Below, one piece after another: positions 1-64,000 of a stretch of DNA of 64,000 bases. The notes below the pieces were generated by a model. The model did not search any database and had not been told where the DNA came from. It saw only the letters and a program-made list of their open reading frames with translations. Numbering within the stretch: position 1 is the stretch's first letter; every line of letters begins with the position of its first letter. The DNA is taken from the IMG/VR virus record IMGVR_UViG_3300034082_001032; one strand, 5' to 3'. The stretch comes from a virus. Lineage: Duplodnaviria > Heunggongvirae > Uroviricota > Caudoviricetes > Crassvirales. The position numbers and the translations under genes were made by a program.

Positions 1-317
1 ACATGAAACTTCTCTCTTCCTCTTTCTCCTTCATATGTTAAATATATCCAACACACATCTTCTGTGAGACTGTTGAGATAGTCTCGAGCTTCTTTATATG
101 GATATACAAGAGATAGAGTGATGTTATTACCATGACTATGTAGGTAGTGAGCAATATCACTAGCTCTGTTCAAGTTTCTAATACGTCCTTCTCTGCTATA
201 GTCCTTGTTAGCAAATAACTCTCTGAGCTTGTCCCCATCTATATTTTTATAAGAAGGAAACTGGTTTGCTATTGTTGACTTACCACTATGTGGTTGTCCA
301 AAGAGTGCAATAATCAT
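1..317 (-). CDS. Adenylyl-sulfate (APS) kinase-like protein, N-terminal part; 3' end runs off the window
   Basis: Manual translation from ATG at 317..315 gives MIIALFGQPHSGKSTIANQF... (P-loop GxxxxGKST). It is followed by 'IDGDKLRELFANKDYSREGRIRNLNRASDIAHYL', which resembles the CysC 'LDGDNVRHGL..DRxENIRRxxEVA' region. The ATG overlaps the TGA of the upstream ORF (ATGA), suggesting translational coupling. Confidence 0.55.
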   Translation of the reverse strand, partial: MIIALFGQPHSGKSTIANQFPSYKNIDGDKLRELFANKDYSREGRIRNLNRASDIAHYLHSHGNNITLSLVYPYKEARDYLNSLTEDVCWIYLTYEGERGREKFH

Positions 318-1261
318 ATAGTTTTCAATATGTTATTAATGTCAAACATTTCCTCTATACTGTTGTAAGGACATTCGTGAACAGTTCCTTCAAAGGAATA
401 ATCAAAGATGTAGCTATCTATAAGCTTTGTAGTGCCAGGAGGATCTTTAGCGACAATATTATTGTGCATCTTATATCCAAAGTTGACAGGAGATGTTCCT
501 ACCCATAACACTGTAGAAGAAAGTCCCATTCCTGCTGCAGCATGTTGTAAGAAAGAATCTATTAACACACGTTTTTGAGATGTGGCAAGGATGGAGAACA
601 TTTCAAAGTTGGACATTTGTTGTGTTACATGTTCTACATTAGGAATCAGATTGGTGTTTGGTCTAGTCACCTGTATAATGTGATGAGTGTTACTATAACG
701 CTCAGCAATAGCCACAGCTACTTCATAAGGCATGTCTCTAGTCCAAGCATAAGAGAATGTACTATTAAATGAACCTCCATTAGTTTGTATTACCATTACA
801 GGTTTTTCTCTTTGCCAGTTGTATTGCAACATCTTCTGTACAGCATTGGGATGAAGCTGAGGAAGCTGTTCTTTATAAGAAACATCAAGCAGGTCACACC
901 AGTTGTGTATCAGATGCTTCTTACGCATGATGTGGTCACTTTGGAAATAAGGCTCATGACGAAATACAATAGTGTCCCTATCCTTTATATAATCATCATA
1001 GAAGTAAGAAGTGGAACCCACTCTATACACCCTGTGTATGTTAGGGTTGTTTAGGAATATCTCTGGATAGGATACCACCATAATGAGTTTTCTATCAGCA
1101 TAGCGTTCTTTCACATCCTTTATAAGAGATGTTGCTGCTATGTTCTTTCCTAACCCACCTTCGATGTGCCATACAACATACTTATTACTATCTACAGAAC
1201 GGTCTTCTAACACTGTTAGTTTTTCTTCTGCTTCTGCTTCTGTTTTATATCCTACGTTCAT
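314..1261 (-). CDS. Glycosyltransferase family 9-like (heptosyltransferase fold)
   Basis: 315-aa ORF. N-terminal 'HIEGGLGKNIAATSLIKDVKERY' matches the GT9 'GGIGDxxxxxP' loop. C-terminal 'IDSFLQHAAAGMGLSSTVLWVGTSP' matches the GT9 signature 'DTGxMHLAAAxGxPxVxLFGPT'. Confidence 0.6.
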   Translation of the reverse strand: MNVGYKTEAEAEEKLTVLEDRSVDSNKYVVWHIEGGLGKNIAATSLIKDVKERYADRKLIMVVSYPEIFLNNPNIHRVYRVGSTSYFYDDYIKDRDTIVFRHEPYFQSDHIMRKKHLIHNWCDLLDVSYKEQLPQLHPNAVQKMLQYNWQREKPVMVIQTNGGSFNSTFSYAWTRDMPYEVAVAIAERYSNTHHIIQVTRPNTNLIPNVEHVTQQMSNFEMFSILATSQKRVLIDSFLQHAAAGMGLSSTVLWVGTSPVNFGYKMHNNIVAKDPPGTTKLIDSYIFDYSFEGTVHECPYNSIEEMFDINNILKTI

Positions 1262-1264
1262 TGG

Positions 1265-2086
1265 TTATATTTTATATCCAAAATCATTAAAGAACCATCT
1301 ATAACTGTCCTCTATTATCTTACAAGCATTAGGTCCTAACACTTCACGATAATCATCCTTTACAGGTTTGAGTTCACCACGAATGACATGATCTCCAAAT
1401 ATTCCATACCACTTATCATCTTCTGTGGAGTATTGTTGAATATTTTTGAAGTCATGTTGGAAGAACGGAATCTCTAGATAGTCATAGATGCGCTTTAGTT
1501 GCGCATTAGGATCTATACACAGTTCTTCAAATTTAATAAATAGGATGTGTTGATGTGTACCAGCTACGAGTGTCTGGTATAATCGGTCCAGAGCTGGACC
1601 AATAGGAGGATTGTTGGACCACACCACCATACGCTTATCTGTGGTGGTACCTGTTAGGTTTCCCCAGTTAGCAATGTTTGTGTCCACCAAAGGGTTCTGT
1701 CTATACTTCTTCTCTAGAGAAGAATATATAGCACGGATGTCCCTAATCATGCAAATAATCTTGGGGTTGGGATCAAAGGCATGAAGAAAATCACGCTCCA
1801 TTGCCCAACCCCTAGATTTTTCCATAACATACGGACGTTCTGTTATAGCATTATAGAATCCATAGAGTCCATCTTTCAACATTCCCTTAAACCCTGCTTC
1901 CATGAGTTGTTGATCCTGTGCCTTAAACTCTAATCCGTTAGAGAAATAGTTACGGGCATTTGTGTACATCTCAAAGATGCCAGATGTAGGAGTGGAATGA
2001 ATCTCTGGATTCTGTGCTAGAATGTTTTGAATAAGGGTACTTCCAGCTCTTGGGAGAGAGCTGTTGTAGAATATCTTCTTGACCAT
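1265..2086 (-). CDS. Sulfotransferase (PAPS-dependent, Sulfotransfer_3/Stf0-like)
   Basis: 273-aa ORF. N-terminal 'SSLPRAGSTLIQNIL' matches the 5'-phosphosulfate-binding loop (PRSGST). 'CMIRDIRAIYSSLEKKY' matches the 3'-phosphate-binding RDxR...S motif. It overlaps the next ORF by 8 nt. Confidence 0.65.
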   Translation of the reverse strand: MVKKIFYNSSLPRAGSTLIQNILAQNPEIHSTPTSGIFEMYTNARNYFSNGLEFKAQDQQLMEAGFKGMLKDGLYGFYNAITERPYVMEKSRGWAMERDFLHAFDPNPKIICMIRDIRAIYSSLEKKYRQNPLVDTNIANWGNLTGTTTDKRMVVWSNNPPIGPALDRLYQTLVAGTHQHILFIKFEELCIDPNAQLKRIYDYLEIPFFQHDFKNIQQYSTEDDKWYGIFGDHVIRGELKPVKDDYREVLGPNACKIIEDSYRWFFNDFGYKI

Positions 2087-2111
2087 TATGTTTGTTGGTT
2101 TTAATGTTCAA

Positions 2112-2462
2112 TTAGAATGGATTGAAGTCCTTTGGATTTCCTTCAATAAACTCAACAGCTTCTGTTCCTACTTGCTCACAAATAGTGCCAAGAATTACAG
2201 TGTCATCAATACCCCACTCTTGAATGTAAGGAGCACCCAAGTTGAGGCTACCGCCCAACAGACGTTTGAAGGTTTCCATGTTTCCTTCAGCATCAAATGT
2301 AGCAGTACCATAGATGAGACTAAAGCTCACTTCTTCAGCACCTAAGCGATAAGGAGATGCTACCGCTGTTAGATAGTCAGCTGTTTTAACATCATAGGCA
2401 AAAGGAGATTCCATTTCAGGAATTTCAGCAACGGGATTGATCTTTGCAAAAAGCATTTTCAT
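2112..2462 (-). CDS. Hypothetical protein (116 aa), possibly a small sugar-modifying accessory enzyme
   Basis: Intact ORF with the same orientation and packing as the flanking glycan-modification genes. No motif recognised with confidence. Confidence 0.35.
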   Translation of the reverse strand: MKMLFAKINPVAEIPEMESPFAYDVKTADYLTAVASPYRLGAEEVSFSLIYGTATFDAEGNMETFKRLLGGSLNLGAPYIQEWGIDDTVILGTICEQVGTEAVEFIEGNPKDFNPF

Positions 2463-2468
2463 AGCTAA

Positions 2469-3068
2469 TTATTGTTTTAAGTTTTTAAATAATAAGTCCA
2501 ATTGGAAGATGATGCCGTTAGAACAATGGTAGTCAACAATATCTACAATATAAAACCCAAGGTCTATCATCTTGTTCACCACAGCATCCATGAGAGGTGC
2601 TCCCTGATTGTATTCAAGTAAGGACACCTCCATCATTACAAAGGTAGTATTTTTTATTGTATTCTCACCACCTCTAATTATGTCTAACTCAGAACCTTGT
2701 ACATCTAGTTTAATGAAATCTATAGGAGCTCCATCAAAGTAGTTGCAATCATCTAGGCGCTTTGTAATCACTGTCTGTGTTTTACCCTCTGTGTACCAAT
2801 TGGTGTTCTCCTTATACAAGGAACTTCCTGTACCAATTGGATTTACATCCTCTATATGTAACTCAGCTGTTCCATTTTTATCAGACAGAGCTACAATTTC
2901 GTAGGGCTTACCCAGCAGTCTTAGATAGGGCTCACAGTTTTTGTTAGCCTCTATCATAACTATTTGACACTCAGGGAATTTATAGTAGAGTTCTTTAGTA
3001 AAAGAACCTACATGTGCCCCTATGTCTAAAGCTCTTTTGGGGTCAATGTGTCTAAATAGTTTGTCCAT
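2469..3068 (-). CDS. FkbM-family SAM-dependent methyltransferase
   Basis: 'RALDIGAHVGSFT' (SAM-binding GxGxG-like) and 'IDFIKLDVQGSELDII' are characteristic of FkbM-domain O-methyltransferases (Methyltransf_21). Confidence 0.65.
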   Translation of the reverse strand: MDKLFRHIDPKRALDIGAHVGSFTKELYYKFPECQIVMIEANKNCEPYLRLLGKPYEIVALSDKNGTAELHIEDVNPIGTGSSLYKENTNWYTEGKTQTVITKRLDDCNYFDGAPIDFIKLDVQGSELDIIRGGENTIKNTTFVMMEVSLLEYNQGAPLMDAVVNKMIDLGFYIVDIVDYHCSNGIIFQLDLLFKNLKQ

Positions 3069-3937
3069 TGGTTTATTCTATTGTCCCAGCTCCACTTAGG
3101 AGCATATGTCTTCACTTGTTCTTCAAGGTGCATTCCGTTTCTCACAGCTTCTATTTCTTTCTTAAGAATGGAAGCAAACACCTCAGCATGTTTATCCTTA
3201 TCCATCAGATAGGGATAGATAGTTGCCCATCCTTCTGTAGTTTCAGGCAGTGCTCCTATGTTACTTGTTACCACCCTTAGACCAGCTGACAGAGCTTCTA
3301 TCACAGCTATACAAGAGGTTTCCTCAAATGTACAGGGATAGGCTAAAATGTCAAAGCTGGAAAGTTCCTTCCTCAGCTCCTCGTTAGGAATAGATCCTCT
3401 GTATACAATTCCTTCTGTGTTTAGACAGGCGTTATATAAGTCTGTATATTTAGGATCTTCTGTAGAAGCAAAGTCTTCTCCATATATTTTACAGCTAGAG
3501 AAAACATGTAGTTCACAGTTTTTAAGCTTAAGTATATCCCATGCCTTTAGAAGAACATCAAGTCCTCTGAAGGGTGTGGACGTATAACAAAGCTTCACTA
3601 TATCTCTTTCTCCTGGTTTACGTGGTTCTACACCAACACAAGCGTTCTTTATAACAGAAGTTTTGTATCCAGGAATGTTGAATAGTTTCCTATAATATTC
3701 TGATTGCCAGTGACTTACAAAAACAAACTGATCAATTGCTTCAACGTTCTTAGGATCTGTCAACCATTGTACAGCCTGTTGGTCATAGCTCAACTGGTTC
3801 CAATAGATGGTAGGTTTTTCAAAGTCAGCATCTCCTATGTAGTTGAATATAGACCATTTGTCTTTATATTCTTCAGGCAGTCTTCTCATGAGTTCATTAT
3901 ACATAAGCTCTGTACCGCCCATTGGTTTATCAAACAT
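3026..3937 (-). CDS. Glycosyltransferase, GT-B fold (GT4 / Glycos_transf_1 family)
   Basis: C-terminal 'YPCTFEETSCIAVIEALSAGLRVVTSNIGALPE' is the classic E-x7-E retaining GT4 motif. Confidence 0.7.
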   Translation of the reverse strand: MFDKPMGGTELMYNELMRRLPEEYKDKWSIFNYIGDADFEKPTIYWNQLSYDQQAVQWLTDPKNVEAIDQFVFVSHWQSEYYRKLFNIPGYKTSVIKNACVGVEPRKPGERDIVKLCYTSTPFRGLDVLLKAWDILKLKNCELHVFSSCKIYGEDFASTEDPKYTDLYNACLNTEGIVYRGSIPNEELRKELSSFDILAYPCTFEETSCIAVIEALSAGLRVVTSNIGALPETTEGWATIYPYLMDKDKHAEVFASILKKEIEAVRNGMHLEEQVKTYAPKWSWDNRINQWTNYLDTLTPKEL

Positions 3938-4595
3938 ATCCGTGTTTTGTTATAAAGGTATTAAAATCACCCTTGAATTTCTTTGTTCCTATGTGGTTGA
4001 GTGTAATGGTTGGATCTAACCACACCTTATATCCTAAGGATTTCCACTTGTTACAAAGGATGTAGTCTTCAGATATAAGATCACCATTCTCCACCTTTAT
4101 GTCACACACCATTCTATGCTTTTCACCTTCACTCATATACTCATCACTTATATCCCAAAGCTTCTCCAATGCAAATCTACTTATTTTGAGGAAGCCAGTA
4201 CCTACACCATCCACTTCTATAAGCTTTTCATCCTTAGACTTCTTAAGAGTTTTGTCCATCAACTTCACTGTATACCCCTCATTCTTATCACTCTTTTTTA
4301 CAAGAGCCCCACCTATAAATGGTTCTGGTCTATCCAAAAGCCTGAAAAACCATTCTGGTTCCCATTCAGCATCAGAATCTATAAAGAACAGATCGTCATA
4401 CCCTCCCTCCATAGCAAGTCTAAATAGACTGTTTCTAGCTCTTTGGATGAGACTGTCATAGCTTGTATAGATGGCGTGGACAAATATTTCCTTTTCATAA
4501 GCCAGTTTAACCGTACCCAAGAGCGAGTTTGCAAACCAAACATCTATCCTTCCATCATATGAGGGTGTACCTATGAGCACTCTACGCATAGGCAA
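3930..4595 (-). CDS. GT-A fold glycosyltransferase (DxD type)
   Basis: 'VLIGTPSYDGR' at the N-terminus, a 'FFIDSDAEW' DxD motif and 'EDYILCNKWKSLGYKVWLDP' resemble GT2/GT25-like GT-A enzymes. It overlaps the upstream GT4 start by 8 nt. Confidence 0.5.
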   Translation of the reverse strand: MPMRRVLIGTPSYDGRIDVWFANSLLGTVKLAYEKEIFVHAIYTSYDSLIQRARNSLFRLAMEGGYDDLFFIDSDAEWEPEWFFRLLDRPEPFIGGALVKKSDKNEGYTVKLMDKTLKKSKDEKLIEVDGVGTGFLKISRFALEKLWDISDEYMSEGEKHRMVCDIKVENGDLISEDYILCNKWKSLGYKVWLDPTITLNHIGTKKFKGDFNTFITKHGYV

Positions 4596-4607
4596 ATATA
4601 TGTAGTT

Positions 4608-7600
4608 TTATTTATTTCCACAACTTTTTTCTAGATTTTCCACTCTTCCATCTAGCTCTTGTATAGCTTTGATAATTGGTGCTATGAGTTCTTCATATGT
4701 TACACGATAGGCATCTTTATCTTCATCATGTCCCAGAGCATCAAACTTTACTCCTAGCTCATCTATAGCAGCTTTCACATCCTGAGCTATCACTCCATAA
4801 TGTTCTCTTACACCAGACAGCGTACCATCTTTTGTTCCATACTCAAACCCACACTCCTTAACATAGTTATCACGGTTGTCCCAATTGTAGGTTACAGGCT
4901 TAATCTTCTTAATGAAGTTGAGACCTAAACCATCTGGAAGAGGTTTAATATTTGTCTTATCACGACAGTCTGACACTACAGACCAAGCTGCATATACGCA
5001 GTTGCAAACGTTGTTGTTTGCGTTACCCCATACGGTGTGATTATCTATTGCAGAAGTTGTAGCGTTGTCTCCTATAACAATATTATTATCTGTACCAGCA
5101 TAAAAGTTAGCAGCAGAACTATTACCAATTGCAATATTATACTTACCGTTGCTATTAAATTGCATTGCAAACTGCCCAACGGCAATATTTGCTCTACCTA
5201 CATCATTAGAATTTAAAGCTCTATCTCCAACAGCTGTATTCCAAAGACCAGTAGTGTTGAGATTTAAAGCGCCTTTACCTACTGCAGTATTTCCTGCACC
5301 TGTTGTATTACAGCGTAATGCACAGAATCCCATTGCTGTGTTGCCGTAACCAATAGTGTTACAGGAGAGCGCTAGGTTTCCAGTAGCGGTGTTTTGATAT
5401 CCAGTAGTATTAGCTTTTAATGCGCAAAATCCTACTGCTGTATTATCGGATGCTGTATTTGCTTGTAGAGAATAAAACCCTACAGCAGTATTACCGCCTC
5501 CAGTAACGTTTTGTTGTAGTGATGAATATCCAACAGCAGTGTTATTTATTCCTGTTGTATTAGTAAATAGAGCTGTTCTACCAAATGCAGAGTTTCCTGT
5601 GCCTGATGTGTTTGAATATAATGTTCTGTCACCTACTGCTGTTAAATACCTGCCTGTATTTACTCTTAAAGCGCTTCTACCTATTGCTACGTTATTACAG
5701 CCTGTTGTGTTACATCTAAGAGCTTCAACACCTATAGATATATTATTGACTGCAGTTGTATTTTTTTCTGAAGCAAGTCTACCAATAGCTATATTGAGAG
5801 TTCCTGTAGTGTTACTTGCTAATGCTAAAGAACCAATAGCAGTATTGTCACTTCCTATTGTATTTGCTTCTAATGCACAGACTCCTACTGCTACGTTGTC
5901 TATACCAGTAGTAGTACTTCTTAATGCACAAAAACCAACTGCTGTGTTGTTTGAGGCTGTGTTTGAATAGAGGGCTTGAAGACCTACTGCTGTATTATTA
6001 CTACCTACAGTATTAGAATTTAAGGCATTTACACCTACAGCAGTATTACAAACACCTGTTGTGTTACTAAACAATGCATTAACACCTAATCCTGTGTTTT
6101 GGTTTCCTATTGTATTGCAAACTAATGCTCTACAGCCCAACGCTGTATTGTATGCACCAGTAGTATTACTTCTTAATGAGCAGAAACCTACTGCTGTATT
6201 GTTTGATGCTGTGTTACATCTTAACGAGTCAACACCTATAGCAGTATTAGAAGTACCAACAGTATTAGCAAACAAACTAGCAACACCCACCGCGGTATTA
6301 TTAGCACCTGTGGTATTATAAAGTAATGAGTATCTGTTTATTGCTGTGTTATTACCGCCTGAAGTGTTATTAACTAATGAGCAAAAACCTATAGAGACAT
6401 TTGAACCACCAATTGTATTAGATAATAAAGCATTACCTCCTATTGCTACATTACTAGTACCAGTAGTATTACTTCTTAATGCACAGAACCCGACTGCTGT
6501 GTTGTTTGATGCTAAATTACATTCAAGAGCTCTTGTTCCAAGAGCAGTATTACACGCTCCAACTAAGTTTTGTGTAAGTGCTTCTCTACCAATTGCTACG
6601 TTGTTAACACCTGTAGTATTTTTATACAGTGCTGTTTGACCCATAGCGGTGTTATTAGCACCTACTGTGTTATTTGCTAATGCTGAATTACCAAAAGCAT
6701 TGTTGTTGTATCCTGTTGTATTATTGAAAAGAGCTCCATGACCAAACGCTGCATTATTTATACCTACTGTATTAGAAAATAATGCTTGTAAACCAACAGC
6801 CGTGTTTGAAGTACCTGTTGTATTACTCCTTAAAGCTTGTAAACCAACTGCTGTGTTATTTGATGCTGTATTGCAAAGTAATGCACTTCTGCCTAAGGCT
6901 GTATTGTTAAGACCTACAGTATTAGAATATAAAGCATCTACACCTACAGCTGTATTAGCGGCACCTGTCGTATTATTTTTAAGTGAGCTTACACCAATAG
7001 TAACGTTATATGCACCTGTTGTATTACTTCTTAATGCACAAAAACCGACTGCTGTATTGGCTGATGCTGTGTTGCAATAAAGTGATTGATGGCCAATAGC
7101 AGTATTGTTAACACCTGCTGTATTGCATAATAACGATTGTAAACCTATAGCAGTATTGCATGTTCCTGACAAGTTATATTGTAATGCACCTCCGCCCACT
7201 GCAATATTTCCTACACCTATTGTATTTTTTGTTAATGCTCTTACACCCACTGCTGTATTACTAATACCAGTAGTGTTACATGCTAAAGTAAAATATCCGA
7301 CAGCAGTGTTATATGATGCTGTATTTTTATACAACGAACCCTGACCAATAGCTGTATTACGATTTCCTATTAAATTATTCTGTAAAGCATTAGCACCGAT
7401 TGCTATATTTCGTTCACCAGATGTGTTTGAAGATAATGCATCGGTACCTATAGCTGTATTAACTGTACCAGTTGTATTACTTCTTAATGCACAGAACCCG
7501 ACTGCTGTGTTGTTTGAGGCTGTGTTGGCAAACAAAGCGTTTCTACCAAGAGCAGTGTTATTAGTACCTACAACGTTAGTGTATAAGGCAAGTGTACCGA

Positions 7601-10600
7601 CTGCTGTGTTATTAGTTCCAGTCGTATTATTTTCTAGTGCACTTGTTCCTATCGCAACGTTAGCACAGGCAGTAGTGTTTTTTCTTAATGCATAAGGACC
7701 TAAAGCTATGTTACTGTTTCCTGTGGTATTACTTCTTAACGCACAGAATCCAACTGCTGTATTGTTTGATGCTGTGTTTTGACGAAGGGCAAAGAAACCC
7801 ATCGCTACATTACTGTTTCCTGTTGTATTATACCTAAGTGCTGAAGATCCAACTACAGTGTTGTAACATCCTGTTGTGTTACAGCAGGAAGAAAGTGTAC
7901 CTATAGACGTGTTATCAAGTCCTCTTGTGTTACATTGTAGTGTTCTGTACCCAACAGCTGTATTACTATATCCTGTGGTATTACTAAGAAGTGTATTAAA
8001 TCCAACTGCTGTATTAAATACTCCTGTTGTATTATTTCTTAATGCGCTAGCACCTACTGCTGTGTTGGATGATGCTGTATTTAAACAAAGTGCATGTACA
8101 CCTAATGCTATGTTATTACCTCCTACAGTATTACATCGTAGTGCGTTTACTCCTACTGCTAAGTTACAATTACCGGTTGTATTACCTATAAGTGCATAAA
8201 ATCCTAATGCTGAGTTGTAGGTGCCTATAGTATTAGAAGCTAGAGAACTTCTTCCTATAGCTGTGTTATAAGTACCAGTAGTATTGCTTCTTAATGCACA
8301 GAATCCGACTGCTGTGTTGTTTGAGGCTGTGTTACAGTATAAAGCATTAATTCCAATAGCTAAATTGCAATTACCAGTTGTATTACAAAACAAAGCGTTT
8401 AATCCAACTGCTATATTATTTGTACCTACTGTATTATACCTTAATGTACTGGCACCTATTGCGGTATTCGTTGCACCTGATGTATTATTAAGTAAAGATA
8501 AACCTCCTATTGCTACGTTACTAGCACCTACTGTATTGTTTGATAAAGTTAGCCTACCTACTGCTGTGTTGTCTGTACCAGTAGTATTATTTCTTAACGC
8601 ACTAAATCCTAATGCTGTGTTATTTGATGCTGTGTTTAAGTTTAATGCTTCTCTACCAACAGCTGTATTGCTGTTTCCAACAGTATTACATATTAAAGCA
8701 CCTTGACCAACAGCAGTATTTGAAATACCGGTTGTATTTTTATAAAGAGATTGATGACCTACAGCTGTATTACCTGTTCCTGAAGTATTGGCTCTTAGGG
8801 CTTGGGAACCCATAGCTGTGTTAAAAGTACCTATATTGTTATTTCTTAAAGCATATAATCCAACAGCTGTGTTTTGTACTCCTGTAGAATTGTATTGTAG
8901 AGCATTAGTTCCTACTATTGTGTTAGAAGCAATACTTCCACCACCCTTACCAACATCAACACCACTGCCACCAACTAGGTTGACACATAGGTCACCGTTA
9001 GTCTTTTGACATGTTTTACTATCGCCAATTGTTGTAGATGATGTAAACTTCACTATATATTCTGGCGTACCAGCTACAGCTACAGATGTACCACTTGAAC
9101 CTGCTGTTCCTGAAGAGCCACTAGTTCCTGTTGTTCCAGAGGTTCCAGATGTGGCACTGCTTCCGCTTGTTCCACTAGTTCCTCCTGAGCCATTAGTGCC
9201 TGAAGTGCCTGCAGTTCCGCTAGTTCCACTGCTTCCTGCTGTTCCTGAGCTACCAGCAGTGCCAGAAGATCCAGAAGTTCCTGATGTACCACCAGTACCG
9301 TTTGTTCCACTTGTACCACTAGATCCAGACAATCCGCTAGTTCCAGAAGTACCTGTTGTACCGCTTGTACCTGTAGTGCCAGATGTACCACTAGTTCCTG
9401 TAGTGCCGCTAGAGCCTGATGTACCAGATGTACCTGGACTACCTGCTGTACCAGCTGTACCAGATGATCCTGAGCTACCAGAGCTTCCACTAGATCCACT
9501 TGATCCAGCACTACCGTTTGTACCAGATGTGCCAGATGTACCAGAGGTGGCAGAAGATCCACTAGAACCGCTTGATCCTGATGTGGCTGATGTTCCACTT
9601 GAACCAGATGTACCTGTGGTACCACTTGTACCAGATGTTCCACCTGTTCCATTGGTGCCACTTGTACCTGAGCTTCCAGAGGTTGCACTTGTACCGCTTG
9701 TACCAGAAGAACCTGCTGTTCCAGATGTGCCTGTAGTTCCACTGGTTCCGCTTGTTCCTCCAGACCCATTAGTTCCTGAAGTGCCTGAAGAGCCAGAGGT
9801 ACCACTAGTTCCTGTGGTGCCCGAAGTACCCGTAGTTCCAGATGTTCCACTAGTAGCGCTGGTTCCAGATGTACCAGGACTGCCAGATGTACCAGATGTA
9901 CCTGTAGTTCCTGAAGACCCACTTGATCCTGAGGTACCTGTAGTGCCCGAAGTGCCTGCTGTTGCAGACGTACCACTTGTACCTGATGATCCACTTGAAC
10001 CATCTCCCCCTGTAGCACCATCAAGGTTTACTTGCCATGTGCTATATGTACCAGACCCTGTAAGCCTAAATACAATAAAGCTCAATGAGCCAGTTGCTGG
10101 GTTATAAGATGTAACCTCAGCTTCTACGTGATTGTTAGCATCGTAGGCAACAATAATAGACTGAGCAATTGTATATGCTAATCCTGTTCCCACTGTAATA
10201 GTTCCCGTTGTACCTACAGCTCCTAATGTATATGTTGATGTTGATGTTGTGGCAAATCTATCACCACTCAAACCTGAAGATCCAGATGTACCTGTTGTTC
10301 CTGCTGTACCAGAAGTACCTGATGTAGCACTTGTTCCACTAGTTCCGCTAGTTGCACTTGTTCCTGAAGTGCCCCCAGATCCATTTGTGCCACTAGTACC
10401 ACTCGTTCCTGATGTGCCTGTGGTACCACTAGTTCCTCCAGTACCATTAGTTCCACTTGTTCCGCTGGTTGCAGATGTTCCAGAAGTTCCACTAGACCCT
10501 GACGTTCCACTAGTACCAGTTGTTCCTGATGTTCCAGCGGTACCAGAAGTCCCTGTAGTTCCACTACTTCCTGATGTTCCACTAGTTCCACTACTACCAG

Positions 10601-12380
10601 CTGAACCATTTGTTCCAGATGTACCACTCGTACCAGCAGTTCCTGATGTACCAGTAGTTCCACTTGAGCCAGAAGATCCTGAGCTTCCAGATGAACCACT
10701 TGTAGCACTCGTACCACTTGTACCAGATGTTCCTGCAGAACCGTTAGTTCCAGAAGATCCTGATGAACCTGAAGTGGCAGATGTACCTGATGTACCGCTT
10801 GTTCCTCCTGAACCATCCGTACCAGAGATGCCAGATGTTCCTGATGTTCCACTAGTTGCAGAGGTTCCTGAGGTACCTGTAGTACCACTAGTTCCTGATG
10901 TTGCACTAGTTCCATCTGTTCCTGATGAGCCAGATGTACCGCTTGTACCACCACTACCATCAGTACCAGATGAACCACTTGTTCCACTGGTGCCACTAGA
11001 CCCACTAGTTCCTGTTGTACCACTAGTTCCACTAGTTGCTGACGTACCTGATGTACCACTTGTACCCCCTGTTCCATCTGTAGCACTAGTTCCGCTTGTA
11101 CCACTTGTTGCAGAAGTGCCAGAGGTTCCAGACGTACCTGTACTACCAGAGGTTCCAGAACTACCAGAGGTTCCTGTCGTTCCAGAAGTACCCGTGGTAC
11201 CAGAGGTTCCTGTAGTGCCTGAGGTTCCTGATGTTCCTGATGTAGCACTTGTTCCACTACTACCACTAGTTCCTGTAGTGCCACTTGTACCACTAGATCC
11301 AGAGGTAGATGAGCTTCCTGAACTTCCTGATGTACCTGTTGTACCAGAGCTACCTGAGGTTCCACTTGTTCCAGAACTTCCTGCAGTTCCAGATGTTGTA
11401 ACTGGAAAAATTGCTAGAGCACCATCTCCTCTAATATATTCAGATGTATTACCTGTTGCAACAATATTAATTGTTCCAAAGCTTGTAATTGGAGGAGTGG
11501 TTACAGAAAATGCAGGAGGAACTGCTGCCTGTACACTTGTAACTGTACCAACATTAAAAGTTCTATCTGCAGTGAGATCTCTAGTGACACCATTGATTGT
11601 AATAGTTCTAGAGTCTGGAACTGGTGTATATCCCAATAATCCAATAATGTCTCCAGCTGTCAAGGGAGCAGCGGAGGTTACCAATCCTTTTGCGTTTACA
11701 GCAAACTTTAGAGGTGTATTTGATCCATACACATTACTGTTAACTGTAGCAAGGGTGGTTGTCAGAGGAACTCCTGTGTTACCAACACCAGAAACATCTC
11801 CTTGGAGAATGATGATGTCTGATGGGAGATTGATTGGTACTGGTGTAATGTTTGTTACTAATCCTTTACCGTTCACTGTTACAACAGGAACAGTTGTAGA
11901 AGATCCAAATGTTCCTGGAGAAACATTCACAGTGGCTAGTGTAAATGGAACACTGCCTGGACCAGATGCTGTACCATCACCAGTGAGGTTGGTGATGTAA
12001 TTACCAGCAGGCTGGTAAGATGTTGAATCTAAAGATCCATCTCCTTTAACAAAATCATTAGAAGTTCCACCTGTTGTAATGAAAGCAGCAGTTTCAATAG
12101 ACCCTGTAAGGGTAAATGTATATCCTGCACTATTGATTACTGTATCTTCTATAAGAGCACCCCCTAGTTTTACTGGTTGACCAGGAGAAAGTTGAATGAT
12201 TCCGTTGTCAAATATATACCCAATAGTAGCATCTTGAAACTTAGCATCGATCTTTTCGAGTGCAGTTTGCAAGTTGTCATTAGTATTAATGCCTGTATAT
12301 ATCAAATTCTCACCTTCGTAAAATACGCAAGTGGCATTTAATATAACAGGACAAGGAGTTGCTTCACAACCAACAATCAT
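4608..12380 (-). CDS. Giant mosaic tail fibre (2590 aa): N-terminal Cys-motif anchor, collagen-like G-S/T triplet blocks, ~70 x 17-aa YadA-head-like repeats, C-terminal peptidase-S74 intramolecular chaperone domain
   Basis: N-terminus 'CEATPCPVILNATCVFYEGENLIY..NDNLQTALEKID' is shared with four other ORFs. There are long runs of GTSGTSGSSGTTG triplets. The repeat unit is 'NTAVGxxALxxNTxGxx' (Hep_Hag-like). The C-terminus 'WSVVSDCRDKTNIKPL...VTYNWD...GVIAQDV' matches the S74 endosialidase-type chaperone 'SDxRxK'. Confidence 0.85.
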   Translation of the reverse strand: MIVGCEATPCPVILNATCVFYEGENLIYTGINTNDNLQTALEKIDAKFQDATIGYIFDNGIIQLSPGQPVKLGGALIEDTVINSAGYTFTLTGSIETAAFITTGGTSNDFVKGDGSLDSTSYQPAGNYITNLTGDGTASGPGSVPFTLATVNVSPGTFGSSTTVPVVTVNGKGLVTNITPVPINLPSDIIILQGDVSGVGNTGVPLTTTLATVNSNVYGSNTPLKFAVNAKGLVTSAAPLTAGDIIGLLGYTPVPDSRTITINGVTRDLTADRTFNVGTVTSVQAAVPPAFSVTTPPITSFGTINIVATGNTSEYIRGDGALAIFPVTTSGTAGSSGTSGTSGSSGTTGTSGSSGSSSTSGSSGTSGTTGTSGSSGTSATSGTSGTSGTTGTSGTTGTSGTTGTSGSSGTSGSTGTSGTSGTSATSGTSGTSATDGTGGTSGTSGTSATSGTSGTTGTSGSSGTSGTSGSSGTDGSGGTSGTSGSSGTDGTSATSGTSGTTGTSGTSATSGTSGTSGISGTDGSGGTSGTSGTSATSGSSGSSGTNGSAGTSGTSGTSATSGSSGSSGSSGSSGTTGTSGTAGTSGTSGTNGSAGSSGTSGTSGSSGTTGTSGTAGTSGTTGTSGTSGSSGTSGTSATSGTSGTNGTGGTSGTTGTSGTSGTSGTNGSGGTSGTSATSGTSGTSATSGTSGTAGTTGTSGSSGLSGDRFATTSTSTYTLGAVGTTGTITVGTGLAYTIAQSIIVAYDANNHVEAEVTSYNPATGSLSFIVFRLTGSGTYSTWQVNLDGATGGDGSSGSSGTSGTSATAGTSGTTGTSGSSGSSGTTGTSGTSGSPGTSGTSATSGTSGTTGTSGTTGTSGTSGSSGTSGTNGSGGTSGTSGTTGTSGTAGSSGTSGTSATSGSSGTSGTNGTGGTSGTSGTTGTSGSSGTSATSGSSGSSGSSATSGTSGTSGTNGSAGSSGSSGSSGSSGSSGTAGTAGSPGTSGTSGSSGTTGTSGTSGTTGTSGTTGTSGTSGLSGSSGTSGTNGTGGTSGTSGSSGTAGSSGTAGSSGTSGTAGTSGTNGSGGTSGTSGSSATSGTSGTTGTSGSSGTAGSSGTSVAVAGTPEYIVKFTSSTTIGDSKTCQKTNGDLCVNLVGGSGVDVGKGGGSIASNTIVGTNALQYNSTGVQNTAVGLYALRNNNIGTFNTAMGSQALRANTSGTGNTAVGHQSLYKNTTGISNTAVGQGALICNTVGNSNTAVGREALNLNTASNNTALGFSALRNNTTGTDNTAVGRLTLSNNTVGASNVAIGGLSLLNNTSGATNTAIGASTLRYNTVGTNNIAVGLNALFCNTTGNCNLAIGINALYCNTASNNTAVGFCALRSNTTGTYNTAIGRSSLASNTIGTYNSALGFYALIGNTTGNCNLAVGVNALRCNTVGGNNIALGVHALCLNTASSNTAVGASALRNNTTGVFNTAVGFNTLLSNTTGYSNTAVGYRTLQCNTRGLDNTSIGTLSSCCNTTGCYNTVVGSSALRYNTTGNSNVAMGFFALRQNTASNNTAVGFCALRSNTTGNSNIALGPYALRKNTTACANVAIGTSALENNTTGTNNTAVGTLALYTNVVGTNNTALGRNALFANTASNNTAVGFCALRSNTTGTVNTAIGTDALSSNTSGERNIAIGANALQNNLIGNRNTAIGQGSLYKNTASYNTAVGYFTLACNTTGISNTAVGVRALTKNTIGVGNIAVGGGALQYNLSGTCNTAIGLQSLLCNTAGVNNTAIGHQSLYCNTASANTAVGFCALRSNTTGAYNVTIGVSSLKNNTTGAANTAVGVDALYSNTVGLNNTALGRSALLCNTASNNTAVGLQALRSNTTGTSNTAVGLQALFSNTVGINNAAFGHGALFNNTTGYNNNAFGNSALANNTVGANNTAMGQTALYKNTTGVNNVAIGREALTQNLVGACNTALGTRALECNLASNNTAVGFCALRSNTTGTSNVAIGGNALLSNTIGGSNVSIGFCSLVNNTSGGNNTAINRYSLLYNTTGANNTAVGVASLFANTVGTSNTAIGVDSLRCNTASNNTAVGFCSLRSNTTGAYNTALGCRALVCNTIGNQNTGLGVNALFSNTTGVCNTAVGVNALNSNTVGSNNTAVGLQALYSNTASNNTAVGFCALRSTTTGIDNVAVGVCALEANTIGSDNTAIGSLALASNTTGTLNIAIGRLASEKNTTAVNNISIGVEALRCNTTGCNNVAIGRSALRVNTGRYLTAVGDRTLYSNTSGTGNSAFGRTALFTNTTGINNTAVGYSSLQQNVTGGGNTAVGFYSLQANTASDNTAVGFCALKANTTGYQNTATGNLALSCNTIGYGNTAMGFCALRCNTTGAGNTAVGKGALNLNTTGLWNTAVGDRALNSNDVGRANIAVGQFAMQFNSNGKYNIAIGNSSAANFYAGTDNNIVIGDNATTSAIDNHTVWGNANNNVCNCVYAAWSVVSDCRDKTNIKPLPDGLGLNFIKKIKPVTYNWDNRDNYVKECGFEYGTKDGTLSGVREHYGVIAQDVKAAIDELGVKFDALGHDEDKDAYRVTYEELIAPIIKAIQELDGRVENLEKSCGNK
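5210..8870 (-). repeat. About 70 tandem 51-nt (17-codon) repeats encoding 'NTAVGxxALxxNTxGxx' beta-roll units inside the fibre gene
   Basis: The periodicity is visible in the protein. The off-frame plus-strand ORFs (5149..8815) translate to recurring 'PTAVLxxPVVL' shadows. Confidence 0.8.
9080..11400 (-). repeat. Two blocks of collagen-like Gly-X-Y triplet repeats (X,Y mostly Ser/Thr) in the fibre gene; highly repetitive DNA
   Basis: Protein GTS/GSS/GTT triplets for about 600 residues. The shadow ORFs 9151..10107(+), 10249..12000(+), 9080..10024(-) and 10268..11365(-) are all low-complexity VPLVP/QVQLV frames. Confidence 0.8.
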
Positions 12381-12408
12381 TATATATAAATTTTATTATA
12401 TGAACTTA

Positions 12409-12591
12409 TTAGGATTCTAAAATCCTCAATCTTTCCTCAAGCTCCCTAACCTTATCATTCACCTTTTCCAATGCAGTTTGAATGTTGTCATTTGAGTTAA
12501 CATTTATGTATATTAAATTAGCACCTTCGTAGAACACGCAGGTGCTATTTAATAATACTGGACATGAATATGTTCCACAAGTGACATTCAT
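12409..12591 (-). CDS. Stand-alone fibre N-terminal anchor-module protein (~60 aa) with a short coiled-coil tail
   Basis: The internal Met of the tracked 103-aa ORF gives 'MNVTCGTYSCPVLLNSTCVFYEGANLIYINVNSNDNIQTALEKVNDKVRELEERLRILES'. This is near-identical in pattern to the first 45 aa of the 2590-aa fibre. The upstream part of the tracked ORF is the frame-shadow of the Thr-rich neighbour. Confidence 0.4.
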   Translation of the reverse strand: MNVTCGTYSCPVLLNSTCVFYEGANLIYINVNSNDNIQTALEKVNDKVRELEERLRILES

Positions 12592-12595
12592 ATCA

Positions 12596-12853
12596 TTATG
12601 GTGCAGAAGTAGTAGTAGTGGTAGTTGTACTAGAGCTACTAGTTGTAGTGCTAGTTGTACTGGTACTAGTACTTGTGCTTGTGCTTGTGCTAGTAGTAGT
12701 TGTACTTGGAAGAGCTGCATTTATTTTAGCAAGAATATCTTCAAGTGTATCTCCAGGTTGAGCTCCAATATTAGCTAGATAGTCACCATCATAAATGACA
12801 CAAAGGGCATTTACTAGTGTAGCACAGGTTGGACAAATTGTAGCAATACGCAT
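12596..12853 (-). CDS. Fibre N-terminal anchor-module protein (85 aa) ending in a poly-Thr/Ser linker
   Basis: 'MRIATICPTCATLVNALCVIYDGDYLANIGAQPGDTLEDILAKINAAL' is followed by 'PSTTTTSTSTSTSTSTSTTSTTTSSSSTTTTTTTSAP' and then a stop. This is the third tandem copy of the N-module within 500 bp. Confidence 0.45.
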   Translation of the reverse strand: MRIATICPTCATLVNALCVIYDGDYLANIGAQPGDTLEDILAKINAALPSTTTTSTSTSTSTSTSTTSTTTSSSSTTTTTTTSAP

Positions 12854-12935
12854 AGTTGTAAAATTAGTGATTATTAATGATTTTCAATGAGTTACGAAAA
12901 AAAATTGGATATAATATAGCTATACATGTACCATT

Positions 12936-15900
12936 TTATAAGGTAACTGGTCTAGCTTGTGACTGTGCTCTGATACCAAGATCTTTAGCCAACTCTGGAT
13001 AGAACATAGGAAGCATACCAGCAGCTTGGTTACTTATAGGGAATGATTTCATTAGGTATTTAATCACCTTGGTTTTCTCTACAAGTTCCTCATCACCTAC
13101 AGCCATACCAAACATTTCAGTATTAAAGTTCATTATGAGTTTCTTGAAGTTATTCAAATAACTAATTGATGGGAATATACCAGAAGAAACAAGACTAGTT
13201 AAACTAGTAGGATCATAGAAATAAGCCAACTCGTCCTTAATCTTATCAGCAGCTCTGAGCATAAACTTGTATTGATTCTTAACCGCTGCATCTTCATCAT
13301 CGTCTGGGGCATTTGCTTTCAGTCCAATATAGAGAGCATATATAGTTAACATGAACATCAGATCCACCATTTGTCCTTTGATGTTCTTTCTAGTAAGGTC
13401 AATAAACTGAGACTGAGTCATTTCCAAATCCTTACCTGTTTCAGCTTTATACTCTTCTCTCTTCTTTTCATAAAGGTTTCTCATGAATTCCACACCTTTA
13501 TCATTAGCCTGCACAGAGTTGATTAGGTTGTTAATTGATCCAACCACGTCTTCAGATATCACCCTGAAAACATTTCTCATTCTTCCCCATTCATAAGCAT
13601 CAGACGCAGAATTGTATTTAAGATTACCAAGACGTACATCCACCAATCTTGGAATCCAGTTTTTAAATAACATAAAAGATTTTCCATATATGTTCATGTT
13701 TATGTTTCTTACATCATCCTCTGTAAGGTTACCAAGAGCATCTTTACTAACTTGTTGTACCTTTCTTCTAAGTTCAATTACAGATTGTGATTTTCTATCT
13801 ACTCCAGGTATAACAAGTTCTCCATTCTTTATTTCTCCAAGTTTAAGAACACTCTTAGTTTCCAATAGTTCCTTAACATCTTTCTCAAACTTGTTAGCTC
13901 TATCCTTTCTTTCTTCAGCACTACCAGAATACATATCCTTGTATTCAGGTTGTTCTCTGAGATATTCTCTAACGTTAATCACCCTGTCACCATCTACAAT
14001 TGTATTTCTAAGGAATGTAAAGAAGTTAGCAGACTGAACAAACATGTCAGAGTTTCTCATAAGCACCATCATGAACTCTTGAATGTTCTCTTGACTTAAC
14101 TTACTGAGAGACAACTTTTTAGCAAGCTCTCTATTATAACTATCTGTAAAAGGAAGGAAGTATTCAATTGAACGAATCATTTTGTCCCTATCCTCACCAC
14201 GAGTCATTTTATTTCCTGCCATCCAAAGTTCTGTAGATAAATAGTCTTGTCTGGTGAAATACGTTCCAGCATTAATCATAGATTGGAAGTTACCACCTAA
14301 CAGGTTTGAAAGAGCAGATAGAGGATTAAGACCTAACGCGTTGAGTTGGAATGTGTTATTCAATTGGTCAATCACCTTGTTGATACTAATCTGTCTTCCA
14401 GATAAGTTCTCTGGGAATATCTTAATTCCAAGTTTCTTATTAGCTCTTTCTCCAAAATCACTCAGGCTACCAAGAAGTTGATCAAAGCTTTCACTTTGTA
14501 TAAATTTCTGTCCATATATAATGGACTTCATCATATCCTCAACAAGCTTAGTGTTCTCGTTATTATTTGCTGTGTATTCAAGTTTACCATCTTTATATTT
14601 GGTTTTACCAAATGTAGATGTGGCAATAGCTTTCTTGTTCCTTTCTGTATTCACAAGAGCCCTAGCCTGAGCTTCAATATCACTTACATATTTATATTTA
14701 ATAGCCATTTCATTATACAAAGCCATGTTCCTGAACAGGTCTGTGCTTAGCTCTCCTTCAATCTCTCTAGTAAAATATGTAGGAATTGTATCAATTAGTC
14801 TACCTGTAAGAGGATCTGTTTTACCAAATCCTACATCTCCTTCATCAATAGAAACACTTCTTAAAAATTGTTCACCAAGACTAATTTTTCCACCAAAGAT
14901 GATTTTCTCCATTAGTCCTTTTCTAACAAATGGTAAGAATATCCTAGCTTCAGCCTTGCTGATATATCCTATCTCTTGATAGTATTCATTTCTTTCTTTG
15001 ATATAATTGTAGAAATCAAATGCAGCCTTGTTCTCAGGTTTCGTAAGTTCTTTCCATTCAGCAGATTCCCATTTATCTCTCTTTGGAAACTTCTTTGTAA
15101 GATCGTACAAAAACCAACCAGGTGATTCAGATGTAGATGTGTTATAAAGATTCTGAACTTGTGCCTTCTCTCTAGAAATCTCTCTATTGACTTCATCTTC
15201 AGAACCAACTCTTGCCTTATTATCAATTCTCTCAAGTTCTTCTGCAAGCTTTTCTTGAAGGAACTTGTTGTATTCAACCCCATCAATATTGTCTCTAACC
15301 CAACTAAAGTCTTTATCAGTTGATTTAGACTTTAGTTCTTTATAAAAATCACGTTGAAACTCATCAATAAGTTCGTTCTTATCTTTCTTCTTAAGAATAT
15401 CAAAGTAGTTCTTATTGTTTAATCCTTTAGCCTGAGCCCATTTATCGTAGGATTCTTTGAGGGCAGCTAGCTTTTTAGTTTCATCTATAGTGTCCATAGA
15501 TGCAAACCCAAATGCTCTGTTTGCTTTTTTGTACAAAGTTTCAAGAGCTTTCAATTGTAAACTTGATGTAGATACAAACCATTTAGTTATACCCTTGATA
15601 ACTTTCTCTGGAGAGAGGTAGTTATCAACTCCTTCAGATCCAGCAACAAAATCATTTACAAATTCTCCTGATATATCATCAAGATTTGAATCAAGTTCTT
15701 GTGCTAATTCTGTCACTTCACGAAGCTCTTCTCTAAGTGCTCCATCTTCTTCAGATAGTTCTCCCTGGAACAAAAACTTCAAGTCTGTGTTTAATGTAAT
15801 GTAAGCAATCAATGAGTTCTTAGCTGTTTCCAATTCCTCATAGAACTTACTAATATCTTTCTGTTCAAAATCTTTTACATCTTTACCAGCCCAGTTTTCC

Positions 15901-17603
15901 TTATATCTGTCAATTGTTTTCTGAATCTCTTTGTTCAATATCTTAGCCTGACGAAGCAAAGGTTTCAGGTTTTGCTTCATTTGCAATTGGCGTATAGCTG
16001 TGAACAAAGCATTAAGCTGCTCAGCTTTAGATAACTTCTCGCTAGGGAGAGCCTTCTTTTCAGAAATCCTTTTATATACAGCATTTAGTTTTTCTAAGAG
16101 AGCATCAATCTTTTTGTTTCCTGTACTTTCTCCTTCAAGCCCTACAGGAATAAGATAGTCATCTGTGATGTTCTTTACATTAACATCACCTATTTTGATT
16201 GACTGTAATTGTGGAAGAACACCAAGTTTAGCATTTCCAGGAGAGTAGAAAGCTTTGATTGGAATCATCCTTGTCTGCTGGAAGTCTTGTGACCTAACAC
16301 CATATACATTCTGCAGAATAAGTTTATACTGTTCCATCTGTTCTCTCCAAGCATTCACTTTATACCAAGGAACATCCTCATATTTATCAATATTGAGGTC
16401 CATAAACTTCCAGTCAAGGATGTTCATCTTTCCATCAGGAGTGATAGCAAGGAAATCAATAGTACCAGCCAGTCCACGCTTAGCATCATACACCATCACC
16501 TCAGACATAAATCTGGTTCCTCCGTTCTCTTTTGGAAAAGAGTTAAGACGATCTTTGAGATTATCTCTCAGGATCTCGTACATATCTCTATCATTAGGAT
16601 TGAGTTGAGATACATAAGCAGAGTCATCCAAAGGATTATCTCTTAGGAATCCATCATCATCTACAAATACAGAGAATGCATACTCTACATCAGCATGACC
16701 AGATGTACCTTTCTCAGCCTTGAGATCATCAACAGCTTTCTGATAGTCAGACTTGGTAAGATCGTTAGCCTTAAACCTTCTCTCATACCAGTCTTTAACC
16801 AAGTCAGTTACCCTTCTGGGAACTTTCTTACCGTCTATATAATATCCATCATCCTCCTTAGCAATCTTAGATTGGATGTCTTTAAGTTTATTGTATACAG
16901 CTTCTTGAGATGTGCTTTTCTGTAAGAATATAGCATCTTCTTCAGCCCTAATATCTTCCACTGTACCAAAAGATTCTCCAGATAACACCTTCATTGCTGC
17001 TGTGTCAAATCCAGATTTTTGGAAGATGCGCTTTAGAGCATCAAGGATTGTCCTCCACCAGTTCTGCACCTTAGCAAGATTAGTGGCATTCTCAGATAAA
17101 CCTTCTGCTTTATTTGAAATCACCTCAGCCAACACTTTACCAATAGCTTCCTTCTTAAGTTTTAATATATCAGGCTTGCCATCTTTTGTTTGATAGTTAG
17201 GATCAGATCCATATGTATCAATTACATTTTGTAAAATCCTATACCCATTGATTTCCTTCAGGAGTGTATTGAATAACTTAGGATCTGTTTGTTGTATAAT
17301 CTCAACAGCAAAGTGCATAGCTTCCTCAGGAAGTGCTATATCCTCTTTGCCCTCAACAACTTGTACAAGTTTCTGAGTGATGTTAGCTATACCATTAGCA
17401 TTCAGTTTTACTCCGTTAACAATAATATCATCAACGTTTTCAACCTTTACACCAATTCTGTTAAGAAAGTCTTTTGCTAACTTTACAGTTTTAGAGGATG
17501 CAATCTTTTCTGCCTGTTCAAATTCAAGTTCTGCCAAGAGAGGGTTTTCAACTCTTCCTAGAATTTCTTGAAATCTTGCGTCATTTGGATTTATACAAGC
17601 CAT
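12936..17603 (-). CDS. Large virion/ejected protein (1555 aa), mostly alpha-helical
   Basis: Intact giant ORF stop/start-adjacent to the 3839-aa gene. There is a weak PD-(D/E)xK-like pattern ('GTIDFLAITPDGKMNILDWKF') near residue 400. It is one of the three-plus giant proteins typical of crAss-like virions. Confidence 0.6.
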   Translation of the reverse strand: MACINPNDARFQEILGRVENPLLAELEFEQAEKIASSKTVKLAKDFLNRIGVKVENVDDIIVNGVKLNANGIANITQKLVQVVEGKEDIALPEEAMHFAVEIIQQTDPKLFNTLLKEINGYRILQNVIDTYGSDPNYQTKDGKPDILKLKKEAIGKVLAEVISNKAEGLSENATNLAKVQNWWRTILDALKRIFQKSGFDTAAMKVLSGESFGTVEDIRAEEDAIFLQKSTSQEAVYNKLKDIQSKIAKEDDGYYIDGKKVPRRVTDLVKDWYERRFKANDLTKSDYQKAVDDLKAEKGTSGHADVEYAFSVFVDDDGFLRDNPLDDSAYVSQLNPNDRDMYEILRDNLKDRLNSFPKENGGTRFMSEVMVYDAKRGLAGTIDFLAITPDGKMNILDWKFMDLNIDKYEDVPWYKVNAWREQMEQYKLILQNVYGVRSQDFQQTRMIPIKAFYSPGNAKLGVLPQLQSIKIGDVNVKNITDDYLIPVGLEGESTGNKKIDALLEKLNAVYKRISEKKALPSEKLSKAEQLNALFTAIRQLQMKQNLKPLLRQAKILNKEIQKTIDRYKENWAGKDVKDFEQKDISKFYEELETAKNSLIAYITLNTDLKFLFQGELSEEDGALREELREVTELAQELDSNLDDISGEFVNDFVAGSEGVDNYLSPEKVIKGITKWFVSTSSLQLKALETLYKKANRAFGFASMDTIDETKKLAALKESYDKWAQAKGLNNKNYFDILKKKDKNELIDEFQRDFYKELKSKSTDKDFSWVRDNIDGVEYNKFLQEKLAEELERIDNKARVGSEDEVNREISREKAQVQNLYNTSTSESPGWFLYDLTKKFPKRDKWESAEWKELTKPENKAAFDFYNYIKERNEYYQEIGYISKAEARIFLPFVRKGLMEKIIFGGKISLGEQFLRSVSIDEGDVGFGKTDPLTGRLIDTIPTYFTREIEGELSTDLFRNMALYNEMAIKYKYVSDIEAQARALVNTERNKKAIATSTFGKTKYKDGKLEYTANNNENTKLVEDMMKSIIYGQKFIQSESFDQLLGSLSDFGERANKKLGIKIFPENLSGRQISINKVIDQLNNTFQLNALGLNPLSALSNLLGGNFQSMINAGTYFTRQDYLSTELWMAGNKMTRGEDRDKMIRSIEYFLPFTDSYNRELAKKLSLSKLSQENIQEFMMVLMRNSDMFVQSANFFTFLRNTIVDGDRVINVREYLREQPEYKDMYSGSAEERKDRANKFEKDVKELLETKSVLKLGEIKNGELVIPGVDRKSQSVIELRRKVQQVSKDALGNLTEDDVRNINMNIYGKSFMLFKNWIPRLVDVRLGNLKYNSASDAYEWGRMRNVFRVISEDVVGSINNLINSVQANDKGVEFMRNLYEKKREEYKAETGKDLEMTQSQFIDLTRKNIKGQMVDLMFMLTIYALYIGLKANAPDDDEDAAVKNQYKFMLRAADKIKDELAYFYDPTSLTSLVSSGIFPSISYLNNFKKLIMNFNTEMFGMAVGDEELVEKTKVIKYLMKSFPISNQAAGMLPMFYPELAKDLGIRAQSQARPVTL

Positions 17604-20600
17604 TTAGTAACATTCTTTAAGTTTATCAATAACGTTCTTTCTGTCTTTTGACAGAGCTTGATTTATATAATCAAGAGCTTGCGCTTCTGTCATATTGTAT
17701 TTCTGAGCAAAGTTAGTCAATATATTCTTCTTTTGCTCATCTGTAAAGTCTTTCAACCCTTCCAGAGTTGTAATGTTTGCTGCCTCTGGTGCAAAGTAGT
17801 TAAAGATGTCTGCATCAGGAATCTCGTTAGCGATCTTCTTTGTACCATTATCAAGAACAGATTTTTGGAAATCTAGATAGTATTCAGAACCAAGAGCTCC
17901 ATCACCATAAAGATTGATGAGTTTGTAAACATGTTTTACTATAGGCTCACCTTTATACATTTCTGTATAAGTTAATGGTTCACCGTTTCCAAACTTAACC
18001 TTCATGTATCCATACACTTCTTTCAAAGAAAGATCACCTTTTGCCTTTCTTTGAGCAAACATTGATGGTGTGATTGTTTTTCCTGTCTCCATGTCTATTT
18101 GCTCACCTTCTTGATTGATCACTCTAGGAACAAGAACAAAGTCAGCACTCACATCTAAAAAGTTAAACGTTTCGCTAAGGGTGAGTATTCTTCTTTCTAG
18201 AGAAAGAACATTTAGATTTTGTATGTTTGGAAAATATGATGTAGACGTATACTGATATATTTCATTCTCATACTGATCTATACCTACAGGACCAGCATCT
18301 TGTGGTAAAATAAACTTAGGAGATACAGTTTTCCAAATGTCATTATCTTTCCAATTGTTTCTTTGGAACCATCCTTGAGAGAATGCTTGTACATCCGTAT
18401 CTGCTACAATAGTTGATATGATGGGAGCAATAGTCTCACTGAAGTCTTCGATAGGGATAATGTTCTTTATAGAGATGGCAGATTGGTATGTACCTTGCAA
18501 TATTGCTAACATTACAATATCATAATACAAATCTCTAGTGGCAGGAGTGTCTCTCATTTCCCTCATGAGTCCTGTGTAGTAGTTCTCATCATAAGCTTCT
18601 TTTATGTTTGCAGCAAGCTTAATGCTTTTTGCACCATCCACTCTATCAGAACTTTCTATCTTAAGATCTTTGAGAATAGTAACTTCAGGATGATTTTTCT
18701 TAGCAGTGGCAAGTCTGTCTGCTACAGAAGTTCCTTTGTCTACCAATAGACTTTTAATCTCAGTGTTAATTCCACTCTTGATCTGAATAATATAATCAAG
18801 GAATGATGCTTTGAGTTTGTTTGCTATCTTTTCATACTTCTCAGCAGATAGATATTCTCTCTCAGCATAACTCTTTAATACTGAATTAGTTATGATTGTA
18901 AACTGATCTTGATCAAGTTTAAGAATCTCACCCAGTGATTCAGCAGCTCTGTCAAGAAGATTAGCTTGTTCACCAATAAATGTATTATCAAGAATCTTAT
19001 CTACAGAGGAGAAGATGTTAATTTCTCTAGCAACATCAGTTCTTGTTTGTTTTTTGAATAACGTGTCACCACTCTTAAACTTAGTAGTATCATAATTAGA
19101 TGCCTGTGTAAGCTTAAAGCTAAACTCACCCATCTTAGCATACTTCAAGAACTCATTAAATATCTTTTGTTGTTCTGCATTTTTTGTTCCACTGAACCTT
19201 ATACCACTATTATAGTCGCTAATATTTTCATCTAATGTACCCAAGCTTATCTCTACAGATTTAATTTCTTCTTCTGCAGCAAAAAATTTATCTTTTATAA
19301 GATCTATATTAGCTTTTCTAAATAGGTTTTTATCACCTAAGTTATCAAGCATATTCAGATACTCAGAAATGATAGGTTGATTCATGAACATTGCTGCTGT
19401 CTCAATAGGAACTCCAATCCTTTGGAGGAACATGAATGTACCTACAGCAAGATCACTTTGAATTACTCTAAGGATGTATGGATCTTTAGAAACGTCCACA
19501 AAAGATGTAGCATATCCAGACAGACCATCAGAGATTAAACTCTTATCTGTAGCATCGTATACACCAGATATAGAAATTCTTTTCTGACCATCAATCTCTA
19601 CACTATTGTGAGGAAGAATAATATTACCATCTCCTAAGAATTTTTTATCCCTAACAGACAATTCTAAAAACTTTGCAGGATCAATATACACTTCTGACTT
19701 CTGTGTAAGAGATTGACCTGTAATGTTTACAGCAGCAATACCTACCCACTTTTTACCAGTTACGAAAGCATGTCTCACTGAATCCATGAACTTCCTGCTA
19801 ATGAGTTTATTCTTGATGTCCTCTTCTTTCTCATTTCTGAGAGTGTCAAGTTTATCAGCAATCTTCTTCAAACCACCATCGCTTACTGGAGTGATGAGTC
19901 TTTCAAAGTTCTCAGGGAGCGTAAGAAGGCTTTCCAGAGATTCATAGTATTCATTCTCAAGGGATTGTTTATACAATCTCTCTGCTAATGTATTAATATC
20001 ATCTTCAAGAGCCTCTTCAGTTCTCTGACCATTATCACCAGCCAAATCCTGAGCTTTGATAAACTCTTTTGCTTTGTTCATTGCTTCTTCACCAATTCCA
20101 AAGAATGGAACTTGCTTAATGTCACCTGACTTAGTTACATATGTATTCTTTAAATACATATTCAATTTATCTATATCAAAGTCAGATCCTGCCTTGGTGG
20201 TGATTTCAGAAGGAACAACCACTGTAGCTCCCATAGATTGTGGAAGAAATCCTTTTACCTTAAACACCTCTACAGAGCTAAGAGCCTGTGTAGGAATACG
20301 GAAACCAATACCCCTAAGAATAGATTGATTCTCTTTTTTATTAAGATAGTCTAAAAGCTGTTCTTCTGTAGAGAATCTAGAATTAGCAAACTTATCTTTA
20401 AACCAGTGAGGAAGAAGAATCTCACAATAAGGAGCATCTTTTGTATAGAACTTCAAAGCTGTATCTGTAAGAGCCACATTTGATTTTTCTTCATCAGAAA
20501 GCTTTTCAAACTCACCTCTATTAATCTTAACCCACTTACCATCTCTCTTTATAACAAGAGACCTTCCTTCTGCAGAACTTTCCCATCCTGTAGCAGGAAC

Positions 20601-23600
20601 TTGTACATGAGCACCACCATTCATCTTTGGAGAAACAAGAGACTTGTCCACCATAGAGAATAGAATATTTCTTATTTGTACATATGCAGTAGATGCTTCA
20701 AAAGGAATTCTAAACTGTCCATTATCATCAAGTCTCACTGTATCTTTAGCATTGTCAGACATTTCTCTTCTAAGCATCTCACGCTCAAGGAGTTGTGAAA
20801 CACTTGCCCTATCAACAAGCTCAAAACTATCACCAAGGTCTTTGATACCAAGTTTTTTCAGAAGCTCAATATATCCATTCCTGTGGAGAGCATCTTGTAT
20901 TCTCTTGTGTCTGTTGTATTGTTCTTTTGCTTCTGCACTAGCTTTACCATTATTAAACAAGTCTAGTGTAGCAATCTTCATCAACTGAGAACCTCTGGTT
21001 TGAACCTTAGCTCCTTCAAAAGCATTCTCCACTTGTATACCGTAAGCTTTCCATGGAACTTGAACAAGGTTGTTAAAAGGTTTTTGATTAAGTGTACCAT
21101 CATTATTGTACAACTTATATTTTCCTTCTTTACCAACCTTTCTACCACTTTCCATGATAACATAACCAATCTTCTCTTTGAACATTTTCAAATAAAGAGC
21201 TTCAAGATTGGTTCCTTCAACCATGCTATAGTATAAAGGCATCTGAGAAAACTTATCTAATACAAGATCAAAGTTGGTCTTGTTAAACTTGTTTCCAGAT
21301 ACAATAGGTTTAAGAACTTCTGTTACATATTTAGGACTTGGTTTAGTAGCTTCAATAGCATCTTGTTCTCTGAGACGATTGTTCTTATATTGATACAATC
21401 CTTTCTCATGGAGCTTAAGTCTGGTGTAAGCCATTTCATGCTGATGCCAATTTTCTGCATCATCAGTCCATTGACCATTCTTGAGTTTAACTTCCCTATG
21501 TGTATTATCTATAATCCAGGAAGCAGCATCTGCTTCATTTGTTTTAGCATATGCAGGATTAATGTTTGCCAAGCTACCAACTATATTCAAGTCATTGAGA
21601 GTCACTGTGTTAGTGAATGGTTTGAATGTGTGGTAACCAAGTTCCTCAGGATCAAGAGCAATATTTCCTGCTTTATTATAATCCCTGTTAAGAGCTGAGT
21701 TAAGCTCTGGGAAGTCTGCAGTGATTCTTCTTGGAGAAAGGAAAGATTTAATACGTTTGGTTTCATCAAGCTTACCATTCTTCAACTCAAATTGATAAGG
21801 ATCACCAAACAAAATCTTGTGGTATTCTATATTGTTTATGATGTAGTTTACAGCCAAGAAGTTTGTAAGACTGTTGTATTCCTTTTCAGAAAGACTCTTG
21901 TCTAACTTTTCCTTCTTTAGGAAATTACTATCTAACTCTTCAGACCTAAGATTAATTTCACTTGCTTGCTGAGAAATCAAATCTTTAATAGACTCATTAA
22001 TGTCAGAGATGTTATCGCTGATGTATGTATTGATAGCATCATTAGATTCATTATTCAAAATCATATCATTGATTCTTCCAAGAATCTTTATAGGAAGAAT
22101 ATCTTTAAAGAACCTCAGTTCCTGTGCTCTGCTACCAACATTATTAAGTTGTTTCCTGTCAGCTTTTGCCAGAGCAATCTCATCTTCCAAATAACCTCTG
22201 AATATACTATAGATTGTAGGCCAAGCATCTCCAGATTCTACATCTTCAAATGACACAATGTTGCCTAAGTTCATCATCCATTCTGTAGAGCTATCTGCAG
22301 GAATTAGGATGTAGTAGTCACCATTGAGATTTTGGTTAACTTCCAACATAGCCCTGGTGTTTAAACCAAGTCTGTCTGTAGGAGTTCCTTTTTTATTATC
22401 ATTATCTCTAACCCCCTGGATATATTTAACCTTAATTGATTTTATCTTCTTTCCTTCTTTATCAAAGAACAGTCCTCCTTTCTTAAGAACTACGCTGTTC
22501 TTAGAGAACACATCTTTAAGTTCTGGTCTAGCCTCAAGAAGTTCATCTAATGTATTAACATCATTGAATTCACTTTCAAATACAGATGGAGCATTACTGT
22601 CAGCAAATGCATTTGTTTGTTTATCTTCTACGTTTCTGTAAGTGTTCTCATGTACAGGATTGGTCACTCTTACATAGAGCTCAGCAAGTTTAGCCAACTG
22701 ACCACCTACATTTAAAGTTTCTCCTTTAACACTCATCACCTCATCTACCTTCTGAAGATATGTATGAAGTGAGCCTACAGCTGTAATAAATTCTTTTTGT
22801 TGCTTTTCTTTGAGTTTCAAGAACACTTCAATTGGGAAATCAATACCCATTCTTGAAAGAAACTCAACCATCTCTTGAGGAGATTCTACAAGAACATTGG
22901 TAAGATCTTTAACTTTGTAAACCTTATCTACACTATTATAACTAATCAAAGAACTAGCATCTTTTGAAAGAGCCTTCATGTTCTCTGTCCAACCTTTTTG
23001 AGTTTGTTTGATTACAGTGAATAGATTAGCAGGAGCAGTATAAACCTCTCCACTATCCATATATTGAATCAATGCTTCTGGTTTCTGTTTAGTGAAAGTT
23101 TGGTAGAAGTTGATAAACAATCTCCAATCTTGTGGTTCAAACTTAGAGAAATCAATTGTGGCATTACCTTCATTATCTTTTCTAACTCCTTTCAGACGAG
23201 TAAACAAACGAACATAGTTGCCATCATATTTGGCAAGGTCAATCAGTTTATCAACCATCTTTCCAACCTTTGTTGTGTTAGAAAGTTTCTCAAGTACAGT
23301 GACAAATGCCCTACTAAAATTTAGTAGTTTTAATCCAATTATATCAGAAGTTTTTAGTTTTGGAAGTTCCAAACTACTAGAGTTCTCCTGATTTGTAGCA
23401 ACTGCTTCTGTCAGTGTTCCCAACAAAAGTTTTACTGGATAAGGAGATTGTTTTTTGAAATCTACAGAGAATGCTTCTGGAGCATACAAGCGATTGTTAT
23501 AGTTCTCATCATTAATGTTCACTTGAGCATTATCGTCAAACTCAATCTTAAAGGTACGCAAAAAGTCCTTTGTCTTTCCAACAAGCTCACTCCATGCAGT

Positions 23601-26600
23601 TTCTCCAAGAATTTCCAACTTACCTTCTTCCTCATATTGAGTTTTTATATCATCAAATATCTGAGGAGCTGTAAGTTTCTCTGGAGAGAACAGTGATGTA
23701 TTAGTTCCAAATATAGTTTGGAAAGCTCTAGCAGTGATGTCTTCAACAAACTCTCTAGTTTGTTTTTCATTCAATCCTTCTACAGCTCTGTATTCAGCAA
23801 AGTCATTTTTAACACTCTCTGGAAGAACTTTTTCTTTAAACCTACCTGTATCAATAGCCTTAAATAACTCTTCTTTTCCAGAAGGTTTATTTACAAATTG
23901 TTTTACAAACTCAATGATGCTTCTAAAGAACCTAAGTATTCTTTCTCCCAAAGAACGAGCTGGGAGCTTGCCCACTTTGAAATCAGCAAAGTCATCAGCA
24001 ATTCTTTCTTTAGCTTGCTGATCTGTAGCATCTACATAAGCAATCATTTTACCAGACTGCCTATCTTTGAACTCACCCTTCTTAGATTTGAACTCATCAA
24101 GAATAGCTTGTCTTTCTTCTTCAGAAAGAAATCCTTTCCACACACCCTCAAATATCTCGTGGTATTCTGTACCTCTAGCTGCAGACTTATAAAACTTAGC
24201 TACACCATTCTCAAATGCACCCCATGCTTTTTCATTATCATGTGTAATAAGAATGTTCTCAGTGATTTCATAAGGAATACCAGGAACATTCTTAGCAGCC
24301 CATAGTTTGAACAATTCAATCTCTCCGTCACTAATTCTATCAATACCTTCAGCACCCACTTTCCTATATTCACTATTAGCTGGAGGTTTAGTTCCTTTGA
24401 AGTTCTTAGGACCAACAGGTTTAACTTCTTCTACAATAGCTGCAGGAGCTTGTTCAGACTTCTGCTTTTTCAAATCTGCTGCAATTCTCAATGCAACAAA
24501 ATCAAGAGCAAGCTGCTCTTCATCTTTAGCAGCATCAAATTGATCTTGACTCTTAAGAGCTTCAATGACGCTAGCCATAGTTGCTTTGTTAGAAGCAATC
24601 TTTCTAATTACATCATTAGACTCAACACTAACTGAAATGTTATCATCTGCATCAATGTTTGCTATAAATTCAACAGGACCAGCAGTTAGTTGATATGAGT
24701 TCTTTGTTTGACCATCCAATACATAATCACCAATCTTTACAGCACTAGGAGCTCCAGGAGCAGATGCTGTAGGTTTAACTTCTTCCTTCTTAACAGATAC
24801 AATAGGAAGATCTAATCCTTGGAGAATAGCATATTTTTGTTTGAAGTTGTATGGTACTGCTTCTGTAGGCTTAACTACAGCTGTAGTGAGGAACGCTTGT
24901 TTTGTAGGTCTAGCTGTACCATTAGGGAAAGATGCAGAGAGTAGATAGGTTTGGTAGTTTGTCCATTCATTTGTGACAACCTTACCTTCCTTCATGTAAT
25001 ATTCCGTGAACGGTTCTCCAAATGCTTTAAGTGTGTCATCATTAACACTGTTATACATTTCCTGAACCTGAGAAATAATATCGTCTTTACTAGCTTCAAT
25101 GTTTGTTAAATCGTAAGTTTTACCACCAAGAAACAGATTCATAGAATCTGTATCAATGTATATCTTACCCTTCTCATCTGAAGGAGATGACTTCCAAAAT
25201 AAAATATTCTGAAGAAACCTTGCAATCTTCTTATTAATCTTTATCTTCTCATTAGCATCGGACTGATCTTTCACTTCATTAGAAATGCGATTTAGCAGTT
25301 CATATATTGCTTCAGCTTCTTGCTTTGTAAACTTCCTGTTATTAAGGAACATGAGAGTTTCACCAAACTGAAGAGCTGGTCTACCTTTAGGGATAGCTAC
25401 GTTTTCACCCTGATGAGCAATGAATCCTGATTTTGATATTTGTATAAGTCCTTCTTGTGTAGGAATAAGGTTTTCAGGAATAAGATTATCTCCTACAAGG
25501 TTTGTATCATAATAGTCTACAACCTCAGGAATACCTCTACTTACAAGAAATGAATATGCTTGGAATGTTCCTTCAGGAGCAGCAAAGAGTTCATTTCTTT
25601 TAGCTTGCCACCTTTGAGACATTTGCTCAGCTTCAGCTTTCTGATTAGACCTATACCTAGGTTTTTTATCACTTCTTGTGAGAGAAGCTGTAGGCATTGT
25701 ACCAAACACAATAGATTCAATATCCACTGGTTCTCCCACCTTTGCAAGTCTTCTACCAGCAACGTTTACATAATAGTAATCATTACCATCCTGCTCTACA
25801 TATATTGAAGCTACAAGTCCTACAATAGGATCATTGTATTCCTTCTCTGTAATACCAACTCCTTCAAATGCAATTTCTGGAAGCCTATCTAATCCAACAA
25901 TCTTTTGTTTAGGAGTGACAAGAATTGTTTTGAGCCTTGCCCTATTAGGCATAAGCTTTACATTATTAAGAAACTCAATCCTTCTAACAGAATATGCTTT
26001 GAGATTACCTGCTTCCCAATCTTCAGATGCACCTGTATCAGATGTATATAATATATTAGCACTCTTTTTAGAATCCTCAATGACAATCTTTTTAATATCA
26101 TCATCTAGATTTCCTGTACCTATAGAGCCAGAAGACTTTTCAATCTCAGCTTGTTCAGCTTCAATGTCACTTTTATCCTTCATCAACTTCTCTTGAGCAC
26201 TCATTATCTTTTCATATCCATCAAAATTAGATGGATCAAGATTGTATATATCACCATTAATATCTTCAACCTTTACAGTACCGTCATCATTAATACCAAT
26301 CACCTTCACCTTCTGAAGGTTACCAAGTTCTTCGTTTATAGAATCAACTTTTTCCTGTGCTTTTTCTTGAGATCCATGAAAGGTGATATTTCCATCAGGT
26401 GCAGTTACTTGCCACCTATCATCAGCAACTTTATCAATTCTAGCTTTCTTTCCTACAGGAATCTGATATTCCCTACCCTCTTCAAATGTTTCTTTAACAC
26501 CAGCCTTATTTGTAAACTTAGGACCTTCTTTAACCTCAACAACTTCTTCTCCTTTAACTTCTTCAGGAATAGATCCAGAACGTAATTGTTCTCCCTGATC

Positions 26601-29123
26601 CATATACTTATTAAACCCTTCTTCACTTGTAAGGTTATCATATAACTTAACCACTTTGTCTTTTAGAGAATTAAGTCTATTGATATCATGACCATATGTA
26701 AACAGATCAAGAGCGTTTTCTGGACCAACTTGTCTATCAGCTTTTGGATCTTGATTATTGAGTTCAAAGTTGAGCAAGTAGTCAAATAGCTTATTATCTA
26801 CACCATCTTTCAAACCAAGATTGATTCTTTCAGAAGCTGTACGCAATGCTTTAACCTGATCGTTTATATTCTTTCTATCTTGAGCAGATGTAAAATCTGT
26901 GATAGTTTTATTTAAAGCATTAGCACTTTGCTCATATGATGCTGAAAGATCTTTTAGTGATTCTTTATTAGTCAACTGAGAAAGCAAATCATTTGTAACA
27001 GCAGGACTAATATCACTAACACTTTGTTGTATAGAATCTAATCTATTATTTACATGTGGAACTTTTGCTGCAAGAAATGTAAGTTCTGTTTTCCATTTAT
27101 TGAAATCATCGAAACGTGATGTTTCAAGCCCTTCCTCATCGGTGGTTGGATTATCTATCTTCTTGAAAGGATTCTTGAATGTAAAATCAATTGAATTACT
27201 AATCTTCTTAATTTGATTAGCTTCATTGATTAATGAATCTACATATTCATTTACAGTGGACTTATTGGAAGAACTGAAGTCCATACCAAATGACTTCTCA
27301 AATTCAGTTTTGTCCAAATCTTTCAACATCTTCAACTGCTCAATTGTAACATCATGCATTCCTGAAGGAATACGTGATTGTACAAATTTAATGAACATGT
27401 CGTCCTTAAGATTTTTGTACTTAAAGACATCCCCAGCTTTTACAGCCTCGTCCATCTCTTTTGCAATACCTGCAGAACTTAATGTATTTTCATACTGATT
27501 TGTAAGAGTTCCAGTGAGACCATATTGATTAAGAATATTGATAGCACTTTGTAAACGAGCTTCTTTTCCTTGTCCTTTTGCTGCATCAATTCTTCCTATT
27601 ATACCACCTGATATGAGTGCACTAATTGCACCCACCATCATGTTCTCCAATCCTTCAGAAGTACCAAACTGATTCTTTAATCCTGTAAGTGTAGAGTTTA
27701 CTGTTTCATTTACAGTGTTCCAGGTTTCTTTATTCTTTGGATCAGACAGGTTTTTGTACTTTCTTGTATAGTAATCATACACACCTTTCTCAGTGGCATA
27801 TTGACCACCTTCTTCATACACACCTTCTGTCAAGATGTTTGCCATCTTTGGTCTAACAGACTCCCAAACTTTTTCTCCTAATCCTGTAGCAACCTTTGCT
27901 TCAAATACATCTTTAGATCCTTCTTTCAAACCTACCTTACCAAAATCTTCAAGTTCTTTTGTAAGTTGACCTGAGACAGCTTTGTTTGCAGAGGTAAATG
28001 ATTTAAATAAATTTCCAAACTGAATAGCATTAGATGCTGTCAGTAGTGCCATGTTAATACCAAATCTGGTATTCATTGCACTTGTTGCGTAATCTTCAAT
28101 TTGCTCAGCATCTTCTCCTGTAGGATCAACACCAGCATTTTCAAGTCTATATTGTCTTAATAGATCTTCTCTTACAGTGCGATAGGAATCCCTAGCCTCA
28201 ATAGCAGCCTCAGTTCTTGCTGATCCATATAAAGACATTCCATATCTAAATCCATCAGTAATTTTTGTATATGAAGCAAGGTCACCTAGTTTCTTAACAT
28301 CTAGTATTGTATCAGCAGCAACCCCAGCTGTTTTTGCTACATCAAGAGCTTTTTCTACATTGTTTGTTCCAACAAAAAGCTTATTTAGAAAAAGAGAAGC
28401 TTTACCTATTTGACCAGCAACCAAAGGAATTGCTCCAATACCCTCTGTTACAAGACCTATTGCTGCATCTTGAGCAATTGCTCCACCAATAGCACCTGCT
28501 GTAAAACCAAGATTTTTAATAACTTTATCACCCCAGAAGTTTGCAGAACCTGGAGCAAAAGGAAGCATTGCCAAATAAGGATGCTTTTGTTCCTCACGAG
28601 TGTAATAGTTTGGAAAAATGTCTTCCAAGTTCTTTGTCCAGTTATCAATAGCAGCCTCATAACCATCCACTCCTCCAGATAGATTGGAGAGTTTACCATT
28701 TTTAATAGCAGAGATTGTATTTGGGATAGTGGCAAAACTTTGTAGAAATGTACCTACACCAATGCCTCCCATTTTTATAACACCATTAGCTAATTGATCT
28801 GTCCATGATTGTTGTAAACCATATATATTCTCAAGATCTACATTTCTTTGATAAGTAGTATAACGTTGATTTGCAAGAAGTTCACTTTTTGGAACCATCT
28901 GTACAGGGCTACTGAAAGAAGATTGATTTGTCCTAAGTCCAGAAAACTCAGAAAGTTGATCAATGTTCAACCCTGTTTTTCCAACACCTGCACTGCCGTA
29001 TGTTTCAAAACCACCAAGACTAACATCAACATCTCTTACAGTGGGAGATGGCAGAAGCTTCTTAGGAGCCTCGGGGGCTCTATTAGAAACATTATCAATA
29101 AGTTCGTTATCAAAAATAGCCAT
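17604..29123 (-). CDS. Giant virion protein (3839 aa) containing a two-barrel RNA polymerase catalytic-loop-like motif (candidate crAss-like virion RNAP)
   Basis: 'VVVPSEITTKAGSDFDIDKLNMY' (DFDID encoded at ~20169..20183, about residue 2980) resembles the 'NADFDGD' Mg-binding loop of the beta-prime DPBB and the QDE-1 'DYDGD' motif. Its position among the giant cargo proteins downstream of the tail genes matches crAss-like architecture. Confidence 0.6.
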   Translation of the reverse strand: MAIFDNELIDNVSNRAPEAPKKLLPSPTVRDVDVSLGGFETYGSAGVGKTGLNIDQLSEFSGLRTNQSSFSSPVQMVPKSELLANQRYTTYQRNVDLENIYGLQQSWTDQLANGVIKMGGIGVGTFLQSFATIPNTISAIKNGKLSNLSGGVDGYEAAIDNWTKNLEDIFPNYYTREEQKHPYLAMLPFAPGSANFWGDKVIKNLGFTAGAIGGAIAQDAAIGLVTEGIGAIPLVAGQIGKASLFLNKLFVGTNNVEKALDVAKTAGVAADTILDVKKLGDLASYTKITDGFRYGMSLYGSARTEAAIEARDSYRTVREDLLRQYRLENAGVDPTGEDAEQIEDYATSAMNTRFGINMALLTASNAIQFGNLFKSFTSANKAVSGQLTKELEDFGKVGLKEGSKDVFEAKVATGLGEKVWESVRPKMANILTEGVYEEGGQYATEKGVYDYYTRKYKNLSDPKNKETWNTVNETVNSTLTGLKNQFGTSEGLENMMVGAISALISGGIIGRIDAAKGQGKEARLQSAINILNQYGLTGTLTNQYENTLSSAGIAKEMDEAVKAGDVFKYKNLKDDMFIKFVQSRIPSGMHDVTIEQLKMLKDLDKTEFEKSFGMDFSSSNKSTVNEYVDSLINEANQIKKISNSIDFTFKNPFKKIDNPTTDEEGLETSRFDDFNKWKTELTFLAAKVPHVNNRLDSIQQSVSDISPAVTNDLLSQLTNKESLKDLSASYEQSANALNKTITDFTSAQDRKNINDQVKALRTASERINLGLKDGVDNKLFDYLLNFELNNQDPKADRQVGPENALDLFTYGHDINRLNSLKDKVVKLYDNLTSEEGFNKYMDQGEQLRSGSIPEEVKGEEVVEVKEGPKFTNKAGVKETFEEGREYQIPVGKKARIDKVADDRWQVTAPDGNITFHGSQEKAQEKVDSINEELGNLQKVKVIGINDDGTVKVEDINGDIYNLDPSNFDGYEKIMSAQEKLMKDKSDIEAEQAEIEKSSGSIGTGNLDDDIKKIVIEDSKKSANILYTSDTGASEDWEAGNLKAYSVRRIEFLNNVKLMPNRARLKTILVTPKQKIVGLDRLPEIAFEGVGITEKEYNDPIVGLVASIYVEQDGNDYYYVNVAGRRLAKVGEPVDIESIVFGTMPTASLTRSDKKPRYRSNQKAEAEQMSQRWQAKRNELFAAPEGTFQAYSFLVSRGIPEVVDYYDTNLVGDNLIPENLIPTQEGLIQISKSGFIAHQGENVAIPKGRPALQFGETLMFLNNRKFTKQEAEAIYELLNRISNEVKDQSDANEKIKINKKIARFLQNILFWKSSPSDEKGKIYIDTDSMNLFLGGKTYDLTNIEASKDDIISQVQEMYNSVNDDTLKAFGEPFTEYYMKEGKVVTNEWTNYQTYLLSASFPNGTARPTKQAFLTTAVVKPTEAVPYNFKQKYAILQGLDLPIVSVKKEEVKPTASAPGAPSAVKIGDYVLDGQTKNSYQLTAGPVEFIANIDADDNISVSVESNDVIRKIASNKATMASVIEALKSQDQFDAAKDEEQLALDFVALRIAADLKKQKSEQAPAAIVEEVKPVGPKNFKGTKPPANSEYRKVGAEGIDRISDGEIELFKLWAAKNVPGIPYEITENILITHDNEKAWGAFENGVAKFYKSAARGTEYHEIFEGVWKGFLSEEERQAILDEFKSKKGEFKDRQSGKMIAYVDATDQQAKERIADDFADFKVGKLPARSLGERILRFFRSIIEFVKQFVNKPSGKEELFKAIDTGRFKEKVLPESVKNDFAEYRAVEGLNEKQTREFVEDITARAFQTIFGTNTSLFSPEKLTAPQIFDDIKTQYEEEGKLEILGETAWSELVGKTKDFLRTFKIEFDDNAQVNINDENYNNRLYAPEAFSVDFKKQSPYPVKLLLGTLTEAVATNQENSSSLELPKLKTSDIIGLKLLNFSRAFVTVLEKLSNTTKVGKMVDKLIDLAKYDGNYVRLFTRLKGVRKDNEGNATIDFSKFEPQDWRLFINFYQTFTKQKPEALIQYMDSGEVYTAPANLFTVIKQTQKGWTENMKALSKDASSLISYNSVDKVYKVKDLTNVLVESPQEMVEFLSRMGIDFPIEVFLKLKEKQQKEFITAVGSLHTYLQKVDEVMSVKGETLNVGGQLAKLAELYVRVTNPVHENTYRNVEDKQTNAFADSNAPSVFESEFNDVNTLDELLEARPELKDVFSKNSVVLKKGGLFFDKEGKKIKSIKVKYIQGVRDNDNKKGTPTDRLGLNTRAMLEVNQNLNGDYYILIPADSSTEWMMNLGNIVSFEDVESGDAWPTIYSIFRGYLEDEIALAKADRKQLNNVGSRAQELRFFKDILPIKILGRINDMILNNESNDAINTYISDNISDINESIKDLISQQASEINLRSEELDSNFLKKEKLDKSLSEKEYNSLTNFLAVNYIINNIEYHKILFGDPYQFELKNGKLDETKRIKSFLSPRRITADFPELNSALNRDYNKAGNIALDPEELGYHTFKPFTNTVTLNDLNIVGSLANINPAYAKTNEADAASWIIDNTHREVKLKNGQWTDDAENWHQHEMAYTRLKLHEKGLYQYKNNRLREQDAIEATKPSPKYVTEVLKPIVSGNKFNKTNFDLVLDKFSQMPLYYSMVEGTNLEALYLKMFKEKIGYVIMESGRKVGKEGKYKLYNNDGTLNQKPFNNLVQVPWKAYGIQVENAFEGAKVQTRGSQLMKIATLDLFNNGKASAEAKEQYNRHKRIQDALHRNGYIELLKKLGIKDLGDSFELVDRASVSQLLEREMLRREMSDNAKDTVRLDDNGQFRIPFEASTAYVQIRNILFSMVDKSLVSPKMNGGAHVQVPATGWESSAEGRSLVIKRDGKWVKINRGEFEKLSDEEKSNVALTDTALKFYTKDAPYCEILLPHWFKDKFANSRFSTEEQLLDYLNKKENQSILRGIGFRIPTQALSSVEVFKVKGFLPQSMGATVVVPSEITTKAGSDFDIDKLNMYLKNTYVTKSGDIKQVPFFGIGEEAMNKAKEFIKAQDLAGDNGQRTEEALEDDINTLAERLYKQSLENEYYESLESLLTLPENFERLITPVSDGGLKKIADKLDTLRNEKEEDIKNKLISRKFMDSVRHAFVTGKKWVGIAAVNITGQSLTQKSEVYIDPAKFLELSVRDKKFLGDGNIILPHNSVEIDGQKRISISGVYDATDKSLISDGLSGYATSFVDVSKDPYILRVIQSDLAVGTFMFLQRIGVPIETAAMFMNQPIISEYLNMLDNLGDKNLFRKANIDLIKDKFFAAEEEIKSVEISLGTLDENISDYNSGIRFSGTKNAEQQKIFNEFLKYAKMGEFSFKLTQASNYDTTKFKSGDTLFKKQTRTDVAREINIFSSVDKILDNTFIGEQANLLDRAAESLGEILKLDQDQFTIITNSVLKSYAEREYLSAEKYEKIANKLKASFLDYIIQIKSGINTEIKSLLVDKGTSVADRLATAKKNHPEVTILKDLKIESSDRVDGAKSIKLAANIKEAYDENYYTGLMREMRDTPATRDLYYDIVMLAILQGTYQSAISIKNIIPIEDFSETIAPIISTIVADTDVQAFSQGWFQRNNWKDNDIWKTVSPKFILPQDAGPVGIDQYENEIYQYTSTSYFPNIQNLNVLSLERRILTLSETFNFLDVSADFVLVPRVINQEGEQIDMETGKTITPSMFAQRKAKGDLSLKEVYGYMKVKFGNGEPLTYTEMYKGEPIVKHVYKLINLYGDGALGSEYYLDFQKSVLDNGTKKIANEIPDADIFNYFAPEAANITTLEGLKDFTDEQKKNILTNFAQKYNMTEAQALDYINQALSKDRKNVIDKLKECY

Positions 29124-29126
29124 TAT

Positions 29127-31709
29127 TTATCTATTTTTTTTCAGTAGATCTTCTACAGTGTTTGTTCCAATATTGTTAATTACTCCAATTACACCATCTT
29201 CTGTAAGGAATCCTTGTTGATTAAGAATATCTGTCTTCCATGTATTGCCATCATATACATACATCCTAACACTATACTTATCACTAGGACCACCATTGTT
29301 AAAAGGATTACCTTCTACATCAAGTCTAACTTTAGGAGCTATTGCAGTTTTTGCCAAACCAGGAATATTGTATCCAGTAAAATAAGCATTAACAGCAGCA
29401 GATTCATCATTTCCACCAGCAAGATTTGTAGTGTGATTTGGTGATGACATTACAGCATACTTAACACTGTTCAAAGGATGTGTTTGTGCATAGTCTGGGA
29501 AGAAAGAACTAAACTCATTTGTAGTCATTGGAACTATTTGAGTGGTTGACCCATCTGTAACAATCATATTAGCACTACCATCATACTTCTTTTCAATAGT
29601 ATATTTTGTATTAGGATTCTTTTGTAGCTCTGTAAGGGCAGATGGACTAAATTGTTCTTTACGTTCAACGTCCACTTGACCAAGAGTTTCGTATTCACGA
29701 AACTTATTTCCTAAAAGATTATCAATGCGTCTCTTAACATTCTCATTCTTTGAATCTATTGTACCAATAGCCACTTGATATTCAGGCATTCTTTTTGCCA
29801 ATTCAGATGATTGATAATCAAGCTTTTGTTTTACTGTACCTGCAAGAGCTGGTTGATACTTCTTCTCAAGATCAATACCTTTGTTAATTATTGAACTTTC
29901 AACAGAAGTTAACGGTTGTCCACTAAAACGTTTACTGTAAGCTCTTGCAATTGGTTCATATTTAGTTCCTTTATATTTAGCTAAAAGTCCTTGAGAATCA
30001 ATTGTAACTTTTGCTTGTGTTCCACCATAACCTCCACCTTCACTTCTTATAAACTTCTTAGCGTCATTCACTACAGAGAAAAGTTCTTCTGCACTATATA
30101 ACTGTTTTCCATTTGCAAAATTAACACCACCTTCAGATCCCATCGCTTTAGCAATCTGCTCATCAAACTGTTTACTTCCTTCATGTACAGTTTTAAACAA
30201 ATTGTTTTTCTGTGCAATGTCTATTTCAAATCCTCTCTTTCTTTCTACATATTCTTTTTGTAGAGGATCTTTTATGCTTCTTGGATTAATATTATAATCA
30301 TCAACAAGCTTTTGTAAAGCCTTTTGTCTTTCACCTGCTGATAATTTTGAAAATAATTGAGGAGCATATTCTGAATCAAGTTGTTTTGATGCTTGACCAG
30401 CAGCTTCTATTTGTGTGTTAAGTTCAGCAAGAGTGGGCATCTTTGTACTTGTAGAAAGACCTCCAGGAGTTACAACAGGAGCTTCAAGCATTGATTTTCT
30501 CACTCTTTCTGTTTCTTCAGCTTGAAACTTTTGTATATTTAGAGCATGAGTAGCTGCCCACTCTGCGTGTTCTTGTCTAGCTCTATTAACTGAGAACTCC
30601 AATTTCTTTTTCTCCATATTCATCTGAGCATATGGATTACTTTGAATTTCTTGGACATAGCTCTGATAAGACATATCTTGAGCTAAGTTGGTCAAGTATT
30701 TCTGTGTATACAGTTTAGATTTATAATCTTCTATATTGGTTATACTATCTAATCTAGATAGTTCAGATCTTAACTCGCTATCGAGTTTACCACTCCTGAG
30801 TGTTTCATTTATTCTATTGATCTGTGCTTCTTTTTCTGCTTTTTGTACAGATGTAAGATTTGGGTTTGATTTAAGTTCAACAGACAAATCAACAATCTCA
30901 TCAGATAGCATCTTTTTATTTCTATCGTATGTGGTTTGTAAGTCTCTCTTAAACGTATCTTTAGTTGCTCCTCTGTAATGATACATTCCAGTTACACTAA
31001 GTTGCTGCTTTTCTCTTTCATCCAAACTTGAATAAAAGTTATCAAGTAGTTTTTGAGCAGACTTTCCTTTAGTTTTAACACGAAGCATTGCATCATCAAC
31101 TAAAAAATTACCATTCTTGTCACGGATATAATTACCAGCATTATCTCTTTGGTAAGGAATGTCAATAGAATTATCTATTTCTTTAACTTTTTCAGCAACT
31201 TCTCTTAATTTAGAATCAACATCTATATACTCTAGATAACCACCATTAAAACTGCTGTCAAGTTTTCCATCATTTATCCAGCCTCCTACTTGGGTATCCC
31301 ACCACCAGTCATTCTCAGGAGAAGACTTTCCAGATTTAATTGCTGCCTCTTTGTCTTGTTGTCCTTTTCTAACTTTCTGAGTGGACATGACAGCATTGTT
31401 TACAATTGGATCCTTAACAATCTGTGTAGACATTCCTCCTACAGAGTTGACAAGTTGGAAGTTTGAGAAGTCTCCAGCAGCTACAGTTTTCAACTTGCTT
31501 CCTAATTCATTAAGCTTTGACTGCAGATATTGTTTTTGAAGAGGTTTGACAACATCTAATCCAGCAATACTATCTATATATCCCTGAATTTTCTGAACTC
31601 CCTCATCATACTTCTGCTGTTTGTACATACCCACCTTCACCATAGCATCTACGGGAAGTTGGGAAACATAAGGGTTAAATTGTGATATTGCGTCTGTAAA
31701 TGAAGCCAT
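29127..31709 (-). CDS. Large virion protein (860 aa), function unknown
   Basis: Intact ORF within the co-directional late operon. It has a coiled-coil-rich middle region. Confidence 0.55.
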   Translation of the reverse strand: MASFTDAISQFNPYVSQLPVDAMVKVGMYKQQKYDEGVQKIQGYIDSIAGLDVVKPLQKQYLQSKLNELGSKLKTVAAGDFSNFQLVNSVGGMSTQIVKDPIVNNAVMSTQKVRKGQQDKEAAIKSGKSSPENDWWWDTQVGGWINDGKLDSSFNGGYLEYIDVDSKLREVAEKVKEIDNSIDIPYQRDNAGNYIRDKNGNFLVDDAMLRVKTKGKSAQKLLDNFYSSLDEREKQQLSVTGMYHYRGATKDTFKRDLQTTYDRNKKMLSDEIVDLSVELKSNPNLTSVQKAEKEAQINRINETLRSGKLDSELRSELSRLDSITNIEDYKSKLYTQKYLTNLAQDMSYQSYVQEIQSNPYAQMNMEKKKLEFSVNRARQEHAEWAATHALNIQKFQAEETERVRKSMLEAPVVTPGGLSTSTKMPTLAELNTQIEAAGQASKQLDSEYAPQLFSKLSAGERQKALQKLVDDYNINPRSIKDPLQKEYVERKRGFEIDIAQKNNLFKTVHEGSKQFDEQIAKAMGSEGGVNFANGKQLYSAEELFSVVNDAKKFIRSEGGGYGGTQAKVTIDSQGLLAKYKGTKYEPIARAYSKRFSGQPLTSVESSIINKGIDLEKKYQPALAGTVKQKLDYQSSELAKRMPEYQVAIGTIDSKNENVKRRIDNLLGNKFREYETLGQVDVERKEQFSPSALTELQKNPNTKYTIEKKYDGSANMIVTDGSTTQIVPMTTNEFSSFFPDYAQTHPLNSVKYAVMSSPNHTTNLAGGNDESAAVNAYFTGYNIPGLAKTAIAPKVRLDVEGNPFNNGGPSDKYSVRMYVYDGNTWKTDILNQQGFLTEDGVIGVINNIGTNTVEDLLKKNR

Positions 31710-31796
31710 GTCTGATTAAGTTAGCAAATGTAATTTAAAAAGTAATACCAACCAAGAGCAATAACTACTTTCATTAAGTTGGTATAACTGAGTTGA

Positions 31797-34700
31797 TTAT
31801 AGATTTTTGATAGCTTTTACTATGGAGCCATTTCTATTAACTTTGGCTCCTTTCTTAGCTACCTGTCCAATATTAAACCTAGTGGGAGCACCAGTCTTAA
31901 TTGCTCTTCCTGAAGAATCAAATGTAAACTGAGGGAACATATTTTGATAAACATTCATTGTCATAGACTCAAGTTTACTCTTAGCAATTTTATCTGAGAT
32001 GGAGTTAAGAGCCGCTTGAGCTTGTGCTTTTGTATTAGATCTAGCCTGAGACTGTCTTTGGTATTGAGTATCTAGAATTGCTAGGTTCTTTAAAGTGGAA
32101 TCATTTAATAGTGACCTGTTCCTGTTGTACGCACCCATAGCAAGTCCTTGGTTCTCTCTAAACTCTTGTGCTTTTGCAGCAGCATTGGCAGCATATTTCT
32201 TTGAAGATAGTTCAGATAGAGCTGCTGGATTATATCCCACTCTTCTTTGCAAAGCATTGAAGTCAGCCTGATTAGCATTTAATATATCCTGATAAGAAAC
32301 TGTTTGAGGAGTTTCTAACAAAGGTTTGAATGTTTGTGCTTGTACAGGATCTAATTGATTTGACGCTAGTGCAAACATTTCAGAAGACAAATCAGGAGTC
32401 ACTTTATATCCTCTCCTTGTATATGGTTCAAGAAGTGAGTATGCTACATCTAACACTCCTGGACCTTTCAAAGGAGGAGTGGAAGTTTGCATTGTAGGAG
32501 TTTTTGGAGAAATTGTCTTAGGTGGAACAATTGCAGGAGGTAGCTCACTGTTTAGTCTAGTGGGTTTTTCCAACATAGGCTTACGACCAATGTTCTCTAG
32601 TGCAGCCCTATACCTCTCTGTCCTAGGACCAAAGTATTGATCTACGTTACTTTCAAGATTAGATTTACCTAATCCTTTAGTTTTTCCAAGATTCGTAACA
32701 TCGTATTCACTTAAGATTTGTGTTGCAACTTCTGGATACTTAGCATGGAATGCTCTTTGGAAATCAGCTACAGCTTTGTTAGCACCTTTACCTTTATATT
32801 TTTCTGCCTTAGTGTACAGTTCTCTCAAATCATTATCTGTCACTTGAGAGATGTCTGTAACCTCAACTGCATTTCTTTTACCAGGAACACCTTTAGAAAC
32901 TGTGGCTGGTGGCAAAGGAGCTTGATATCCCCCACCAGGACCAAATGTAGATTGTTCTACAGGATCTCCGTACAAACGAAGACCTCCTTGAGCAGTTTCC
33001 ATCTTAGCACCAAATTTAGCCATCTTCGATCCTTTAAACTTACCTTTAAATAAATCTTCATTAAACTTGTCAACATCTTTATATCCATACTTTTCTGCTT
33101 CCTCATGTATAGATTGTTGAATGTTGGCAGCTGTAATTTTCTTATCAGCAATTCCTTTAAGTTTCATATTTGCACCAGCCATTAGAGCTTTTCCAGAATT
33201 TAACTTTAACAAGTCAAAAGGATTATCACCATTTATTTCATCTACAAGAGACACACCCTTGTCCATAATTTTGTTCTGTTTAACTTCTAGCTTGCTAAGA
33301 TTTTGTCCGTATTTCTGGAATGTTAAACCTTTAGATATTTCTTCACCAAGCTCAGGAGCAAATGTTTTATCAATACGCATTCCTCCAAGAACTGTAGCAG
33401 ATTTCTCAGGTTGTCCGTCAGGTCCTATAGATCCACCATCTTCTGTTTCAAATATAGGTTCTTTAGGTTGCACTTCAACTTTTGATCCTGCATAGTCCAT
33501 TCCTACACCACCATCTTTGTGGTAGTCACCAAATGCTTCATACGTCATACCATCACCAGGCATATATGGATTATAAGACACAGGCTCAATATCACCACCC
33601 CAAAGAGGTTTAAGGTTTCCTCCCATTTGCATATTAGGTCTTTCTGTAGACATAGCTCTTGCACTAGGAGGAGTGTAACTATAATCTTTTAGATGACCAC
33701 CAGATCTCATGATATCTGATTGATTATCAGGACGTAACAAATCTTTTAGTTTGTGTTCACCAAATGTAGCAATCACTTGTGGCTGCCAATCATGACTTAA
33801 ATACTTAAGTCCAACTTCTCCACCATCTTCCATAAATGAACTAAATCGACCTTGTTGTAATTGTTGAAAAGATGCATTTGCTGCATTAGCTTGTCCTTGA
33901 GCCAACATATCATCAATTTTCTTTTGTTGTGCTCCACCAATTACACCACCAAGTAAGGAACCAGCAGCACTACCGATAACACCACCAAGAGGTCCTCCTA
34001 ATGCTGTTCCTGCTAATTGACCAAGTCCACCACCAATTTTACTAGCACCAGAGGCTTCACCTTTTCCTCCACCAATATAACTACCAAGTCCACCACCAAG
34101 ATCACCTGCACTATCTGCTCCAAAGGATGTCAAATCTTGTTTCCAATTAGCAAATATAGCACCACCACCTTGGAACTGTTTCACCTTACTGCTTTCATCC
34201 AATGGTTCATAACCAAGATTGGAATAGATGTCTCCAGGATTGTACATATTTTGAATCTCTGTTGGATTACCACCAATCTTTGTACCATCCTCAGCAGTTG
34301 CTTGAAGCACATCATATCCTGTTCCATAAGAACGAGAAAGTTGATTTGGATCAAACATCATATCTTCAGGACGAAGATATCTATTTTTAATATCATCACG
34401 CACGCTAGCAGCTTGTAGTGCAACATCGCTCATAGCAGAAAACTGTTTAGCTCTTAACATGTTTTCTCTGTCTTCTTTAGATTGCACAATGCCTTGTACA
34501 ATATCTAAACCTGCATCAAAAATATTATCTTTAGTTAATTTATTTTCTTTAGGGGGTACTTTAGATACAAAAGGTTTGGGTGATTTTGGTGTAAGGGGTT
34601 TTCCATAATACCTATCCATTCCTGTAATATCATATACAGAAGAATTCACTATATCTTCAGATCTACTGTCTGGTAAACCCATAGGTTGATATTGTTGATA

Positions 34701-34988
34701 AGCAGGAGCATTAAAGTTAAATGGCTGCATGAAAGAAGGTGTTTGCAAATTTGCTTTCAAAGGCATTCCTGCATATTGATATTGTGGAACATCTACACCA
34801 TCCTGAGCCTGTGGAGGATTAGCAAAATCAGTAAGCTGGATCAATTGCTTCTTAACCATAGCTGATCCCATTTTAGCTTTTTTAAATGCACCACCATGTT
34901 TAGCCATAAACTCAGCCTCTGTACCATACTTAGCGTACAACTCAGCTTCAGATTTAACACCAGCAATTTTTAAAATGTCTTTCTTCAT
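31797..34988 (-). CDS. Large virion protein (1063 aa) with a Gly-rich flexible segment, possibly a tape-measure or ejection protein
   Basis: 'GGGLGSYIGGGKGEASGASKIGGGLGQLAGTALGGPLGGVIGSAAGSLLGGVIGG' low-complexity glycine zipper. The ORF is otherwise intact. Confidence 0.5.
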   Translation of the reverse strand: MKKDILKIAGVKSEAELYAKYGTEAEFMAKHGGAFKKAKMGSAMVKKQLIQLTDFANPPQAQDGVDVPQYQYAGMPLKANLQTPSFMQPFNFNAPAYQQYQPMGLPDSRSEDIVNSSVYDITGMDRYYGKPLTPKSPKPFVSKVPPKENKLTKDNIFDAGLDIVQGIVQSKEDRENMLRAKQFSAMSDVALQAASVRDDIKNRYLRPEDMMFDPNQLSRSYGTGYDVLQATAEDGTKIGGNPTEIQNMYNPGDIYSNLGYEPLDESSKVKQFQGGGAIFANWKQDLTSFGADSAGDLGGGLGSYIGGGKGEASGASKIGGGLGQLAGTALGGPLGGVIGSAAGSLLGGVIGGAQQKKIDDMLAQGQANAANASFQQLQQGRFSSFMEDGGEVGLKYLSHDWQPQVIATFGEHKLKDLLRPDNQSDIMRSGGHLKDYSYTPPSARAMSTERPNMQMGGNLKPLWGGDIEPVSYNPYMPGDGMTYEAFGDYHKDGGVGMDYAGSKVEVQPKEPIFETEDGGSIGPDGQPEKSATVLGGMRIDKTFAPELGEEISKGLTFQKYGQNLSKLEVKQNKIMDKGVSLVDEINGDNPFDLLKLNSGKALMAGANMKLKGIADKKITAANIQQSIHEEAEKYGYKDVDKFNEDLFKGKFKGSKMAKFGAKMETAQGGLRLYGDPVEQSTFGPGGGYQAPLPPATVSKGVPGKRNAVEVTDISQVTDNDLRELYTKAEKYKGKGANKAVADFQRAFHAKYPEVATQILSEYDVTNLGKTKGLGKSNLESNVDQYFGPRTERYRAALENIGRKPMLEKPTRLNSELPPAIVPPKTISPKTPTMQTSTPPLKGPGVLDVAYSLLEPYTRRGYKVTPDLSSEMFALASNQLDPVQAQTFKPLLETPQTVSYQDILNANQADFNALQRRVGYNPAALSELSSKKYAANAAAKAQEFRENQGLAMGAYNRNRSLLNDSTLKNLAILDTQYQRQSQARSNTKAQAQAALNSISDKIAKSKLESMTMNVYQNMFPQFTFDSSGRAIKTGAPTRFNIGQVAKKGAKVNRNGSIVKAIKNL

Positions 34989-35009
34989 AATATGTTATTG
35001 TACAGGTTT

Positions 35010-36353
35010 TTATTTATATTTCTCTAACCAACCACCGTTCTTTTTCTTTTTTGTTTCATAATATCCAGAAACATTTCCAGGACTTGATATTTTATTTTCC
35101 ATAAAGTCTTTATTCAGATTTTTTATAAATTCTTCACCTTCTTTATCTGAGGCAAAGTATTGTGAGTTTCCTGAATAATCTACTCTGTAAGGAAGATTGG
35201 GAACAGTTTTATTCAGAGCAGTGGGCGTTTCCATTTTACTAATAGGCACAACAAGATCTTTTTTTGTTTCTCGTTGTGGTTTTGATTCTGGTTTTTTAGG
35301 TTCAGGCTTTTTATACTTAACAGGCTGTACAGGTTTTTTATAGATAGGATATCTAGTACTAATAGCTTTACCAAGGTCAGTATCTAAATACACTTTCAAT
35401 TCTTTACCTGACTTAGTAGGATAATAATTAAAATATCTTGGATTCCCTTTTTCATCTCTATCAAAACCACCTCCTGGATTTTGTAAAATTCCATACTTAA
35501 TTGCTCCTATTTTAGGATTTACATCCTTGTCAACATATCCATCTGTTGTCCACTCTTCTACATAAGAAGGATTAAATCCTTTAGAAGTAATAGTATTTAT
35601 ATAGTTACTTTTAGCGTCTTTAAATTTATTATATAAACTTAAGCTGTCTTGATATGATTTAATTCTTTTATCTTTTGGATTCTCTGTATATATAGTGGGA
35701 AGTTGACTTTCTTTTGCTATAGGTTTTTTGTATAAATATTGATTACCTTTTTCTGTATACATACCTATTCTAGGATCTTTAGGATTATCTAAATATATAG
35801 GTGGATACTTCTTTGTATATGCAACGCCTGGATTTGGAACTATCTTTCCACCTGGTTGCATTACAGGGTATTCTGTTACTGATTCTCCATCAAACTCATA
35901 GTCTTCTCCAGGATACATCATTTGTGTGTCTCCTGTATCAGAAATGCCAAGAAGGGGTTCATACACTCCTTGCATTGTTATTTCATTACTTCCTATTTCT
36001 ACAGGTTCTCCCCAGTTATCAGGATTCCAATAACCCATGTCATCCTTCTTTATTTTAGATCCCTGCTTACTAATATTCCTAGGTTTCCAATCTAGTCCTT
36101 CTTGGTAGAATTTCATTTCCATTCCATTCTGTGCACTAGCCTTTGTCTTCTTTGCATAAGGACCATTGGAAGGAATACCTCCCGTACGTGCATACGTGAA
36201 TCCTACAGCACCAGGCATAGATCCTCCCATCTGCATTGTGCCACCCCATGCACCATTGTAATTGAAACCAATGTCTGTCAATCCACCCATTGTTCCTTCT
36301 ATACCATTTTGTGCTATAGATATGTCCTTATATTTATCAAGCCACTTTTTCAT
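35010..36353 (-). CDS. Virion/tail protein (447 aa), unknown function
   Basis: Intact ORF. Its ATG at 36353 overlaps the stop of the upstream gene. Confidence 0.5.
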   Translation of the reverse strand: MKKWLDKYKDISIAQNGIEGTMGGLTDIGFNYNGAWGGTMQMGGSMPGAVGFTYARTGGIPSNGPYAKKTKASAQNGMEMKFYQEGLDWKPRNISKQGSKIKKDDMGYWNPDNWGEPVEIGSNEITMQGVYEPLLGISDTGDTQMMYPGEDYEFDGESVTEYPVMQPGGKIVPNPGVAYTKKYPPIYLDNPKDPRIGMYTEKGNQYLYKKPIAKESQLPTIYTENPKDKRIKSYQDSLSLYNKFKDAKSNYINTITSKGFNPSYVEEWTTDGYVDKDVNPKIGAIKYGILQNPGGGFDRDEKGNPRYFNYYPTKSGKELKVYLDTDLGKAISTRYPIYKKPVQPVKYKKPEPKKPESKPQRETKKDLVVPISKMETPTALNKTVPNLPYRVDYSGNSQYFASDKEGEEFIKNLNKDFMENKISSPGNVSGYYETKKKKNGGWLEKYK

Positions 36354-37225
36354 TACTTGTAGGAGATTTGAGCAGGTGTGTAAATAAATTGACTAACCAA
36401 ATGTACGTCATCTTTGTCATCTAATATATGCCTCACCTTTAGATCTTTAGCTCTTAGAGGTTCTTTTTTGAAACTGCGTTTGGAGTAGTCCATATTCACT
36501 TGGTTAACAACTTTATCAATTGACATAGACTCACAAGTTGAGTTGAATAGTGTAACTGTCTTATCCTTAACCAATCCCCAGAATGTATTATATTGATAGA
36601 AGTTATCACTCTTTGTGAACGTAATTGTCTTACTATCAACGTTATACACAGGATACTTCATGTATTCTTTTAGGTTGTGCATTGGTTTGGGAACCAACTT
36701 AAGAACACCTGAAGACTGCTGATCGTTGTACAATACAGCTTTATTGAAATATTGATTGTCTGTTTGTACTTTCCTACTGTCATCAAATACACCATCCGTA
36801 CTAGGGAAGTATCTGTATGCCTTAGTGTAGTCTTTTACATTCTGTAAAATCTCATCATGATATTGATATGCAAATGGATATTCAATCATGTACGGTCTAA
36901 TACATCCGTAATATGTATTGTATATTACAGGATTCGTAAGATGTCTCCACAGAGATGCCGTGTTCTTTTCTTGAAACTTAATAGCAGCTAATTCTGTTAC
37001 ACAAATTTCTGTAACTGGAATGTTCCATACTTTTGAACAACAATTTATCCCTGTAGAAGTTAGAACAACCACTTTTACAGAATCATTTACACTAAGAGCT
37101 AGTCCCTCAATCAACTTCTTCTTGGGCACATCAGTAGCGAGTACATTTCCCATATCATCAGATATGGAAAATGTAGTCACTCTACTGCCAGCCTTTTTCA
37201 ACTTTATGACAATTGTCTTAGACAT
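36353..37225 (-). CDS. Tail-associated protein (290 aa), unknown
   Basis: Intact ORF in the tail block. Confidence 0.5.
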   Translation of the reverse strand: MSKTIVIKLKKAGSRVTTFSISDDMGNVLATDVPKKKLIEGLALSVNDSVKVVVLTSTGINCCSKVWNIPVTEICVTELAAIKFQEKNTASLWRHLTNPVIYNTYYGCIRPYMIEYPFAYQYHDEILQNVKDYTKAYRYFPSTDGVFDDSRKVQTDNQYFNKAVLYNDQQSSGVLKLVPKPMHNLKEYMKYPVYNVDSKTITFTKSDNFYQYNTFWGLVKDKTVTLFNSTCESMSIDKVVNQVNMDYSKRSFKKEPLRAKDLKVRHILDDKDDVHLVSQFIYTPAQISYK

Positions 37226-37235
37226 ATTTATTCAT

Positions 37236-37865
37236 TTACGGTATAGGACATGTTGTACATACATCAGCTAATGTTTCTACACCTTCAACATATGTTTGAT
37301 TATCAAATGATCCTGGAGTAATTGATGTAATTTCTAGATTAGCTCCAGTTTCATTAGGATCAGCTACCAACGTTGTTGTTCCACATGTTTCTCCTGCTAA
37401 AATTGTAACAGTTCCAGATATTGTACTAGTATCAGAAGCTGTCCATGTAACACCAACTGTAAGAGTTGTAGCTACAGGAAAACTAGCATATGCATATATC
37501 AATACATTACCAGATGGATCAGCCTGTTGACTACCGCACGCATCAATTGTTACTGTTAAAGGAGCTGCTGTAGTTGTAGTGGTTGTAGTGCTACTTGTTG
37601 ATGTAGTGCTTGTACTACTAGTTGTAGTTGTAGTGGTGGGAACCAAATAAAGATCTATGTAGTTTGTACATAAAACATTATCTGATTTCACCCTAACTAT
37701 TGTAGCTCCATTAGGAATAAGTGTAGAAGTGTATCCAGCAACTAAAGAAGTTTTACTTACACCTGTTTCAAAAGGAACTGAATATCCGTCAATGTCTGAA
37801 TAAAGATCAAAGGGTCCTGTATCAGCTCCTGCGGTTGTTAATGTTATTAATGCTGTTTGTGCCAT
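37236..37865 (-). CDS. Small fibre/decoration-like protein (209 aa) with a poly-Thr linker, ending in 'CPIP'
   Basis: 'PTTTTTTSSTSTTSTSSTTTTTTTAAPLTVTIDACG' linker separates two beta-rich halves. The 'TTTTTTTAAPL' junction is identical to one in the preceding 1565-aa protein. Confidence 0.5.
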   Translation of the reverse strand: MAQTALITLTTAGADTGPFDLYSDIDGYSVPFETGVSKTSLVAGYTSTLIPNGATIVRVKSDNVLCTNYIDLYLVPTTTTTTSSTSTTSTSSTTTTTTTAAPLTVTIDACGSQQADPSGNVLIYAYASFPVATTLTVGVTWTASDTSTISGTVTILAGETCGTTTLVADPNETGANLEITSITPGSFDNQTYVEGVETLADVCTTCPIP

Positions 37866-37876
37866 ATTCTTATTTA

Positions 37877-40800
37877 TTAAGGAATTGCTGTAGTTGTTGT
37901 TGTGGTGGTGGTTATAGGTTGTATAGTTCCTGCAAGATTACATAGAGGAGCAGCAGTAGTAGTTGTTGTAGTTGTGCTTGTACTAGTTGTTGTGGTTGTG
38001 CTACTACTTGTTGTAGTGGTCGTAGTTATAACCGATATTGTACCAGCCAAATTACAATTAAGTGCAGATATGGTTCCTGCTAAGTCACAATTTGGAATAC
38101 ATGGAACTTCTTCAGCAGCAATTGCTTCAAGATCACAACTTCCATTAATTCCTGAATAGAAGAAATTATTCTCAGCAATATACCAATTAGGAATATAACT
38201 ATGGAAGCTTATCCATGAATTAGTATTGAAGTTGAAAGAGAGAGTCCATGACCTATTACAGAAATACTCTGAATCTGAAAGATCTATAAATGTTTTTACA
38301 ATTATTTCTCCATAAGTTTTATTAATATAAAACTGTTGAACAGAGGCATCATATTTTATATTAACATTCAGAGGAATATAATCCAACTTGGATATAATCA
38401 CCCTGTCAAACTTGCTATCAAATACACCATGTAAACCAACACCATTGAAATGGTTGTCTATGTTTACGTTTGGATAATACCTAAGTATTTCAAATGCTAG
38501 GTGATCTGTAAAGAACCTATTAAGTCCTGAACCAAATCCTGACAAGTCTGTAGCACCGTTTCCTGTTATCAAGAACACTTGTCCTCTCTTGGCATCTATT
38601 GTAATTTGTCCTTGAGGTATCTTTAGAAGCATCTTGTTTTGGCTTCCTACATATCCCAAATCAGTTTCTGCAAAATCAATTGGAGGAGCACTGAACATAT
38701 CAGGATTACCTACATATGCTGCCTGAGGATTACTTGTATTGATTGTAAGTAAGTTATTGTATAACAATGACTTATTTTCAAACCTTGCTAGTATACTTCT
38801 ATTTTGTATACCATCCAATGATGTAAGATTTCCGTAATTCTGTGGAAAATCAAAATATGACAATGGGCGATAGATTAGCCAATTGTTAGTGTTGTTATCT
38901 GTAAACTTCTCTTGTTTATCTGAATATATTGCCCTGAATGGATAGTTTGTTAAACATTCATCAGCAGTCCAATTTATAGGCAGATGGGAGAAAAAGTTTT
39001 CTGTATTCTGCTTAGAGAATGTAGCATTGTAATAATATGTATTATCCTGAGCAATTGTTACAAAGCTTTCTTGCAACCATTCATCAGGAATACCTGTGCT
39101 CACGTGTGGATAGAATTCACCTTCTCTATTGTTAAATGCTTGCCTAAGGTCTACATTCACTGACGACTCGCAGTAGAATGTAGGAATACCATAGGCAAAT
39201 AGATACATCTTTCCATCATAGAATGTTCTATCAGGATTGACAACTGGAGGTGTGTAGTTAGGAAGAGGAACAGGAAGCTGATTGTTTGGACAATCCAAAC
39301 GACTAGCTTTTATAGAAACTATATTTTGAAACTGATAAGTGTCAGATGGTGTAACCACTTCCCAATCATACAGAATAGATCTTGCAGAATACCAATACTC
39401 TGGATAAGCAATATTACCTATCTCATCGTAGAATATATCTGAGTCATCAGGTGCCCCAACTCTATTGTCAATAAAGAATGGAAGTTTAGTTTTAAAAGAA
39501 AACTTATTGATGAATGTGTCTCCACCAAAAACTGTAACAATTGGTTCAGCTGTAGAATCTATATTTCTCTGAAACCCTGTATCAATCGTAGTGTAAGAAT
39601 ATATTTGTCCCCACTGGTTTGCAAATATGTTTTTTATAGATCCATAATACGAAACAGTGGATATAGCAAACTCTTCATTAGGTCTAGCACAATTACTTTG
39701 CAAACCACCATTTGGACTTGGTGTCTCAGAAACAACATATCTTGACAAATCATCAATAGCACTTTGTCCAGAACCAAGTGATAAACTTTGTGTGTTGCTA
39801 GGAAAAGGAAGAGGAATTACATCTTTATCAGTCTTTAAATATATAGATGATTCTCTTTCATAATTGTTGATATTGTATAGATCTCCTACATTTTGTACTC
39901 CAGGGATGAGGTATTGAACAATATCTAGTTCTCTTTGCTTGATTCCAAGATCGTTAGCAATAGGAGCCCAATAATCATATTCTGCTATAGAATTATAAGA
40001 ATATGTAAAGTTTCTTCTAGTGATACCGTTGATGTATATTGTCAAGTAAGATTGATACACAGCAAACATTGCAGAAGCATTGAATGTAGAAGTGATGTCA
40101 CCTACAGCAGCACTTGATTGTAATGCATCTTCTTGAGCTTCTCTACTAAGAAGTTTATATAAGGCATGTTTTTTAACTTCTACAAAATGTGCAGTTCCTG
40201 CACCAAATATTGCATTCTCAAGCTTAAGTATATTTCCAAGAAAAGGACTTCCAAAAGATGTATCAGGAGAATTAAAAACTTGTCTATATCTAGATTCATC
40301 TGTTGTAAATGCGCTCAAGTTGTCTGGATAGCAATAGTTGTTGTATCTCCAACTTGTTTGAGTGATACTAAATATATTATCTCCAGCAATTTTTACAGGT
40401 ACTGTTAAAGCTTTAACATTAATTACTACAGGAATAACTGAACTAACAGTGACGTTCTGTAAAGTGTTTGTTACAGGATCTGTGTAACTAAACACAGTAG
40501 AGCCTTGACTTGTAAGCTCGTATGTTGTATAAACGAATCTTTGTGCTGTATCATACAACAGTGTTGGAGATCCTACTATTGTACCTGAGTTAACTACAGG
40601 CAATGTTAAAGAACATACCACTTTATTAACACCGCTTAAGAAGCTGTCTGTTTTTTGAGTGTTTGTGTTACAATCTGTATAACTATAAGATCCATCAGAT
40701 GTTGGAACTAACTCGTATATATTACACTCACTATTGTAAGAATTACTTTCCTCAAGTAAGAATGGATCTTCTCTAAGGTCATTATATGGATAGTTAGGGA

Positions 40801-42574
40801 AATAATACTTAGTTCCCTCTCTTTCGTATTTACCCACATTCCTAAGAATACCTTTTGCTACAATTGATTTATTTACATTACGGTTACCCCTAACAATCTT
40901 AAACCCAACAATATTATCTTTTTCTTCTTGTGTAAGATCCGATGTAAGAATTAAACTTTCTACTTGAGTAGAATCTAATCTAACACCTATAGGGAATATA
41001 GCTCTATCCTCAATTTTTAAATTAGTGTATTTACCACTAAGTTCAACTGTAGGCTGACCACTTTCAAATATAGGACTTACAAGAACATCTGGAAACTTAT
41101 GATGTCTGATGGGTTTGTTCGCAAGAACTCCCCAAACATTTTCATTACATGGATAGACTTCTGTAGATTCCCAATATGCAAATTCACCATATTCATATGG
41201 TGTAGCATTTCCAATATCTTCACCTGTAGCTGGTCCAGTTACAGAAGCTGTGTTGTATATTTTCCAATAAGGAGCACTTGTACCACTTCCTATAAAGTCA
41301 GGATTGGTACTAGGAACATTTGGTTGTACTAATTCTGTAAAGCTAATGTCTCTACCAGGAATATGAAAACCATCTGTTTGTTTACCGTTCTTAAGAAGGA
41401 ATACAATTTCAAATGCATACACTTCATCTCTAAGGTAACCTCTAAGATTGGTTGCATTTAACTCATCTGCATAATCTTCATTTGCAGGGAGTTTGTAAGT
41501 TTGCCACTTAAGACTTATCTGACTTGCAATCTTTTGATAATTCACTCTGTCTATGGATGTGAGATTGTCCCAAACAAGAACATCTTGAACAGCTGTCAAG
41601 TCTTGTGCAATGTCATAATATGGAAACTTCTCAAATATATCATCAACAGTGAGTCTAATCTGTGTTTGATTTTGACCAGTGTATGTTATTTGATTAGTGG
41701 AGTCATCAATAAAATAAGTTCCAACAAGCTCAACAGAAGTGATGGCGTTTACAGTTTTTATCACTGCAAGGTTGTAATACTGGAAGTAACCAGTCACGTC
41801 TATGTTTGAAATATCCAATATAATAGCCTTACCAACAGGATAGTTAAAGTCAGGTGTAATTATTTGAGGATTTGCAATTGGTGTAGGATTGGTTACAGAA
41901 TAATATGATGTGTAAGCATTTCCATCAGCATCACAGTATTGTATTGCAAACTGATATGTACCAGCTGTCAAGTTTCCTGTATTGTTAACATCAACTACAT
42001 CAAGTGCTGGGATGTTAAAGTTTGGTTGAATTTTTAACTTGTTACAATCAAGTTCTGGTATGGTTCTGTTGTCACAAACATCTGTGCCAGGTTCTATTTT
42101 ATATGATTTGGTGACATCATCAATGTTGATATACCTACGAGAATTAAGTCCATCTGTCCAATAAATCTCTGTTGTACAATTTGTTATTTTATGTACAGAC
42201 TTATGAATTGGATAGTTGATGTTGAAGTTTAGACAATTCCCACTAATGAATTTACGATATATGCAATCATTATTATCCATATAACCAATCTCAGAAGCTC
42301 CTGTATTAGGATTGGTTAGAAAGAATATATGCTTAGCTTGCTCATTTATAAAATGAGTTCCTATCAAATGGTATTCTTCAGGAAAGTTTAAACATAGTTC
42401 ATTACCTGGCTCATTCTGATAGTTTACAGAATTTGAGTCATAGTTTTCCACAGCTGCATTCAAGGCATAGGTGAGTTGTCCCTTCTGAACTTGGTTCAAA
42501 GTTTGATCCATGTTCAGCCCTGTTCTTGCAACATTATTCTCTTGAATAATATTTGATTGTCTTTGATCAGCCAT
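37877..42574 (-). CDS. Large tail protein (1565 aa; candidate tail spike or receptor-binding protein) with C-terminal 'C(D/N)LAGTI' repeats separated by poly-Thr linkers, ending in 'AIP'
   Basis: Beta-rich, Asn/Tyr/Thr-rich composition typical of tail spikes. C-terminus is '...CIPNCDLAGTISALNCNLAGTISVITTTTTTSSSTTTTTSTSTTTTTTTAAPLCNLAGTIQPITTTTTTTTAIP'. Confidence 0.6.
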   Translation of the reverse strand: MADQRQSNIIQENNVARTGLNMDQTLNQVQKGQLTYALNAAVENYDSNSVNYQNEPGNELCLNFPEEYHLIGTHFINEQAKHIFFLTNPNTGASEIGYMDNNDCIYRKFISGNCLNFNINYPIHKSVHKITNCTTEIYWTDGLNSRRYINIDDVTKSYKIEPGTDVCDNRTIPELDCNKLKIQPNFNIPALDVVDVNNTGNLTAGTYQFAIQYCDADGNAYTSYYSVTNPTPIANPQIITPDFNYPVGKAIILDISNIDVTGYFQYYNLAVIKTVNAITSVELVGTYFIDDSTNQITYTGQNQTQIRLTVDDIFEKFPYYDIAQDLTAVQDVLVWDNLTSIDRVNYQKIASQISLKWQTYKLPANEDYADELNATNLRGYLRDEVYAFEIVFLLKNGKQTDGFHIPGRDISFTELVQPNVPSTNPDFIGSGTSAPYWKIYNTASVTGPATGEDIGNATPYEYGEFAYWESTEVYPCNENVWGVLANKPIRHHKFPDVLVSPIFESGQPTVELSGKYTNLKIEDRAIFPIGVRLDSTQVESLILTSDLTQEEKDNIVGFKIVRGNRNVNKSIVAKGILRNVGKYEREGTKYYFPNYPYNDLREDPFLLEESNSYNSECNIYELVPTSDGSYSYTDCNTNTQKTDSFLSGVNKVVCSLTLPVVNSGTIVGSPTLLYDTAQRFVYTTYELTSQGSTVFSYTDPVTNTLQNVTVSSVIPVVINVKALTVPVKIAGDNIFSITQTSWRYNNYCYPDNLSAFTTDESRYRQVFNSPDTSFGSPFLGNILKLENAIFGAGTAHFVEVKKHALYKLLSREAQEDALQSSAAVGDITSTFNASAMFAVYQSYLTIYINGITRRNFTYSYNSIAEYDYWAPIANDLGIKQRELDIVQYLIPGVQNVGDLYNINNYERESSIYLKTDKDVIPLPFPSNTQSLSLGSGQSAIDDLSRYVVSETPSPNGGLQSNCARPNEEFAISTVSYYGSIKNIFANQWGQIYSYTTIDTGFQRNIDSTAEPIVTVFGGDTFINKFSFKTKLPFFIDNRVGAPDDSDIFYDEIGNIAYPEYWYSARSILYDWEVVTPSDTYQFQNIVSIKASRLDCPNNQLPVPLPNYTPPVVNPDRTFYDGKMYLFAYGIPTFYCESSVNVDLRQAFNNREGEFYPHVSTGIPDEWLQESFVTIAQDNTYYYNATFSKQNTENFFSHLPINWTADECLTNYPFRAIYSDKQEKFTDNNTNNWLIYRPLSYFDFPQNYGNLTSLDGIQNRSILARFENKSLLYNNLLTINTSNPQAAYVGNPDMFSAPPIDFAETDLGYVGSQNKMLLKIPQGQITIDAKRGQVFLITGNGATDLSGFGSGLNRFFTDHLAFEILRYYPNVNIDNHFNGVGLHGVFDSKFDRVIISKLDYIPLNVNIKYDASVQQFYINKTYGEIIVKTFIDLSDSEYFCNRSWTLSFNFNTNSWISFHSYIPNWYIAENNFFYSGINGSCDLEAIAAEEVPCIPNCDLAGTISALNCNLAGTISVITTTTTTSSSTTTTTSTSTTTTTTTAAPLCNLAGTIQPITTTTTTTTAIP

Positions 42575-42576
42575 TG

Positions 42577-43545
42577 TTAATTATTACGTCTCCAACCATA
42601 TCTGGATACTCTGTTTGGTAACTCGTACATGTTGAACCTATTCAGGTCATTCTTGATTCTCCTTTGTTTTGTCCAAGCATCCTGCTTCTTAATCTCAATA
42701 TCTGCCATGATGAATGCCTCATCTGCGAGATTTTTATAATAACCTAACTTCTGTTGTATTTGATTAAACGTCTCATCGTTTATTTGATTAGACAGAGTTT
42801 CAAACACTTTATATTTGATGAATGCTTCAATATACTCTCTGATACGGAAGTTGTCTGGAATCATTTGGTTTCCACCTGCATCATATTCTGTAGAGTAGAA
42901 TATCATATGCACTATTCCGTTTCTAAAGTTTGTTACAAATTTATTGTCTCTAATGTCAAATGAATCATAACCAGCAGATCCTGGAGTGAACTCACGTAGA
43001 GGAGGTGCCTGTTGATAGAATTCCCAGTTGTTGTTATATTCTACACTACAGTTTTGTCTTGCAGATATATTACCTGGTTTTAACAAATATGACCTTTCGT
43101 AAGATCTGGCTATAGAGTTATTTGTTTTATAAACAGCTTGTATCAACTCAGGCATACACTCAGGACATCCTGTTGTACATTCAAGATTTGTGCAGGGCTG
43201 TCCTCCAGATATTACAGGACTCACTTGAATAGTTGTAACATCAGCAGCCTGAGAATAGAATGAATTGGCTGACTGGTAAGGATATTGAGGAATCTCTGTA
43301 CACATCCAAGCTTCTCTTACAGCATAAAAGTTGTCTGGAAGCCTTGCTTGAAAATCATCAATATACAAAGGTTGTTCACTAATTACATATGTGGTTCTTC
43401 CAAGCTTTCTTAAACACTTGTCCAAATATGTAGGAAACATCAAATCATCTACAGCACCTGTGTCAAAATAAGACTTAAGTTCTTCTTTGACTGTAGAGTA
43501 GACAACTTCTGGTGAAGTGAAATTATATTTATAATAGTATGACAT
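42577..43545 (-). CDS. Tail protein (322 aa), unknown
   Basis: Intact Cys/Tyr-rich ORF 3 nt upstream of the 1565-aa gene. Confidence 0.5.
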   Translation of the reverse strand: MSYYYKYNFTSPEVVYSTVKEELKSYFDTGAVDDLMFPTYLDKCLRKLGRTTYVISEQPLYIDDFQARLPDNFYAVREAWMCTEIPQYPYQSANSFYSQAADVTTIQVSPVISGGQPCTNLECTTGCPECMPELIQAVYKTNNSIARSYERSYLLKPGNISARQNCSVEYNNNWEFYQQAPPLREFTPGSAGYDSFDIRDNKFVTNFRNGIVHMIFYSTEYDAGGNQMIPDNFRIREYIEAFIKYKVFETLSNQINDETFNQIQQKLGYYKNLADEAFIMADIEIKKQDAWTKQRRIKNDLNRFNMYELPNRVSRYGWRRNN

Positions 43546-43548
43546 AGT

Positions 43549-44022
43549 TTATTTTTTCCATTCTCTGTAGATGTGCTGATACTTTTCATTAGTTTTTATA
43601 TAATGAGACAGGAGTCTGGATGTGGTTCTTGATGGTTTAAAGTACCAAAGATCTGAATTCTTAAGTCTTACGTTTTCTCTAAACCAAACCCATCCGAAGA
43701 AGTATCCCTCAGTGTGATAGTTGAAGTTGTAAATCACCTTACCTTTCTCTTTGGTCTTTTGCCAATCAATGGGGAGATTTACAAACTCATCATTAAGTCC
43801 TTTTCTTTTCCTTCTTTTCTTTTTGTTGATTGAGAATTCACCAAACCCAAAAGGAAGTTTTGCTTTCTCGCCTGTCTCTAATATGTAATTTTTGAAAGAC
43901 TCATTGAATGAATAGATGATATTTTTCCATTCATCAAATGATATTTTTATTGATGGGTTCTTTTTACAAAAACTAACGTAGTTATCTTTACTCGAACTTC
44001 TCCAATCTATCTTTACTCTCAT
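43549..44022 (-). CDS. Hypothetical protein (157 aa), basic
   Basis: Intact ORF. Its ATG overlaps the stop of the upstream ORF at 44022. Confidence 0.45.
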   Translation of the reverse strand: MRVKIDWRSSSKDNYVSFCKKNPSIKISFDEWKNIIYSFNESFKNYILETGEKAKLPFGFGEFSINKKKRRKRKGLNDEFVNLPIDWQKTKEKGKVIYNFNYHTEGYFFGWVWFRENVRLKNSDLWYFKPSRTTSRLLSHYIKTNEKYQHIYREWKK

Positions 44023-44750
44023 TACTGGGTATTTGTTGAATTAGGTGCTTGCCCATCTACACCTTCTGAAGTTTGATCTGTTTTAAGTCTAAAATATGTA
44101 GTGAGGAGCTTTTGAGAAGTTAGTTCCAAAACTTGTTTTTCCAAATACCCAGGAAGAGCATAAGGTTTATCGAGAGGGTTTTTACACCATTCTGAATCAG
44201 TATATTCTATACCACCACATCCACACTCAGGAAACATAATCTCATTAGGAACATCTTGTTCAAACAAAGCTGAAATTCTAATAGCTTGAATAAGTGGATT
44301 ACTGATGTACAAATAACCATTCATAATCCAGAAATAACTTTCTCTCTTTATGATGGGAAGTTTTATAAGATTTACATATCTGTTTATTGTAATCTCTTTA
44401 AACTTAGTTCCTCTTCCACTTAAAGCATTTATAGAATAAACACCTTGAATAATATATTGATAGTTACCTTCAGCTATGCGTGGAAGTTTGTATCTAGTTC
44501 TTGCAACAGTGCAAGGATCAACAAAATCACAACATTCGGAAATAGGAACTTCCACCATTTCCAAACAAGGAATGGTTGTAAACAAAGTGTCAGTAGCCCA
44601 AAGCTTTCTGAGATTTGTTTCTCTCTTGATTAACAAGAGTGCATTATTTTTGACTTCAGAAGCCACAGCTCTGTCAGTGATAAGGTTGTCTGTAGACAAC
44701 AGCTTATGCATAGAACGTACGTCTGAAACTAATTTTCTTAATGTTGACAT
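44022..44750 (-). CDS. Hypothetical tail protein (242 aa)
   Basis: Intact ORF. There is a start/stop overlap at 44750 with the upstream gene. Confidence 0.45.
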   Translation of the reverse strand: MSTLRKLVSDVRSMHKLLSTDNLITDRAVASEVKNNALLLIKRETNLRKLWATDTLFTTIPCLEMVEVPISECCDFVDPCTVARTRYKLPRIAEGNYQYIIQGVYSINALSGRGTKFKEITINRYVNLIKLPIIKRESYFWIMNGYLYISNPLIQAIRISALFEQDVPNEIMFPECGCGGIEYTDSEWCKNPLDKPYALPGYLEKQVLELTSQKLLTTYFRLKTDQTSEGVDGQAPNSTNTQ

Positions 44751-46003
44751 TATAAATACTGTTTGAATATATTTGTCATTCCTTGTTCAAAATCTATAAG
44801 AAATCCTGTAACTTCAGCTCTTGAGATTGTGTAACCATTTTTCTCATCCCAAGAACTCTTAGCATTAGAGAATGCAGGTATTTGATAAAACTTAATTCCA
44901 CCAAAGTCAATACTTAGCTCGTGATGTTTATCTCCAGTGAATATATAGAAGTTCTTGTTGTTTGACCATTCTTCTCTAAATTCTATTGGGAATACACTAG
45001 CAAGCTTTGCAGGCTTCATAGCATCGCCATGATTAAACATCATTGCTGTTTCTCCATAACTTACATACTTTCTGTATCTAGGAGAACAGTCAAATGTAAC
45101 TCTTAGATTACTTTTGAAGTATGCATTTAACCAATTAATCATATGCCATCCCACAAACTCATCATGATTTCCAGCTACATAGACAACTTGTACATCATCT
45201 ACATTCTCAAGAAGCATCTTTATCATTTCTACCTCATGATTACAAATCCTCTCGAAAGAATCATGATAGGTGAGAAGGTTCTGTTGTGGAGTTCCTTTAG
45301 TTGTAGTTCCTGTAAATTCACTGTTGAATTCATCAGAACCTATAATGTAAATCACACTTTCCATGTAATTTGACAAGCTAGCTTGATTCACAATGATCTC
45401 CACTTTGTTTAGAATATTAGAGAACCTTTTGTTTATATCATTGTCCCCATCTACATCAAATTTATTTAGATGGGAGTCTTGTTTATTGATAATCAAACAT
45501 GCTAAAGACTTATCAGGATTTTGTTCACGCAATTTAACTTCTGAACATTTAGGCTGATACTCTTTGAGAAACTCAACAAATGAGTCTTGGAACAGTTGCT
45601 CACTAGTTTTCTTAGCCATCCAGGCTTTAACCTGCCAATGAGGAGTTTTAGAATTTCCCCAATAGTTCTGGACGTATTTAGTTATTTCCCATTTAGATGT
45701 GTCAATCTTACTCTTTTCTATCAGTTCTTCCAAAGATTTAATCTCATCTGGAGTATTGAAAACCACTTCACCAATTCCTTTAGATACATCTTCTTGATAT
45801 TTAATGATTGCATCTTCTAGCTCAGTCATGTAACTAGAAGCCTCAGCATCATCACTTATACTACTTGTACTATTTCTAAGTTCTTTTAACAGTTCATCCA
45901 CCTCAGCTTCCGTAACTCCTAACTTATCAGCATAAAACTTCTTGCTCTTTTTCCAATTCAGCATGTTTTGAAGCTGATTTAAAAGGTGTTGGTTGCCGAC
46001 CAT
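44750..46003 (-). CDS. Calcineurin-like metallophosphoesterase domain protein (417 aa)
   Basis: Phosphoesterase motifs are in order: 'IIGSDEFN' (GD), 'VYVAGNHDEF' (GNHD/E), 'MMFNHGD' and 'FTGDKHHE' (GDxHH). Confidence 0.55.
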   Translation of the reverse strand: MVGNQHLLNQLQNMLNWKKSKKFYADKLGVTEAEVDELLKELRNSTSSISDDAEASSYMTELEDAIIKYQEDVSKGIGEVVFNTPDEIKSLEELIEKSKIDTSKWEITKYVQNYWGNSKTPHWQVKAWMAKKTSEQLFQDSFVEFLKEYQPKCSEVKLREQNPDKSLACLIINKQDSHLNKFDVDGDNDINKRFSNILNKVEIIVNQASLSNYMESVIYIIGSDEFNSEFTGTTTKGTPQQNLLTYHDSFERICNHEVEMIKMLLENVDDVQVVYVAGNHDEFVGWHMINWLNAYFKSNLRVTFDCSPRYRKYVSYGETAMMFNHGDAMKPAKLASVFPIEFREEWSNNKNFYIFTGDKHHELSIDFGGIKFYQIPAFSNAKSSWDEKNGYTISRAEVTGFLIDFEQGMTNIFKQYL

Positions 46004-46144
46004 AACTCAATAATTTGGTTAAAATTACAGTAAAGGTATAAATGTTTTTGAAATTCTCCAAATTTATTTAACTGAACAAGTTATCTATTGTAATCAAATT
46101 GATTATAAATAAAACCCCCACCCTAGAAAGGGCAGGGGAAACAC

Positions 46145-46182
46145 CCTGTAAAACCAACAAAACAGGGTTTTTAATATTAACG
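46145..46182. terminator. Intergenic hairpin 'CCCTGT-aaaaccaacaaaa-ACAGGG' followed by TTTTT; an imperfect GC hairpin (cccctgccc/gggtgggg) sits just upstream and is followed by a T-run on the minus strand
   Basis: Seen directly in sequence. It lies between the stop of gene 46205..46540(-) and the start of gene 44750..46003(-). It is one of few GC-rich spots in an AT-rich genome. Confidence 0.35.
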
Positions 46183-46204
46183 AAACATTTTACTACATAT
46201 CTAT

Positions 46205-46540
46205 TTAAAGAGGAAGAGTGGTGGTTGTTGTTGTACTTGTATAATAATATGTGCAATTGTTTACTAAATTACAAAAGCTAACATTCAATGAAGGGTTTGT
46301 TAAAATAGTCTGAAGAATAGTCTGAACCAATGTGACAGGGTCAAGTTCATTATCAATCTTTTCTAAAACCACATTCAAGTTATCTCCTGTTGTTACACCT
46401 GTATTTGGTAAAGTTGGACCATTATAGCAAATAAGATTAGAATTTATTGGATATCCAGCAAACCAGCCATTGTTACACTTCTTTGGATAGACAGAGTTAA
46501 CAACAACAGGATTACAAGGAGAACCTGGTACACAAGCCAT
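46205..46540 (-). CDS. Small fibre-like protein (111 aa) with the shared N-terminal module, ending in a poly-Thr C-terminus ('TTTTTTLPL')
   Basis: '...GDNLNVVLEKIDNELD' matches the 'NDNLQTALEKID' core of the fibre anchor module. The N-terminus is Cys-rich. Confidence 0.45.
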   Translation of the reverse strand: MACVPGSPCNPVVVNSVYPKKCNNGWFAGYPINSNLICYNGPTLPNTGVTTGDNLNVVLEKIDNELDPVTLVQTILQTILTNPSLNVSFCNLVNNCTYYYTSTTTTTTLPL

Positions 46541-46559
46541 TTATTGTAGATTTAATAGA

Positions 46560-47603
46560 TTAAGGAATATACATTATGTAATAACAAGCAAGTGTTGGCT
46601 GAATATTAGAGTGACCAAGTCCACCTCCTGCAGAAGCAATAGTTATTCCTGTAGTGGATGAATTAGTAGTCAAAGTTGCTTGAACACCATCTCTACTAGA
46701 TTCACCACCACCTCCTGGTTGAATTGATCCCTCGTACGTGTGTGTGTGACCAGGATCTGTAAGAGTGTGAGTGTGTGAAGGAATTTGCGTAACATCAAGA
46801 ACTACACTGTTAGCTCCATATGCCGTATCTCCAAGTGCATAATTAGGATTAGTAGGAGTGGCAGGATTAACAGCAGCTGCTAAAACACCTCCAGGAACAA
46901 GTTGTATAGCTCCAACAGGAACCCTACCGCGTTTATCTGGTGTACCATTCTGACCATTACACAAATAAATCTTGTCCCAATCTCCAAGACCTGCACCTGT
47001 AATATCAAAATTAGAAAGAACTCCATAATATTCCACTACAGTGTAGGGAACCATTCTGTTATAATACTGTGTAGAACCACCTGTACTGTCAAGATAGGCT
47101 TGAATCAAAGTGTCTAGATCGGAAAGCTTTACATAGTTAACATCAACATCAAGAGCAAGTGCTGCTAACGCTACATCCAAAGCACACAGTTTTGTAATCA
47201 CTGCTTGAAGAATAGCATGTGTTCCAGATGTAGAAGTTACACCAGTTAGACATCCTATTGAATAGCTAGCTTCGATTACATCAACTCTTCCATCAAGAAC
47301 TGTAACTTGAGTTTGTAAATCACAAGCAGCTTTAATTAGAGCTGTCAGATAGGCATTTAGTGTAAGTTCTCCACAATCAGGAAGATATTTACTTACCACT
47401 TCACATATAATTGTTTGATCGATGATAGGTTTAACACCTTCACCGTTAATCGTTGATGTGAGAAATTCTATCAAAGTGGCTTCAATAAAAGACAAAGAGT
47501 CACCATTCTGAATACCCAGAAGAGGAACATCAATGCCTGTATATCTAACACATCTATCTGAAACAATTTCAGCACACCCGTTATAGCAATTTGAACAAGC
47601 CAT
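46560..47603 (-). CDS. Tail fibre protein with phage tail-collar (MdpB/gp12-like) receptor-binding domain (347 aa)
   Basis: 'YLCNGQNGTPDKRGRVPVG', 'TQIPSHTHTLTDPGHTHTY' and C-terminal 'GGGLGHSNIQPTLACYYIMYIP' match the Collar domain pattern 'LPDLRGRFP...MPxHTHT...GGGQPHNNMQPYLxLNYII'. The N-terminus 'CAEIVSDRCVRYTGIDVPLLGIQNGDSLSFIEATL' resembles the shared anchor module. Confidence 0.65.
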   Translation of the reverse strand: MACSNCYNGCAEIVSDRCVRYTGIDVPLLGIQNGDSLSFIEATLIEFLTSTINGEGVKPIIDQTIICEVVSKYLPDCGELTLNAYLTALIKAACDLQTQVTVLDGRVDVIEASYSIGCLTGVTSTSGTHAILQAVITKLCALDVALAALALDVDVNYVKLSDLDTLIQAYLDSTGGSTQYYNRMVPYTVVEYYGVLSNFDITGAGLGDWDKIYLCNGQNGTPDKRGRVPVGAIQLVPGGVLAAAVNPATPTNPNYALGDTAYGANSVVLDVTQIPSHTHTLTDPGHTHTYEGSIQPGGGGESSRDGVQATLTTNSSTTGITIASAGGGLGHSNIQPTLACYYIMYIP

Positions 47604-47612
47604 TTTAGGTTA

Positions 47613-47879
47613 TTATTTTTTAATTAAAAGTTTAACTTTACTAGCTATCTGCTCCACAGAAAAGTTTGATGCATAATCCAAATTACAAAACTTGAACGTT
47701 AATATTCTTTTGTAATTTAAGAGGTCACCTATTACAATTCCAGGCACAGGATAGTTGAGTTGGAAAACAATGTTATTATATTCATTGTTTGCCAATTCTG
47801 TCAACTTACAATCTATTTCTCCTAAGAGAAACGTTATAGTTGAACAATCAACGCAATTTGTAAGCCTTGGTGATAACAT
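47613..47879 (-). CDS. Hypothetical protein (88 aa); an alternative overlapping Cys-rich 46-aa mini-ORF exists at ~47855..47991
   Basis: The alternative frame reads 'MANCRNCGMKFGCGCQLINGLCSACNHALTQVTQRIKNVITKAYKLR' (CxxC...CxC...CxxC zinc-ribbon pattern). Only one of the two models is likely real. Confidence 0.35.
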   Translation of the reverse strand: MLSPRLTNCVDCSTITFLLGEIDCKLTELANNEYNNIVFQLNYPVPGIVIGDLLNYKRILTFKFCNLDYASNFSVEQIASKVKLLIKK

Positions 47880-47992
47880 TTTTTATTCTTTGAGTTACTT
47901 GAGTCAATGCATGATTACAAGCTGAACATAGACCGTTGATTAGTTGACAACCGCATCCAAATTTCATTCCGCAGTTTCTACAATTTGCCATA

Positions 47993-48556
47993 TTAATGAA
48001 AATTATTTATGTAATTGTTTCCGTAACAATTACAATTGTTCTTAATAAAATTGGTTAACATCTTGTTTGCCTGATTGTACAACTTGTTTGATGTAACCAC
48101 AGCACAGTTATTAGCAGCAGCAATAGATCCCTGAATAAAATAATATATACTATTCAAGTCAACTTTTGCTTGTGTTTTTATAGCCATGTCACATTCCATC
48201 ATATCAAGCCTCATGAATGCATCATCAAATTTTTCTTGGAGATGGTCAACACGAATTATTGTCTTTTGTACAAAGTTTAGATATGCAGGAGCTACGGAAT
48301 ATTTTATGTAATATATTCCATCAGGAAGAGGGAGCAAAGGATCCCCAACAGCTGTTAATCCTAATGAAGCAGAATTATAGATATTGAAGTCATTGATGTT
48401 AAACGGAAGACTTACAAGACCAAACCCAGGAACTTCAATTTCTATTGTAGGAGCTGATACAGGAGGGGACACTGGATAAGTGGACGCATCAGCAATACCT
48501 AATGTTTGTATATTGTATGTAGGGATTACTAATATGTCTAATTTAAGATCCGCCAT
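47993..48556 (-). CDS. Hypothetical structural protein (187 aa)
   Basis: Intact ORF starting immediately after a hairpin terminator. Confidence 0.45.
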   Translation of the reverse strand: MADLKLDILVIPTYNIQTLGIADASTYPVSPPVSAPTIEIEVPGFGLVSLPFNINDFNIYNSASLGLTAVGDPLLPLPDGIYYIKYSVAPAYLNFVQKTIIRVDHLQEKFDDAFMRLDMMECDMAIKTQAKVDLNSIYYFIQGSIAAANNCAVVTSNKLYNQANKMLTNFIKNNCNCYGNNYINNFH

Positions 48557-48558
48557 GT

Positions 48559-48612
48559 TTTTTAAATAAATAAGCCAGAGGATTTGAGATTGAATCCTCT
48601 CACCCTCTGGCT
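48559..48612 (-). terminator. Rho-independent terminator candidate (minus strand)
   Basis: Plus-strand 'GCCAGAGG-atttgagattgaatcctctcac-CCTCTGGC' forms an 8-bp perfect stem, with a nested 7-bp stem gaggatt/aatcctc. On the minus strand it is followed by UUAUUUAUUUAAAAAA (plus 48559..48574). It lies directly after the stop of 48645..49802. Confidence 0.5.
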
Positions 48613-48644
48613 TAGGTTATATGATATTGTTTCTTACTACCCTA

Positions 48645-49802
48645 TTAAGGAATCAAAGTGCTAGTAGTAGAAGTTGTAGGCCATACAGTGGTGGTAGTAG
48701 ATGTAGTGCTTACACAAGCATTATCATCAGCTACAGAACCAAGACCTGCTACAAGAACCGCTTGAATAGCAGCAGTGAGTGCCTGAGGAACAGCAATGAT
48801 CACCATTGCATCTTCCTTAATGTAATCACCCCAAGAATAGGCAGACTTGTCATACTCGTTAAACTTGATGTAGAAGGTATCGTAGGTAGTACCGTCAGTT
48901 ACCCAAGACTCAAAGTTTTCGTTATAACCAGCCATCCTATAGAGATGCTTCAGGTAACCAGCTTGATAGCTGTAGAAGTTTTTCTCCAATTGCTTAATCT
49001 CATCAGAAGTACCTGAAGGGTAAGAAGCACGTTGAGTAACTTCAGCATTAGCTACAATGTTACAAGCATCTGCTACAATAAAGTCAGCAGTTGTAGCTGG
49101 TCCACTGTATACAAATGTACGGAAATACATTCTGTCATACTCCCAAGGGAATGCAGCAACATCACAAGGCTGACCATACTTGGTAAGAGGCTTACCAGAA
49201 ATACGGAGGATAGCATTCTGATCGTTACCAATCCTTTGGAATTGATAGAAATCATTGAAGTTGATGTTGTCTGGGTTGTTACCAGGAGCTTGCAAAGTCA
49301 ATTGAAAGATAAACTGATCAATCAATGCAGGAACATCAACGTTCTCACAAGGATCACCACCACAGTCACAGCAAGGAGCTTGAACAGTCACTGAGCGAGT
49401 GAACCCATTGAAATACAGAGTATCCAGATAAGAAGAATGGGCACGGAGTGTAAGGGTAACAATGTCACCACACTTTACGTTCCAACCATCAACATCAGTA
49501 ACTTGAGTAGCAGGTGTTGGACAACCAGTCACTTTATACCACTCGGTTACATTGGATTTACAAGTTCCTTCAACGCAACCTGCAATTTTGTCAGAGCGTT
49601 TTGAACCTTGAAGATAAGTGTTTGTTCTACCTTGAGCGAGATAAAAGTATGGTTTAGCAGCGATGTTAGCAGCAGTTGCTACACTATAATCACTTCTAAA
49701 GATACCAAACTGTCCTGCGGACAGGCCTTGCGTAGAACCAGAGCTAGGTAGAGAGTTTCCTACTGGAACTACGAAGAGCGTAGTTAATGAGAAATCAGCC
49801 AT
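48645..49802 (-). CDS. Structural protein (385 aa), probably abundant, ending in a Thr-rich tail 'TTSTTTTVWPTTSTTSTLIP'
   Basis: Beta-rich, with a Cys cluster 'APCCDCGGDPCEN'. It is followed by a strong terminator, which suggests high expression with attenuation. Confidence 0.5.
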   Translation of the reverse strand: MADFSLTTLFVVPVGNSLPSSGSTQGLSAGQFGIFRSDYSVATAANIAAKPYFYLAQGRTNTYLQGSKRSDKIAGCVEGTCKSNVTEWYKVTGCPTPATQVTDVDGWNVKCGDIVTLTLRAHSSYLDTLYFNGFTRSVTVQAPCCDCGGDPCENVDVPALIDQFIFQLTLQAPGNNPDNINFNDFYQFQRIGNDQNAILRISGKPLTKYGQPCDVAAFPWEYDRMYFRTFVYSGPATTADFIVADACNIVANAEVTQRASYPSGTSDEIKQLEKNFYSYQAGYLKHLYRMAGYNENFESWVTDGTTYDTFYIKFNEYDKSAYSWGDYIKEDAMVIIAVPQALTAAIQAVLVAGLGSVADDNACVSTTSTTTTVWPTTSTTSTLIP

Positions 49803-49830
49803 TTTGTGCTTATTTTAATTATTAAAAAAC

Positions 49831-50562
49831 TTATTCATTTGTCTGTATCCTATATATACTATTCTGGACAGCAGACTGATTTTCGGTGTACATTGCAAGA
49901 TTTTGAACTGTAAGATCTAGAAGTTCATCTTCTAGGTAAAGTTCTAGTTCACAATCTTGATCGAATGATGGTTCACCATCAAGCATTATGTATCCCTCTT
50001 TATTGATGTACTGAGGATACCTCATGTACGATATGTAAATTTTTGTGGGGGTAAATTCACCATCTGTAAAGATTGATATCTCATCAGATGATATAAAGTT
50101 AAAAGTTTCTTGGTATTCAAAAGAAGGTTTGTAATGATCGTTATTCAAAAGAAGTGACAAGTCACCATGTTTTGCAAGATCTTTGTTTATCCAAATCTTT
50201 CTATCTTTACATCTACCTTTGTCAGCCAATACATAACTATCAATATAGAACATGTATTTAGGATCTAACTCATGCAAATATGCAAACCACTGATTTAGTT
50301 GTATATTTTTTAAAGTTAACGTCAGTGGTTGGTGAGCATAGTTCACCACCAAACTTTGAAGATCTTCATACCTTTTCTTAAAGGAATCAAGTCCTAAACC
50401 AGATACCGTACTGAAACCATCAACTTTTTGTTTTATCAATTTGATTTGAGCTTCATTCAAAGCTAAAATCTTATCTTCTAATGCTATCTGTTGATGTTCG
50501 TTAGTTGATAGTTTATTTAGTTTCTGATCTATTTTATACAATAAACTATCTACAGGTATCAT
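49831..50562 (-). CDS. Hypothetical virion protein (243 aa)
   Basis: Intact ORF with a 4-nt overlap (ATGA type) with the upstream gene at 50559..50562. Confidence 0.45.
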   Translation of the reverse strand: MIPVDSLLYKIDQKLNKLSTNEHQQIALEDKILALNEAQIKLIKQKVDGFSTVSGLGLDSFKKRYEDLQSLVVNYAHQPLTLTLKNIQLNQWFAYLHELDPKYMFYIDSYVLADKGRCKDRKIWINKDLAKHGDLSLLLNNDHYKPSFEYQETFNFISSDEISIFTDGEFTPTKIYISYMRYPQYINKEGYIMLDGEPSFDQDCELELYLEDELLDLTVQNLAMYTENQSAVQNSIYRIQTNE

Positions 50563-51527
50563 ACAGAAGCTAGTTTTTTACTTTTAAGTTTTTGTTCAAG
50601 GGTAAGCAGTTCATCCTGATTATCATCATCAGCAAGGAATTTTACCAAATCTTCTTCATCCTTTGCCACTTCAAACTCACCTTCGTAAATTTTTCCATTA
50701 GGCTTAAGCCTGTATACAGAATGCGTCAGAGCTTGCTTTACCAAATCTTTAATATGGAGTAAGTTTTCTTTCATGTCAGCAAACCTGTTGAAAATCTCAA
50801 CTGGATTCAATCCTTGATATTTTCCGTTTTTGAATTCTGTTTGTTTAAGAACGTTATCAACTTGATTGTATACAGAATCTTCTCTAGAATCATCTGTAAC
50901 AGGAAGACCTAACAACCTTGCAACTTTTCTCTTCTTCTCAGGAGTCATTGAATCAAACTTCACAATAGCCTTATTGATGAGCTGTTTCTTTTTGAACACT
51001 ACAGCATTTTCAATATCTTCATCAGCTACATAGAACTGAGTGTCAGCAGGAAATTCACCACGCTCCCAAGCTTGATAGCTAGAAGCAATTGTTGGATGAA
51101 CTCTAAGCCATGCAAATGCAAGTTCTTGAAGAGGAACAGAGATATCAAAATAGTTATCTCCATCTATCAATTTTACAGGCTGTACATGCAATGTATCATC
51201 TGTAGATGTAGAGAGTCCATAATTCCAGAACTTAGAACGTGGTCCAAGATCAATTCCTCCAAGAGCATTTTGAAGCTTTTCACAAAGTTCTGTAACTCGT
51301 TCAACCTCAATTTCTCTTTCTGTAGGATCTGAAATTCTACGGATGTAGGATGCTTCAGGATTAAGTCCTGTCCTATACTGACCATCAAGTTCCTTGTATG
51401 GATACTTGAACACGCCTGTACCAGGTATTCTTGTAAGTCCTCTTTGTGCTAGACCACTTTGCATTGTTTGCAATTGTGTGCTATTGTAATCTCTTTTGAT
51501 TGTGGAAATTTTTCCTGTCTTACCCAT
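50559..51527 (-). CDS. Hypothetical head/neck protein (322 aa)
   Basis: Intact ORF, first gene after the MCP intergenic region. Confidence 0.45.
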   Translation of the reverse strand: MGKTGKISTIKRDYNSTQLQTMQSGLAQRGLTRIPGTGVFKYPYKELDGQYRTGLNPEASYIRRISDPTEREIEVERVTELCEKLQNALGGIDLGPRSKFWNYGLSTSTDDTLHVQPVKLIDGDNYFDISVPLQELAFAWLRVHPTIASSYQAWERGEFPADTQFYVADEDIENAVVFKKKQLINKAIVKFDSMTPEKKRKVARLLGLPVTDDSREDSVYNQVDNVLKQTEFKNGKYQGLNPVEIFNRFADMKENLLHIKDLVKQALTHSVYRLKPNGKIYEGEFEVAKDEEDLVKFLADDDNQDELLTLEQKLKSKKLASV

Positions 51528-51672
51528 TTTATGTAGTTTTGATTTGGTTTATAAAAAGTTGACTTTTCTATTTACACTTACCCATATGTAGTTTAAGTTG
51601 CAGAGTGCTTCCACTGAAGGAGTAGCGAATGGGAGACACCCCAATCCAACACTCTGTAGTTTGAGAAGAGCA

Positions 51673-51693
51673 CCCCCACAGGGAACGTGGGGG
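51673..51693 (-). terminator. GC-rich hairpin 'CCCCCAC-agggaac-GTGGGGG' downstream of the MCP stop (terminator or attenuator candidate)
   Basis: 7-bp perfect GC stem located 50-70 nt after the stop of the major capsid gene. The trailing minus-strand sequence, UGCUCUUCUC, is only moderately U-rich. Confidence 0.35.
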
Positions 51694-51716
51694 GCAATCT
51701 CTTCTCGGTATAGGGT

Positions 51717-51735
51717 CTAGGAATACTATTCCTAG
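51717..51735. promoter_or_regulatory. Perfect 19-nt palindrome CTAGGAATA-C-TATTCCTAG
   Basis: Seen directly, 9+1+9 with no mismatches, immediately after the MCP stop codon. It is a candidate dimeric-protein operator or RNA hairpin. Confidence 0.35.
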
Positions 51736-51744
51736 AGTGGATCC

Positions 51745-53298
51745 TTAGAATTGTGGGATCTCTTCAATCAAAACTGTACGAGACAAGTCTTCAATGAATA
51801 CATCACAACGGTCTTTCATCCAGATCTCATAACCAGGGAACTTGTTAGCTGAGCTCATACCCTGAGACTTAGCAAAACCAAGGTGGTGACGAGTTCCGTC
51901 AATATAACCCCAAGTCATAGAAGGAGCACCTTTCATCCTTACTTCACGGATGTTGTTCACCATTGAACCATCGCTCATTGGAGATACGTCAAACACCATA
52001 AATACAGGAGTAGATTTCTTGTTCTGACCAAATTCAAGGTTAGATTGTGGAAGATCCAATTCTTTCAAGTGAATCAGTTCAACACGACCAGTCTCACGAG
52101 TAACCATTGCATCAAATGCAAAGTTGTAAGTGATGTGCTGTCCTTCTCCTTGCATATAACGATTACCGCTATCTGCCATGAAAGTCAAGCCAGAATTCAA
52201 AGCATCTGTCTTAAGAGCTTGCTGGAATACATCGAAACCAGCTTCGTTTGTATACATTTTAACACGACGGTCTTTTACATCAACCCTACGATAGAACAGA
52301 TCTCCGAAAACTGAACGGATAAGGTTAGCAGAAAATTCACCACGGTTATATTGAACCAAGTTACCATTGTTACGCATCCTGTGATAAACACCAGCAGAAG
52401 TACGCTTCAATTCTTGCTTAGAACCATTTGTTTTAACAGTACCAGGCTTAGCCCAAATCATACGCTTAACTTTCAACTCAAGCATAGACTTACGCATCCA
52501 GAACTCAATGAATGGTTCCCATTTAACATCATTCCTAGTCAAAGGAAGTTGGTTCCTACGCTGTGGAGCGTAAACCAAAATGTCCAAAGGTTTGCCAGAA
52601 GCATCACGCATCATTTTGTCATCAGCCCACTCAGTGATTTTGTGCTCAAAACCATATGCAGAACCAAGAGATTCGAACATAGTGATTTGCTCACCCAAAC
52701 GAGGAAGACCCAAAAGATCTTGATCAAATTCACCGATAGCAGCATCAACAAGCTCAAGTTCAATTCCGTATTGCAGGAAAGTTGGGCTTACGAAGTCTAC
52801 AGTTGGGTTATCAGTGATGAGAGTGAAGTAATAAAGGTAGCCCATGTTCCAAGGAACTGGATCCTTAATAACGTAGAAACGAGGACCATACTGACGAGAA
52901 CCTACAGAAATAATAGCATTCTTAGAGAACTCATTAGTATCAAGAACAAGAGAGAACTCTTGACCATCAATACCAGGCTTAAGCAATTCTGCTGTAGAGC
53001 TTGGGATGTCGATGATTTTAGGGAACTTGTAAGGAACCGCAACCTGCCACTTCCATGCATCGCTGTTATTGTCGATGTAAAAAGGAGTAGACTTGTTGAT
53101 CATGTCCAAAAAGTCATTGCTGTAAAGAGAGCTCTGTGTGTAGAGGCTGATGATTTTCTTGTCGTAATCAGCAGGCTCAGTTGAGTGGAAGCTCTCCAGG
53201 TGGTTAGCATCAGTGAGCTTACCTACGGCACGTTTGTCCATAGAAGCAACACGAGCATACGTGAAACCAGTTAACCCTGGGATTGTTTGAATTGCCAT
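51745..53298 (-). CDS. Major capsid protein (517 aa; HK97-fold expected)
   Basis: Size and position: after portal and scaffold-like genes, and followed by a hairpin and palindrome. The layout matches the crAss-like TerL-portal-...-MCP order. No motif-level confirmation is possible by eye. Confidence 0.6.
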   Translation of the reverse strand: MAIQTIPGLTGFTYARVASMDKRAVGKLTDANHLESFHSTEPADYDKKIISLYTQSSLYSNDFLDMINKSTPFYIDNNSDAWKWQVAVPYKFPKIIDIPSSTAELLKPGIDGQEFSLVLDTNEFSKNAIISVGSRQYGPRFYVIKDPVPWNMGYLYYFTLITDNPTVDFVSPTFLQYGIELELVDAAIGEFDQDLLGLPRLGEQITMFESLGSAYGFEHKITEWADDKMMRDASGKPLDILVYAPQRRNQLPLTRNDVKWEPFIEFWMRKSMLELKVKRMIWAKPGTVKTNGSKQELKRTSAGVYHRMRNNGNLVQYNRGEFSANLIRSVFGDLFYRRVDVKDRRVKMYTNEAGFDVFQQALKTDALNSGLTFMADSGNRYMQGEGQHITYNFAFDAMVTRETGRVELIHLKELDLPQSNLEFGQNKKSTPVFMVFDVSPMSDGSMVNNIREVRMKGAPSMTWGYIDGTRHHLGFAKSQGMSSANKFPGYEIWMKDRCDVFIEDLSRTVLIEEIPQF

Positions 53299-53335
53299 TT
53301 TGTGTTATCTTTTTAAGTTAATATAGAAAAAAAAG

Positions 53336-54577
53336 TTAAATAAACCACGAGTTTGGCTTACTAGGTTTACTTGATTTCACTGAAGCTTTACTAGCTTGTC
53401 TAGCAACTTCACCAAACAATTCATTTGACTTTTTGGTGATGCCAGTCTTTTGAATCGTAGAAAGGGTGGGATCTTTTTCAATGATCTTTAGAAGAAGGGC
53501 AACCTTCACTTTCATTTCATGATTCTCTGGACGCTTCAGATCTAGGATGGTACGATCAAAGTCTGTGAGCTTTTCACCAGAGCTTGTTTTGTACTTATCA
53601 ACTAGAAGGAAATCTTGTAGTTCACCAGCAAGTTTGGGATTGATGGGAATCCCGTCAAATTCTTTTGCTTTGAGTTTCTCTTGCAAAACAGTTTGAACGT
53701 TATTTACATATTGCTGTTTATAAGCAGCTTGTTGTTGTAATTGTACTTCTTGTTCCTGTTCCATTTTAGCCAGCTTAGCTGACTCTTTTTTTACTAGCAC
53801 CTTGTGGTGTTTTGCTGCAACAGTTTCAAGATCACCGTAGTTTTTCAGACGCTCCACTTCTGTAGTGATGTCTTCAGGATCAAAGCCCTGATCTTCAAGA
53901 GCTTGTTTTATAACTGCCACTTGATTATTCTCTTGTGACAGATCCATTTCTGAAAAATTCTGTATTTGATTATATGTACCGAAATATTCTTTGGGGTCAA
54001 CACCCTTTACAAAGATGGCATCAAAGGCTTGTTGGTAATCTTCACCAAACTGTCCAATGAAATTGTTAACCACCTCAATTGCACCTTTTTTCTTTTCTGA
54101 GTTAAATCTTTCAAGGAATTCTTCAGCTGTAGAGATTGTTACATCTTCTTCTTCGTCATCCTTGGAGAATACGCCCAGTTTGAAAAGGTCTCTAGATAGA
54201 GCTGTGAATTGGGAAACCTCTTCTTCAGCTTCTTCACCATCTTTAGTTTCTTCAGCAGCAACTTCTTTCTTAACAGGAGCAGAAGGTGTTTCGTTATTAT
54301 CATCATCTTCTTCTGTATCTTCTCCGTACAGAAAACTTTGAATGTCAACAGTTTCTTCCTTCTTTTCTTCTTCTTTAGGTGCAGCAGCAGTTTTTGCTGA
54401 AGCCTTCTTTTCAGGAGCAGGAGCTGGTTCGTTGATATCTTTGATATCATCAGGGTTTCCTGTAGCGGTTTCTGGTCCCATCAAATCATTTAATAGATCT
54501 GTGTTGCCCATTCCCATTTCCATGGTGTCCTGAATACTGAAGTTCCCAAATTGGGGATTATCTAGATTTTCGGCCAT
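53336..54577 (-). CDS. Scaffolding-like protein (413 aa): acidic low-complexity N-half, coiled-coil, basic C-terminus
   Basis: 'EEEKKEETVD', 'EDTEEDDDNNETP' and 'EEAEEEVSQ' acidic tracts. 'KLAKMEQEQEVQLQQQAAYKQQ' coiled coil. C-terminal 'KASVKSSKPSKPNSWFI'. It lies between portal and MCP. Confidence 0.45.
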   Translation of the reverse strand: MAENLDNPQFGNFSIQDTMEMGMGNTDLLNDLMGPETATGNPDDIKDINEPAPAPEKKASAKTAAAPKEEEKKEETVDIQSFLYGEDTEEDDDNNETPSAPVKKEVAAEETKDGEEAEEEVSQFTALSRDLFKLGVFSKDDEEEDVTISTAEEFLERFNSEKKKGAIEVVNNFIGQFGEDYQQAFDAIFVKGVDPKEYFGTYNQIQNFSEMDLSQENNQVAVIKQALEDQGFDPEDITTEVERLKNYGDLETVAAKHHKVLVKKESAKLAKMEQEQEVQLQQQAAYKQQYVNNVQTVLQEKLKAKEFDGIPINPKLAGELQDFLLVDKYKTSSGEKLTDFDRTILDLKRPENHEMKVKVALLLKIIEKDPTLSTIQKTGITKKSNELFGEVARQASKASVKSSKPSKPNSWFI

Positions 54578-54605
54578 ATGTAGTTCTATTTAATTGGTTT
54601 TCAAT

Positions 54606-54636
54606 ACAAAAGTATAGTAGTTTAATTTATTAGCAA
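54606..54636 (-). promoter_or_regulatory. Bacteroidetes sigmaA-type promoter candidate (TTTG-N19-TACTTTTG) for the scaffold/capsid block
   Basis: Minus strand reads ...cTTTGctaataaattaaactactaTACTTTTGtattgaaaaccaattaaatagaactacATG. The -33 TTTG falls at 54633..54636 (plus) and the -7 TAnnTTTG at 54606..54613, with a 19-nt spacer and about 26 nt to the start codon. Confidence 0.5.
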
Positions 54637-54695
54637 AGAGAACGAACACTATATACCCCAATTTTGAAGATAATATAGCATTAATATTTTTTACT

Positions 54696-55226
54696 CTAAT
54701 CAAGTTTGTTTATGATGGAGTCATTAATTATCCTAAAACTTCTGATTGGAGCAATGTCTGTAAGTGTCACTTGTTGTATATCAACTCCCCACTTCTTTGC
54801 TTCAACCCTCACTTTTTTAGTAAGAACATTATCTATGTCTGGAGCTAAACATTCTTCTAAGGATGTAGTGATTATGATGTTTTTTATAATGGACTGCGTA
54901 ATGTCAGACAAGGCATCCTGTGCATCATAGACTTCCAAAAGGAATATCTTAACGTCTGATATCTTATATTTAATAACTCCTTTCACCACAATGTTCTGTT
55001 TATCCTGTGTGTACAAGGACTGTGGAGCAAGACTGAGTGTAGTTACTACCACATGCTGTGATATAACGTCATCAAATATTGGAAGTTTCACGTGGAACCC
55101 TGGACCTAGCACTTTTCTAAACTTACCATTTCTAAGAAGAACTGCTTCTTCATAGCTTGGTATAATGATTGCTGGTGACACATAGTGCCACCAGTCTAGT
55201 AATAAGTCTATAAGTCTATCAAACAT
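54696..55226 (-). CDS. SPFH/band-7 (stomatin/HflKC-like) domain protein (176 aa)
   Basis: 'VVKGVIKYKISDVKIFLLEVYDAQDALSDITQSIIKNIIITTSLEECLA...KKVRVEAKKWGVDIQQVTLTDIAPI' follows the SPFH pattern, ending in the ...WGI.V..V.I.DI.PP core. There is an N-terminal hydrophobic segment. Its ATG overlaps the portal stop. Confidence 0.5.
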   Translation of the reverse strand: MFDRLIDLLLDWWHYVSPAIIIPSYEEAVLLRNGKFRKVLGPGFHVKLPIFDDVISQHVVVTTLSLAPQSLYTQDKQNIVVKGVIKYKISDVKIFLLEVYDAQDALSDITQSIIKNIIITTSLEECLAPDIDNVLTKKVRVEAKKWGVDIQQVTLTDIAPIRSFRIINDSIINKLD

Positions 55227-57811
55227 TATTTAGATTTTTTAGCTCGTCCTTTAGCATTTTCTTTAGCAACAGCTAAGTCGTTTGCTTGATTCTCTCTAGC
55301 AATCTGTAACTTCTCTCTTTCAAGCTGAAGTTTCTCAGCAGCAAGCCTGTTCTTATTTTGAATGTCAGACATCTTAAGTTGATAGTCTTTTGCAGCTTTG
55401 GCTTCCTCGCTTGCAAACCTACTCATCTCAAGAACATCTGGAACTGCATTCTGATTAATATCTTCACTCTCCACTTTACCAAATCCTGTAGCTTGGATGA
55501 TGGCAATCTCTTTCTTACTAATCCTGTCAAGTTCTTTTTGATAGTTATCATTAGCAATCTTCTGCTCATTTTGAAGTTGAGCTTGTTCCAATTGGGCTTC
55601 AGCAATTTGTTGCTGTTGTTCCATTTGTTGCTGCTGTTGCTGCATTTGTTGATCCTGAAGCTGTTCCTGCCTTTCTTTTAATGTCTTAAACACTTTCTTC
55701 ATTCCTCTTATTGAGTTCGTAGAATAGAGCTCTATTACATCGTGGAGTGATCCTCCGTTCTGTAGAACAGCTTGAGACAAGCCTCTGATTTCCCTAAACA
55801 TCTCTCTATCTTCAGGACGATTTGTAGCAAACACTTTGAGGTCACGGAATCTAAGATCTGTACCGTTCACCTGAACAAATGCAGACTCTCCTTCAGATGT
55901 AATATATGAAAGAGTGGATTGTGGCTTTTTACTTTCTACATACAAAGAAGCATCAATAACTGCTTGATACAATTGTCCAAGTACATACTCATGAGCTACA
56001 AAAAGAGGTTCTGTTTGAGAATAACTCTGTTGGATTGCAGCATTTGTACCTGTAGCAGATTCACTGGCTGATATAGATCCCATCCTTTGTCTAGACATAC
56101 CAATAAGTTCCCAACACTCATTCTTCAATTGCATAGCAAGTTGATAACGAGATTGAATCTCCTGCGTACGTGTAAGGTCAATATCTCTAAACTGATTGAA
56201 GCTAGATGGACTTTTGAGGTTCTCAGGGGAGTCATCTATGAACACAACTCCTCTGTTCCTAGCTTCCATTTCCCAAATATCAAGAGCATCTTGTGCATCT
56301 CCATCTTTGGGAACTGGTACGTGCCTGATAGATGTCAAATAAACCTTACCCACTTCTTTCTCAAGGAGCTTATAAAGCTGATTCATACATACATTATACA
56401 ACACCTGGAAAGGCTTCATCAGATCAACCAGACTCTTAGCCTCAGTGTTCTTCACTTCATAAGTAATACCTATAATTGGGCAATAGTTCAAAAGATTGAA
56501 TGGTTTGATGTGGTAGATGTCTGGTCCAATCTTTGTACCCTGATACCACTGATTAATCCAACCCCATTCCAAAGATTGTTCTGTAGGAATAGTTCCTGAT
56601 TTGTAGTTTTCATCAACAAGGGTAGATTGTTCATTTCCCATCTCATCTACATAAATCAACTTTCCAATTTTTCTTTTACTAAGCCAATAAGTTCTAACCA
56701 CTACATACTTGTAACCAAAAGAGGACACATTAGATGTAAGTCCTAAGAAATCTTTAAGACCATCGTTGTTCTCCTTCATTTCACTCTCGATAATCATACG
56801 GGTTTGAAGGACCAGTGGATCAAATGTATCGTAAGTAACTGAGTCAATACCAGGACTGACATTCGGATTACCTAGATTAGATTCACGGACATTAATCAGT
56901 CCATAGTCTTGGAGAGAACTTCTCAAATGGTCAATTTCATCTTTGGTTAGGTCAGGAATACTCTCAATAATTTCTGAAAGTTCCATAACCTGCACTGTAC
57001 CAGCAGCATAAGCACCTTGTGCTCTACCTGTAGGATCAGATATATATTTCCTATCTGGTGTTGTTAAAAACCAGGTGTTCTTTGGATTAGCCACTTCAAT
57101 GTTATACCCAACCTTTGAGTTATCCTCGTAGATGTGATAGTATTCACGAGCAGAAATAAGCATGTCTCTAAATGCATCTTCTGATTTCTCTTTCAGATTG
57201 AAGTCTGCTTTCTGACAGGTGAGAACATGGTTTGCCCACTTTTCAGCTACAGAAGTGTAACTGTCAAGCTCATCCTTCACCTCATCGAAAGTCATTTGTT
57301 GAACTTGTTCGTCATCAACTTCTTCTCCAGACATGGCAACCTTTTCCATAATCTTCTGTCTTGCCTGAGCCATTACATAATCTTGGAGAATCTGTGTTTT
57401 AAACTCAAGCTCTTCAGATTGACTATCGTCATCAAATGCTTTAATTCTAAATGCATCAGGACGCTTAGATATCTCACCAACAAGTTCGTTAATTGGTGTA
57501 GTGATGATTGAATAATGTTTTACATAAGCAGGAAGATTCAAATCAGCCGTAAGCATATCTGTAAAACTTTTTACTTGTGGCTCCTGATAGAAGTCTTCCA
57601 TTCTAAGGATGCCCTTGACAAGATCGTAGTTTTTAACAAATGTATCCCTATTTTTTACATACTCAGCATATGCCTTGTTAGCAAAATAATCCATTGTGTT
57701 CTTAATCCAACTCTCGTCTCTCTTCTCTTTTTCAGTTTTGAACTGATCGGGAAATATGTTCAGATAGGCATACCTAATCGTAGCATCTTTCGTATATCTT
57801 ATAATTGCCAT
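55226..57811 (-). CDS. Portal protein (861 aa) with a Gln-rich coiled-coil C-terminal extension
   Basis: Immediately downstream of TerL, with a start/stop overlap at 57811. Size is typical of crAss-like portals. C-terminal 'QEQLQDQQMQQQQQQMEQQQQIAEAQLEQAQLQNEQK'. Confidence 0.65.
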   Translation of the reverse strand: MAIIRYTKDATIRYAYLNIFPDQFKTEKEKRDESWIKNTMDYFANKAYAEYVKNRDTFVKNYDLVKGILRMEDFYQEPQVKSFTDMLTADLNLPAYVKHYSIITTPINELVGEISKRPDAFRIKAFDDDSQSEELEFKTQILQDYVMAQARQKIMEKVAMSGEEVDDEQVQQMTFDEVKDELDSYTSVAEKWANHVLTCQKADFNLKEKSEDAFRDMLISAREYYHIYEDNSKVGYNIEVANPKNTWFLTTPDRKYISDPTGRAQGAYAAGTVQVMELSEIIESIPDLTKDEIDHLRSSLQDYGLINVRESNLGNPNVSPGIDSVTYDTFDPLVLQTRMIIESEMKENNDGLKDFLGLTSNVSSFGYKYVVVRTYWLSKRKIGKLIYVDEMGNEQSTLVDENYKSGTIPTEQSLEWGWINQWYQGTKIGPDIYHIKPFNLLNYCPIIGITYEVKNTEAKSLVDLMKPFQVLYNVCMNQLYKLLEKEVGKVYLTSIRHVPVPKDGDAQDALDIWEMEARNRGVVFIDDSPENLKSPSSFNQFRDIDLTRTQEIQSRYQLAMQLKNECWELIGMSRQRMGSISASESATGTNAAIQQSYSQTEPLFVAHEYVLGQLYQAVIDASLYVESKKPQSTLSYITSEGESAFVQVNGTDLRFRDLKVFATNRPEDREMFREIRGLSQAVLQNGGSLHDVIELYSTNSIRGMKKVFKTLKERQEQLQDQQMQQQQQQMEQQQQIAEAQLEQAQLQNEQKIANDNYQKELDRISKKEIAIIQATGFGKVESEDINQNAVPDVLEMSRFASEEAKAAKDYQLKMSDIQNKNRLAAEKLQLEREKLQIARENQANDLAVAKENAKGRAKKSK

Positions 57812-59841
57812 TATGTAAAGAGTTTATTTCTTTTTTGTGTATTAAATAGTCCTCTAGATTCAGAGAACAGTGTATTTTTTGACTTGTTAGCAAACATTGC
57901 CCTCACCCTATCATCTCCTGAACCACCAACTCTGCCCATTATAGGATCCATTTTATATGCCTGAGCAATAGCTAGTTCTGCTGCTACAATACGGTCAAAG
58001 TTACCCTGATCATTATATTGTATCACCTCTTCCAAAAGAACAGGATCAAATATCTTACTCACCCCCATTATTTGTTTAGTTATGTTACCAGCATCATCTT
58101 TCTCTGTTAACACAGTTTCTTCCAAATACTTCTTTAAACAGTTATGAAGATAGTCAATTATCTTTTGAGAACTTCTATGGATACCATACTCACGTTTCAC
58201 CGTAGTGTTAGGTACAATTTCCATCAACCACTGAGGTTGTTTCTCTAGATAGTGAGCATCTCCTTTTGCTTTCATATACTCAATAAATGATATATCATCA
58301 TTCTCACAGAGCGTTCTAGCATTGTAATATTTAATAAGAAGCCTAGCCTGTTCTTCCCACGTTTCCTTCTTATCAGGTCTAGCCACATACGAAGCTACGA
58401 ACATATCCTGATATTTCTCACCTGTAATATCATGCATACGTTTATAAACATAAACTGCTCCCAAAGAGGAGCTATATGCTGATTGTCCCTGTCTATATGG
58501 ATCCACTCCTGCTACATACAACCCATAAGGAGGATTTGCTACAGGAAATTCATATATCACTACGGGAGCATCCTTTAAGTCACTATTCTTCAGAGGAAAG
58601 TTACTGATTGCTTGCTTATCTGTAAAACTGTGTCCAATCTTATCCTCGTCATTGAATAAAATAACAGGAGTGCCCGTACGCTCAGCTTGAAGAAGCCTAG
58701 TCTTTTGCCTCTTGGCAGCTTCAATATCAAATATATTAGTATCCTCGTTAAGGAATATATCATCTACTTCCAATGGATAGTACATCTTTTCTTTAAGATA
58801 TGCTATTCTGTCTCCAGCCTTCTTTAGTCTATCTAAGTTGTTGGTTGTTATTTCTTTTGCTTTCTCCTCATTGCTAACCAACATAGATATTTTGTGTAAA
58901 TCGCTATCAGCTGGTTGTTCAAGAAACGCACCAAGGGTTGAAGGCTCTTTGGCTTCCATTCTATATTTATACGAAATGAACAACCCGTGCACTCGTTTGT
59001 CATCTTTCTCATTATTGTAAGTGAGGAAATTAAAATTATCTACGTCGAACATAAGACTCTTGGCATCCATGAATTTCTTCATATCACCACCAGTACCTGT
59101 AAGAATGGGAGAACAACCCCATCCAAATGGTGTGGTGAAACCAGGGACAGCTGCCTGAAAGCCTCGTAGAAAATTTCCTTTACCAATCTCATCTATAATT
59201 AGTTTACGTGGTTTTGTACCAGCGATTGCTTCTTCATTATTACCTTCATCAAGGTTACGAATGAGGATCTGGGAAAATGGAATTCTTTCTCCTCCCTTTG
59301 TTTTGATTCCCAATGTCACTTGATTCTTCCAATTGTCCTCAATTCTCTGCCATCTCCAAGCTTCTGGAAGAAAGTTTAATCCCTTGTCAATTTTATCTGT
59401 AATTAGTTTAATATCTGGAGCATTCAAACCAGAAATAATATTCTGTGAATTCTCATCAAATGTAGCTCCCCATGCAATGTATGAGCTCTCAATAACCGAC
59501 TTAGCCAAACGTCTTATCCCTAGAATAACAAGTCCTTTCTTTTCGTTCTGAGCTCTATCTATCTCATTTGTTATAATCCACTCATTATCACGTAGATAGG
59601 GGTTTGCATACTTCTGAGAAATACGTCCACGTTCATCTATAATATCCACTTCTGTATTCCAGAAGTTTAGGTGCCAATAAAGAAAGGGATTTATATAAAC
59701 CCCATTCATCATAGCTCCATTTAAACATAAGTCCTTGTGGAAATTAAAAAACTCTCTATGTTCAGAGCTTTCCTTGTCTGGAATTCTTGGCTGATTGATG
59801 AACCAATCTTTATAATCTATTGACTGTATGCTGTTTATCAT
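57811..59841 (-). CDS. terL: Terminase large subunit (676 aa)
   Basis: Deviant Walker A 'LGIRRLAKSVIES', Walker B 'PRKLIIDEIGKG' and the RNaseH-like nuclease motif 'YVAGVDPY' in the C-terminal half. Confidence 0.8.
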   Translation of the reverse strand: MINSIQSIDYKDWFINQPRIPDKESSEHREFFNFHKDLCLNGAMMNGVYINPFLYWHLNFWNTEVDIIDERGRISQKYANPYLRDNEWIITNEIDRAQNEKKGLVILGIRRLAKSVIESSYIAWGATFDENSQNIISGLNAPDIKLITDKIDKGLNFLPEAWRWQRIEDNWKNQVTLGIKTKGGERIPFSQILIRNLDEGNNEEAIAGTKPRKLIIDEIGKGNFLRGFQAAVPGFTTPFGWGCSPILTGTGGDMKKFMDAKSLMFDVDNFNFLTYNNEKDDKRVHGLFISYKYRMEAKEPSTLGAFLEQPADSDLHKISMLVSNEEKAKEITTNNLDRLKKAGDRIAYLKEKMYYPLEVDDIFLNEDTNIFDIEAAKRQKTRLLQAERTGTPVILFNDEDKIGHSFTDKQAISNFPLKNSDLKDAPVVIYEFPVANPPYGLYVAGVDPYRQGQSAYSSSLGAVYVYKRMHDITGEKYQDMFVASYVARPDKKETWEEQARLLIKYYNARTLCENDDISFIEYMKAKGDAHYLEKQPQWLMEIVPNTTVKREYGIHRSSQKIIDYLHNCLKKYLEETVLTEKDDAGNITKQIMGVSKIFDPVLLEEVIQYNDQGNFDRIVAAELAIAQAYKMDPIMGRVGGSGDDRVRAMFANKSKNTLFSESRGLFNTQKRNKLFT

Positions 59842-60173
59842 TATCCTCTACTTTTAAGGAAGTCTTCTGCCATTGATGACAGTTCTCCCTTTCCTCTCAC
59901 CTCCACCTTAGCTTCTTCCATTTTCCTGAGCTTATCCACCACTTCCACTAGAGCTAGGTAGTTCTTCATAGTTTCCTGAACAAACTTACCCTGAGCTTCT
60001 ATAGATGCTATCACCATAGGGAGCATTCCTCCTTTGGCTGTAGGTTTCCACTCAATCCTGTCCTTCAACTCATGAAGGGGATTGGCATCAACATATGCCC
60101 TCCAACTCTTAAGTTGCTCTTCAGCCCACTCAAGTTCTGTATTAATATATGTAGTTTTCTTAATAGTCGCCAT
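59841..60173 (-). CDS. Hypothetical protein (110 aa) directly upstream of terL; possibly a small terminase or packaging accessory protein
   Basis: Position (its ATG overlaps the previous stop) and small helical character only. Confidence 0.3.
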   Translation of the reverse strand: MATIKKTTYINTELEWAEEQLKSWRAYVDANPLHELKDRIEWKPTAKGGMLPMVIASIEAQGKFVQETMKNYLALVEVVDKLRKMEEAKVEVRGKGELSSMAEDFLKSRG

Positions 60174-60444
60174 TATCTTCTTCTTTAAATAGACTATCTA
60201 AATCCATTCCTTCTTTAATTATTCTGTCAAGCTCTTCTGCATCTGTTCTAGGGATGTCCATGTCAAGCTGGCTTATATACTTACTTAACGCAAACACTAG
60301 CTCTCTATCTGTCACTCCCCAAACATCCCCATATCCATCCAGTGCTGTAGCTAGATGTCTACCCATATTATATTCTGGGTAGAGCTTATGTAAGTCTTGG
60401 AGAGCATGTATAGCCTGGTTATAATAATTTGGCTTCTTGCTCAT
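60160..60444 (-). CDS. Hypothetical protein (94 aa)
   Basis: Intact ORF in the small-gene block upstream of terL. Confidence 0.4.
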   Translation of the reverse strand: MSKKPNYYNQAIHALQDLHKLYPEYNMGRHLATALDGYGDVWGVTDRELVFALSKYISQLDMDIPRTDAEELDRIIKEGMDLDSLFKEEDNGDY

Positions 60445-60449
60445 AACTT

Positions 60450-60632
60450 CTATTTTATTAAAATCCCTGCTCTCTTTGCTGCAAGCTCAGACAAGCTTGG
60501 CGCAACAATATCATTCAGGAGCTTTTCAATCTGCTCATTAGCAGCTTTCTTAACTTCTTCTGAAACTCCTGGTGTGGCCACCAAAGCTCCAAGTTTCTCA
60601 ATAACAATCCATGCTTCTACTACAGGGTTCAT
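60450..60632 (-). CDS. Hypothetical small protein (60 aa)
   Basis: Intact ORF. It overlaps the next ORF by 4 nt. Confidence 0.3.
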   Translation of the reverse strand: MNPVVEAWIVIEKLGALVATPGVSEEVKKAANEQIEKLLNDIVAPSLSELAAKRAGILIK

Positions 60633-60880
60633 ATTAGTTGGTTTAAGTCGTCATCATCCGACAGGTTTAGGTCATCCCTATCAATTTCAGGGATGTTGTC
60701 AAAATTATCTTTATACTCATCATCCATATATTCCTTAGAGAAGGAAATTCCTACGGAGTCTTGTTCATCGTCCATTGTTCCTATAATGTCCACATAGTTC
60801 ACACCCTTATCATATAAACCCACAAGAATTTCTATGAACGTATTCAAATGAATCTTCTTAATCTTTATATGATTAGTCAT
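60629..60880 (-). CDS. Hypothetical acidic protein (83 aa)
   Basis: Intact ORF, acidic ('DDEQDS', 'DDDDLNQLI'). Confidence 0.35.
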   Translation of the reverse strand: MTNHIKIKKIHLNTFIEILVGLYDKGVNYVDIIGTMDDEQDSVGISFSKEYMDDEYKDNFDNIPEIDRDDLNLSDDDDLNQLI

Positions 60881-61184
60881 TGCCTAATTCTTTGTGTATT
60901 TCATCAAACTCTTCCTCACCAAGCACTGCCTCCCACTTATCAATTGGACACTTGCAAGACAAACATGCTGTTTTTGCAGAAAGCGTACATCCACAATTTG
61001 TACAATGTAAATCTGGACGAACGCTTTCATATCTTCCTGTAGCCTTCCTATTGTCAGACTGGTAAGAACACTTAGCACAAACACTCAATCTCTCCTCACT
61101 AATGTTCTTAATCTGTTCCTTCAAATGAGACGGAGGAATCAACTTGTTTCTCCACCCTTCGTAAATCTGGGATATGTTCAACAT
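60873..61184 (-). CDS. Cys-rich zinc-ribbon protein (103 aa)
   Basis: 'CAKCSY...HCTNCGC...CLSCKC' gives four CxxC/CxC pairs. The 5' 77 nt overlap the HU gene in another frame, so the true start may be downstream or non-ATG. Confidence 0.4.
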   Translation of the reverse strand: MLNISQIYEGWRNKLIPPSHLKEQIKNISEERLSVCAKCSYQSDNRKATGRYESVRPDLHCTNCGCTLSAKTACLSCKCPIDKWEAVLGEEEFDEIHKELGND

Positions 61185-61524
61185 CTATCTTTGGTTTTAA
61201 TGTCTCTATACCTATTAACGTATTTGCCAGCTTTACAGATGCAGACGCTCTCTTTTGTTCTGAGAGAGCCTCATCATTCATTTGTCTTTCGAACAAATTA
61301 GCCTTACTCAACATCTTCGCCATCTTCCTTTGAGCTTTCTTGTGATTGAAATAAAACTTCCCAAACCCAGAAATCTCCACACTATAATTATTCGCAAGAG
61401 CTTCATTAGCTCCCTGAAACTGATGATTTACAATTGCCTCAATAGTCTTCTCACTTGTCATTGTCTTAACAGCTAAAATCCTAATGAGGTAGTCCTTAAC
61501 GGACATTGACATAGGCTTATCCAT
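61108..61524 (-). CDS. HU/IHF-family DNA-binding protein (138 aa)
   Basis: 'SVKDYLIRILAVKTMTSEKTIEAIVNHQFQGANEALANNYSVEISGFGKFYFNHKKAQ' matches the HU fold signature '...V.L.GFG.F.V..R.AR', including the beta-arm GFGKF. Confidence 0.65.
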   Translation of the reverse strand: MDKPMSMSVKDYLIRILAVKTMTSEKTIEAIVNHQFQGANEALANNYSVEISGFGKFYFNHKKAQRKMAKMLSKANLFERQMNDEALSEQKRASASVKLANTLIGIETLKPKIDVEHIPDLRRVEKQVDSSVSFEGTD

Positions 61525-61879
61525 GACTCACATTTACCTGTAAAACAATATTGTTCTCAAAGTTGAGCGTAATCATAGGATTGACCTTCACCTTACTCCC
61601 ATCCTTCACCAACACACCAATCTTCTTCAGCTTACTAATCATATTATTAATCGTAGGAGCTGAACTCTTATACTTCTTACAGAACTCTTCCCTATTATTA
61701 GAATAAGAAATATTACCCTTAACTGCTGTAAATGCTGTCAACTGAAGTTCTCTCTCTGTCAACTTAAGATCATTAATAGCAGAAATAATCGTGTAATACC
61801 TCTGAGCAACATCAAATGCATCTCCTTCAGCTTTCCTAAGCTTCTGAACAATTACACTTTTATTTACCGTTGGTTCCAT
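61517..61879 (-). CDS. Hypothetical protein (120 aa), possible HTH/winged-helix DNA binder
   Basis: 'APTINNMISKLKKIGVLVKDGSK' is helix-turn-helix-like. Its ATG overlaps the HU stop. Confidence 0.35.
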   Translation of the reverse strand: MEPTVNKSVIVQKLRKAEGDAFDVAQRYYTIISAINDLKLTERELQLTAFTAVKGNISYSNNREEFCKKYKSSAPTINNMISKLKKIGVLVKDGSKVKVNPMITLNFENNIVLQVNVSHG

Positions 61880-61957
61880 ATTTAGATGTCTAATACAAAG
61901 ATAGGAGGAATTAAATCATTGACAAATAACCACTTACATTATTTAATACACTAATTG

Positions 61958-62206
61958 CTATATTATGTCTGAATTATCCACATCCTTCCAAAAAACAACA
62001 ACCACATTAACAAAGAACAATCCCAAAACAACCTCATCCTCTACAGAACCATCTTCTAATGTATATCTCTGAGAAAATATACCAAGCTTATAAAACGGAT
62101 GCTTTAACGTATTAAGCTCTAATTCAATCGTCATCTCATTAGAACCAATATATCCAGAAACAACAGCAATAGAAATCAAAAACAATACAACATATAATAT
62201 TAACAT
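61958..62206 (-). CDS. Small membrane protein (82 aa), first gene of the leftward transcription unit
   Basis: N-terminal transmembrane helix 'MLILYVVLFLISIAVVSGYIG'. Promoter-like motifs lie 40-80 nt upstream. Confidence 0.4.
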   Translation of the reverse strand: MLILYVVLFLISIAVVSGYIGSNEMTIELELNTLKHPFYKLGIFSQRYTLEDGSVEDEVVLGLFFVNVVVVFWKDVDNSDII

Positions 62207-62244
62207 AATAAACCTATTTTAATTCATAACCCACCCACCGCCCT

Positions 62245-62280
62245 CAAAGGTATGTCCATTTACAATAGCTACCAAAAACT
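62245..62280 (-). promoter_or_regulatory. Bacteroidetes sigmaA-type promoter candidate (TTTG-N20-TACCTTTG) driving the leftward (late/structural) unit
   Basis: Minus strand reads gttTTTGgtagctattgtaaatggacaTACCTTTGagg. The -7 box falls at plus 62245..62252 and the -33 TTTG in 'ccaaaaac' (plus ~62272..62277). Confidence 0.45.
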
Positions 62281-62290
62281 TTTTTTTTTA

Positions 62291-62318
62291 AAAACCCCCC
62301 ACCCCCCTTGTAGAAGGG
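62291..62318. repeat. GC-rich element AAAACCCCCCACCCCCCTTGTAGAAGGG, a paralogue of the element at 46111..46135 (AAAACCCCCACCCTAGAAAGGG)
   Basis: The two intergenic copies share 'AAAACCCCC(C)ACCC...TAGAA(A)GGG'. Both can fold CCC...GGG hairpins. Confidence 0.45.
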
Positions 62319-62364
62319 AGAGGAGGCTACTCCACATAGCAACCCCCATCTACAGATTGGGAGT

Positions 62365-62375
62365 GGAGACACCCC
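62365..62375. repeat. 11-mer GGAGACACCCC (also at 51632..51642), preceded in both copies by TGGGAG
   Basis: The exact 11-mer is shared between two intergenic regions of an AT-rich genome. Confidence 0.45.
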
Positions 62376-62414
62376 CCGTCAATCATTTTTTAACAAATTT
62401 AAATCGAAAAGCAA

Positions 62415-62807
62415 ATGAGCGATTTTCAAACAGTGACCATCATTGATGGCAATTTCACAGGAAAAGGTAACTTCAGTGGTTACAATGCAGCAGGTCAAAG
62501 AATTCATGTTCCTGCAAGGCAGATGGAAAATCTCGGTCTGTCAGACAGGAAACAAATTAAGTTTCCTCTTTACGCATTGGTAGTAGAGCGTGAATTCTCA
62601 AGTGTTGATGGTAGTGGTCAACCAACAGGAGAAAAGTTCAAGCGTGCTCAAACAGGCAGCATCTTCCTCAATGAGGATGACATGATGACTGCAGCAAATG
62701 CTGATGACTTGTTGAGACTGAAGACTAAGAATGCACTTGCATCACAAGCAAAGAGCATTGGTTTGACAGATGCAGCAATTAGCAATCTGTTGAGCGTAGC
62801 AATCTAA
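62415..62807 (+). CDS. Hypothetical protein (130 aa), first plus-strand gene after the switch region; possibly an OB-fold/ssDNA-binding-like early protein
   Basis: Intact ORF followed by a hairpin terminator. No confident motif. Confidence 0.45.
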   Translation: MSDFQTVTIIDGNFTGKGNFSGYNAAGQRIHVPARQMENLGLSDRKQIKFPLYALVVEREFSSVDGSGQPTGEKFKRAQTGSIFLNEDDMMTAANADDLLRLKTKNALASQAKSIGLTDAAISNLLSVAI

Positions 62808-62814
62808 AACTAAC

Positions 62815-62853
62815 GAGTTCCTCACTAATCACAGTGGGGAACTCATTTTGTTT
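62815..62853 (+). terminator. Rho-independent terminator candidate
   Basis: GAGTTCC-(16-nt loop)-GGAACTC stem followed by ATTTTGTTT, 8 nt after the stop of 62415..62807. Confidence 0.45.
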
Positions 62854-63074
62854 AACGTTAACTAAAATAAACACGGGTTTTTTGAGGTTTGCGTTAAACA
62901 AAACATGCTATTATATATATGGGTGGGTGTTATGTAACACTTTGGGTGGGGATATTAAGCACGAAATAGATGGTGTAAACACTCTACATGCCTGTTAATC
63001 ACTTGATTAGACAGTTGAAACCAAGGATATTACAACAAAATATATAGCATTATTCATCAATTAAACCAATAGTT

Positions 63075-63224
63075 ATGACAGAGTTTAAAGTTACTTATTT
63101 GTATACAGACTATTCTATTAGATCTGTGTATATTCAAGCTTCATATAAAGAAGAGGCTAGAGTTTTGGTATATAGTCGTACAGAAGGTTGTGTTCAAACT
63201 CTTTCTGCTGAATACACATCATAA
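63075..63224 (+). CDS. Small ORF (49 aa), hypothetical
   Basis: Manual translation gives 'MTEFKVTYLYTDYSIRSVYIQASYKEEARVLVYSRTEGCVQTLSAEYTS'. It ends in a hairpin terminator. Confidence 0.3.
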   Translation: MTEFKVTYLYTDYSIRSVYIQASYKEEARVLVYSRTEGCVQTLSAEYTS

Positions 63225-63250
63225 GAGCCTGTTATGGGCTCTTTTCATTT
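63224..63250 (+). terminator. Rho-independent terminator candidate
   Basis: AGAGCC-tgttatg-GGCTCT followed by TTTCATTT. Confidence 0.45.
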
Positions 63251-63436
63251 GAACAAACAGATGGGTTGAATAAACCAAGCTTGTGGTAAAGCAGTTTGTT
63301 CTTTTATTACCTTAGAAGCGAGGTATGGAGTGGATATAATGCGAAGTGAAACCACTCTTTTTTAATGCACCATTTCAGCTTCCCAAGGGCTGACAGATTG
63401 TAAACCAGGAAATATGCAGCTTGCTTAGTAATAAGC

Positions 63437-63793
63437 ATGATTAGTCCATACCATGTGGAGTGCAAAAATATCAGGTTGGTGTTACATTCTGAGTGCAGAG
63501 GGAAATTATACATGATTGGAGGTTATACATGCTCCCAAGCAGGTGCAAAGCCTGCATTTTTCTTTTGTCACCAATTAAATCAATTAGTTATGTATGAAGT
63601 GCATCTATTAGATAATAATCGTGCTAATGCTCTTCGTGTTATTGAAATTCCTATTATTCCTAGAAAGGGGGATTTCTTTACATTAGAAGACAATAGAGTG
63701 CATGTTAGGTATTTAGTGTTAGACGTTAATTATGTTCATAACATACAGGCTGCAACATTTACAGTGATGTTATGTGTAGCTGCTAAAGGATAA
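63437..63793 (+). CDS. Hypothetical protein (118 aa)
   Basis: Intact ORF. It contains a 'CxxxxxC...C' pattern. No family recognised. Confidence 0.4.
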   Translation: MISPYHVECKNIRLVLHSECRGKLYMIGGYTCSQAGAKPAFFFCHQLNQLVMYEVHLLDNNRANALRVIEIPIIPRKGDFFTLEDNRVHVRYLVLDVNYVHNIQAATFTVMLCVAAKG

Positions 63794-63819
63794 TTAGTCA
63801 CCAATTTAAAACCAAATAT

Positions 63820-63999
63820 ATGTCACAATCATTTGAAACATTGTTGTTAGAAGTTAGGGATTCTATTGAGCAATCAATGACACCATCACAGCTCACTTCC
63901 ACCCTCATGATGGCTCTTAAGAAAGCTGAAGAGCTTGAGGAAGAATGGATTAATGAGCTGTATGAGAATAATGATGGGTTTCAATCATTTATTTATTAA
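63820..63999 (+). CDS. Small acidic ORF (59 aa), hypothetical
   Basis: Manual translation gives 'MSQSFETLLLEVRDSIEQSMTPSQLTSTLMMALKKAEELEEEWINELYENNDGFQSFIY', stopping at 63997..63999. Confidence 0.3.
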   Translation: MSQSFETLLLEVRDSIEQSMTPSQLTSTLMMALKKAEELEEEWINELYENNDGFQSFIY

Positions 64000-64000
64000 A

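Follow-up and report, generated by a model that had tools for sequence, protein, structure and literature searches.

The seroconverting cassettes gtrABC and oac encode membrane proteins of temperate phages, which act on lipid-linked or periplasmic O-antigen. Aah and TibC act in the bacterial cytoplasm on the autotransporters AIDA-I and TibA, and the repeats of AIDA-I have a period of 19 aa. Virion glycosylation is known in mycobacteriophages (Freeman et al. 2023, cited in PMC12619734). Sulfotransferases of the cultured cyanophages S-SRM01, S-SKS1 and S-SCSM1 are 25–30% identical to that of the locus described here, and in S-SRM01 the gene likewise adjoins a glycosyltransferase gene and a sugar epimerase gene. 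These cyanophages differ in being myoviruses without the fibre-adjacent arrangement, and no homologues of the APS kinase, nucleotidyltransferase, DUF2061 protein or GT9-like protein (see below) were detected in the fetched loci of S-SKS1 and S-SRM01. In agreement with an earlier note on this DNA, which held phage-made PAPS together with a sulfotransferase to be undescribed for crAss-like phages, no paper joining such phages with a sulfotransferase was found in the searchable open-access literature.

The window (the whole 64,000-nt stretch of DNA analysed) was said in the earlier note to carry seven packed co-directional genes behind a tail fibre gene. This was confirmed: seven ORFs, all on the minus strand, lay 3′ of the fibre gene at the coordinates first given (1–4595). 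The features are as follows.

1–317, minus strand: APS-kinase-like protein (105 of 148 aa in the window; full length taken from related locus L001)
314–1261, minus strand: GT9-fold (GT-B) glycosyltransferase, 315 aa, here called GT9-like (AF2 model and Foldseek)
1265–2086, minus strand: PAPS-dependent sulfotransferase, 273 aa (Sulfotransfer_3, Sulfotransfer_1)
2112–2462, minus strand: unk116, acidic 116-aa protein, pI 4.1 (positional conservation)
2469–3068, minus strand: FkbM-family SAM-dependent methyltransferase, 199 aa (Methyltransf_21, TIGR01444)
3026–3937, minus strand: GT4 (GT-B) glycosyltransferase, 303 aa (Glycos_transf_1)
3930–4595, minus strand: GT-A-fold glycosyltransferase, 221 aa (AF2 model and Foldseek)
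4608–12380, minus strand: tail fibre, 2590 aa, proposed acceptor (Collagen, Peptidase_S74)
~4752–4973, minus strand: Peptidase_S74 chaperone of the fibre
~5088–8873, minus strand: 17-aa repeat of the fibre, xxNTAVGxxALxxNTTG, ~73 copies
~9156–11390, minus strand: collagen-like Gly-X-Y runs of the fibre

Together the seven genes make up most of a conserved island of late genes in a distant crAss-like phage. We favour, by a little over even chances, the reading that the island enzymes put a coat of methylated, sulfated sugars on the fibre; no such coat has been described for any phage.

Gaps along the minus strand were 12 nt (fibre to GT-A), −8 (GT-A/GT4), −43 (GT4/FkbM), +6 (FkbM/unk116), +25 (unk116/sulfotransferase), +3 (sulfotransferase/GT9-like) and −4 (GT9-like/APS kinase), the last being an ATGA at 314–317 in which the APS kinase start overlaps the GT9-like stop. 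The GT-A gene probably starts at an ATG two codons downstream of the TTG, as it does in public gene calls (219 aa). No terminator-like site was seen between fibre and cluster, and this operon-like packing right behind the fibre stop was counted in favour of fibre glycosylation. Beyond the window's left edge the island continued with a 128-aa HIGH-motif nucleotidyltransferase and then a DUF2061 membrane protein, beyond which a 1139-aa protein with methyltransferase, GT4 and TibC/Aah-type domains was encoded convergently on the opposite strand. Transmembrane segments were absent from all enzymes, the 75-aa DUF2061 protein being the sole membrane protein of the island. No flippase, polymerase or initiating lipid-carrier transferase was found in the island, which also counted for fibre glycosylation.

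Misjoining of a bacterial LPS or capsule locus to a phage contig is hardly credible. An identical GT9-like protein was present on at least 17 contigs (70 blocks in the index) with the same fibre-cluster junction in independent JGI, ENA and NCBI assemblies, and in 10 more distant IMG/VR relatives a fibre C-terminus of 53–63% identity still lay immediately upstream, indicating a genuine assembly. The GC content of 1–4600 (0.37–0.39) was like that of the remaining window, and nothing was found that spoke for a chimera. The junction was also present in relatives down to 51% identity. In IMG/VR relatives of 68–91% sulfotransferase identity, the order fibre, GT-A, GT4, FkbM, unk116, sulfotransferase, GT9-like, APS kinase, nucleotidyltransferase, DUF2061 recurred whole or up to the contig end; one related locus was without a detectable FkbM gene. 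A reduced module (fibre, sulfotransferase, APS kinase, nucleotidyltransferase, DUF2061, GT9-like) occurred at 52–54% identity.

The crAss affinity of the phage was borne out by its portal (crAss001 gp20, E 7e-35) and by TerL (26–30% to crAss-like phages). By TerL (40.8%) and MCP its closest isolate was a phage of the freshwater cyanobacterium Leptolyngbya, closer than crAss-like phages from seawater and the human gut, and the proposed role in gut mucus adherence thus found no support. Bins with related modules were mostly Bacteroidota (Lutibacter, Crocinitomicaceae, Flavobacteriaceae, Saprospiraceae, Chitinophagaceae), together with Ignavibacteria.

Profile or fold searches backed six enzyme calls (GT-A, GT4, FkbM, sulfotransferase, GT9 fold and short-form APS kinase). 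The GT4 protein matched Pfam Glycos_transf_1 (2.7e-11) and Glyco_trans_1_4 (7.8e-12) and the glycosyltransferase family phrog_2170 (2.9e-33), and contained an E-x7-E motif (EETSCIAVIE). The FkbM enzyme matched Methyltransf_21 (Pfam, 2.4e-21) and TIGR01444 fkbM_fam (8.5e-20, 71.7 bits vs a cut-off of 37.7). The GT-A protein had only a weak Pfam match (Glycos_transf_2, E 0.024), with an invariant FFIDSD (DXD motif); its AF2 model (pLDDT 72.6) matched in Foldseek the GT-A enzymes COLGALT1 (3.8e-7), LH3, GlfT2 and the PBCV-1 capsid glycosyltransferase A64R (7.5e-4). The GT9-like protein had no match in Pfam or NCBIfam, and among the 120 members listed of its family of 2614 proteins none had a Pfam domain. 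The top PDB matches of its AF2 model (pLDDT 79.9, pTM 0.80) in Foldseek were all GT9 enzymes (3tov 1.8e-9, TibC 9e-8, WaaF 1e-7, and WaaC), and its invariant stretch IDSxLQHAAAxMGLxSTVLWxGTSP resembles what we take to be the GT9 donor-binding motif. The sulfotransferase matched Sulfotransfer_3 (2.9e-18) and Sulfotransfer_1 (1.7e-12) in Pfam and phrog_27463 (3.3e-39), and its 5′-PSB (PRAGSTL) and 3′-PB (IRDIRAIYSS) motifs aligned to those of TPST1. Sequence and fold thus show that the island encodes soluble cytoplasmic enzymes, namely GT-A, GT4 and GT9-fold glycosyltransferases, an FkbM methyltransferase and a PAPS-dependent sulfotransferase. The remaining protein, unk116, had no Pfam, PHROG, NCBIfam or PDB match; it kept its position in loci L008–L019 and diverged faster than the enzymes (31–38% identity between subgroups).

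Sequence and fold likewise show a PAPS-supply module of a short-form APS kinase, the HIGH-motif nucleotidyltransferase and the small DUF2061 membrane protein. The kinase matched Pfam APS_kinase (1.3e-9, 38.7 bits vs a gathering score of 21.1), and its best 14 PDB sequence matches were all APS kinases (best 2yvu, 1.4e-8). It retained the P-loop, DGD motif and R..N; a 16-aa lid segment was deleted, the ISP serine was replaced in this clade (VYP for ISP), and the score fell far under the NCBIfam equivalog cut-off (34.4 vs 138.7), which was counted against fibre glycosylation, so that APS kinase activity is presumed from the matches. The idea of a dedicated PAPS supply held up: in the relative L021 a canonical full-length CysC, adjoining the sulfotransferase, occupied the slot of the short kinase, and cellular homologues of the kinase-nucleotidyltransferase pair sat in polysaccharide loci with sulfotransferases. 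A search leftwards for ATP sulfurylase, proposed earlier, yielded no canonical enzyme (neither CysDN nor Sat in the phage island) but the 128-aa nucleotidyltransferase and DUF2061 protein, the former being a candidate minimal ATP sulfurylase. Separately, the nucleotidyltransferase was fused or adjacent to an APS kinase in 71 of 80 bacterial and archaeal loci, and in Nitrospiraceae it lay inside a sulfite reductase/APS reductase operon.

The fibre (Collagen 3e-70; C-terminal Peptidase_S74 chaperone 1.7e-14) comprised an N-terminal domain, the collagen-like Gly-X-Y region, the 17-aa repeats and the chaperone, in that order. The Thr/Ser "linkers" once taken for a mucin-like partner of the enzymes turned out to be the Gly-X-Y repeats (164 triplets, X mostly T/S and Y mostly S/T), which among the related loci examined were limited to the fibres of the window and L001 and hence are not a conserved partner. 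The conserved partner of the module is the 17-aa beta-roll repeat (58 anchor motifs, Thr conserved at positions 4, 15 and 16). Every related locus that extended to the fibre gene, the divergent L022 and L023 among them, had an NTAxG-repeat ORF immediately upstream of the cluster, and repeat-rich beta-roll or beta-helix fibres flanked the module in four architectures whose repeat families differed, such as 17-aa NTAVG, 14-aa SHAEG (by the TibC-like, sulfotransferase and CysC genes of L021) and ISGGYCN (L055).

The C-terminus of the 1139-aa protein was a TibC/Aah-type protein O-heptosyltransferase, matching the NCBIfam equivalog for autotransporter O-heptosyltransferase (TIGR04414, 1.8e-80, 270.7 bits vs the equivalog cut-off of 200) and aligning with TibC (PDB 4rap, 8e-50) with identical cysteines at the CxxC...C...C cluster. 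Judged by sequence, this neighbouring domain specifically indicates protein glycosylation. At least one GT9-type enzyme adjoined the sulfotransferase in every related locus, either the GT9-like protein or, in L021, a stand-alone TibC-like protein. Counted against fibre glycosylation were the absence of the TibC-like gene from many relatives keeping the rest of the island (L010–L020) and the lack of detectable sequence similarity between the GT9-like protein and TibC (hhalign probability 1.3%).

The TibC/Aah-type domain beyond the window and the beta-roll-repeat fibre flanking the module make fibre glycosylation the best reading. In the late phase of infection the first sugar would be added to Ser/Thr in loops of the beta-roll repeats by a GT9-type enzyme (the TibC-like domain, the 315-aa GT9-like protein or both), a step paralleling that of Aah and TibC. 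The GT4 and GT-A enzymes would then lengthen the glycan, the FkbM enzyme would O-methylate it and the sulfotransferase would sulfate it with PAPS produced locally by the phage's own kinase, from APS supplied by the host or possibly by the phage nucleotidyltransferase. The receptor-binding fibre would in this way gain a negatively charged coat of methylated glycan, for which shielding, solubility, adhesion and host range are candidate roles. The earlier proposal of a glycan on the phage's own virion was thus strengthened by the TibC/Aah-type domain and the four fibre arrangements, while we infer the target itself, virion or host, from sequence context.

That the enzymes instead modify the host's LPS (core or O-antigen), its capsule or one of its glycoproteins in the infected cell, which could block superinfection or keep progeny off debris, appears unlikely but is the most serious alternative. 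Bacterial cassettes of APS kinase-nucleotidyltransferase and sulfotransferase occur within exopolysaccharide loci that also hold exporters and flippases (e.g. a Fidelibacterota chromosome, L045, and Acidobacteriota, L026, with an ABC exporter and sulfotransferase-glycosyltransferase fusions) and serve exported polysaccharides; the target of the phage copy might accordingly be a host polysaccharide. The LPS core is the substrate of classical GT9 and GT4 enzymes, and WaaC and WaaF were among the fold matches of the GT9-like protein, RfaG among the sequence matches of the 1139-aa protein. Seroconversion genes lie near tailspike genes in temperate phages, and since O-antigen-remodelling glycan genes also tend to adjoin tailspike genes there, synteny alone is ambiguous. 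However, a non-exhaustive look at the 64-kb window and 10 kb downstream showed neither an integrase nor lysogeny genes, the island has no membrane-embedded transferase, the TibC/Aah family is known solely as protein glycosyltransferases, and the module stays linked to repeat fibres in all four architectures.

Direct sulfation of tyrosines on a phage or host protein, as by TPST or RaxST, with the glycosyltransferases acting independently, is improbable. Among solved structures the best sequence matches of the sulfotransferase were to tyrosylprotein sulfotransferases 1 and 2, with which both PAPS-binding motifs aligned, and the sulfate may therefore end up on something other than sugar; but these matches were weak (E 3e-4 to 2e-2) and mostly within the PAPS-binding motifs, the weak NCBIfam match to the carbohydrate sulfotransferase NoeE (1.2e-6) was at least as good, and the gene was always paired with that of a GT9-type glycosyltransferase, the minimal module included. 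It is less probable still that the kinase, with the nucleotidyltransferase, boosts host sulfate reduction for cysteine and is unrelated to the glycosyltransferases. The genes cysC and cysH have been reported as viral auxiliary genes in metagenomic surveys, and Xylella phage Salvo has a fused APS kinase-nucleotidyltransferase "kinase" among its early genes with no annotated sulfotransferase; in this phage family, however, the kinase always lies a few genes from a PAPS-dependent sulfotransferase, inside the late glycan cluster, and no PAPS or APS reductase was found.

The supply module resembled the Sat-CysC fusion PAPS synthases (PDB 2gks, human PAPSS1) in coupling an APS kinase, by fusion or overlapping genes, to an HxGH-motif nucleotidyltransferase-superfamily domain, but the phage-type partner is NMNAT-like and ~110 aa, against ~400 aa for ATP sulfurylase, and has neither the QxRNPxHxxH nor the GRDHAG signature. 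As in rhizobial NodP/NodQ with NodH or NoeE, private sulfate activation stands beside a sulfotransferase (here a weak match to NoeE) for one glycoconjugate; NodPQ is CysD plus a CysN-CysC fusion, in place of which the phage has the short kinase, nucleotidyltransferase and DUF2061 protein. The gtrABC and oac cassettes are likewise phage glycan-modifying genes adjoining tailspike or fibre genes, but the island enzymes are without exception soluble, and lysogeny genes were not seen in the DNA looked over.

In mycobacteriophages (PMC12619734) and chlorovirus PBCV-1 (A64R, PDB 2p72), soluble virus glycosyltransferases encoded near structural genes, with methyltransferases too in mycobacteriophages, modify the virus's own structural proteins, and A64R was among the fold matches of the phage GT-A protein. 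The modified proteins there are those of capsid and tail tube, and neither system is known to include a sulfotransferase, PAPS-supply module or TibC-type enzyme. With Aah/AIDA-I and TibC/TibA (TIGR04414, PDB 4rap/4rb4) the phage shares a domain above the equivalog cut-off with identical cysteines, a cytoplasmic enzyme, a long beta-roll or beta-helix repeat protein next door as proposed acceptor, and the GT9 fold of the 315-aa protein. It differs in that many phage relatives are without the TibC-like gene, the repeat period is 17 rather than 19 aa, the enzyme is phage-encoded and shares one protein with methyltransferase and GT4 domains, a tail fibre instead of an autotransporter would serve as acceptor, and enzymes for extension, methylation and sulfation accompany it.

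Re-reading of the ORFs at 1–4595 gave seven co-directional minus-strand ORFs directly behind the tail-fibre gene (4608–12380; 2590 aa), in agreement with the coordinates and gene count of the earlier note. The ORFs of the cluster were spaced by −43 to +25 nt (e.g. an ATGA overlap at 314–317) and 12 nt separated the fibre stop from the first gene. No terminator-like hairpin was found in the fibre-to-cluster interval, and the GC content of the cluster was uniform with that of the rest of the window. Assemblies from JGI, ENA and NCBI contained the exact GT9-fold protein of the cluster on at least 17 contigs, and the fibre-cluster junction was the same on every one. Scanning of IMG/VR with the sulfotransferase detected 17 loci of 51–100% identity. 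Those at 68–91% contained, whole or to the contig end, the fibre C-terminus and genes for the GT-A protein, GT4, FkbM methyltransferase, 116-aa protein, sulfotransferase, GT9-fold protein and APS kinase, and two divergent relatives at 52–54% (L022 and L023) contained the fibre and, directly after it, a reduced module of sulfotransferase, APS kinase, nucleotidyltransferase, DUF2061 protein and GT9-fold protein. A chimeric assembly, about which the earlier note had been concerned, was ruled out by the same junction in separate assemblies and the recurring gene order in IMG/VR relatives. Megablast of 1–4700 against 50,697 phage records gave no match. The group occurs in great abundance in metagenomes, single island proteins giving 2,600 to 7,800 clusters when grouped at 90% identity; close relatives made up the matches listed for these proteins, and no distant annotated homologue was among them.

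The enzyme calls of the earlier note were borne out by Pfam for GT4, the FkbM methyltransferase, the sulfotransferase and the APS kinase, with NCBIfam and PHROGs in agreement, but the GT-A protein was sub-threshold and the GT9-like protein had no match; these two were assigned by fold comparison of predicted models, sequence profiles being insufficient. GT4 matched Glycos_transf_1 (PF00534, 2.7e-11; 43.7 bits against a threshold of 26.4) and contained an E-x7-E motif (EETSCIAVIE). The FkbM methyltransferase matched PF05050 (2.4e-21, 77 bits against 22.7) and TIGR01444 (71.7 bits against 37.7). The sulfotransferase scored above threshold with Sulfotransfer_3 (PF13469, 2.9e-18, 67.4 bits against 27) and Sulfotransfer_1 (PF00685, 1.7e-12, 47.7 bits against 22), and its 5'-PSB (PRAGSTL) and 3'-PB (IRDIRAIYSS) sequences aligned with the motifs of TPST1 (tyrosylprotein sulfotransferase 1), indicating that it belonged to the PAPS-dependent family.

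The GT-A protein reached 15 bits with GT2 (PF00535, E 0.024), below the threshold of 23.3, and its family profile found no glycosyltransferase among PDB sequences. Its AlphaFold model (pLDDT 72.6, moderate) had GT-A glycosyltransferases as top Foldseek matches, the best being the collagen galactosyltransferase COLGALT1 (3.8e-7) and the PBCV-1 capsid glycosyltransferase A64R being among them; with an invariant DSD (DXD motif), a GT-A fold was assigned. The 315-aa GT9-fold protein belonged to an unannotated family of 2614 proteins and had no Pfam or NCBIfam match, GT9 (PF01075) included; its family profile likewise found no glycosyltransferase among PDB sequences. Foldseek of its model (pLDDT 79.9, pTM 0.80) against the PDB matched 3tov (1.8e-9), TibC (9e-8), WaaF (1e-7) and WaaC (1e-6). 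GT9 enzymes accounted for 29 of the 31 top fold matches (the other two were photosystem I-NDH supercomplex chains), indicating a GT-B/GT9 fold. The 116-aa protein had no match in Pfam, PHROGs, NCBIfam or PDB, profile search included.

The APS kinase, read to its full length of 148 aa from public contigs past the window edge, also exceeded its Pfam gathering score (PF01583, 1.3e-9; 38.7 and 37.1 bits against 21.1) but fell below the cut-off of the NCBIfam equivalog TIGR00455 (34.4 bits against 138.7). Its PDB relatives were all APS kinases. The P-loop (GQPHSGKST), IDGDKLR (DGD) and YSREGRIRNLNR (the R..N APS-binding residues) were retained; a 16-aa segment of the mobile lid (which contains RDPKGLYKKAR in CysC) was deleted, with an invariant RGRE instead. 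At the ISP serine position VYP was present in the clade of the window and VSP in three other loci (L019, L022 and L023). In related loci this short kinase always had a sulfotransferase gene no more than a few genes away, and in the relative L021 a canonical 226-aa CysC occupied its place. Both short and canonical forms were found fused to the same nucleotidyltransferase domain. The public contig L001, which extended the island past the window edge, contained the following genes.

Genes beyond the left edge of the window
L001:11360–11746, just left of window position 1: HIGH-motif nucleotidyltransferase, 128 aa, following the kinase
L001:11743–11970: DUF2061 membrane protein, 75 aa, next after the nucleotidyltransferase (also L027:9034–9261, L030, L049, L055, L076 and the protein P0297)
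L001:11933–15352, minus, on the opposite strand to the island: 1139-aa protein comprising a SAM methyltransferase (N-terminal), a GT4 domain and a C-terminal domain

The earlier note had proposed looking leftwards for an ATP sulfurylase. Over 10 kb past the left edge of the window the called genes included no canonical Sat or CysDN, and none was recognised among the scanned cluster proteins, the sole nucleotidyltransferase being the 128-aa protein. Its sequence (GRWQPWHEGH ... ISATKIRE) was NMNAT-like and below all family cut-offs; the family motifs were GRWQPxHxGH ... GRxVGY ... ISATxIR, with the catalytic HxGH and ISxT conserved, as was GRxVGY. Fusions with APS kinase came to light by a search of cluster representatives and a GTDB scan. 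The search of 1.8 billion representatives gave 1012 relatives; among the best 150 of these (P0241–P0390), 28 were checked as APS kinase fusions, in both domain orders; the kinase part was in some a canonical CysC (Pfam matches as good as 1e-68). In the GTDB scan (L030–L109), an APS kinase overlapped, adjoined or was fused to a 110–130-aa nucleotidyltransferase in 71 of 80 loci. These loci came from Marinimicrobia/Fidelibacterota (contigs up to 970 kb), marine group III archaea, Omnitrophota, Planctomycetota, Saccharibacteria, Acidobacteria and Bacteroidota. No Sat signature or CysN was found within 10 kb of them, and a Sulfotransfer_5 gene lay near 23, within exopolysaccharide loci. In four Nitrospiraceae loci, genes for sulfite reductase and thioredoxin-dependent APS reductase (TIGR02055, 272 bits against 235) preceded the nucleotidyltransferase homologue in the same orientation.

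What all these partners share is APS, and the parsimonious reading is that the nucleotidyltransferase makes APS, i.e. is a minimal ATP sulfurylase. Against this, CysDN adjoined the fusion in one Acidobacteriota locus, and a fused homologue occurred in the early genes of Xylella phage Salvo without an annotated sulfotransferase. We tentatively suggest from these sequences that the protein, a constant companion of the APS kinase, may be an unrecognised minimal ATP sulfurylase, a possible but on balance doubtful reading by which the phage would have a complete sulfate-to-PAPS pathway in ~280 codons, serving a sulfated, methylated glycoprotein tail fibre. If true, the family would supply the sulfate-activating step that is missing in Marinimicrobia, marine group III archaea, Omnitrophota and others, as well as in the Nitrospiraceae sulfite reductase/APS reductase operon. 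Through the pairing, the initial step of sulfate activation gains a candidate new enzyme in several phyla about which little is known; nothing relevant to a novel ATP sulfurylase of this kind was found in open-access text. Salvo is a cultured siphovirus, and its gp32 (L110, NC_042345.1, 15167–15913; 'kinase', 248 aa, phrog_10255), which appears to be the fused APS kinase/nucleotidyltransferase, is one of the early-region genes, with an annotated 'cysteine dioxygenase' close by.

The DUF2061 protein accompanied the kinase-nucleotidyltransferase pair in phage-like contigs, was fused to the nucleotidyltransferase in one protein (P0297) and was longer by an N-terminal domain of 70 aa in L021. The Marinimicrobia loci had no detectable DUF2061 protein, and open-access text contained nothing relevant on DUF2061. 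The C-terminus of the 1139-aa protein matched TIGR04414, 'autotransporter strand-loop-strand O-heptosyltransferase' (1.8e-80; 270.7 bits, above the cut-off of 200), and TibC (4rap, 8e-50). In the alignment with TibC, C.GCW...WCP.HK.TDRQFEC was conserved and the cysteines of the CxxC...C...C cluster were identical. This TibC-like domain had no significant BLASTP similarity to the GT9-fold protein of the island (hhalign probability 1.3%). Enzymes of the TibC/Aah family act in the cytoplasm, where they heptosylate Ser within the beta-helical repeats of AIDA-I and TibA, and to our knowledge the TIGR04414 family (BAHT) acts on proteins only. Residues ~200–600, between the methyltransferase and GT4, had no family match; since they contain a DXD-like YVDADS, they may form a fourth catalytic (GT-A/GT8-like) domain. 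Past the island, L001 encoded a 250-aa PAS-domain protein with a hydrophobic C-terminal tail (16694–17446), where sister contigs (L002:16076–17255) had three or four small ORFs, followed by a GH19-like lysin (L001:17450–18049) and an HNH/NUMOD4 endonuclease.

The N-terminal half of the fibre contained 164 Gly-X-Y triplets (X mostly T/S, Y mostly S/T; Pfam Collagen, 3e-70), so the 'Thr/Ser linkers' of the earlier note were collagen-like repeats. This part was absent across relatives, and the linkers were rejected as a conserved acceptor. The C-terminal half comprised ~73 copies of a 17-aa repeat, xxNTAVGxxALxxNTTG, in which three Thr are conserved, and ended in a Peptidase_S74 chaperone. An NTAxG-repeat ORF was always directly ahead of the cluster in the related loci that extend to the fibre gene. 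In L021 a stand-alone TibC-like gene, a sulfotransferase and a canonical CysC adjoined a 1437-aa protein of 14-aa SHAEG repeats, and in L055 proteins with ISGGYCN repeats and with repeats of period 25 flanked the module. From these loci, the conserved association was that of a GT9-type enzyme, a sulfotransferase, a PAPS module and a beta-roll-type repeat fibre. The repeat region matched no PDB sequence, and Pfam detected neither Hep_Hag nor YadA repeats in it; the putative beta-roll fold was thus read from the repeat pattern alone.

The Gly-X-Y triplets numbered about 164–182 in the fibres of the window and L001, and were almost lacking in the last 2088 aa of the L002 fibre (L002:3–6269). The glycosyltransferases of L002 were 99–100% identical and its fibre C-terminus 89.5% identical. 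Phages whose island enzymes were identical or nearly so (window, L002 and L008–L010) differed in their fibres, which suggests, at the level of sequence, that fibre parts are exchanged as modules. The GC content was 0.44–0.50 at 9000–12000 against ~0.35 elsewhere, coinciding with the Gly-X-Y coding repeats, and long spurious ORFs lay opposite them (e.g. 10249–12000, plus strand).

The window contained a phage structural block in the order TerL, portal, major capsid protein (MCP) and then giant ORFs. Contigs of 108–116 kb exist for this group, the whole genome being about 110 kb.

Giant ORFs of the window
12936–17603, minus: 1555 aa
17604–29123, minus: 3839 aa
29127–31709, minus: 860 aa
31797–34988, minus: 1063 aa
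37877–42574, minus: 1565 aa

The ORFs of 1555, 860 and 1063 aa had no match in PHROGs; the run may encode crAss-type cargo/virion RNA polymerase and tail proteins. The portal matched crAss001 gp20 (7e-35). TerL had 26–30% identity to crAss-like phages against 40.8% to Leptolyngbya phage Lbo-JY46, which was also the sole match of the MCP; the MCP had no match in the PDB. By sequence, the phage appears to be a distant crAss relative and not a gut crAssphage. No tRNAs were found as a host hint, and bins with related modules were mostly Bacteroidota (Lutibacter, Crocinitomicaceae, Flavobacteriaceae, Saprospiraceae and Chitinophagaceae) together with Ignavibacteria. The host of the closest isolate is a freshwater cyanobacterium, which lends no support to the gut and mucus rationale of the earlier note; its observation was confirmed, and its interpretation stood for the enzyme families but not for the mucus or for the linkers as conserved acceptor.

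All island enzymes were predicted to be soluble, the DUF2061 protein alone having a transmembrane segment, and no flippase, polymerase or initiating transferase was found in the island. We infer the functional steps past enzyme-family assignment as follows. A GT9-type enzyme would O-glycosylate the fibre repeats in the cytoplasm. The glycan would be lengthened by GT4 and the GT-A protein, O-methylated by the FkbM enzyme and sulfated by the sulfotransferase from PAPS produced locally. Such O-glycosylation, methylation and sulfation of the fibre is the best supported reading, and we lean towards it. Remodelling of the host envelope by the island is a less likely but plausible reading; cellular PAPS/sulfotransferase cassettes serve exported polysaccharides and the TibC-like gene is absent in many relatives. 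Acceptor hints from the sulfotransferase were weak and conflicting (NoeE 1.2e-6 against TPST 3e-4); the weak TPST match and the PAPS-binding motifs shared with TPST1 leave direct tyrosine sulfation as a minor alternative. DNA glycosylation was rejected, an FkbM methyltransferase, a sulfotransferase and a protein O-heptosyltransferase being unfit for such a role.

If the fibre carries a sulfated, methylated glycan, phages would have a new means to adjust how they bind receptors, how stable they are or how they escape recognition by hosts and predators, and the TibC-like or GT9-fold enzyme with the 17-aa repeat fibre would be a candidate acceptor-enzyme pair useful for glyco-engineering. Open-access text contained nothing relevant on crAss-like phages with a sulfotransferase, on phages with a sulfotransferase and an APS kinase, or on phages with an autotransporter heptosyltransferase. 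No description was found of a phage island with three glycosyltransferases, a methyltransferase, a sulfotransferase, its own PAPS supply and a TibC-type enzyme adjoining a repeat fibre. A few cyanophages have annotated sulfotransferases. Virion glycosylation is known from mycobacteriophages and chloroviruses; a few systems are known in which phages encode it, none is known for virion sulfation, and there is a substantial chance that this island is a first case of the latter.

Follow-up and report, generated by a model that had tools for sequence, protein, structure and literature searches.

The open reading frame at 4608..12380 (-) of the window (the whole 64,000-nt stretch of viral DNA that was analysed) very probably codes for the chain of a very long, homotrimeric virion fibre from a crAss-like podovirus, assembled and matured as proposed below. 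The frame is uninterrupted from ATG to stop codon and specifies 2590 aa, in which an N-terminal module is followed by collagen-like block 1, a knob, collagen-like block 2, an array of 17/16-aa repeats and a Peptidase_S74 domain. Domain boundaries and Pfam matches bore out this order, which the original prediction had read from the protein. The fibre matched PHROG tail-spike and virion-structural families with E values down to 1e-245. Two features were less ordinary: a stalk that, judging from its composition, lacks proline and charge, and a cassette of transferase genes directly behind 17-mer fibres. The parts of the fibre, and the two mini-ORFs immediately upstream that repeat its docking motif, are:

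12596..12853 (-), 85-aa mini-ORF, docking motif plus a 36-aa tail of Ser/Thr only
12409..12591 (-), 60-aa mini-ORF, docking motif plus a short helix
12231..12380 (-), docking motif, N-terminal ~50 aa, with Cys (MIVGCEATPCPVILNATCVFYEG...ALEKIDAKFQ)
11391..12230 (-), β-rich proximal shaft, aa 51-330
10257..11390 (-), collagen-like block 1, aa 331-708, 126 G-T/S-S/T triplets in a single register
10020..10256 (-), inter-collagen knob, 79 aa, aa 709-787
9084..10019 (-), collagen-like block 2, aa 788-1099, 104 triplets
8925..9083 (-), connector between block 2 and the repeats, aa 1100-1152, two Cys
5034..8924 (-), ~76 tandem 17/16-aa units NTAVGxxALxxNTTGxx, aa 1153-2449, predicted YadA-like β-roll
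4972..5033 (-), stretch just ahead of the predicted cut, aa 2450-2469 (...NANNNVCNCVYAAWSVV), consensus 'WSxxSDxRxK'
4608..4971 (-), Peptidase_S74 intramolecular chaperone, aa 2470-2590, and stop codon

The source phage is of the crAss-like virion type, as read from its virion genes, a point that the original prediction had missed. These are located upstream of the fibre and matched the Pfam families for Crass capsid (PF23898, 6e-27), ring proteins 1 and 2 (PF24228, 4e-9; PF25702, 3e-17) and muzzle protein (PF25731, 4e-39), all four exceeding the cut-off. The type was taken from these families: a 19.6-kb part of the window had no megablast match among cultured phages, and the sole match of the capsid protein search was Leptolyngbya phage Lbo-JY46, at 26% identity. 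Two antisense ORFs at 10249..12000 (+) and 9151..10107 (+) were low-complexity 'VPxVP' shadows of the triplet codons and were rejected as genes, and a promoter/terminator scan of 1..13200 found no more sites than in shuffled sequence.

Collapsed reads, which the original prediction had named as a possible source of the repeats, were rejected as an explanation. The longest exact DNA repeat was 44 nt in the gene as a whole and at most 24 nt within the triplet blocks, the 51-nt repeat units had a mean nucleotide identity of 57%, and the identical fibre protein was recorded on four contigs. Independent IMG/VR contigs also bear the same architecture, which was found in the 2927-aa fibre of locus L012 and the 5210-aa fibre of L009+L005, where triplets and rungs differ in number. 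These two share anchor and chaperone with the present fibre and form with it a length series of 2590, 2927 and 5210 aa, in which triplets range from 230 to ~445 and rungs from 40 to ~200.

Both collagen-like blocks keep one register throughout. Position 1 was occupied by 114 G, 11 A and 1 S in block 1 and by 98 G and 6 A in block 2, so that 212 of the 230 triplets begin with G, 17 with A and one with S; X is mainly T and Y mainly S. Pfam Collagen (PF01391) matched nine stretches of the fibre, with E 1e-66 for the whole protein. A triplet region of about 600 residues without Pro had been expected, and this was close: the blocks total 690 residues, with no Pro in block 1 and 2 in block 2. Charge is nearly as scarce, at 5 Asp and 1 Arg with no Lys or Glu, or ~6 charged residues in 690. 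Measured against the stabilisers described for collagen (PMC11923368, PMC3368898), neither block has the Pro/Hyp content (2 Pro in 690 residues) or the Lys-Gly-Asp/Glu triplets known to stabilise the triple helix. In Pro-poor collagen, glycosylated Thr acts as a stabiliser, and (Gly-Pro-Thr)10 is a random coil without glycosylation (PMC11923368). The spacer containing YDANNHVEAEVTSYNP that had been noticed between the blocks is present as the knob at aa 709-787. Its Pfam search was empty, and copies 70-85% identical to it lie within the triplet regions of six further loci (L026, L025, L022, L024, L014 and L027); the 5210-aa relative holds three.

The repeat region contains 76 units, 62 of 17 aa, 13 of 16 aa and one of 18 aa, where about 70 had been estimated over a slightly narrower span (8870..5210). 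The stretch aa 1100-1169, connector included, is 54-78% conserved in L004, L009 and L012. Nearly all of the 38 Cys of the repeat region fall at unit positions 7, 11 and 16/17. A C-x11/12-C pair recurs, made of C11 of a 16-mer 'CNTASN' followed by C7 of 'NTAVGFCALRSNTTG'; because this spacing accounts for just 8 of the 37 Cys intervals, the earlier description of the Cys as paired is only partly true. An AlphaFold2 (AF2) monomer model predicted a single-chain β-roll with one rung per repeat (mean pLDDT 75.9, ~50-60 in the second half), and on this model the units would form a YadA-like β-roll. The Hep_Hag/YadA_head HMM proposed as a check found no match at E<=0.1 in the whole protein or at E<=1 in repeat segments, and phmmer of 747 aa of repeats against PDB sequences returned nothing at E<=10, trimeric autotransporter adhesins (TAAs) included. 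YadA_anchor had no Pfam match in the fibre, and the C-terminus is an S74 domain with no β-barrel translocator; the protein would therefore work like the head of a TAA but is not a TAA. About 70 N-x-S/T sites were counted in the fibre, and no receptor-binding or enzymatic tip domain was found in it.

The expected S74 domain was detected at aa 2470-2543 by PF13884, which scored 48.2 bits on the whole protein and 52.9 on the C-terminal segment alone, where the gathering cut-off is 22 bits. Because of the position of this match the domain begins at nt 4971, not at 5180 as first drawn. The catalytic dyad is S2470 and K2475; in an alignment of 40 homologues D2471 and K2475 were invariant and S2470 was at least 90% conserved. 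The fragment predicted from this dyad is 120-121 aa, smaller than the ~150 aa originally given. Cleavage in T5 pb1 and K1F takes place immediately before the catalytic Ser, which is released with the chaperone (PMC4690869), so that V2469|S2470 is a likelier site here than the previously suggested cut after the Ser (S|D). By the same analogy, we infer that the chaperone would cleave itself after trimerisation. Direct phmmer of the C-terminal 330 aa against PDB sequences gave nothing useful, and only the profile of 40 homologues reached chaperone structures, matching the MyRF ICA and S16 fibre chaperones. A fold search matched the chaperone domain to endoNF chaperone 3gw6, MyRF 7dc3 and T5 pb1 4uw8.

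At the other end, the docking motif heads fibres of widely differing length in 30 related loci, at 60-85% identity. The 60-aa mini-ORF carries a copy 60% identical to the fibre N-terminus, and L012 and L009 keep the 85-aa mini-ORF immediately ahead of their fibre genes. The proximal shaft had 618 homologues (E<=1e-3), mostly proteins of 300-580 aa from viral contigs of 110-125 kb. The N-terminal module is common to hundreds of much shorter fibres, which occupy the same genomic position behind giant ORFs, and in related phages it stands at the head of fibres of 600 to 5200 aa. The proximal shaft had no match in Pfam or PDB sequence searches. For the N-terminal 330 aa, phmmer against PDB sequences gave nothing useful, the AF2 model was poor (pLDDT 62.8, pTM 0.25), and Foldseek with that model found nothing at E<=0.001. 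Fibres of crAss001 dock via their first 26-58 residues, with disulfides in the hub (PMC10172136).

The 17-mer+S74 module had more than 7800 homologues, many of which carry the precomputed annotation PF26696. Cultured phages are among them, so every part of the fibre is of a known kind.

In the assembly model, the S74 domain would trimerise first and template the adjacent β-structure, by analogy with K1F endosialidase and T5 pb1. Folding and chain registration would next spread N-terminally through the two Gly-X-Y segments, because collagen triple helices fold from C to N (PMC11923368), with the conserved knob as a possible re-nucleation node. Self-cleavage at V2469|S2470 would then remove the chaperone, and the mature protein would have ~2469 aa. 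A mature fibre of roughly 230-250 nm would result, with ~108 + 89 nm of triple helix (0.286 nm per residue) and ~37 nm of β-roll (~0.48 nm per rung); since the blocks lack Pro and charged pairs they may be flexible linkers, in which case this length is wrong. The fibre would be anchored through its N-terminal peptide, and the β-roll may present a long multivalent adhesin surface for a first, reversible contact with a host cell that is probably a member of the Bacteroidota.

If the Gly-X-Y regions are instead non-triple-helical, they would be disordered Gly/Ser/Thr tethers, the fibre a floppy leash with a β-roll head, and the triplet period a by-product of amplification of 9-27-nt DNA units. 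The nested periods of 9, 18, 27, 36 nt and up reported by TRF fit such an origin, and peptides with a Pro- and charge-free composition form no helix alone (PMC11923368). However, the register is intact across 126 + 104 triplets, and Ala and Ser are the only residues that replace Gly at position 1. The DNA copies are merely 63-88% alike, with synonymous Gly, Ser and Thr codons mixed and Ser encoded by both AGY and TCN, which argues for selection on Gly at every third residue at the protein level. Diverged relatives keep both the G-T-S preference and the register, and both blocks are flanked by trimeric domains; we consider flexible tethers improbable. Attachment to the capsid instead of the tail was also weighed. 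Fibres occur on both tail and capsid of crAss001, whose trimeric and dimeric head fibres place residues 1-38 and 1-58 in hexon pockets (PMC10172136), and a head fibre would suit the single ~50-aa N-terminal motif common to three consecutive ORFs. Against this, the cultured-phage counterparts of the distal module (Venkman gp55, HTVC111P/112P, SPO1 and P-SSM2) are all annotated as tail fibres or spikes and the PHROG categories are 'tail', and we regard a capsid fibre as rather unlikely.

Downstream, the cassette shares the strand of the fibre, begins 12 nt past its stop codon and has overlapping genes:

3930..4595 (-), 221-aa protein, weakly GT2-like, first cassette gene, phrog_1574
3026..3937 (-), GT4-type glycosyltransferase, Pfam Glyco_trans_1_4 8e-12 and Glycos_transf_1 3e-11, phrog_2170
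2469..3068 (-), FkbM-family methyltransferase, Pfam Methyltransf_21 2e-21, TIGR01444 8.5e-20
1265..2086 (-), PAPS-type sulfotransferase, Pfam Sulfotransfer_3 3e-18
314..1261 (-), 315-aa protein that invariably adjoins the sulfotransferase
1..317 (-), APS-kinase-like protein, N-terminal ~105 aa, truncated by the window edge

For the 221-aa protein, Pfam Glycos_transf_2 gave E 0.02 (0.008 for the L004 orthologue), below cut-off in both cases. Neither it nor the 315-aa protein had an informative PDB or Pfam match, and the latter had none at all. The sulfotransferase matched NCBIfam NoeE at 1e-6, under the cut-off, and its nearest solved chains were protein-tyrosine sulfotransferases, a weak likeness (E 3e-4, 22-23 bits). 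The L004 orthologue of the APS-kinase-like gene matched Pfam APS_kinase at 5e-13. Searches of the cassette revealed no gene for a flippase, lipid carrier, membrane-associated protein or polyprenyl-phosphate transferase.

At least 10 viral contigs have the cassette directly behind a 17-mer fibre. It immediately follows the 17-mer/S74 fibre in L047-L054 and L056, and a similar arrangement is seen in L060 and L061, diverged loci whose sulfotransferase is 52-54% identical: a 17-mer ORF ends just ahead of it. Triplet blocks are missing from three of these fibres (L054, L056 and L061). Conversely, no cassette was found in the 2.8-6.5 kb available downstream of the triplet-rich L015, L016 and L026 fibres (6.5 kb in L015, 2.8 kb in L026). 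A tie between cassette and collagen block was not supported by this distribution: among the loci compared, the cassette goes with the β-roll module and not with the collagen. The comparative data likewise appear to give no special place to the collagen block as a glycosylation platform.

Most likely the cassette acts on the adsorption step, either by decorating the fibre or by altering the glycan that the fibre recognises. Fibre decoration, which we infer as one option and hold tentatively, would have the GT2-like and GT4 enzymes glycosylate Ser/Thr or the N-x-S/T sites while the fibre is in the cytoplasm, with the poly-Ser/Thr mini-protein as a further acceptor; the glycan would be methylated by FkbM, and the sulfotransferase would transfer sulfate to it or to Tyr, using PAPS supplied via the phage APS kinase. 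The glycan could stabilise the Pro-free triple helix and make the fibre anionic and mucin-like. The overlapping, co-directional gene arrangement, its recurrence behind 17-mer/S74 fibres including the diverged pair, the lack of flippase and lipid-carrier genes and the anchor-bearing mini-ORFs with Ser/Thr-only tails kept beside the fibre are consistent with this, as is the stabilising effect of glycosylated Thr in Pro-poor collagen (PMC11923368). Mycobacteriophage glycosyltransferases, as cited in PMC11256854 from Freeman 2023, glycosylate virion proteins. The resemblance to protein-tyrosine sulfotransferases points the same way, but it is weak and NCBIfam favours the carbohydrate sulfotransferase NoeE. 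Since no cassette was found in the sequence available behind triplet-rich fibres and one is present at triplet-free ones, collagen stabilisation is not its general role. In addition, the 17-mer fibre genes of Venkman and P-SSM2 have no neighbouring glycosyltransferase, and one phage lineage supplies most of the cassette loci, so that the linkage is in part inherited synteny. The cassette could alternatively modify host envelope glycans, such as the receptor of an ordinary, unmodified fibre, and thereby block superinfection or keep progeny from being trapped on debris. Genes that modify O-antigen or receptors beside tailspike genes are an established pattern in temperate enterobacterial phages. 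That pattern, the linkage to the receptor-binding module and not the collagen stalk, and the GT4, FkbM and NoeE-like enzymes, typical of polysaccharide/LPS pathways, all speak for host glycans as the target. Yet neither a membrane-associated gene nor one for a flippase or polyprenyl-phosphate transferase was found in the cassette, the window ORFs screened showed no integrase or lysogeny gene, and the cassette sits at the end of the late structural operon; this option, too, is possible but doubtful. A bolder version of fibre decoration, in which a crAss-like lineage builds fibres hundreds of nm long, with an uncharged G-T-S collagen stalk free of Pro and a YadA-like β-roll rich in Cys, that are glycosylated, methylated and sulfated by its own cassette including the APS kinase, is rather unlikely. 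If true, it would mean a virion with a sulfated mucin- or proteoglycan-like fibre, and glycosyl-Thr/Ser in place of hydroxyproline in a viral collagen.

A literature search found no description of the fibre-cassette pairing or of sulfated modification of a phage virion or receptor, and the pairing offers a testable lead to either. The stalk, without both accepted triple-helix stabilisers, is a clean test case for glycan-dependent or other stabilisation, and the series of 2590-, 2927- and 5210-aa fibres allows study of how phages tune fibre length. The fibre also widens the range of fibres seen in environmental crAss-like phages, about whose adsorption apparatus little is known.

Each module is known, so the fibre alone is another modular phage fibre. 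In its C-terminus it resembles other proteins with a C-terminal S74 chaperone, such as K1F endosialidase, the T5 L-shaped fibre pb1, the phi29/GA-1 appendage and the S16 long tail fibre. The S2470/K2475 spacing is the same as that of Ser1264/Lys1269 in T5 pb1; however, the domain upstream is a predicted β-roll of ~76 rungs instead of a triple β-helix, bullet domain or sialidase, the fibre is about twice as long as T5 pb1 (1396 aa), and cleavage here is predicted. The predicted β-roll resembles the YadA-like heads of the TAAs UspA1, BpaC, YadA, BoaA and CbpF. Classical YadA repeats have a period of ~14 residues, whereas the period here is 17/16 with Cys enriched at positions 7, 11 and 16/17, and the fibre is phage-borne and S74-terminated, with no β-barrel membrane anchor or neck/stalk elements. 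Related, too, are the 17-mer+S74 fibres of the Methylophilales phage Venkman (gp55), Pelagibacter phages HTVC111P/112P, a Bacillus SPO1-like 'tail spike', Prochlorococcus phage P-SSM2 (PSSM2_298) and Bacteroidota 'tail fiber domain-containing proteins'. These have the same repeat and chaperone, and across 88-99% of the last 690 aa they are 31-43% identical, but they are 400-1100 aa long with few Cys, a different N-terminus and no collagen block or neighbouring transferase cassette; some bacterial copies carry a T9SS sorting domain.

Gly-X-Y segments between trimerisation domains in a virion fibre are also found in the EPclA-type fibres of E. coli phages and prophages. EPclA has ~50% Pro at X and ~22% charged residues, whereas here X and Y are nearly all Thr/Ser. 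The combination of collagen and S74 is common to this fibre and those of polinton-like viruses (PLVs) and virophages; in polinton-like viruses a collagen with a C-terminal S74 has already been reported, in proteins of up to 3.9k aa (PMC3368898, PMC12220804). With the glycosylated Thr-rich collagen-like proteins, Bacillus anthracis BclA and Riftia cuticle collagen, this fibre shares repeats rich in hydroxy amino acids, a surface fibre and nearby glycosyltransferase genes, but the cassette tracks the β-roll module here and not the triplets. Ser-rich-repeat (SRR) adhesins, which are glycosylated by cytoplasmic GT4 enzymes (GtfA), offer a further analogy to the fibre; no specific similarity was found between the cassette GT4 and GtfA. 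Finally, ΦcrAss001 gp21, gp22 and gp29 share with this fibre the concept of a short N-terminal docking peptide and disulfide-stabilised hubs, and the gene order differs from that of ΦcrAss001, the fibres here standing behind giant cargo-like ORFs.

The ORF at 4608..12380 (-) runs uninterrupted from ATG to stop and encodes a 2590-aa fibre, in which T, G, S, N and A make up 69% of residues. A residue-by-residue check bore out the predicted domain order, with corrections: a docking motif and shaft, two collagen-like triplet blocks separated by a knob, tandem 17-mers, and a Peptidase_S74 chaperone. The repeats were not an assembly artefact. The longest exact DNA repeat in the gene was 44 nt (within the triplet blocks, none exceeded 24 nt), Tandem Repeats Finder reported only degenerate arrays (62-88% matches), and the 51-nt units had a mean nucleotide identity of 57%. 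The same amino acid was encoded by the same codon in only 46% of cases, and both AGY and TCN serine codons were used. Such divergent units and mixed synonymous codons rule out read collapse and indicate that periodicity was kept at the protein level. An identical protein was recorded on four contigs (for example, JBFDND010001300.1, 76 kb, in NCBI GCA_043533795.1). Opposite the triplet blocks, long plus-strand ORFs with 'VPxVPLVP...' translations were rejected as compositional shadows.

The fibre lies downstream of virion genes at 37877..59841 (-) that identify the phage as crAss-like, the last four matching Pfam above cut-off:

57811..59841 (-), terminase
55226..57811 (-), portal
51745..53298 (-), capsid (Crass_capsid)
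44022..44750 (-), ring protein 2 (CrAss_Ring_2)
42577..43545 (-), ring protein 1 (CrAss_Ring_1)
37877..42574 (-), muzzle protein (crAss_MUZ)

Bacteroidota are the established hosts of Crassvirales, and the host is probably a member of this phylum. Also within the structural module is an Mre11/SbcD-like 'DNA repair exonuclease' at 44750..46003 (-) (phrog_704, 3e-47). The stretch from the muzzle gene to the fibre holds giant ORFs of 447, 1063, 860, 3839 and 1555 aa at 12936..36353 (-), which had no Pfam matches and a weak PHROG match in one only. Their location makes them candidates for crAss-type cargo or virion RNA polymerase proteins. Several relatives encode a version of the 1555-aa protein with 56-89% identity, and in others the identity is ~28-32%.

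Residues 1-330 had 618 homologues, mostly proteins of 300-580 aa, and 115-kb relatives encode a 536-aa fibre with the same N-terminus in the same position, behind ORFs of 4333 and 1696 aa. The fibres of ΦcrAss001, on head and tail alike, are docked by their N-terminal 26-58 residues, with disulfides stabilising the hubs (PMC10172136); this fits the ~50-aa three-Cys motif at the N-terminus of this fibre. Two mini-ORFs adjoining the fibre upstream carry the docking motif with Cys, followed by a 36-aa tail of only Ser/Thr (12596..12853 (-), 85 aa) or a short helix (12409..12591 (-), 60 aa). The poly-Ser/Thr form is kept in relatives (loci L012, 9775-9990; L009, 9781-9990; L026, 9163-9678). They could be minimal 'stub' fibres, docking-site plugs or glycosylation substrates. 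A weak fourth copy of the motif (46328..46447 (-); 40% over 40 aa, in a region with stop codons in the frame examined) sits between the exonuclease-like gene and a tail-fibre-like gene at 46560..47603.

The same N-terminal module heads IMG/VR fibres from ~600 to more than 5000 aa long. That of L012 has 2927 aa, with ~445 triplets, 40 17-mers and S74. When merged, L009 and L005 (IMGVR_UViG_3300005805_000058, contig ~42235-57867) give a protein of 5210 aa, which would be exceptional in length for a phage fibre. Its four triplet blocks total 298 triplets, and it also has three knob copies, ~190 17-mers and, at residue 5091, S74. Fibres of L014, L015, L025 and L026 have triplets and no 17-mers, and that of L029 has S74 without either. 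These varied module sets indicate that the fibre is one combination from a pool of exchangeable modules.

Each triplet block keeps one register throughout (aa 331-708, 126 triplets; aa 788-1099, 104 triplets), and the fibre matched Pfam Collagen with an E of 1e-66. The first position of the 230 triplets is Gly in 212, Ala in 17 and Ser in 1; Thr predominates at X and Ser at Y. The blocks are separated by the knob (aa 709-787), 79 non-repetitive residues that recur within triplet regions at eight or more loci. The composition is unusual: the 690 triplet residues contain 2 Pro, 5 Asp and 1 Arg. Pro and salt-bridge triplets are the two stabilising sequence features reported for bacterial and phage collagens (PMC3368898, PMC11923368), and folding of (Gly-Pro-Thr)10 requires glycosylation (PMC11923368). 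The collagen segment, without Pro-based or salt-bridge triplet stabilisation, is the main weakness of the fibre model.

The original estimate of ~70 YadA-head-like 17-mers held as a tandem array, now counted as 76 units at ~aa 1153-2449 (62 of 17 aa, 13 of 16 aa and one of 18 aa) with the consensus N-T-A-V-G-x-x-A-L-x-x-N-T-T-G-x-x. A 16-mer ('...NTASN') with 'NTAVGFCALRSNTTG' after it returns every 4-7 units, forming a super-repeat. The region holds 38 of the 48 Cys of the fibre, almost solely at variable unit positions 7, 11 and 16/17. No match was found to Pfam Hep_Hag/YadA_head, even for sub-segments at E ≤ 1, or by sequence to PDB chains. The likeness to YadA was retained at the level of fold, from a monomer model whose matches (fold score last) ranked above generic β-helices:

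3pr7, UspA1, 17.0
7o23, BpaC, 16.2 (262 residues aligned, 28% identity)
9u93, CbpF, 14.9
1p9h, YadA, 13.3
3s6l, BoaA, 11.7

As modelled, the region thus resembles a YadA head while falling outside the Pfam family, and, lacking an anchor, it does not qualify as an autotransporter. By analogy with TAA heads, the predicted β-roll is the likely adhesive surface; neither an enzymatic nor a lectin tip was seen on the fibre.

The predicted S74 chaperone was confirmed by a Pfam match at aa 2470-2543 (48-53 bits, cut-off 22), with an intact catalytic dyad, S2470 and K2475. T5 pb1 (dyad Ser1264/Lys1269) is cut between Thr1263 and Ser1264, and the released chaperone retains the Ser; K1F does likewise (PMC4690869). 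By analogy, cleavage would fall at V2469|S2470 and release 121 aa (120 if cut after the Ser), shorter than the ~150 aa proposed originally. The 17-mer and S74 module is very common: aa 2140-2590 had more than 7800 homologues at E ≤ 1e-3, a lower bound, and PHROGs 23837, 4636 and 6002 matched the fibre with E down to 1e-245. Cultured phages with both parts (Venkman gp55, HTVC111P/112P, SPO1-like phages and P-SSM2; 31-43% identity) have them annotated as tail fibre or spike. Many chromosomal Bacteroidota homologues (proteins P0162, P0168, P0171 and others) terminate with a T9SS sorting domain (PF18962), which suggests that bacteria also use the adhesin module as a secreted surface protein.

In the proposed assembly, S74 would trimerise and serve as template for the β-roll. 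Chain registration would then spread toward the N-terminus via the triplet segments, because collagen helices nucleate at the C-terminus and zip to the N-terminus (PMC11923368). The knob would re-nucleate the helix between blocks, and the chaperone would finally cleave itself off. Textbook rises of 0.286 nm for each triple-helix residue and ~0.48 nm for each β-roll rung would give a mature fibre of ~108 + 89 + 37 nm, roughly 230-250 nm.

Beginning 12 nt past the fibre stop codon, a tightly packed cassette of six co-directional genes occupies 1..4595 (-):

3930..4595 (-), weakly GT2-like protein, below the Pfam cut-off
3026..3937 (-), GT4 glycosyltransferase
2469..3068 (-), FkbM methyltransferase
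1265..2086 (-), sulfotransferase (Sulfotransfer_3, 3e-18)
314..1261 (-), 315-aa protein with no match in Pfam or PDB
1..317 (-), start of an APS kinase (orthologue matches Pfam APS_kinase, 5e-13)

The solved chains nearest to the sulfotransferase are protein-tyrosine sulfotransferases (E 3e-4), and its match to NCBIfam NoeE (1e-6) was under the cut-off. Querying IMG/VR with the GT4 and sulfotransferase proteins yielded 17 contigs, and placement 3' of 17-mer/S74 fibres was kept in at least 10. Where upstream sequence was available, such a fibre lies immediately 5' of the cassette (L047-L053 and L056), with one gene intervening in L054. In the diverged L060 and L061 (sulfotransferase 52-54% identical), a 17-mer ORF ends right 5' of the sulfotransferase. 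The sole exception was L059, whose upstream sequence yielded no 17-mer ORF of 400 aa or longer. The cassette-linked fibres of L054, L056 and L061 lack a triplet block, and no cassette was found within the 2.8-6.5 kb available downstream of the triplet-rich L015, L016 and L026. L014 and L029, without 17-mers, have the sulfotransferase and 315-aa-type protein downstream, with the APS kinase also in L014. The cultured-phage homologues had no such transferase neighbours. The cassette is therefore linked to the distal adhesin end within one broad lineage, not to the collagen stalk highlighted originally.

The cassette may decorate the fibre, for which the documented glycosylation of mycobacteriophage virions (Freeman 2023, as cited in PMC11256854) is a precedent, or it may alter the fibre's target glycan on the host, and the two are about equally likely. 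Literature searches turned up no account of a fibre-linked sulfation cassette in phages. The original interpretation is supported overall, with corrections. This fibre type, which pairs an unusual collagen composition with a conserved transferase cassette, has an architecture recurrent among unannotated viral contigs, and the fibre itself combines known fibre modules in a new way and at extreme size.

Follow-up and report, generated by a model that had tools for sequence, protein, structure and literature searches.

A shared N-terminal module connects a giant collagen-like fibre with two conserved small proteins in a phage distantly related to Crassvirales

Anchoring through a conserved N-terminal domain with exchangeable C-termini is a known principle of phage adhesion, represented by the N-terminal domain of T7 gp17, the head-binding domain of the P22 tailspike and the anchor-branch tailspike systems of Klebsiella phages and CBA120. 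In crAss001, which represents a lineage distantly related to the phage considered here, residues 1-26 of the tail fibre protein gp22 dock into 12 A2B tail hubs, where gp22 also binds further fibre proteins, while the head fibre proteins gp21 (97 aa, a trimer) and gp29 (122 aa, a dimer) are anchored via residues 1-38 and 1-58, respectively (PMC10172136). Docking of crAss001 fibres takes place in tail hubs or in hexon pockets, the hubs being stabilised by disulfides (PMC10172136).

The present phage appears to be a distant relative of Crassvirales that lies outside the described families. Its terminase is 26-28% identical to those of Crassvirales (cr50_1, cr1_1, ProJPt-Bp1), 30% to that of Cellulophaga phi17:2 and 41% to that of Leptolyngbya phage Lbo-JY46, and the 1555-aa gene upstream of the fibre genes aligns over 70% of its length with cr108_1 gp052, at 21.5% identity. 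At these levels, the label 'crAss-like' used in the first-pass annotation is appropriate for a distant relationship and not for close membership. The host probably belongs to the phylum Bacteroidota. In the window, that is, the whole stretch of 64,000 nt that was analysed, five proteins carry copies of one module: ORF A, ORF B, the giant fibre C, a 111-aa protein and a 347-aa protein. This Cys-containing N-terminal module of ~48 residues is common to A, B and C, which are all encoded on the minus strand. The ORFs were re-checked and all coordinates given previously are correct; the features are as follows.

3026..3937: GT1 glycosyltransferase (PF13692 at 7.8e-12)
4608..12380, minus strand: ORF C, giant collagen-like fibre of 2590 aa
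12237..12380, minus strand: module of ORF C
12409..12591, minus strand: ORF B, 60 aa, module and coiled coil
12448..12591, minus strand: module of ORF B, B/C-type
12596..12853, minus strand: ORF A, 85 aa, module and poly-Thr/Ser tract
12605..12706, minus strand: poly-Thr/Ser tract of ORF A (aa 50-83), ending in SAP
12710..12853, minus strand: module of ORF A, A-type (aa 1-48, MRIATICPTCAT...)
12854..12935, minus strand: intergenic region of 82 nt upstream of A, candidate promoter
46205..46540, minus strand: 111-aa protein, with module positions 14-48 at aa 32-66 (46343..46447)
46560..47603, minus strand: 347-aa core fibre protein, with the module at aa 1-48 (47460..47603)

The proposal that a shared module opens A, B and C and recurs in divergent form in the two proteins at 46-47 kb is borne out by significant homology. 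The modules of B and C are identical at 30 of 50 positions (60%; BLASTP, E=8e-22) and share 73% nt identity across 144 nt; those of A and C are identical at 15 of 39 positions (BLASTP, E=1e-07), with positions 10-48 matched ungapped and in register. As these matches are significant and keep the same register, a merely compositional similarity is ruled out. Profile comparison by hhalign aligns the module with the N-terminal profile of the 347-aa family (positions 8-48 on 8-48, probability 93.8%, P=1.7e-7) and with the 111-aa protein (probability 95.8%, P=7e-9), in which only module positions 14-48 are aligned, with residues 32-66, because of an insertion in its Cys-rich start. The motif formulated at first described a conserved module correctly, except for its Cys spacing of C-x2-3-C-x4-6-C: the spacing is C-x2-C-x7-C in A (C7, C10, C18) and C-x4-C-x7-C in B and C (C5, C10, C18), i.e. 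x2 or x4 followed by x7. Four Cys (C3, C6, C10, C18) are present in the 347-aa copy, in the pattern C-x2-C-x3-C-x7-C. Across some 50 diverse copies, C10, C18, V19, Y21, G23, L26, D35 and K43 vary rarely or not at all.

Apart from a weak match to Zn_ribbon_HMPTM (E=0.088), no match to the module was found in Pfam, PHROG, PDB or cultured phages. With respect to a zinc ribbon, A offers CPTC-x7-C with three Cys and the 347-aa copy offers four; disulfides are an equally possible alternative to metal binding, and a role for the module Cys is also suggested by the disulfide-stabilised hubs of crAss001. AF2 structures, which are monomer models with low confidence for residues 1-20 including the Cys, agree between B and the 347-aa protein: in both, bridges are predicted at 20/26/31/36, and a helix begins at residue 37. 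In the model of B (pLDDT 82) the helix at 37-59 continues as a coiled coil of three heptads, with I37, L41, V44, V48, L51, L55 and L58 at the a/d positions. The 347-aa protein displays the same bridge and helix pattern and is predicted to form long helices at aa 82-173.

Searches with the module profile retrieved 727 protein clusters (at 50% identity) with lengths from 56 to 1651 aa, and in nearly all of the best 150 of these clusters the module occupies residues 1-48. In one clade it is preceded by a leader of 30-120 aa, so that the extreme N-terminal position is not required. At least four kinds of continuation are found behind it, the partners in related genomes being a 'FQDAGIGY' domain, direct collagen repeats, other globular domains, poly-Thr and coiled coil. 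In about 30 loci collagen G-x-y repeats start 5-12 residues past the module, so that an obligate triple helix has the module at its N-terminal end. The expectation of a shared N-terminal module on several fibre-like proteins with swapped C-termini is supported by the many unrelated C-termini in relatives, a pattern that reads as the signature of modular fibre evolution. The module is an N-terminal building block of a large unannotated fibre family in freshwater, distantly crAss-like phages.

In the giant fibre C, the module is followed by a 'FQDATIGYIFDNG' domain, long collagen-like G-x-[ST] repeats (Collagen PF01391 at 1.2e-66, 10 stretches), Asn/Thr-rich repeats and a C-terminal Peptidase_S74 domain, an intramolecular chaperone (PF13884 at 1.3e-12, residues 2470-2543); the collagen repeats together with the S74 chaperone imply a homotrimeric fibre. 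The N-terminal 326 aa of C are 78% identical to the fibre of L004, the nearest relative, and 73% identical to that of L074. In nearly all of 73 related loci a module fibre directly follows the homologue of the 1555-aa gene. On its downstream side, C is immediately followed by genes for the GT1 glycosyltransferase, an FkbM methyltransferase and a sulfotransferase. Three elements stand out in the 82-nt region upstream of A: GCTATATTAT, a conserved box within 12911..12924; CTCATTGAAAAT; and TAATTTTA, a box resembling TAnnTTTG. Of 77 loci, 51 have the GCTATATTAT box at about -67, and these extend to lineages in which the upstream gene is only ~28% identical. The spacers between A and B (4 nt, B starting 5 nt past the A stop) and between B and C (28 nt) are too short for a promoter-like region; a conserved one exists only before the first module gene. 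The 82-nt region is likely to be the promoter of an A-B-C unit.

A and B are conserved genes under purifying selection. In A, dN/dS is 0.11-0.29 (NG86). B differs from its counterpart in strain L161 by eight synonymous changes and one non-synonymous change, and has pN 0.24 vs pS 0.84, the latter being saturated. Neither gene has lost its frame or length or shows the dN/dS near 1 that marks a pseudogene. Orthologues of A (59-85 aa, module and poly-Thr) occupy the equivalent position in L002, L004, L005 and L074-L079, and A-type stubs constitute a large family of proteins of 57-91 aa, with dozens of distinct members on contigs up to 123 kb; in all, the searches yielded 88 small module proteins, 44-91 aa long. 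The length of the poly-Thr tract varies among near-identical strains (A of 85, 74, 71 and 70 aa). A-type stubs from many lineages retain some seven Thr as a terminal run. The exact B protein is present in 45 blocks of the collection, and the conserved start of B is the ATG at 12591. A 103-aa form of B proved to be a compositional extension through the poly-Thr codons of A, absent elsewhere as conserved sequence. The trio of A, B and fibre is intact in nine independent assemblies. L074-L079 have the complete trio as well; their upstream gene is no more than 28-29% identical, yet the fibre N-terminus is 73% identical and the B orthologues (61 aa) are 63-65% identical end to end, with the heptad pattern kept. 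Many related phages have the big fibre alone, or A and the big fibre, and B is missing from L004; this patchy presence indicates that A and B are dispensable accessories and not obligatory plugs.

In the second array, the 347-aa protein, called 'microcystin-dependent protein' by JGI, is a core protein that is highly conserved, with 2731 homologues, and its residues 210-345 match tail and tail-collar-fibre PHROGs. Directly downstream, the 111-aa protein forms a second 'stub', composed of an expanded Cys-rich start, the partial module, a helical segment and a poly-Thr tail with LPL at its end. Of 80 loci, 70 have a homologue of it after the 347-aa gene. The C-termini of these homologues are hypervariable, and the proteins run from stubs of 98 aa to lengths of at least 200 aa; an example of the latter is found in L082, where the first part matches the 111-aa protein at 97% identity. 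Recombination between the loci at 12.2 kb and 46-47 kb, previously envisaged as an inversion or a cassette exchange, has no substrate, since the two arrays, compared at the DNA level, have the same orientation and no significant similarity.

The reading that best accommodates these observations, to which we assign a probability of roughly 60%, is that A, B and C are three real, co-transcribed genes sharing the module, A and B being minimal anchor-only fibres that lack a distal domain and are kept by selection. The module begins with a Cys-rich stretch, which leads into a small beta-hairpin-like turn (CV[FI]Y[ED]G.xL) and then a helix from about D35; it may trimerise through this helix and fasten the protein to the virion, either at the tail hub or on another fibre. 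Behind it, C has a 2500-aa collagen-like shaft with distal parts, A only a poly-Thr linker and B only three coiled-coil heptads. It is this lack of a distal part that would make A and B minimal fibres, and their retention by selection would probably reflect docking positions to be filled or short tails to be displayed. Most likely they reside on the virus particle as fibre-less stubs. Of the three options first put forward for the stubs, fibre-less anchor caps is the one that fits. As to whether the stubs correspond to longer proteins elsewhere, other lineages contain stub-length orthologues, but longer versions also exist: A-type proteins of 131, 213-226 and 545-632 aa, and the L082 protein. 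The stubs look like derivatives of longer module-linker-domain proteins that are devoid of the distal domain, the stub state being old and maintained.

An alternative that we consider unlikely places the function of A and of the 111-aa protein in the poly-Thr tail, with the module anchoring a mucin-like, probably O-glycosylated peptide that would be modified by the glycosyltransferase, methyltransferase and sulfotransferase encoded beside the fibre. C-terminal poly-Thr tails (T6-8-x-x-P/L) on four virion-block proteins, the position of the three transferase genes and the persistence of the terminal Thr run are consistent with this proposal, which has a precedent in glycosylated mycobacteriophage capsids: the cluster F1 phages Che8 and Rita have glycosylated virion proteins and phage-encoded glycosyltransferases (Freeman et al. 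2023, as cited in PMC11256854). However, poly-Thr blocks in relatives are plain linkers between module and distal domains, the transferases could act on host surface glycans instead, and B has no Thr tail.

It is rather improbable that A and B are not virion components but assembly factors or regulators of the giant fibre that nucleate, chaperone or titrate its trimerisation or docking, for instance through transient capping of module-binding sites. Their co-transcription immediately upstream of the fibre and their accessory phyletic pattern would suit such factors, and their small size with a module in identical register would permit mixed oligomers or competition. Nevertheless, the usual place of a phage fibre chaperone gene is downstream of the fibre gene and not upstream, C already has its own S74 intramolecular chaperone, and A and B have no similarity to chaperone families in Pfam or PHROG. 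Moreover, the A-type module elsewhere bears bona fide distal domains (131-632 aa), i.e. it behaves as a fibre itself.

Branched tailspike complexes are known from CBA120 and G7C, and modules that bind one another could similarly make A and B adaptors or branch points of a multi-fibre complex with C and the 347-aa fibre. The presence of five module proteins in one genome, including so widely conserved a core protein, points in this direction, as does the ability of crAss001 gp22 to dock at the hub and recruit further fibres (PMC10172136). Such a role appears doubtful, as A and B have almost nothing past the module with which to contact a second partner. Finally, decay of displaced fibre genes into recombination scars or pseudogene fragments, the other two options of the first-pass annotation, is hardly credible: longer relatives exist and the single module of L004 aligns with both the B and C modules, but the two stubs are under purifying selection along their whole length, remain intact in nine assemblies, keep their architectures (for B, 60-61 aa with heptads) in lineages whose synonymous sites are saturated and whose upstream gene is 28% identical, recur as dozens of distinct A-type stubs and include in B an outgroup to C and L004 (73% vs 81% nt identity), therefore no recent duplicate.

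Returning to minimal anchor-only fibres, comparison with described systems shows both shared and distinctive features. As in crAss001, short N-terminal stretches of oligomeric fibres are the proposed docking elements, and very small candidate fibre proteins occur, those of ~100 aa in crAss001 being genuine virion components. Two module profiles run by hmmsearch against crAss001 gp21-26, gp29, gp38 and gp39 gave no match (scores of at most 3.3 bits), and the fibre array follows a giant-protein block, whereas that of crAss001 follows the portal. Direct inspection also showed that crAss001 gp25 and gp26 have a different common N-terminal motif of their own.

C resembles collagen-like fibres of the endosialidase/T5 pb1 type in its collagen repeats and C-terminal Peptidase_S74, a likeness that covers only its shaft and C-terminus and not the module or the stubs. 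With the mycobacteriophages Che8 and Rita, whose glycans reportedly sit on C-terminal Ser/Thr-rich tails, the phage shares such tails on several virion proteins together with glycosyltransferase genes; it differs in virus group and host phylum, and its tails are nearly pure poly-Thr with x-x-P ends. The module has no similarity in sequence or fold to described anchor domains in Pfam, PHROGs or PDB. Like known receptor-binding protein anchors in their general description, it is one short N-terminal domain on several fibre genes per genome and on hundreds of fibres across genomes, with homology that stops at its end. Unlike them, it carries 3-4 Cys and also stands alone, as conserved proteins of 57-91 aa without a distal part. 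The locus represents a variant of the known principle of an N-terminal anchor with exchangeable C-termini.

The window carries all its genes on the minus strand. The module array directly follows a 1555-aa gene and comprises two short ORFs, A and B (the stubs), and ORF C, the giant fibre:

12936..17603, minus strand: 1555-aa gene, followed by an 82-nt spacer
12596..12853, minus strand: ORF A, 85 aa, followed by a 4-nt spacer
12409..12591, minus strand: ORF B, 60 aa, followed by a 28-nt spacer
4608..12380, minus strand: ORF C, 2590 aa, last of the array in the 5′ to 3′ direction of this strand

The ORF A protein consists of MRIATICPTCATLVNALCVIYDGDYLANIGAQPGDTLEDILAKINAAL followed by 34 Ser/Thr residues and SAP, and the ORF B protein of MNVTCGTYSCPVLLNSTCVFYEGANLIYINVNSNDNIQTALEKVNDKV and then RELEERLRILES. 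ORF C opens with MIVGCEATPCPVILNATCVFYEGENLIYTGINTNDNLQTALEKIDAKF. Behind this start it has a globular region, then long stretches of collagen-like repeats (PF01391, 1.2e-66), a repeat region rich in Asn and Thr and, as intramolecular chaperone, a Peptidase_S74 domain (PF13884, 1.3e-12).

The ∼48-aa Cys-containing module that opens these three proteins also opens, as divergent copies, two proteins of a second array:

46205..46540, minus strand: 111-aa protein
46560..47603, minus strand: 347-aa protein

Over 50 residues, B and C share 60% identity (BLASTP 8e-22), and their DNA is 73% identical over 144 nt; A aligns with C without gaps and at the same positions (15 of 39 residues identical, E=1e-07). 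Residues 32-66 of the 111-aa protein match the module profile (hhalign probability 95.8%), and the N-termini of the 347-aa family align with it profile to profile, positions 8-48 on 8-48, with a probability of 93.8% (P=1.7e-7). These matches establish homology in register and not a likeness of composition, which confirms the proposal of the first-pass annotation that five proteins share a module. The Cys spacing given there has to be corrected to C-x2-C-x7-C in A and C-x4-C-x7-C in B and C; the copy in the 347-aa protein has four Cys. As to interpretation, the shared anchor module, the modular fibres and the ‘fibre-less caps’ are retained, and the recombination scars, pseudogenes and cassette inversion are abandoned. 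Inversion or exchange with the 46-kb array was rejected, the arrays having the same orientation and no significant DNA similarity. Between the B and C modules, no exact match exceeds 10 nt.

Run against 1.84 billion cluster representatives, the module profile returned 727 proteins at E ≤1e-3 and 310 at ≤1e-10, the 727 being clusters at 50% identity and a lower bound for the family. Among the best 150 of the 727, total length ranges from 56 to 1651 aa, about one-eighth have 100 aa or fewer, and the module occupies residues 1-48 in nearly all. The C-terminal parts of 107 module proteins were nearly all unannotated in a Pfam scan, with Collagen in three, S74 in one and a YadA head in one. The B/C-type variant of the module continues into a ‘FQDAGIGYIF’ domain (33 loci), into collagen G-x-y repeats starting 5-12 residues past the module (∼30 loci), into other globular domains, or into the coiled coil of B. 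In one clade (L022, L025, L027, L028, L030, L032, L037, L038, L045, L051, L061 and L067, at about locus positions 5640-6000) a leader of 30-120 aa stands ahead of the module, which is therefore internal there. The giant fibre of this clade opens with a conserved MNVLPSIL.YG.SGSSGTSG leader, continues with a variable stretch of 30-120 aa before the module, and is paired with a 131-aa protein of the other module variant, the A-type, ending ...GQVYRTGDVLKIVH.

The AlphaFold2 (AF2) model of B (pLDDT 82) and that of the 347-aa protein give a consistent picture of the module. In both, the Cys-rich first ∼20 residues are poorly defined, bridges are placed at 20, 26, 31 and 36, and a helix starts at 37; it runs through residue 59 in B and ends at 52 in the 347-aa protein, which has separate long helices at 82-173. 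A search for solved structures resembling the modelled module found none, and searches of 50,697 deposited phages with the DNA of the locus, the N-terminus of the fibre and the consensus of the module gave nothing relevant. The module family and its conserved anchor-only mini-proteins are thus undescribed in the libraries and collections searched; the underlying principle is known. Since three chains are needed for both the collagen repeats and the S74 chaperone, a domain directly N-terminal to them must function in a trimer. This argues strongly for a trimeric module, which most likely represents the N-terminal trimer-forming attachment domain of the fibres of this phage group.

The stubs had been viewed as recombination scars or pseudogene fragments, which is contradicted by Nei-Gojobori estimates of the purifying type and by trio ORFs (A, B and giant fibre) intact in nine independent assemblies:

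ORF A, window versus nearest relative L004: pN 0.18, pS 0.65, dN/dS 0.13
ORF A, other pairs: dN/dS 0.11-0.29
ORF B, window versus L074 of the divergent trio lineage: pN 0.24, pS 0.84 (saturated), dN/dS not computable
ORF C, first 150 codons: dN/dS ∼0.10

Between B and its counterpart in the 94.5%-identical strain L161 there are eight synonymous codon changes and one conservative replacement (D46E), and the nine assemblies differ only by two single replacements and, in one strain, a shorter poly-Thr tract. Given low dN/dS and intact frames, the stubs do not behave as pseudogenes or neutral scars.

Conservation extends to distant genomes. A module scan of IMG/VR gave 73 loci, nearly all with a homologue of the 1555-aa gene directly upstream, so that synteny of the locus extends over a large clade. 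What the array contains differs, from a fibre alone (many loci) to an A-type gene with a fibre (∼30 loci) and to A, B and a fibre. A-type genes, recognized by the signature MR[TIV]A.ICPTCA..., always come first and have highly diverse C-termini: poly-Thr only (59-85 aa; L002, L004, L005, L074-L079 and the window), a 93-aa form, a small globular domain (131 aa; ∼20 loci), and longer forms of 213-226 and 545-632 aa. The module profile, run against 5.8 billion proteins, picked out 88 small ones of 44-91 aa, some on contigs of up to 123 kb; most are A-type, with about seven terminal Thr and a two- or three-residue end (IAP, LPL, AAP etc.). Orthologues of B have 61 aa, are 63-65% identical over their full length and keep the a/d heptad positions (I/L37, L41, V/L44, V/I48, L51, L/I55, L58). 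Their trio has the layout of the window (A of 59-69 aa, B of 61 aa, giant fibre of up to 3135 aa), in a lineage whose upstream gene is only 28-29% identical to that of the window and whose fibre N-terminus is 73% identical.

If the module is such an attachment domain, A and B would be minimal fibres, A a module with a linker and B a module with a three-heptad stalk, that could occupy spare docking positions, present their tails or connect other fibres. Roles as assembly factors or as branch adaptors may also be considered. Both stubs are apparently co-transcribed with C, from a promoter-like region that is conserved and occurs upstream of the first module gene only. In the window, this spacer (12854..12935, minus strand) contains GCTATATTAT at about -67, CTCATTGAAAAT, and a TAnnTTTG-like box near -10 to -17. 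Of 77 related loci, 51 have the GCTATATTAT box, among them loci whose flanking gene is only ∼28% identical, and in many a TAnnTTTG-like box, imperfect in the window, closely precedes the first module gene. The boxes may constitute a late-promoter element of this phage group and hint at a promoter of the Bacteroidota type; a scan for sigma-70 promoters and terminators gave nothing above chance. A similar box, TAATGCTATATTAT, is present at 54670..54683, in the spacer upstream of a 413-aa gene adjoining the major head protein gene.

The origin of B can be approached through L004, the closest relative by its upstream gene (88.6% aa identity), which is devoid of B and whose single module aligns to both B and C. 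Nucleotide identities of 73% (B-C), 73% (B-L004) and 81% (C-L004) imply that B is no recent duplicate of C; from these comparisons it is an old paralogue, gained, lost or exchanged between lineages. Unequal crossover between modules, by insertion or deletion, may have created or removed B, as the first half of the L004 module looks B-like (T4, S16, A24) and the second half C-like. However, identity per segment of 36-72 nt is too noisy to decide (B-L004 79% then 67%, C-L004 78% then 85%), and the ‘B-like’ residues are also common in fibres from genomes that never show B. Across loci L001-L079, the 1555-aa gene is bimodal, either 53-88% or 27-32% identical to that of the window, and these two deeply divergent classes do not track the similarity of the neighbouring A, B and fibre N-terminus; this mismatch suggests that fibre cassettes have been exchanged between lineages. 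No breakpoint was localized inside the 144-nt module.

The second array offers a parallel to the stubs. The 347-aa protein, with 2731 homologues (JGI name ‘microcystin-dependent protein’), is a core protein of the clade, and in 70 of 80 loci its gene is followed by a homologue of the 111-aa protein with a hypervariable C-terminus. At one extreme these homologues are poly-Thr-ended stubs of 98-110 aa, at the other they have globular or fibre domains placed behind (T7-8-x-[AE]-P)n linkers; L082 encodes one of at least 200 aa whose identity to the 111-aa protein, over the part they share, is 97%. The stubs thus have the appearance of longer proteins reduced to module and linker and then fixed and maintained in this form.

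Near-pure poly-Thr tails ending in x-x-P/L close four virion-block proteins of the window, and a fifth protein has an internal tract:

12605..12706, minus strand: tail of ORF A, ...TTTTTTTSAP
46205..46240, minus strand: tail of the 111-aa protein, ...TTTTTTLPL
48645..48710, minus strand: tail of the 385-aa protein, ...TTSTTSTLIP
37877..37990, minus strand: tail of the 1565-aa protein, ...TTTTTTTTAIP
37570..37640, minus strand: internal poly-Thr linker of the 209-aa protein

In relatives such tracts are punctuated linkers, (T7-8-x-[AE]-P)n, and their length differs among near-identical strains. Directly downstream of C lies a cluster resembling glycan-modification genes (1265..4595, minus strand), two of which have homologues after the fibre in L018, L038 and L039:

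3026..3937, minus strand: GT1 glycosyltransferase
2469..3068, minus strand: FkbM methyltransferase
1265..2086, minus strand: sulfotransferase
within 1265..4595, minus strand: 221-aa protein (phrog_1574)

The substrates of these enzymes may be the Ser/Thr-rich fibre and tails, or else glycans of the host. For mycobacteriophages, glycosylation of virions by glycosyltransferases that the phage itself encodes is reported (Freeman et al. 2023, as cited in PMC11256854). Putative glycosylation of the poly-Thr tails is an attractive idea and, if correct, would extend virion glycosylation to a new phage group. It is rather unlikely that the tails serve as dedicated acceptor tags of a phage-encoded glycan pathway formed by the glycosyltransferase, methyltransferase and sulfotransferase; A would in that case be a ‘glyco-stub’, its anchor module carrying a mucin-like, possibly methylated or sulfated O-glycan onto the particle, and B the bare plug that corresponds to it.

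Public gene calls obscure much of this organization. Over the collagen repeats they are wrong in most assemblies, where the fibre is split and false ORFs of up to 583 aa appear on the opposite strand (L162-L169; in the window 10249..12000, plus strand). ORF A is missing from the calls in eight of nine strain assemblies (L162-L169) and is called as 71 aa in L161, and B is sometimes called as 86-103 aa, through the poly-Thr codons of A (P0001, P0003, P0004). An A-B fusion by frameshifting in the poly-Thr tract was rejected: the B frame is open across the A tail for compositional reasons only, and L074 does not conserve this extension. Stop-codon recoding was also rejected: read with the standard code, the genes stay open over long distances, and both A and B terminate with TAA in both lineages. 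As the conserved anchor-only mini-proteins show, very small ORFs next to genes for giant fibres deserve annotation rather than dismissal.

Three proteins, the terminase, the portal and the major head protein, have PHROG matches. For the terminase, identity amounts to 41% with Leptolyngbya phage Lbo-JY46, 30% with Cellulophaga phages phi17:2 and phi4:1, and 26-28% with Crassvirales; the 1555-aa gene has a homologue in gp052 of crAssphage cr108_1 (21.5% identical), which ends the giant-protein block of that phage. These identities designate a distant environmental relative of crAss-like phages, outside the described families. It is common in JGI metagenomes, the exact B sequence occurring in 45 blocks of the collection. 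The module is also present on contigs of two Sediminibacterium (Bacteroidota) MAGs (L170, L172) and one ‘Rubrivivax’ MAG (L171). The Sediminibacterium contigs (59 kb and 112 kb) carry it at 76% identity, and the larger has the size of a complete genome in this phage group; they are possibly a host clue, possibly a binning artefact. Together with the TAnnTTTG-like boxes, the MAG contigs give weak hints of a Bacteroidota host.

The module family belongs to abundant, uncultured freshwater relatives of crAss-like phages and is without annotation in curated libraries. Its profile provides a simple handle for finding receptor-binding genes and delimiting exchangeable parts in these phages, and if A and B occupy docking sites, they would constitute a natural experiment on the number of fibre positions that need filling. 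The closest mechanistic precedent for docking is found in the fibres of crAss001, where trimeric gp22 docks residues 1-26 into each of the 12 tail hubs, which are disulfide-stabilized, and recruits further fibres, and where two small proteins, gp21 (97 aa) and gp29 (122 aa), are true head fibres attached through their first 38-58 residues (PMC10172136). As the module has no sequence similarity to gp21, gp22 or gp29, the parallel lies in how it works and not in membership. The crAss001 proteins gp25 and gp26 (L173, 20095..25008) have a common N-terminal motif of their own (M.DR.Q.R.DT..RW...NPVL..GE...), so that the sharing of an N-terminal module among fibres, by an unrelated sequence, also occurs in a cultured crassvirus.
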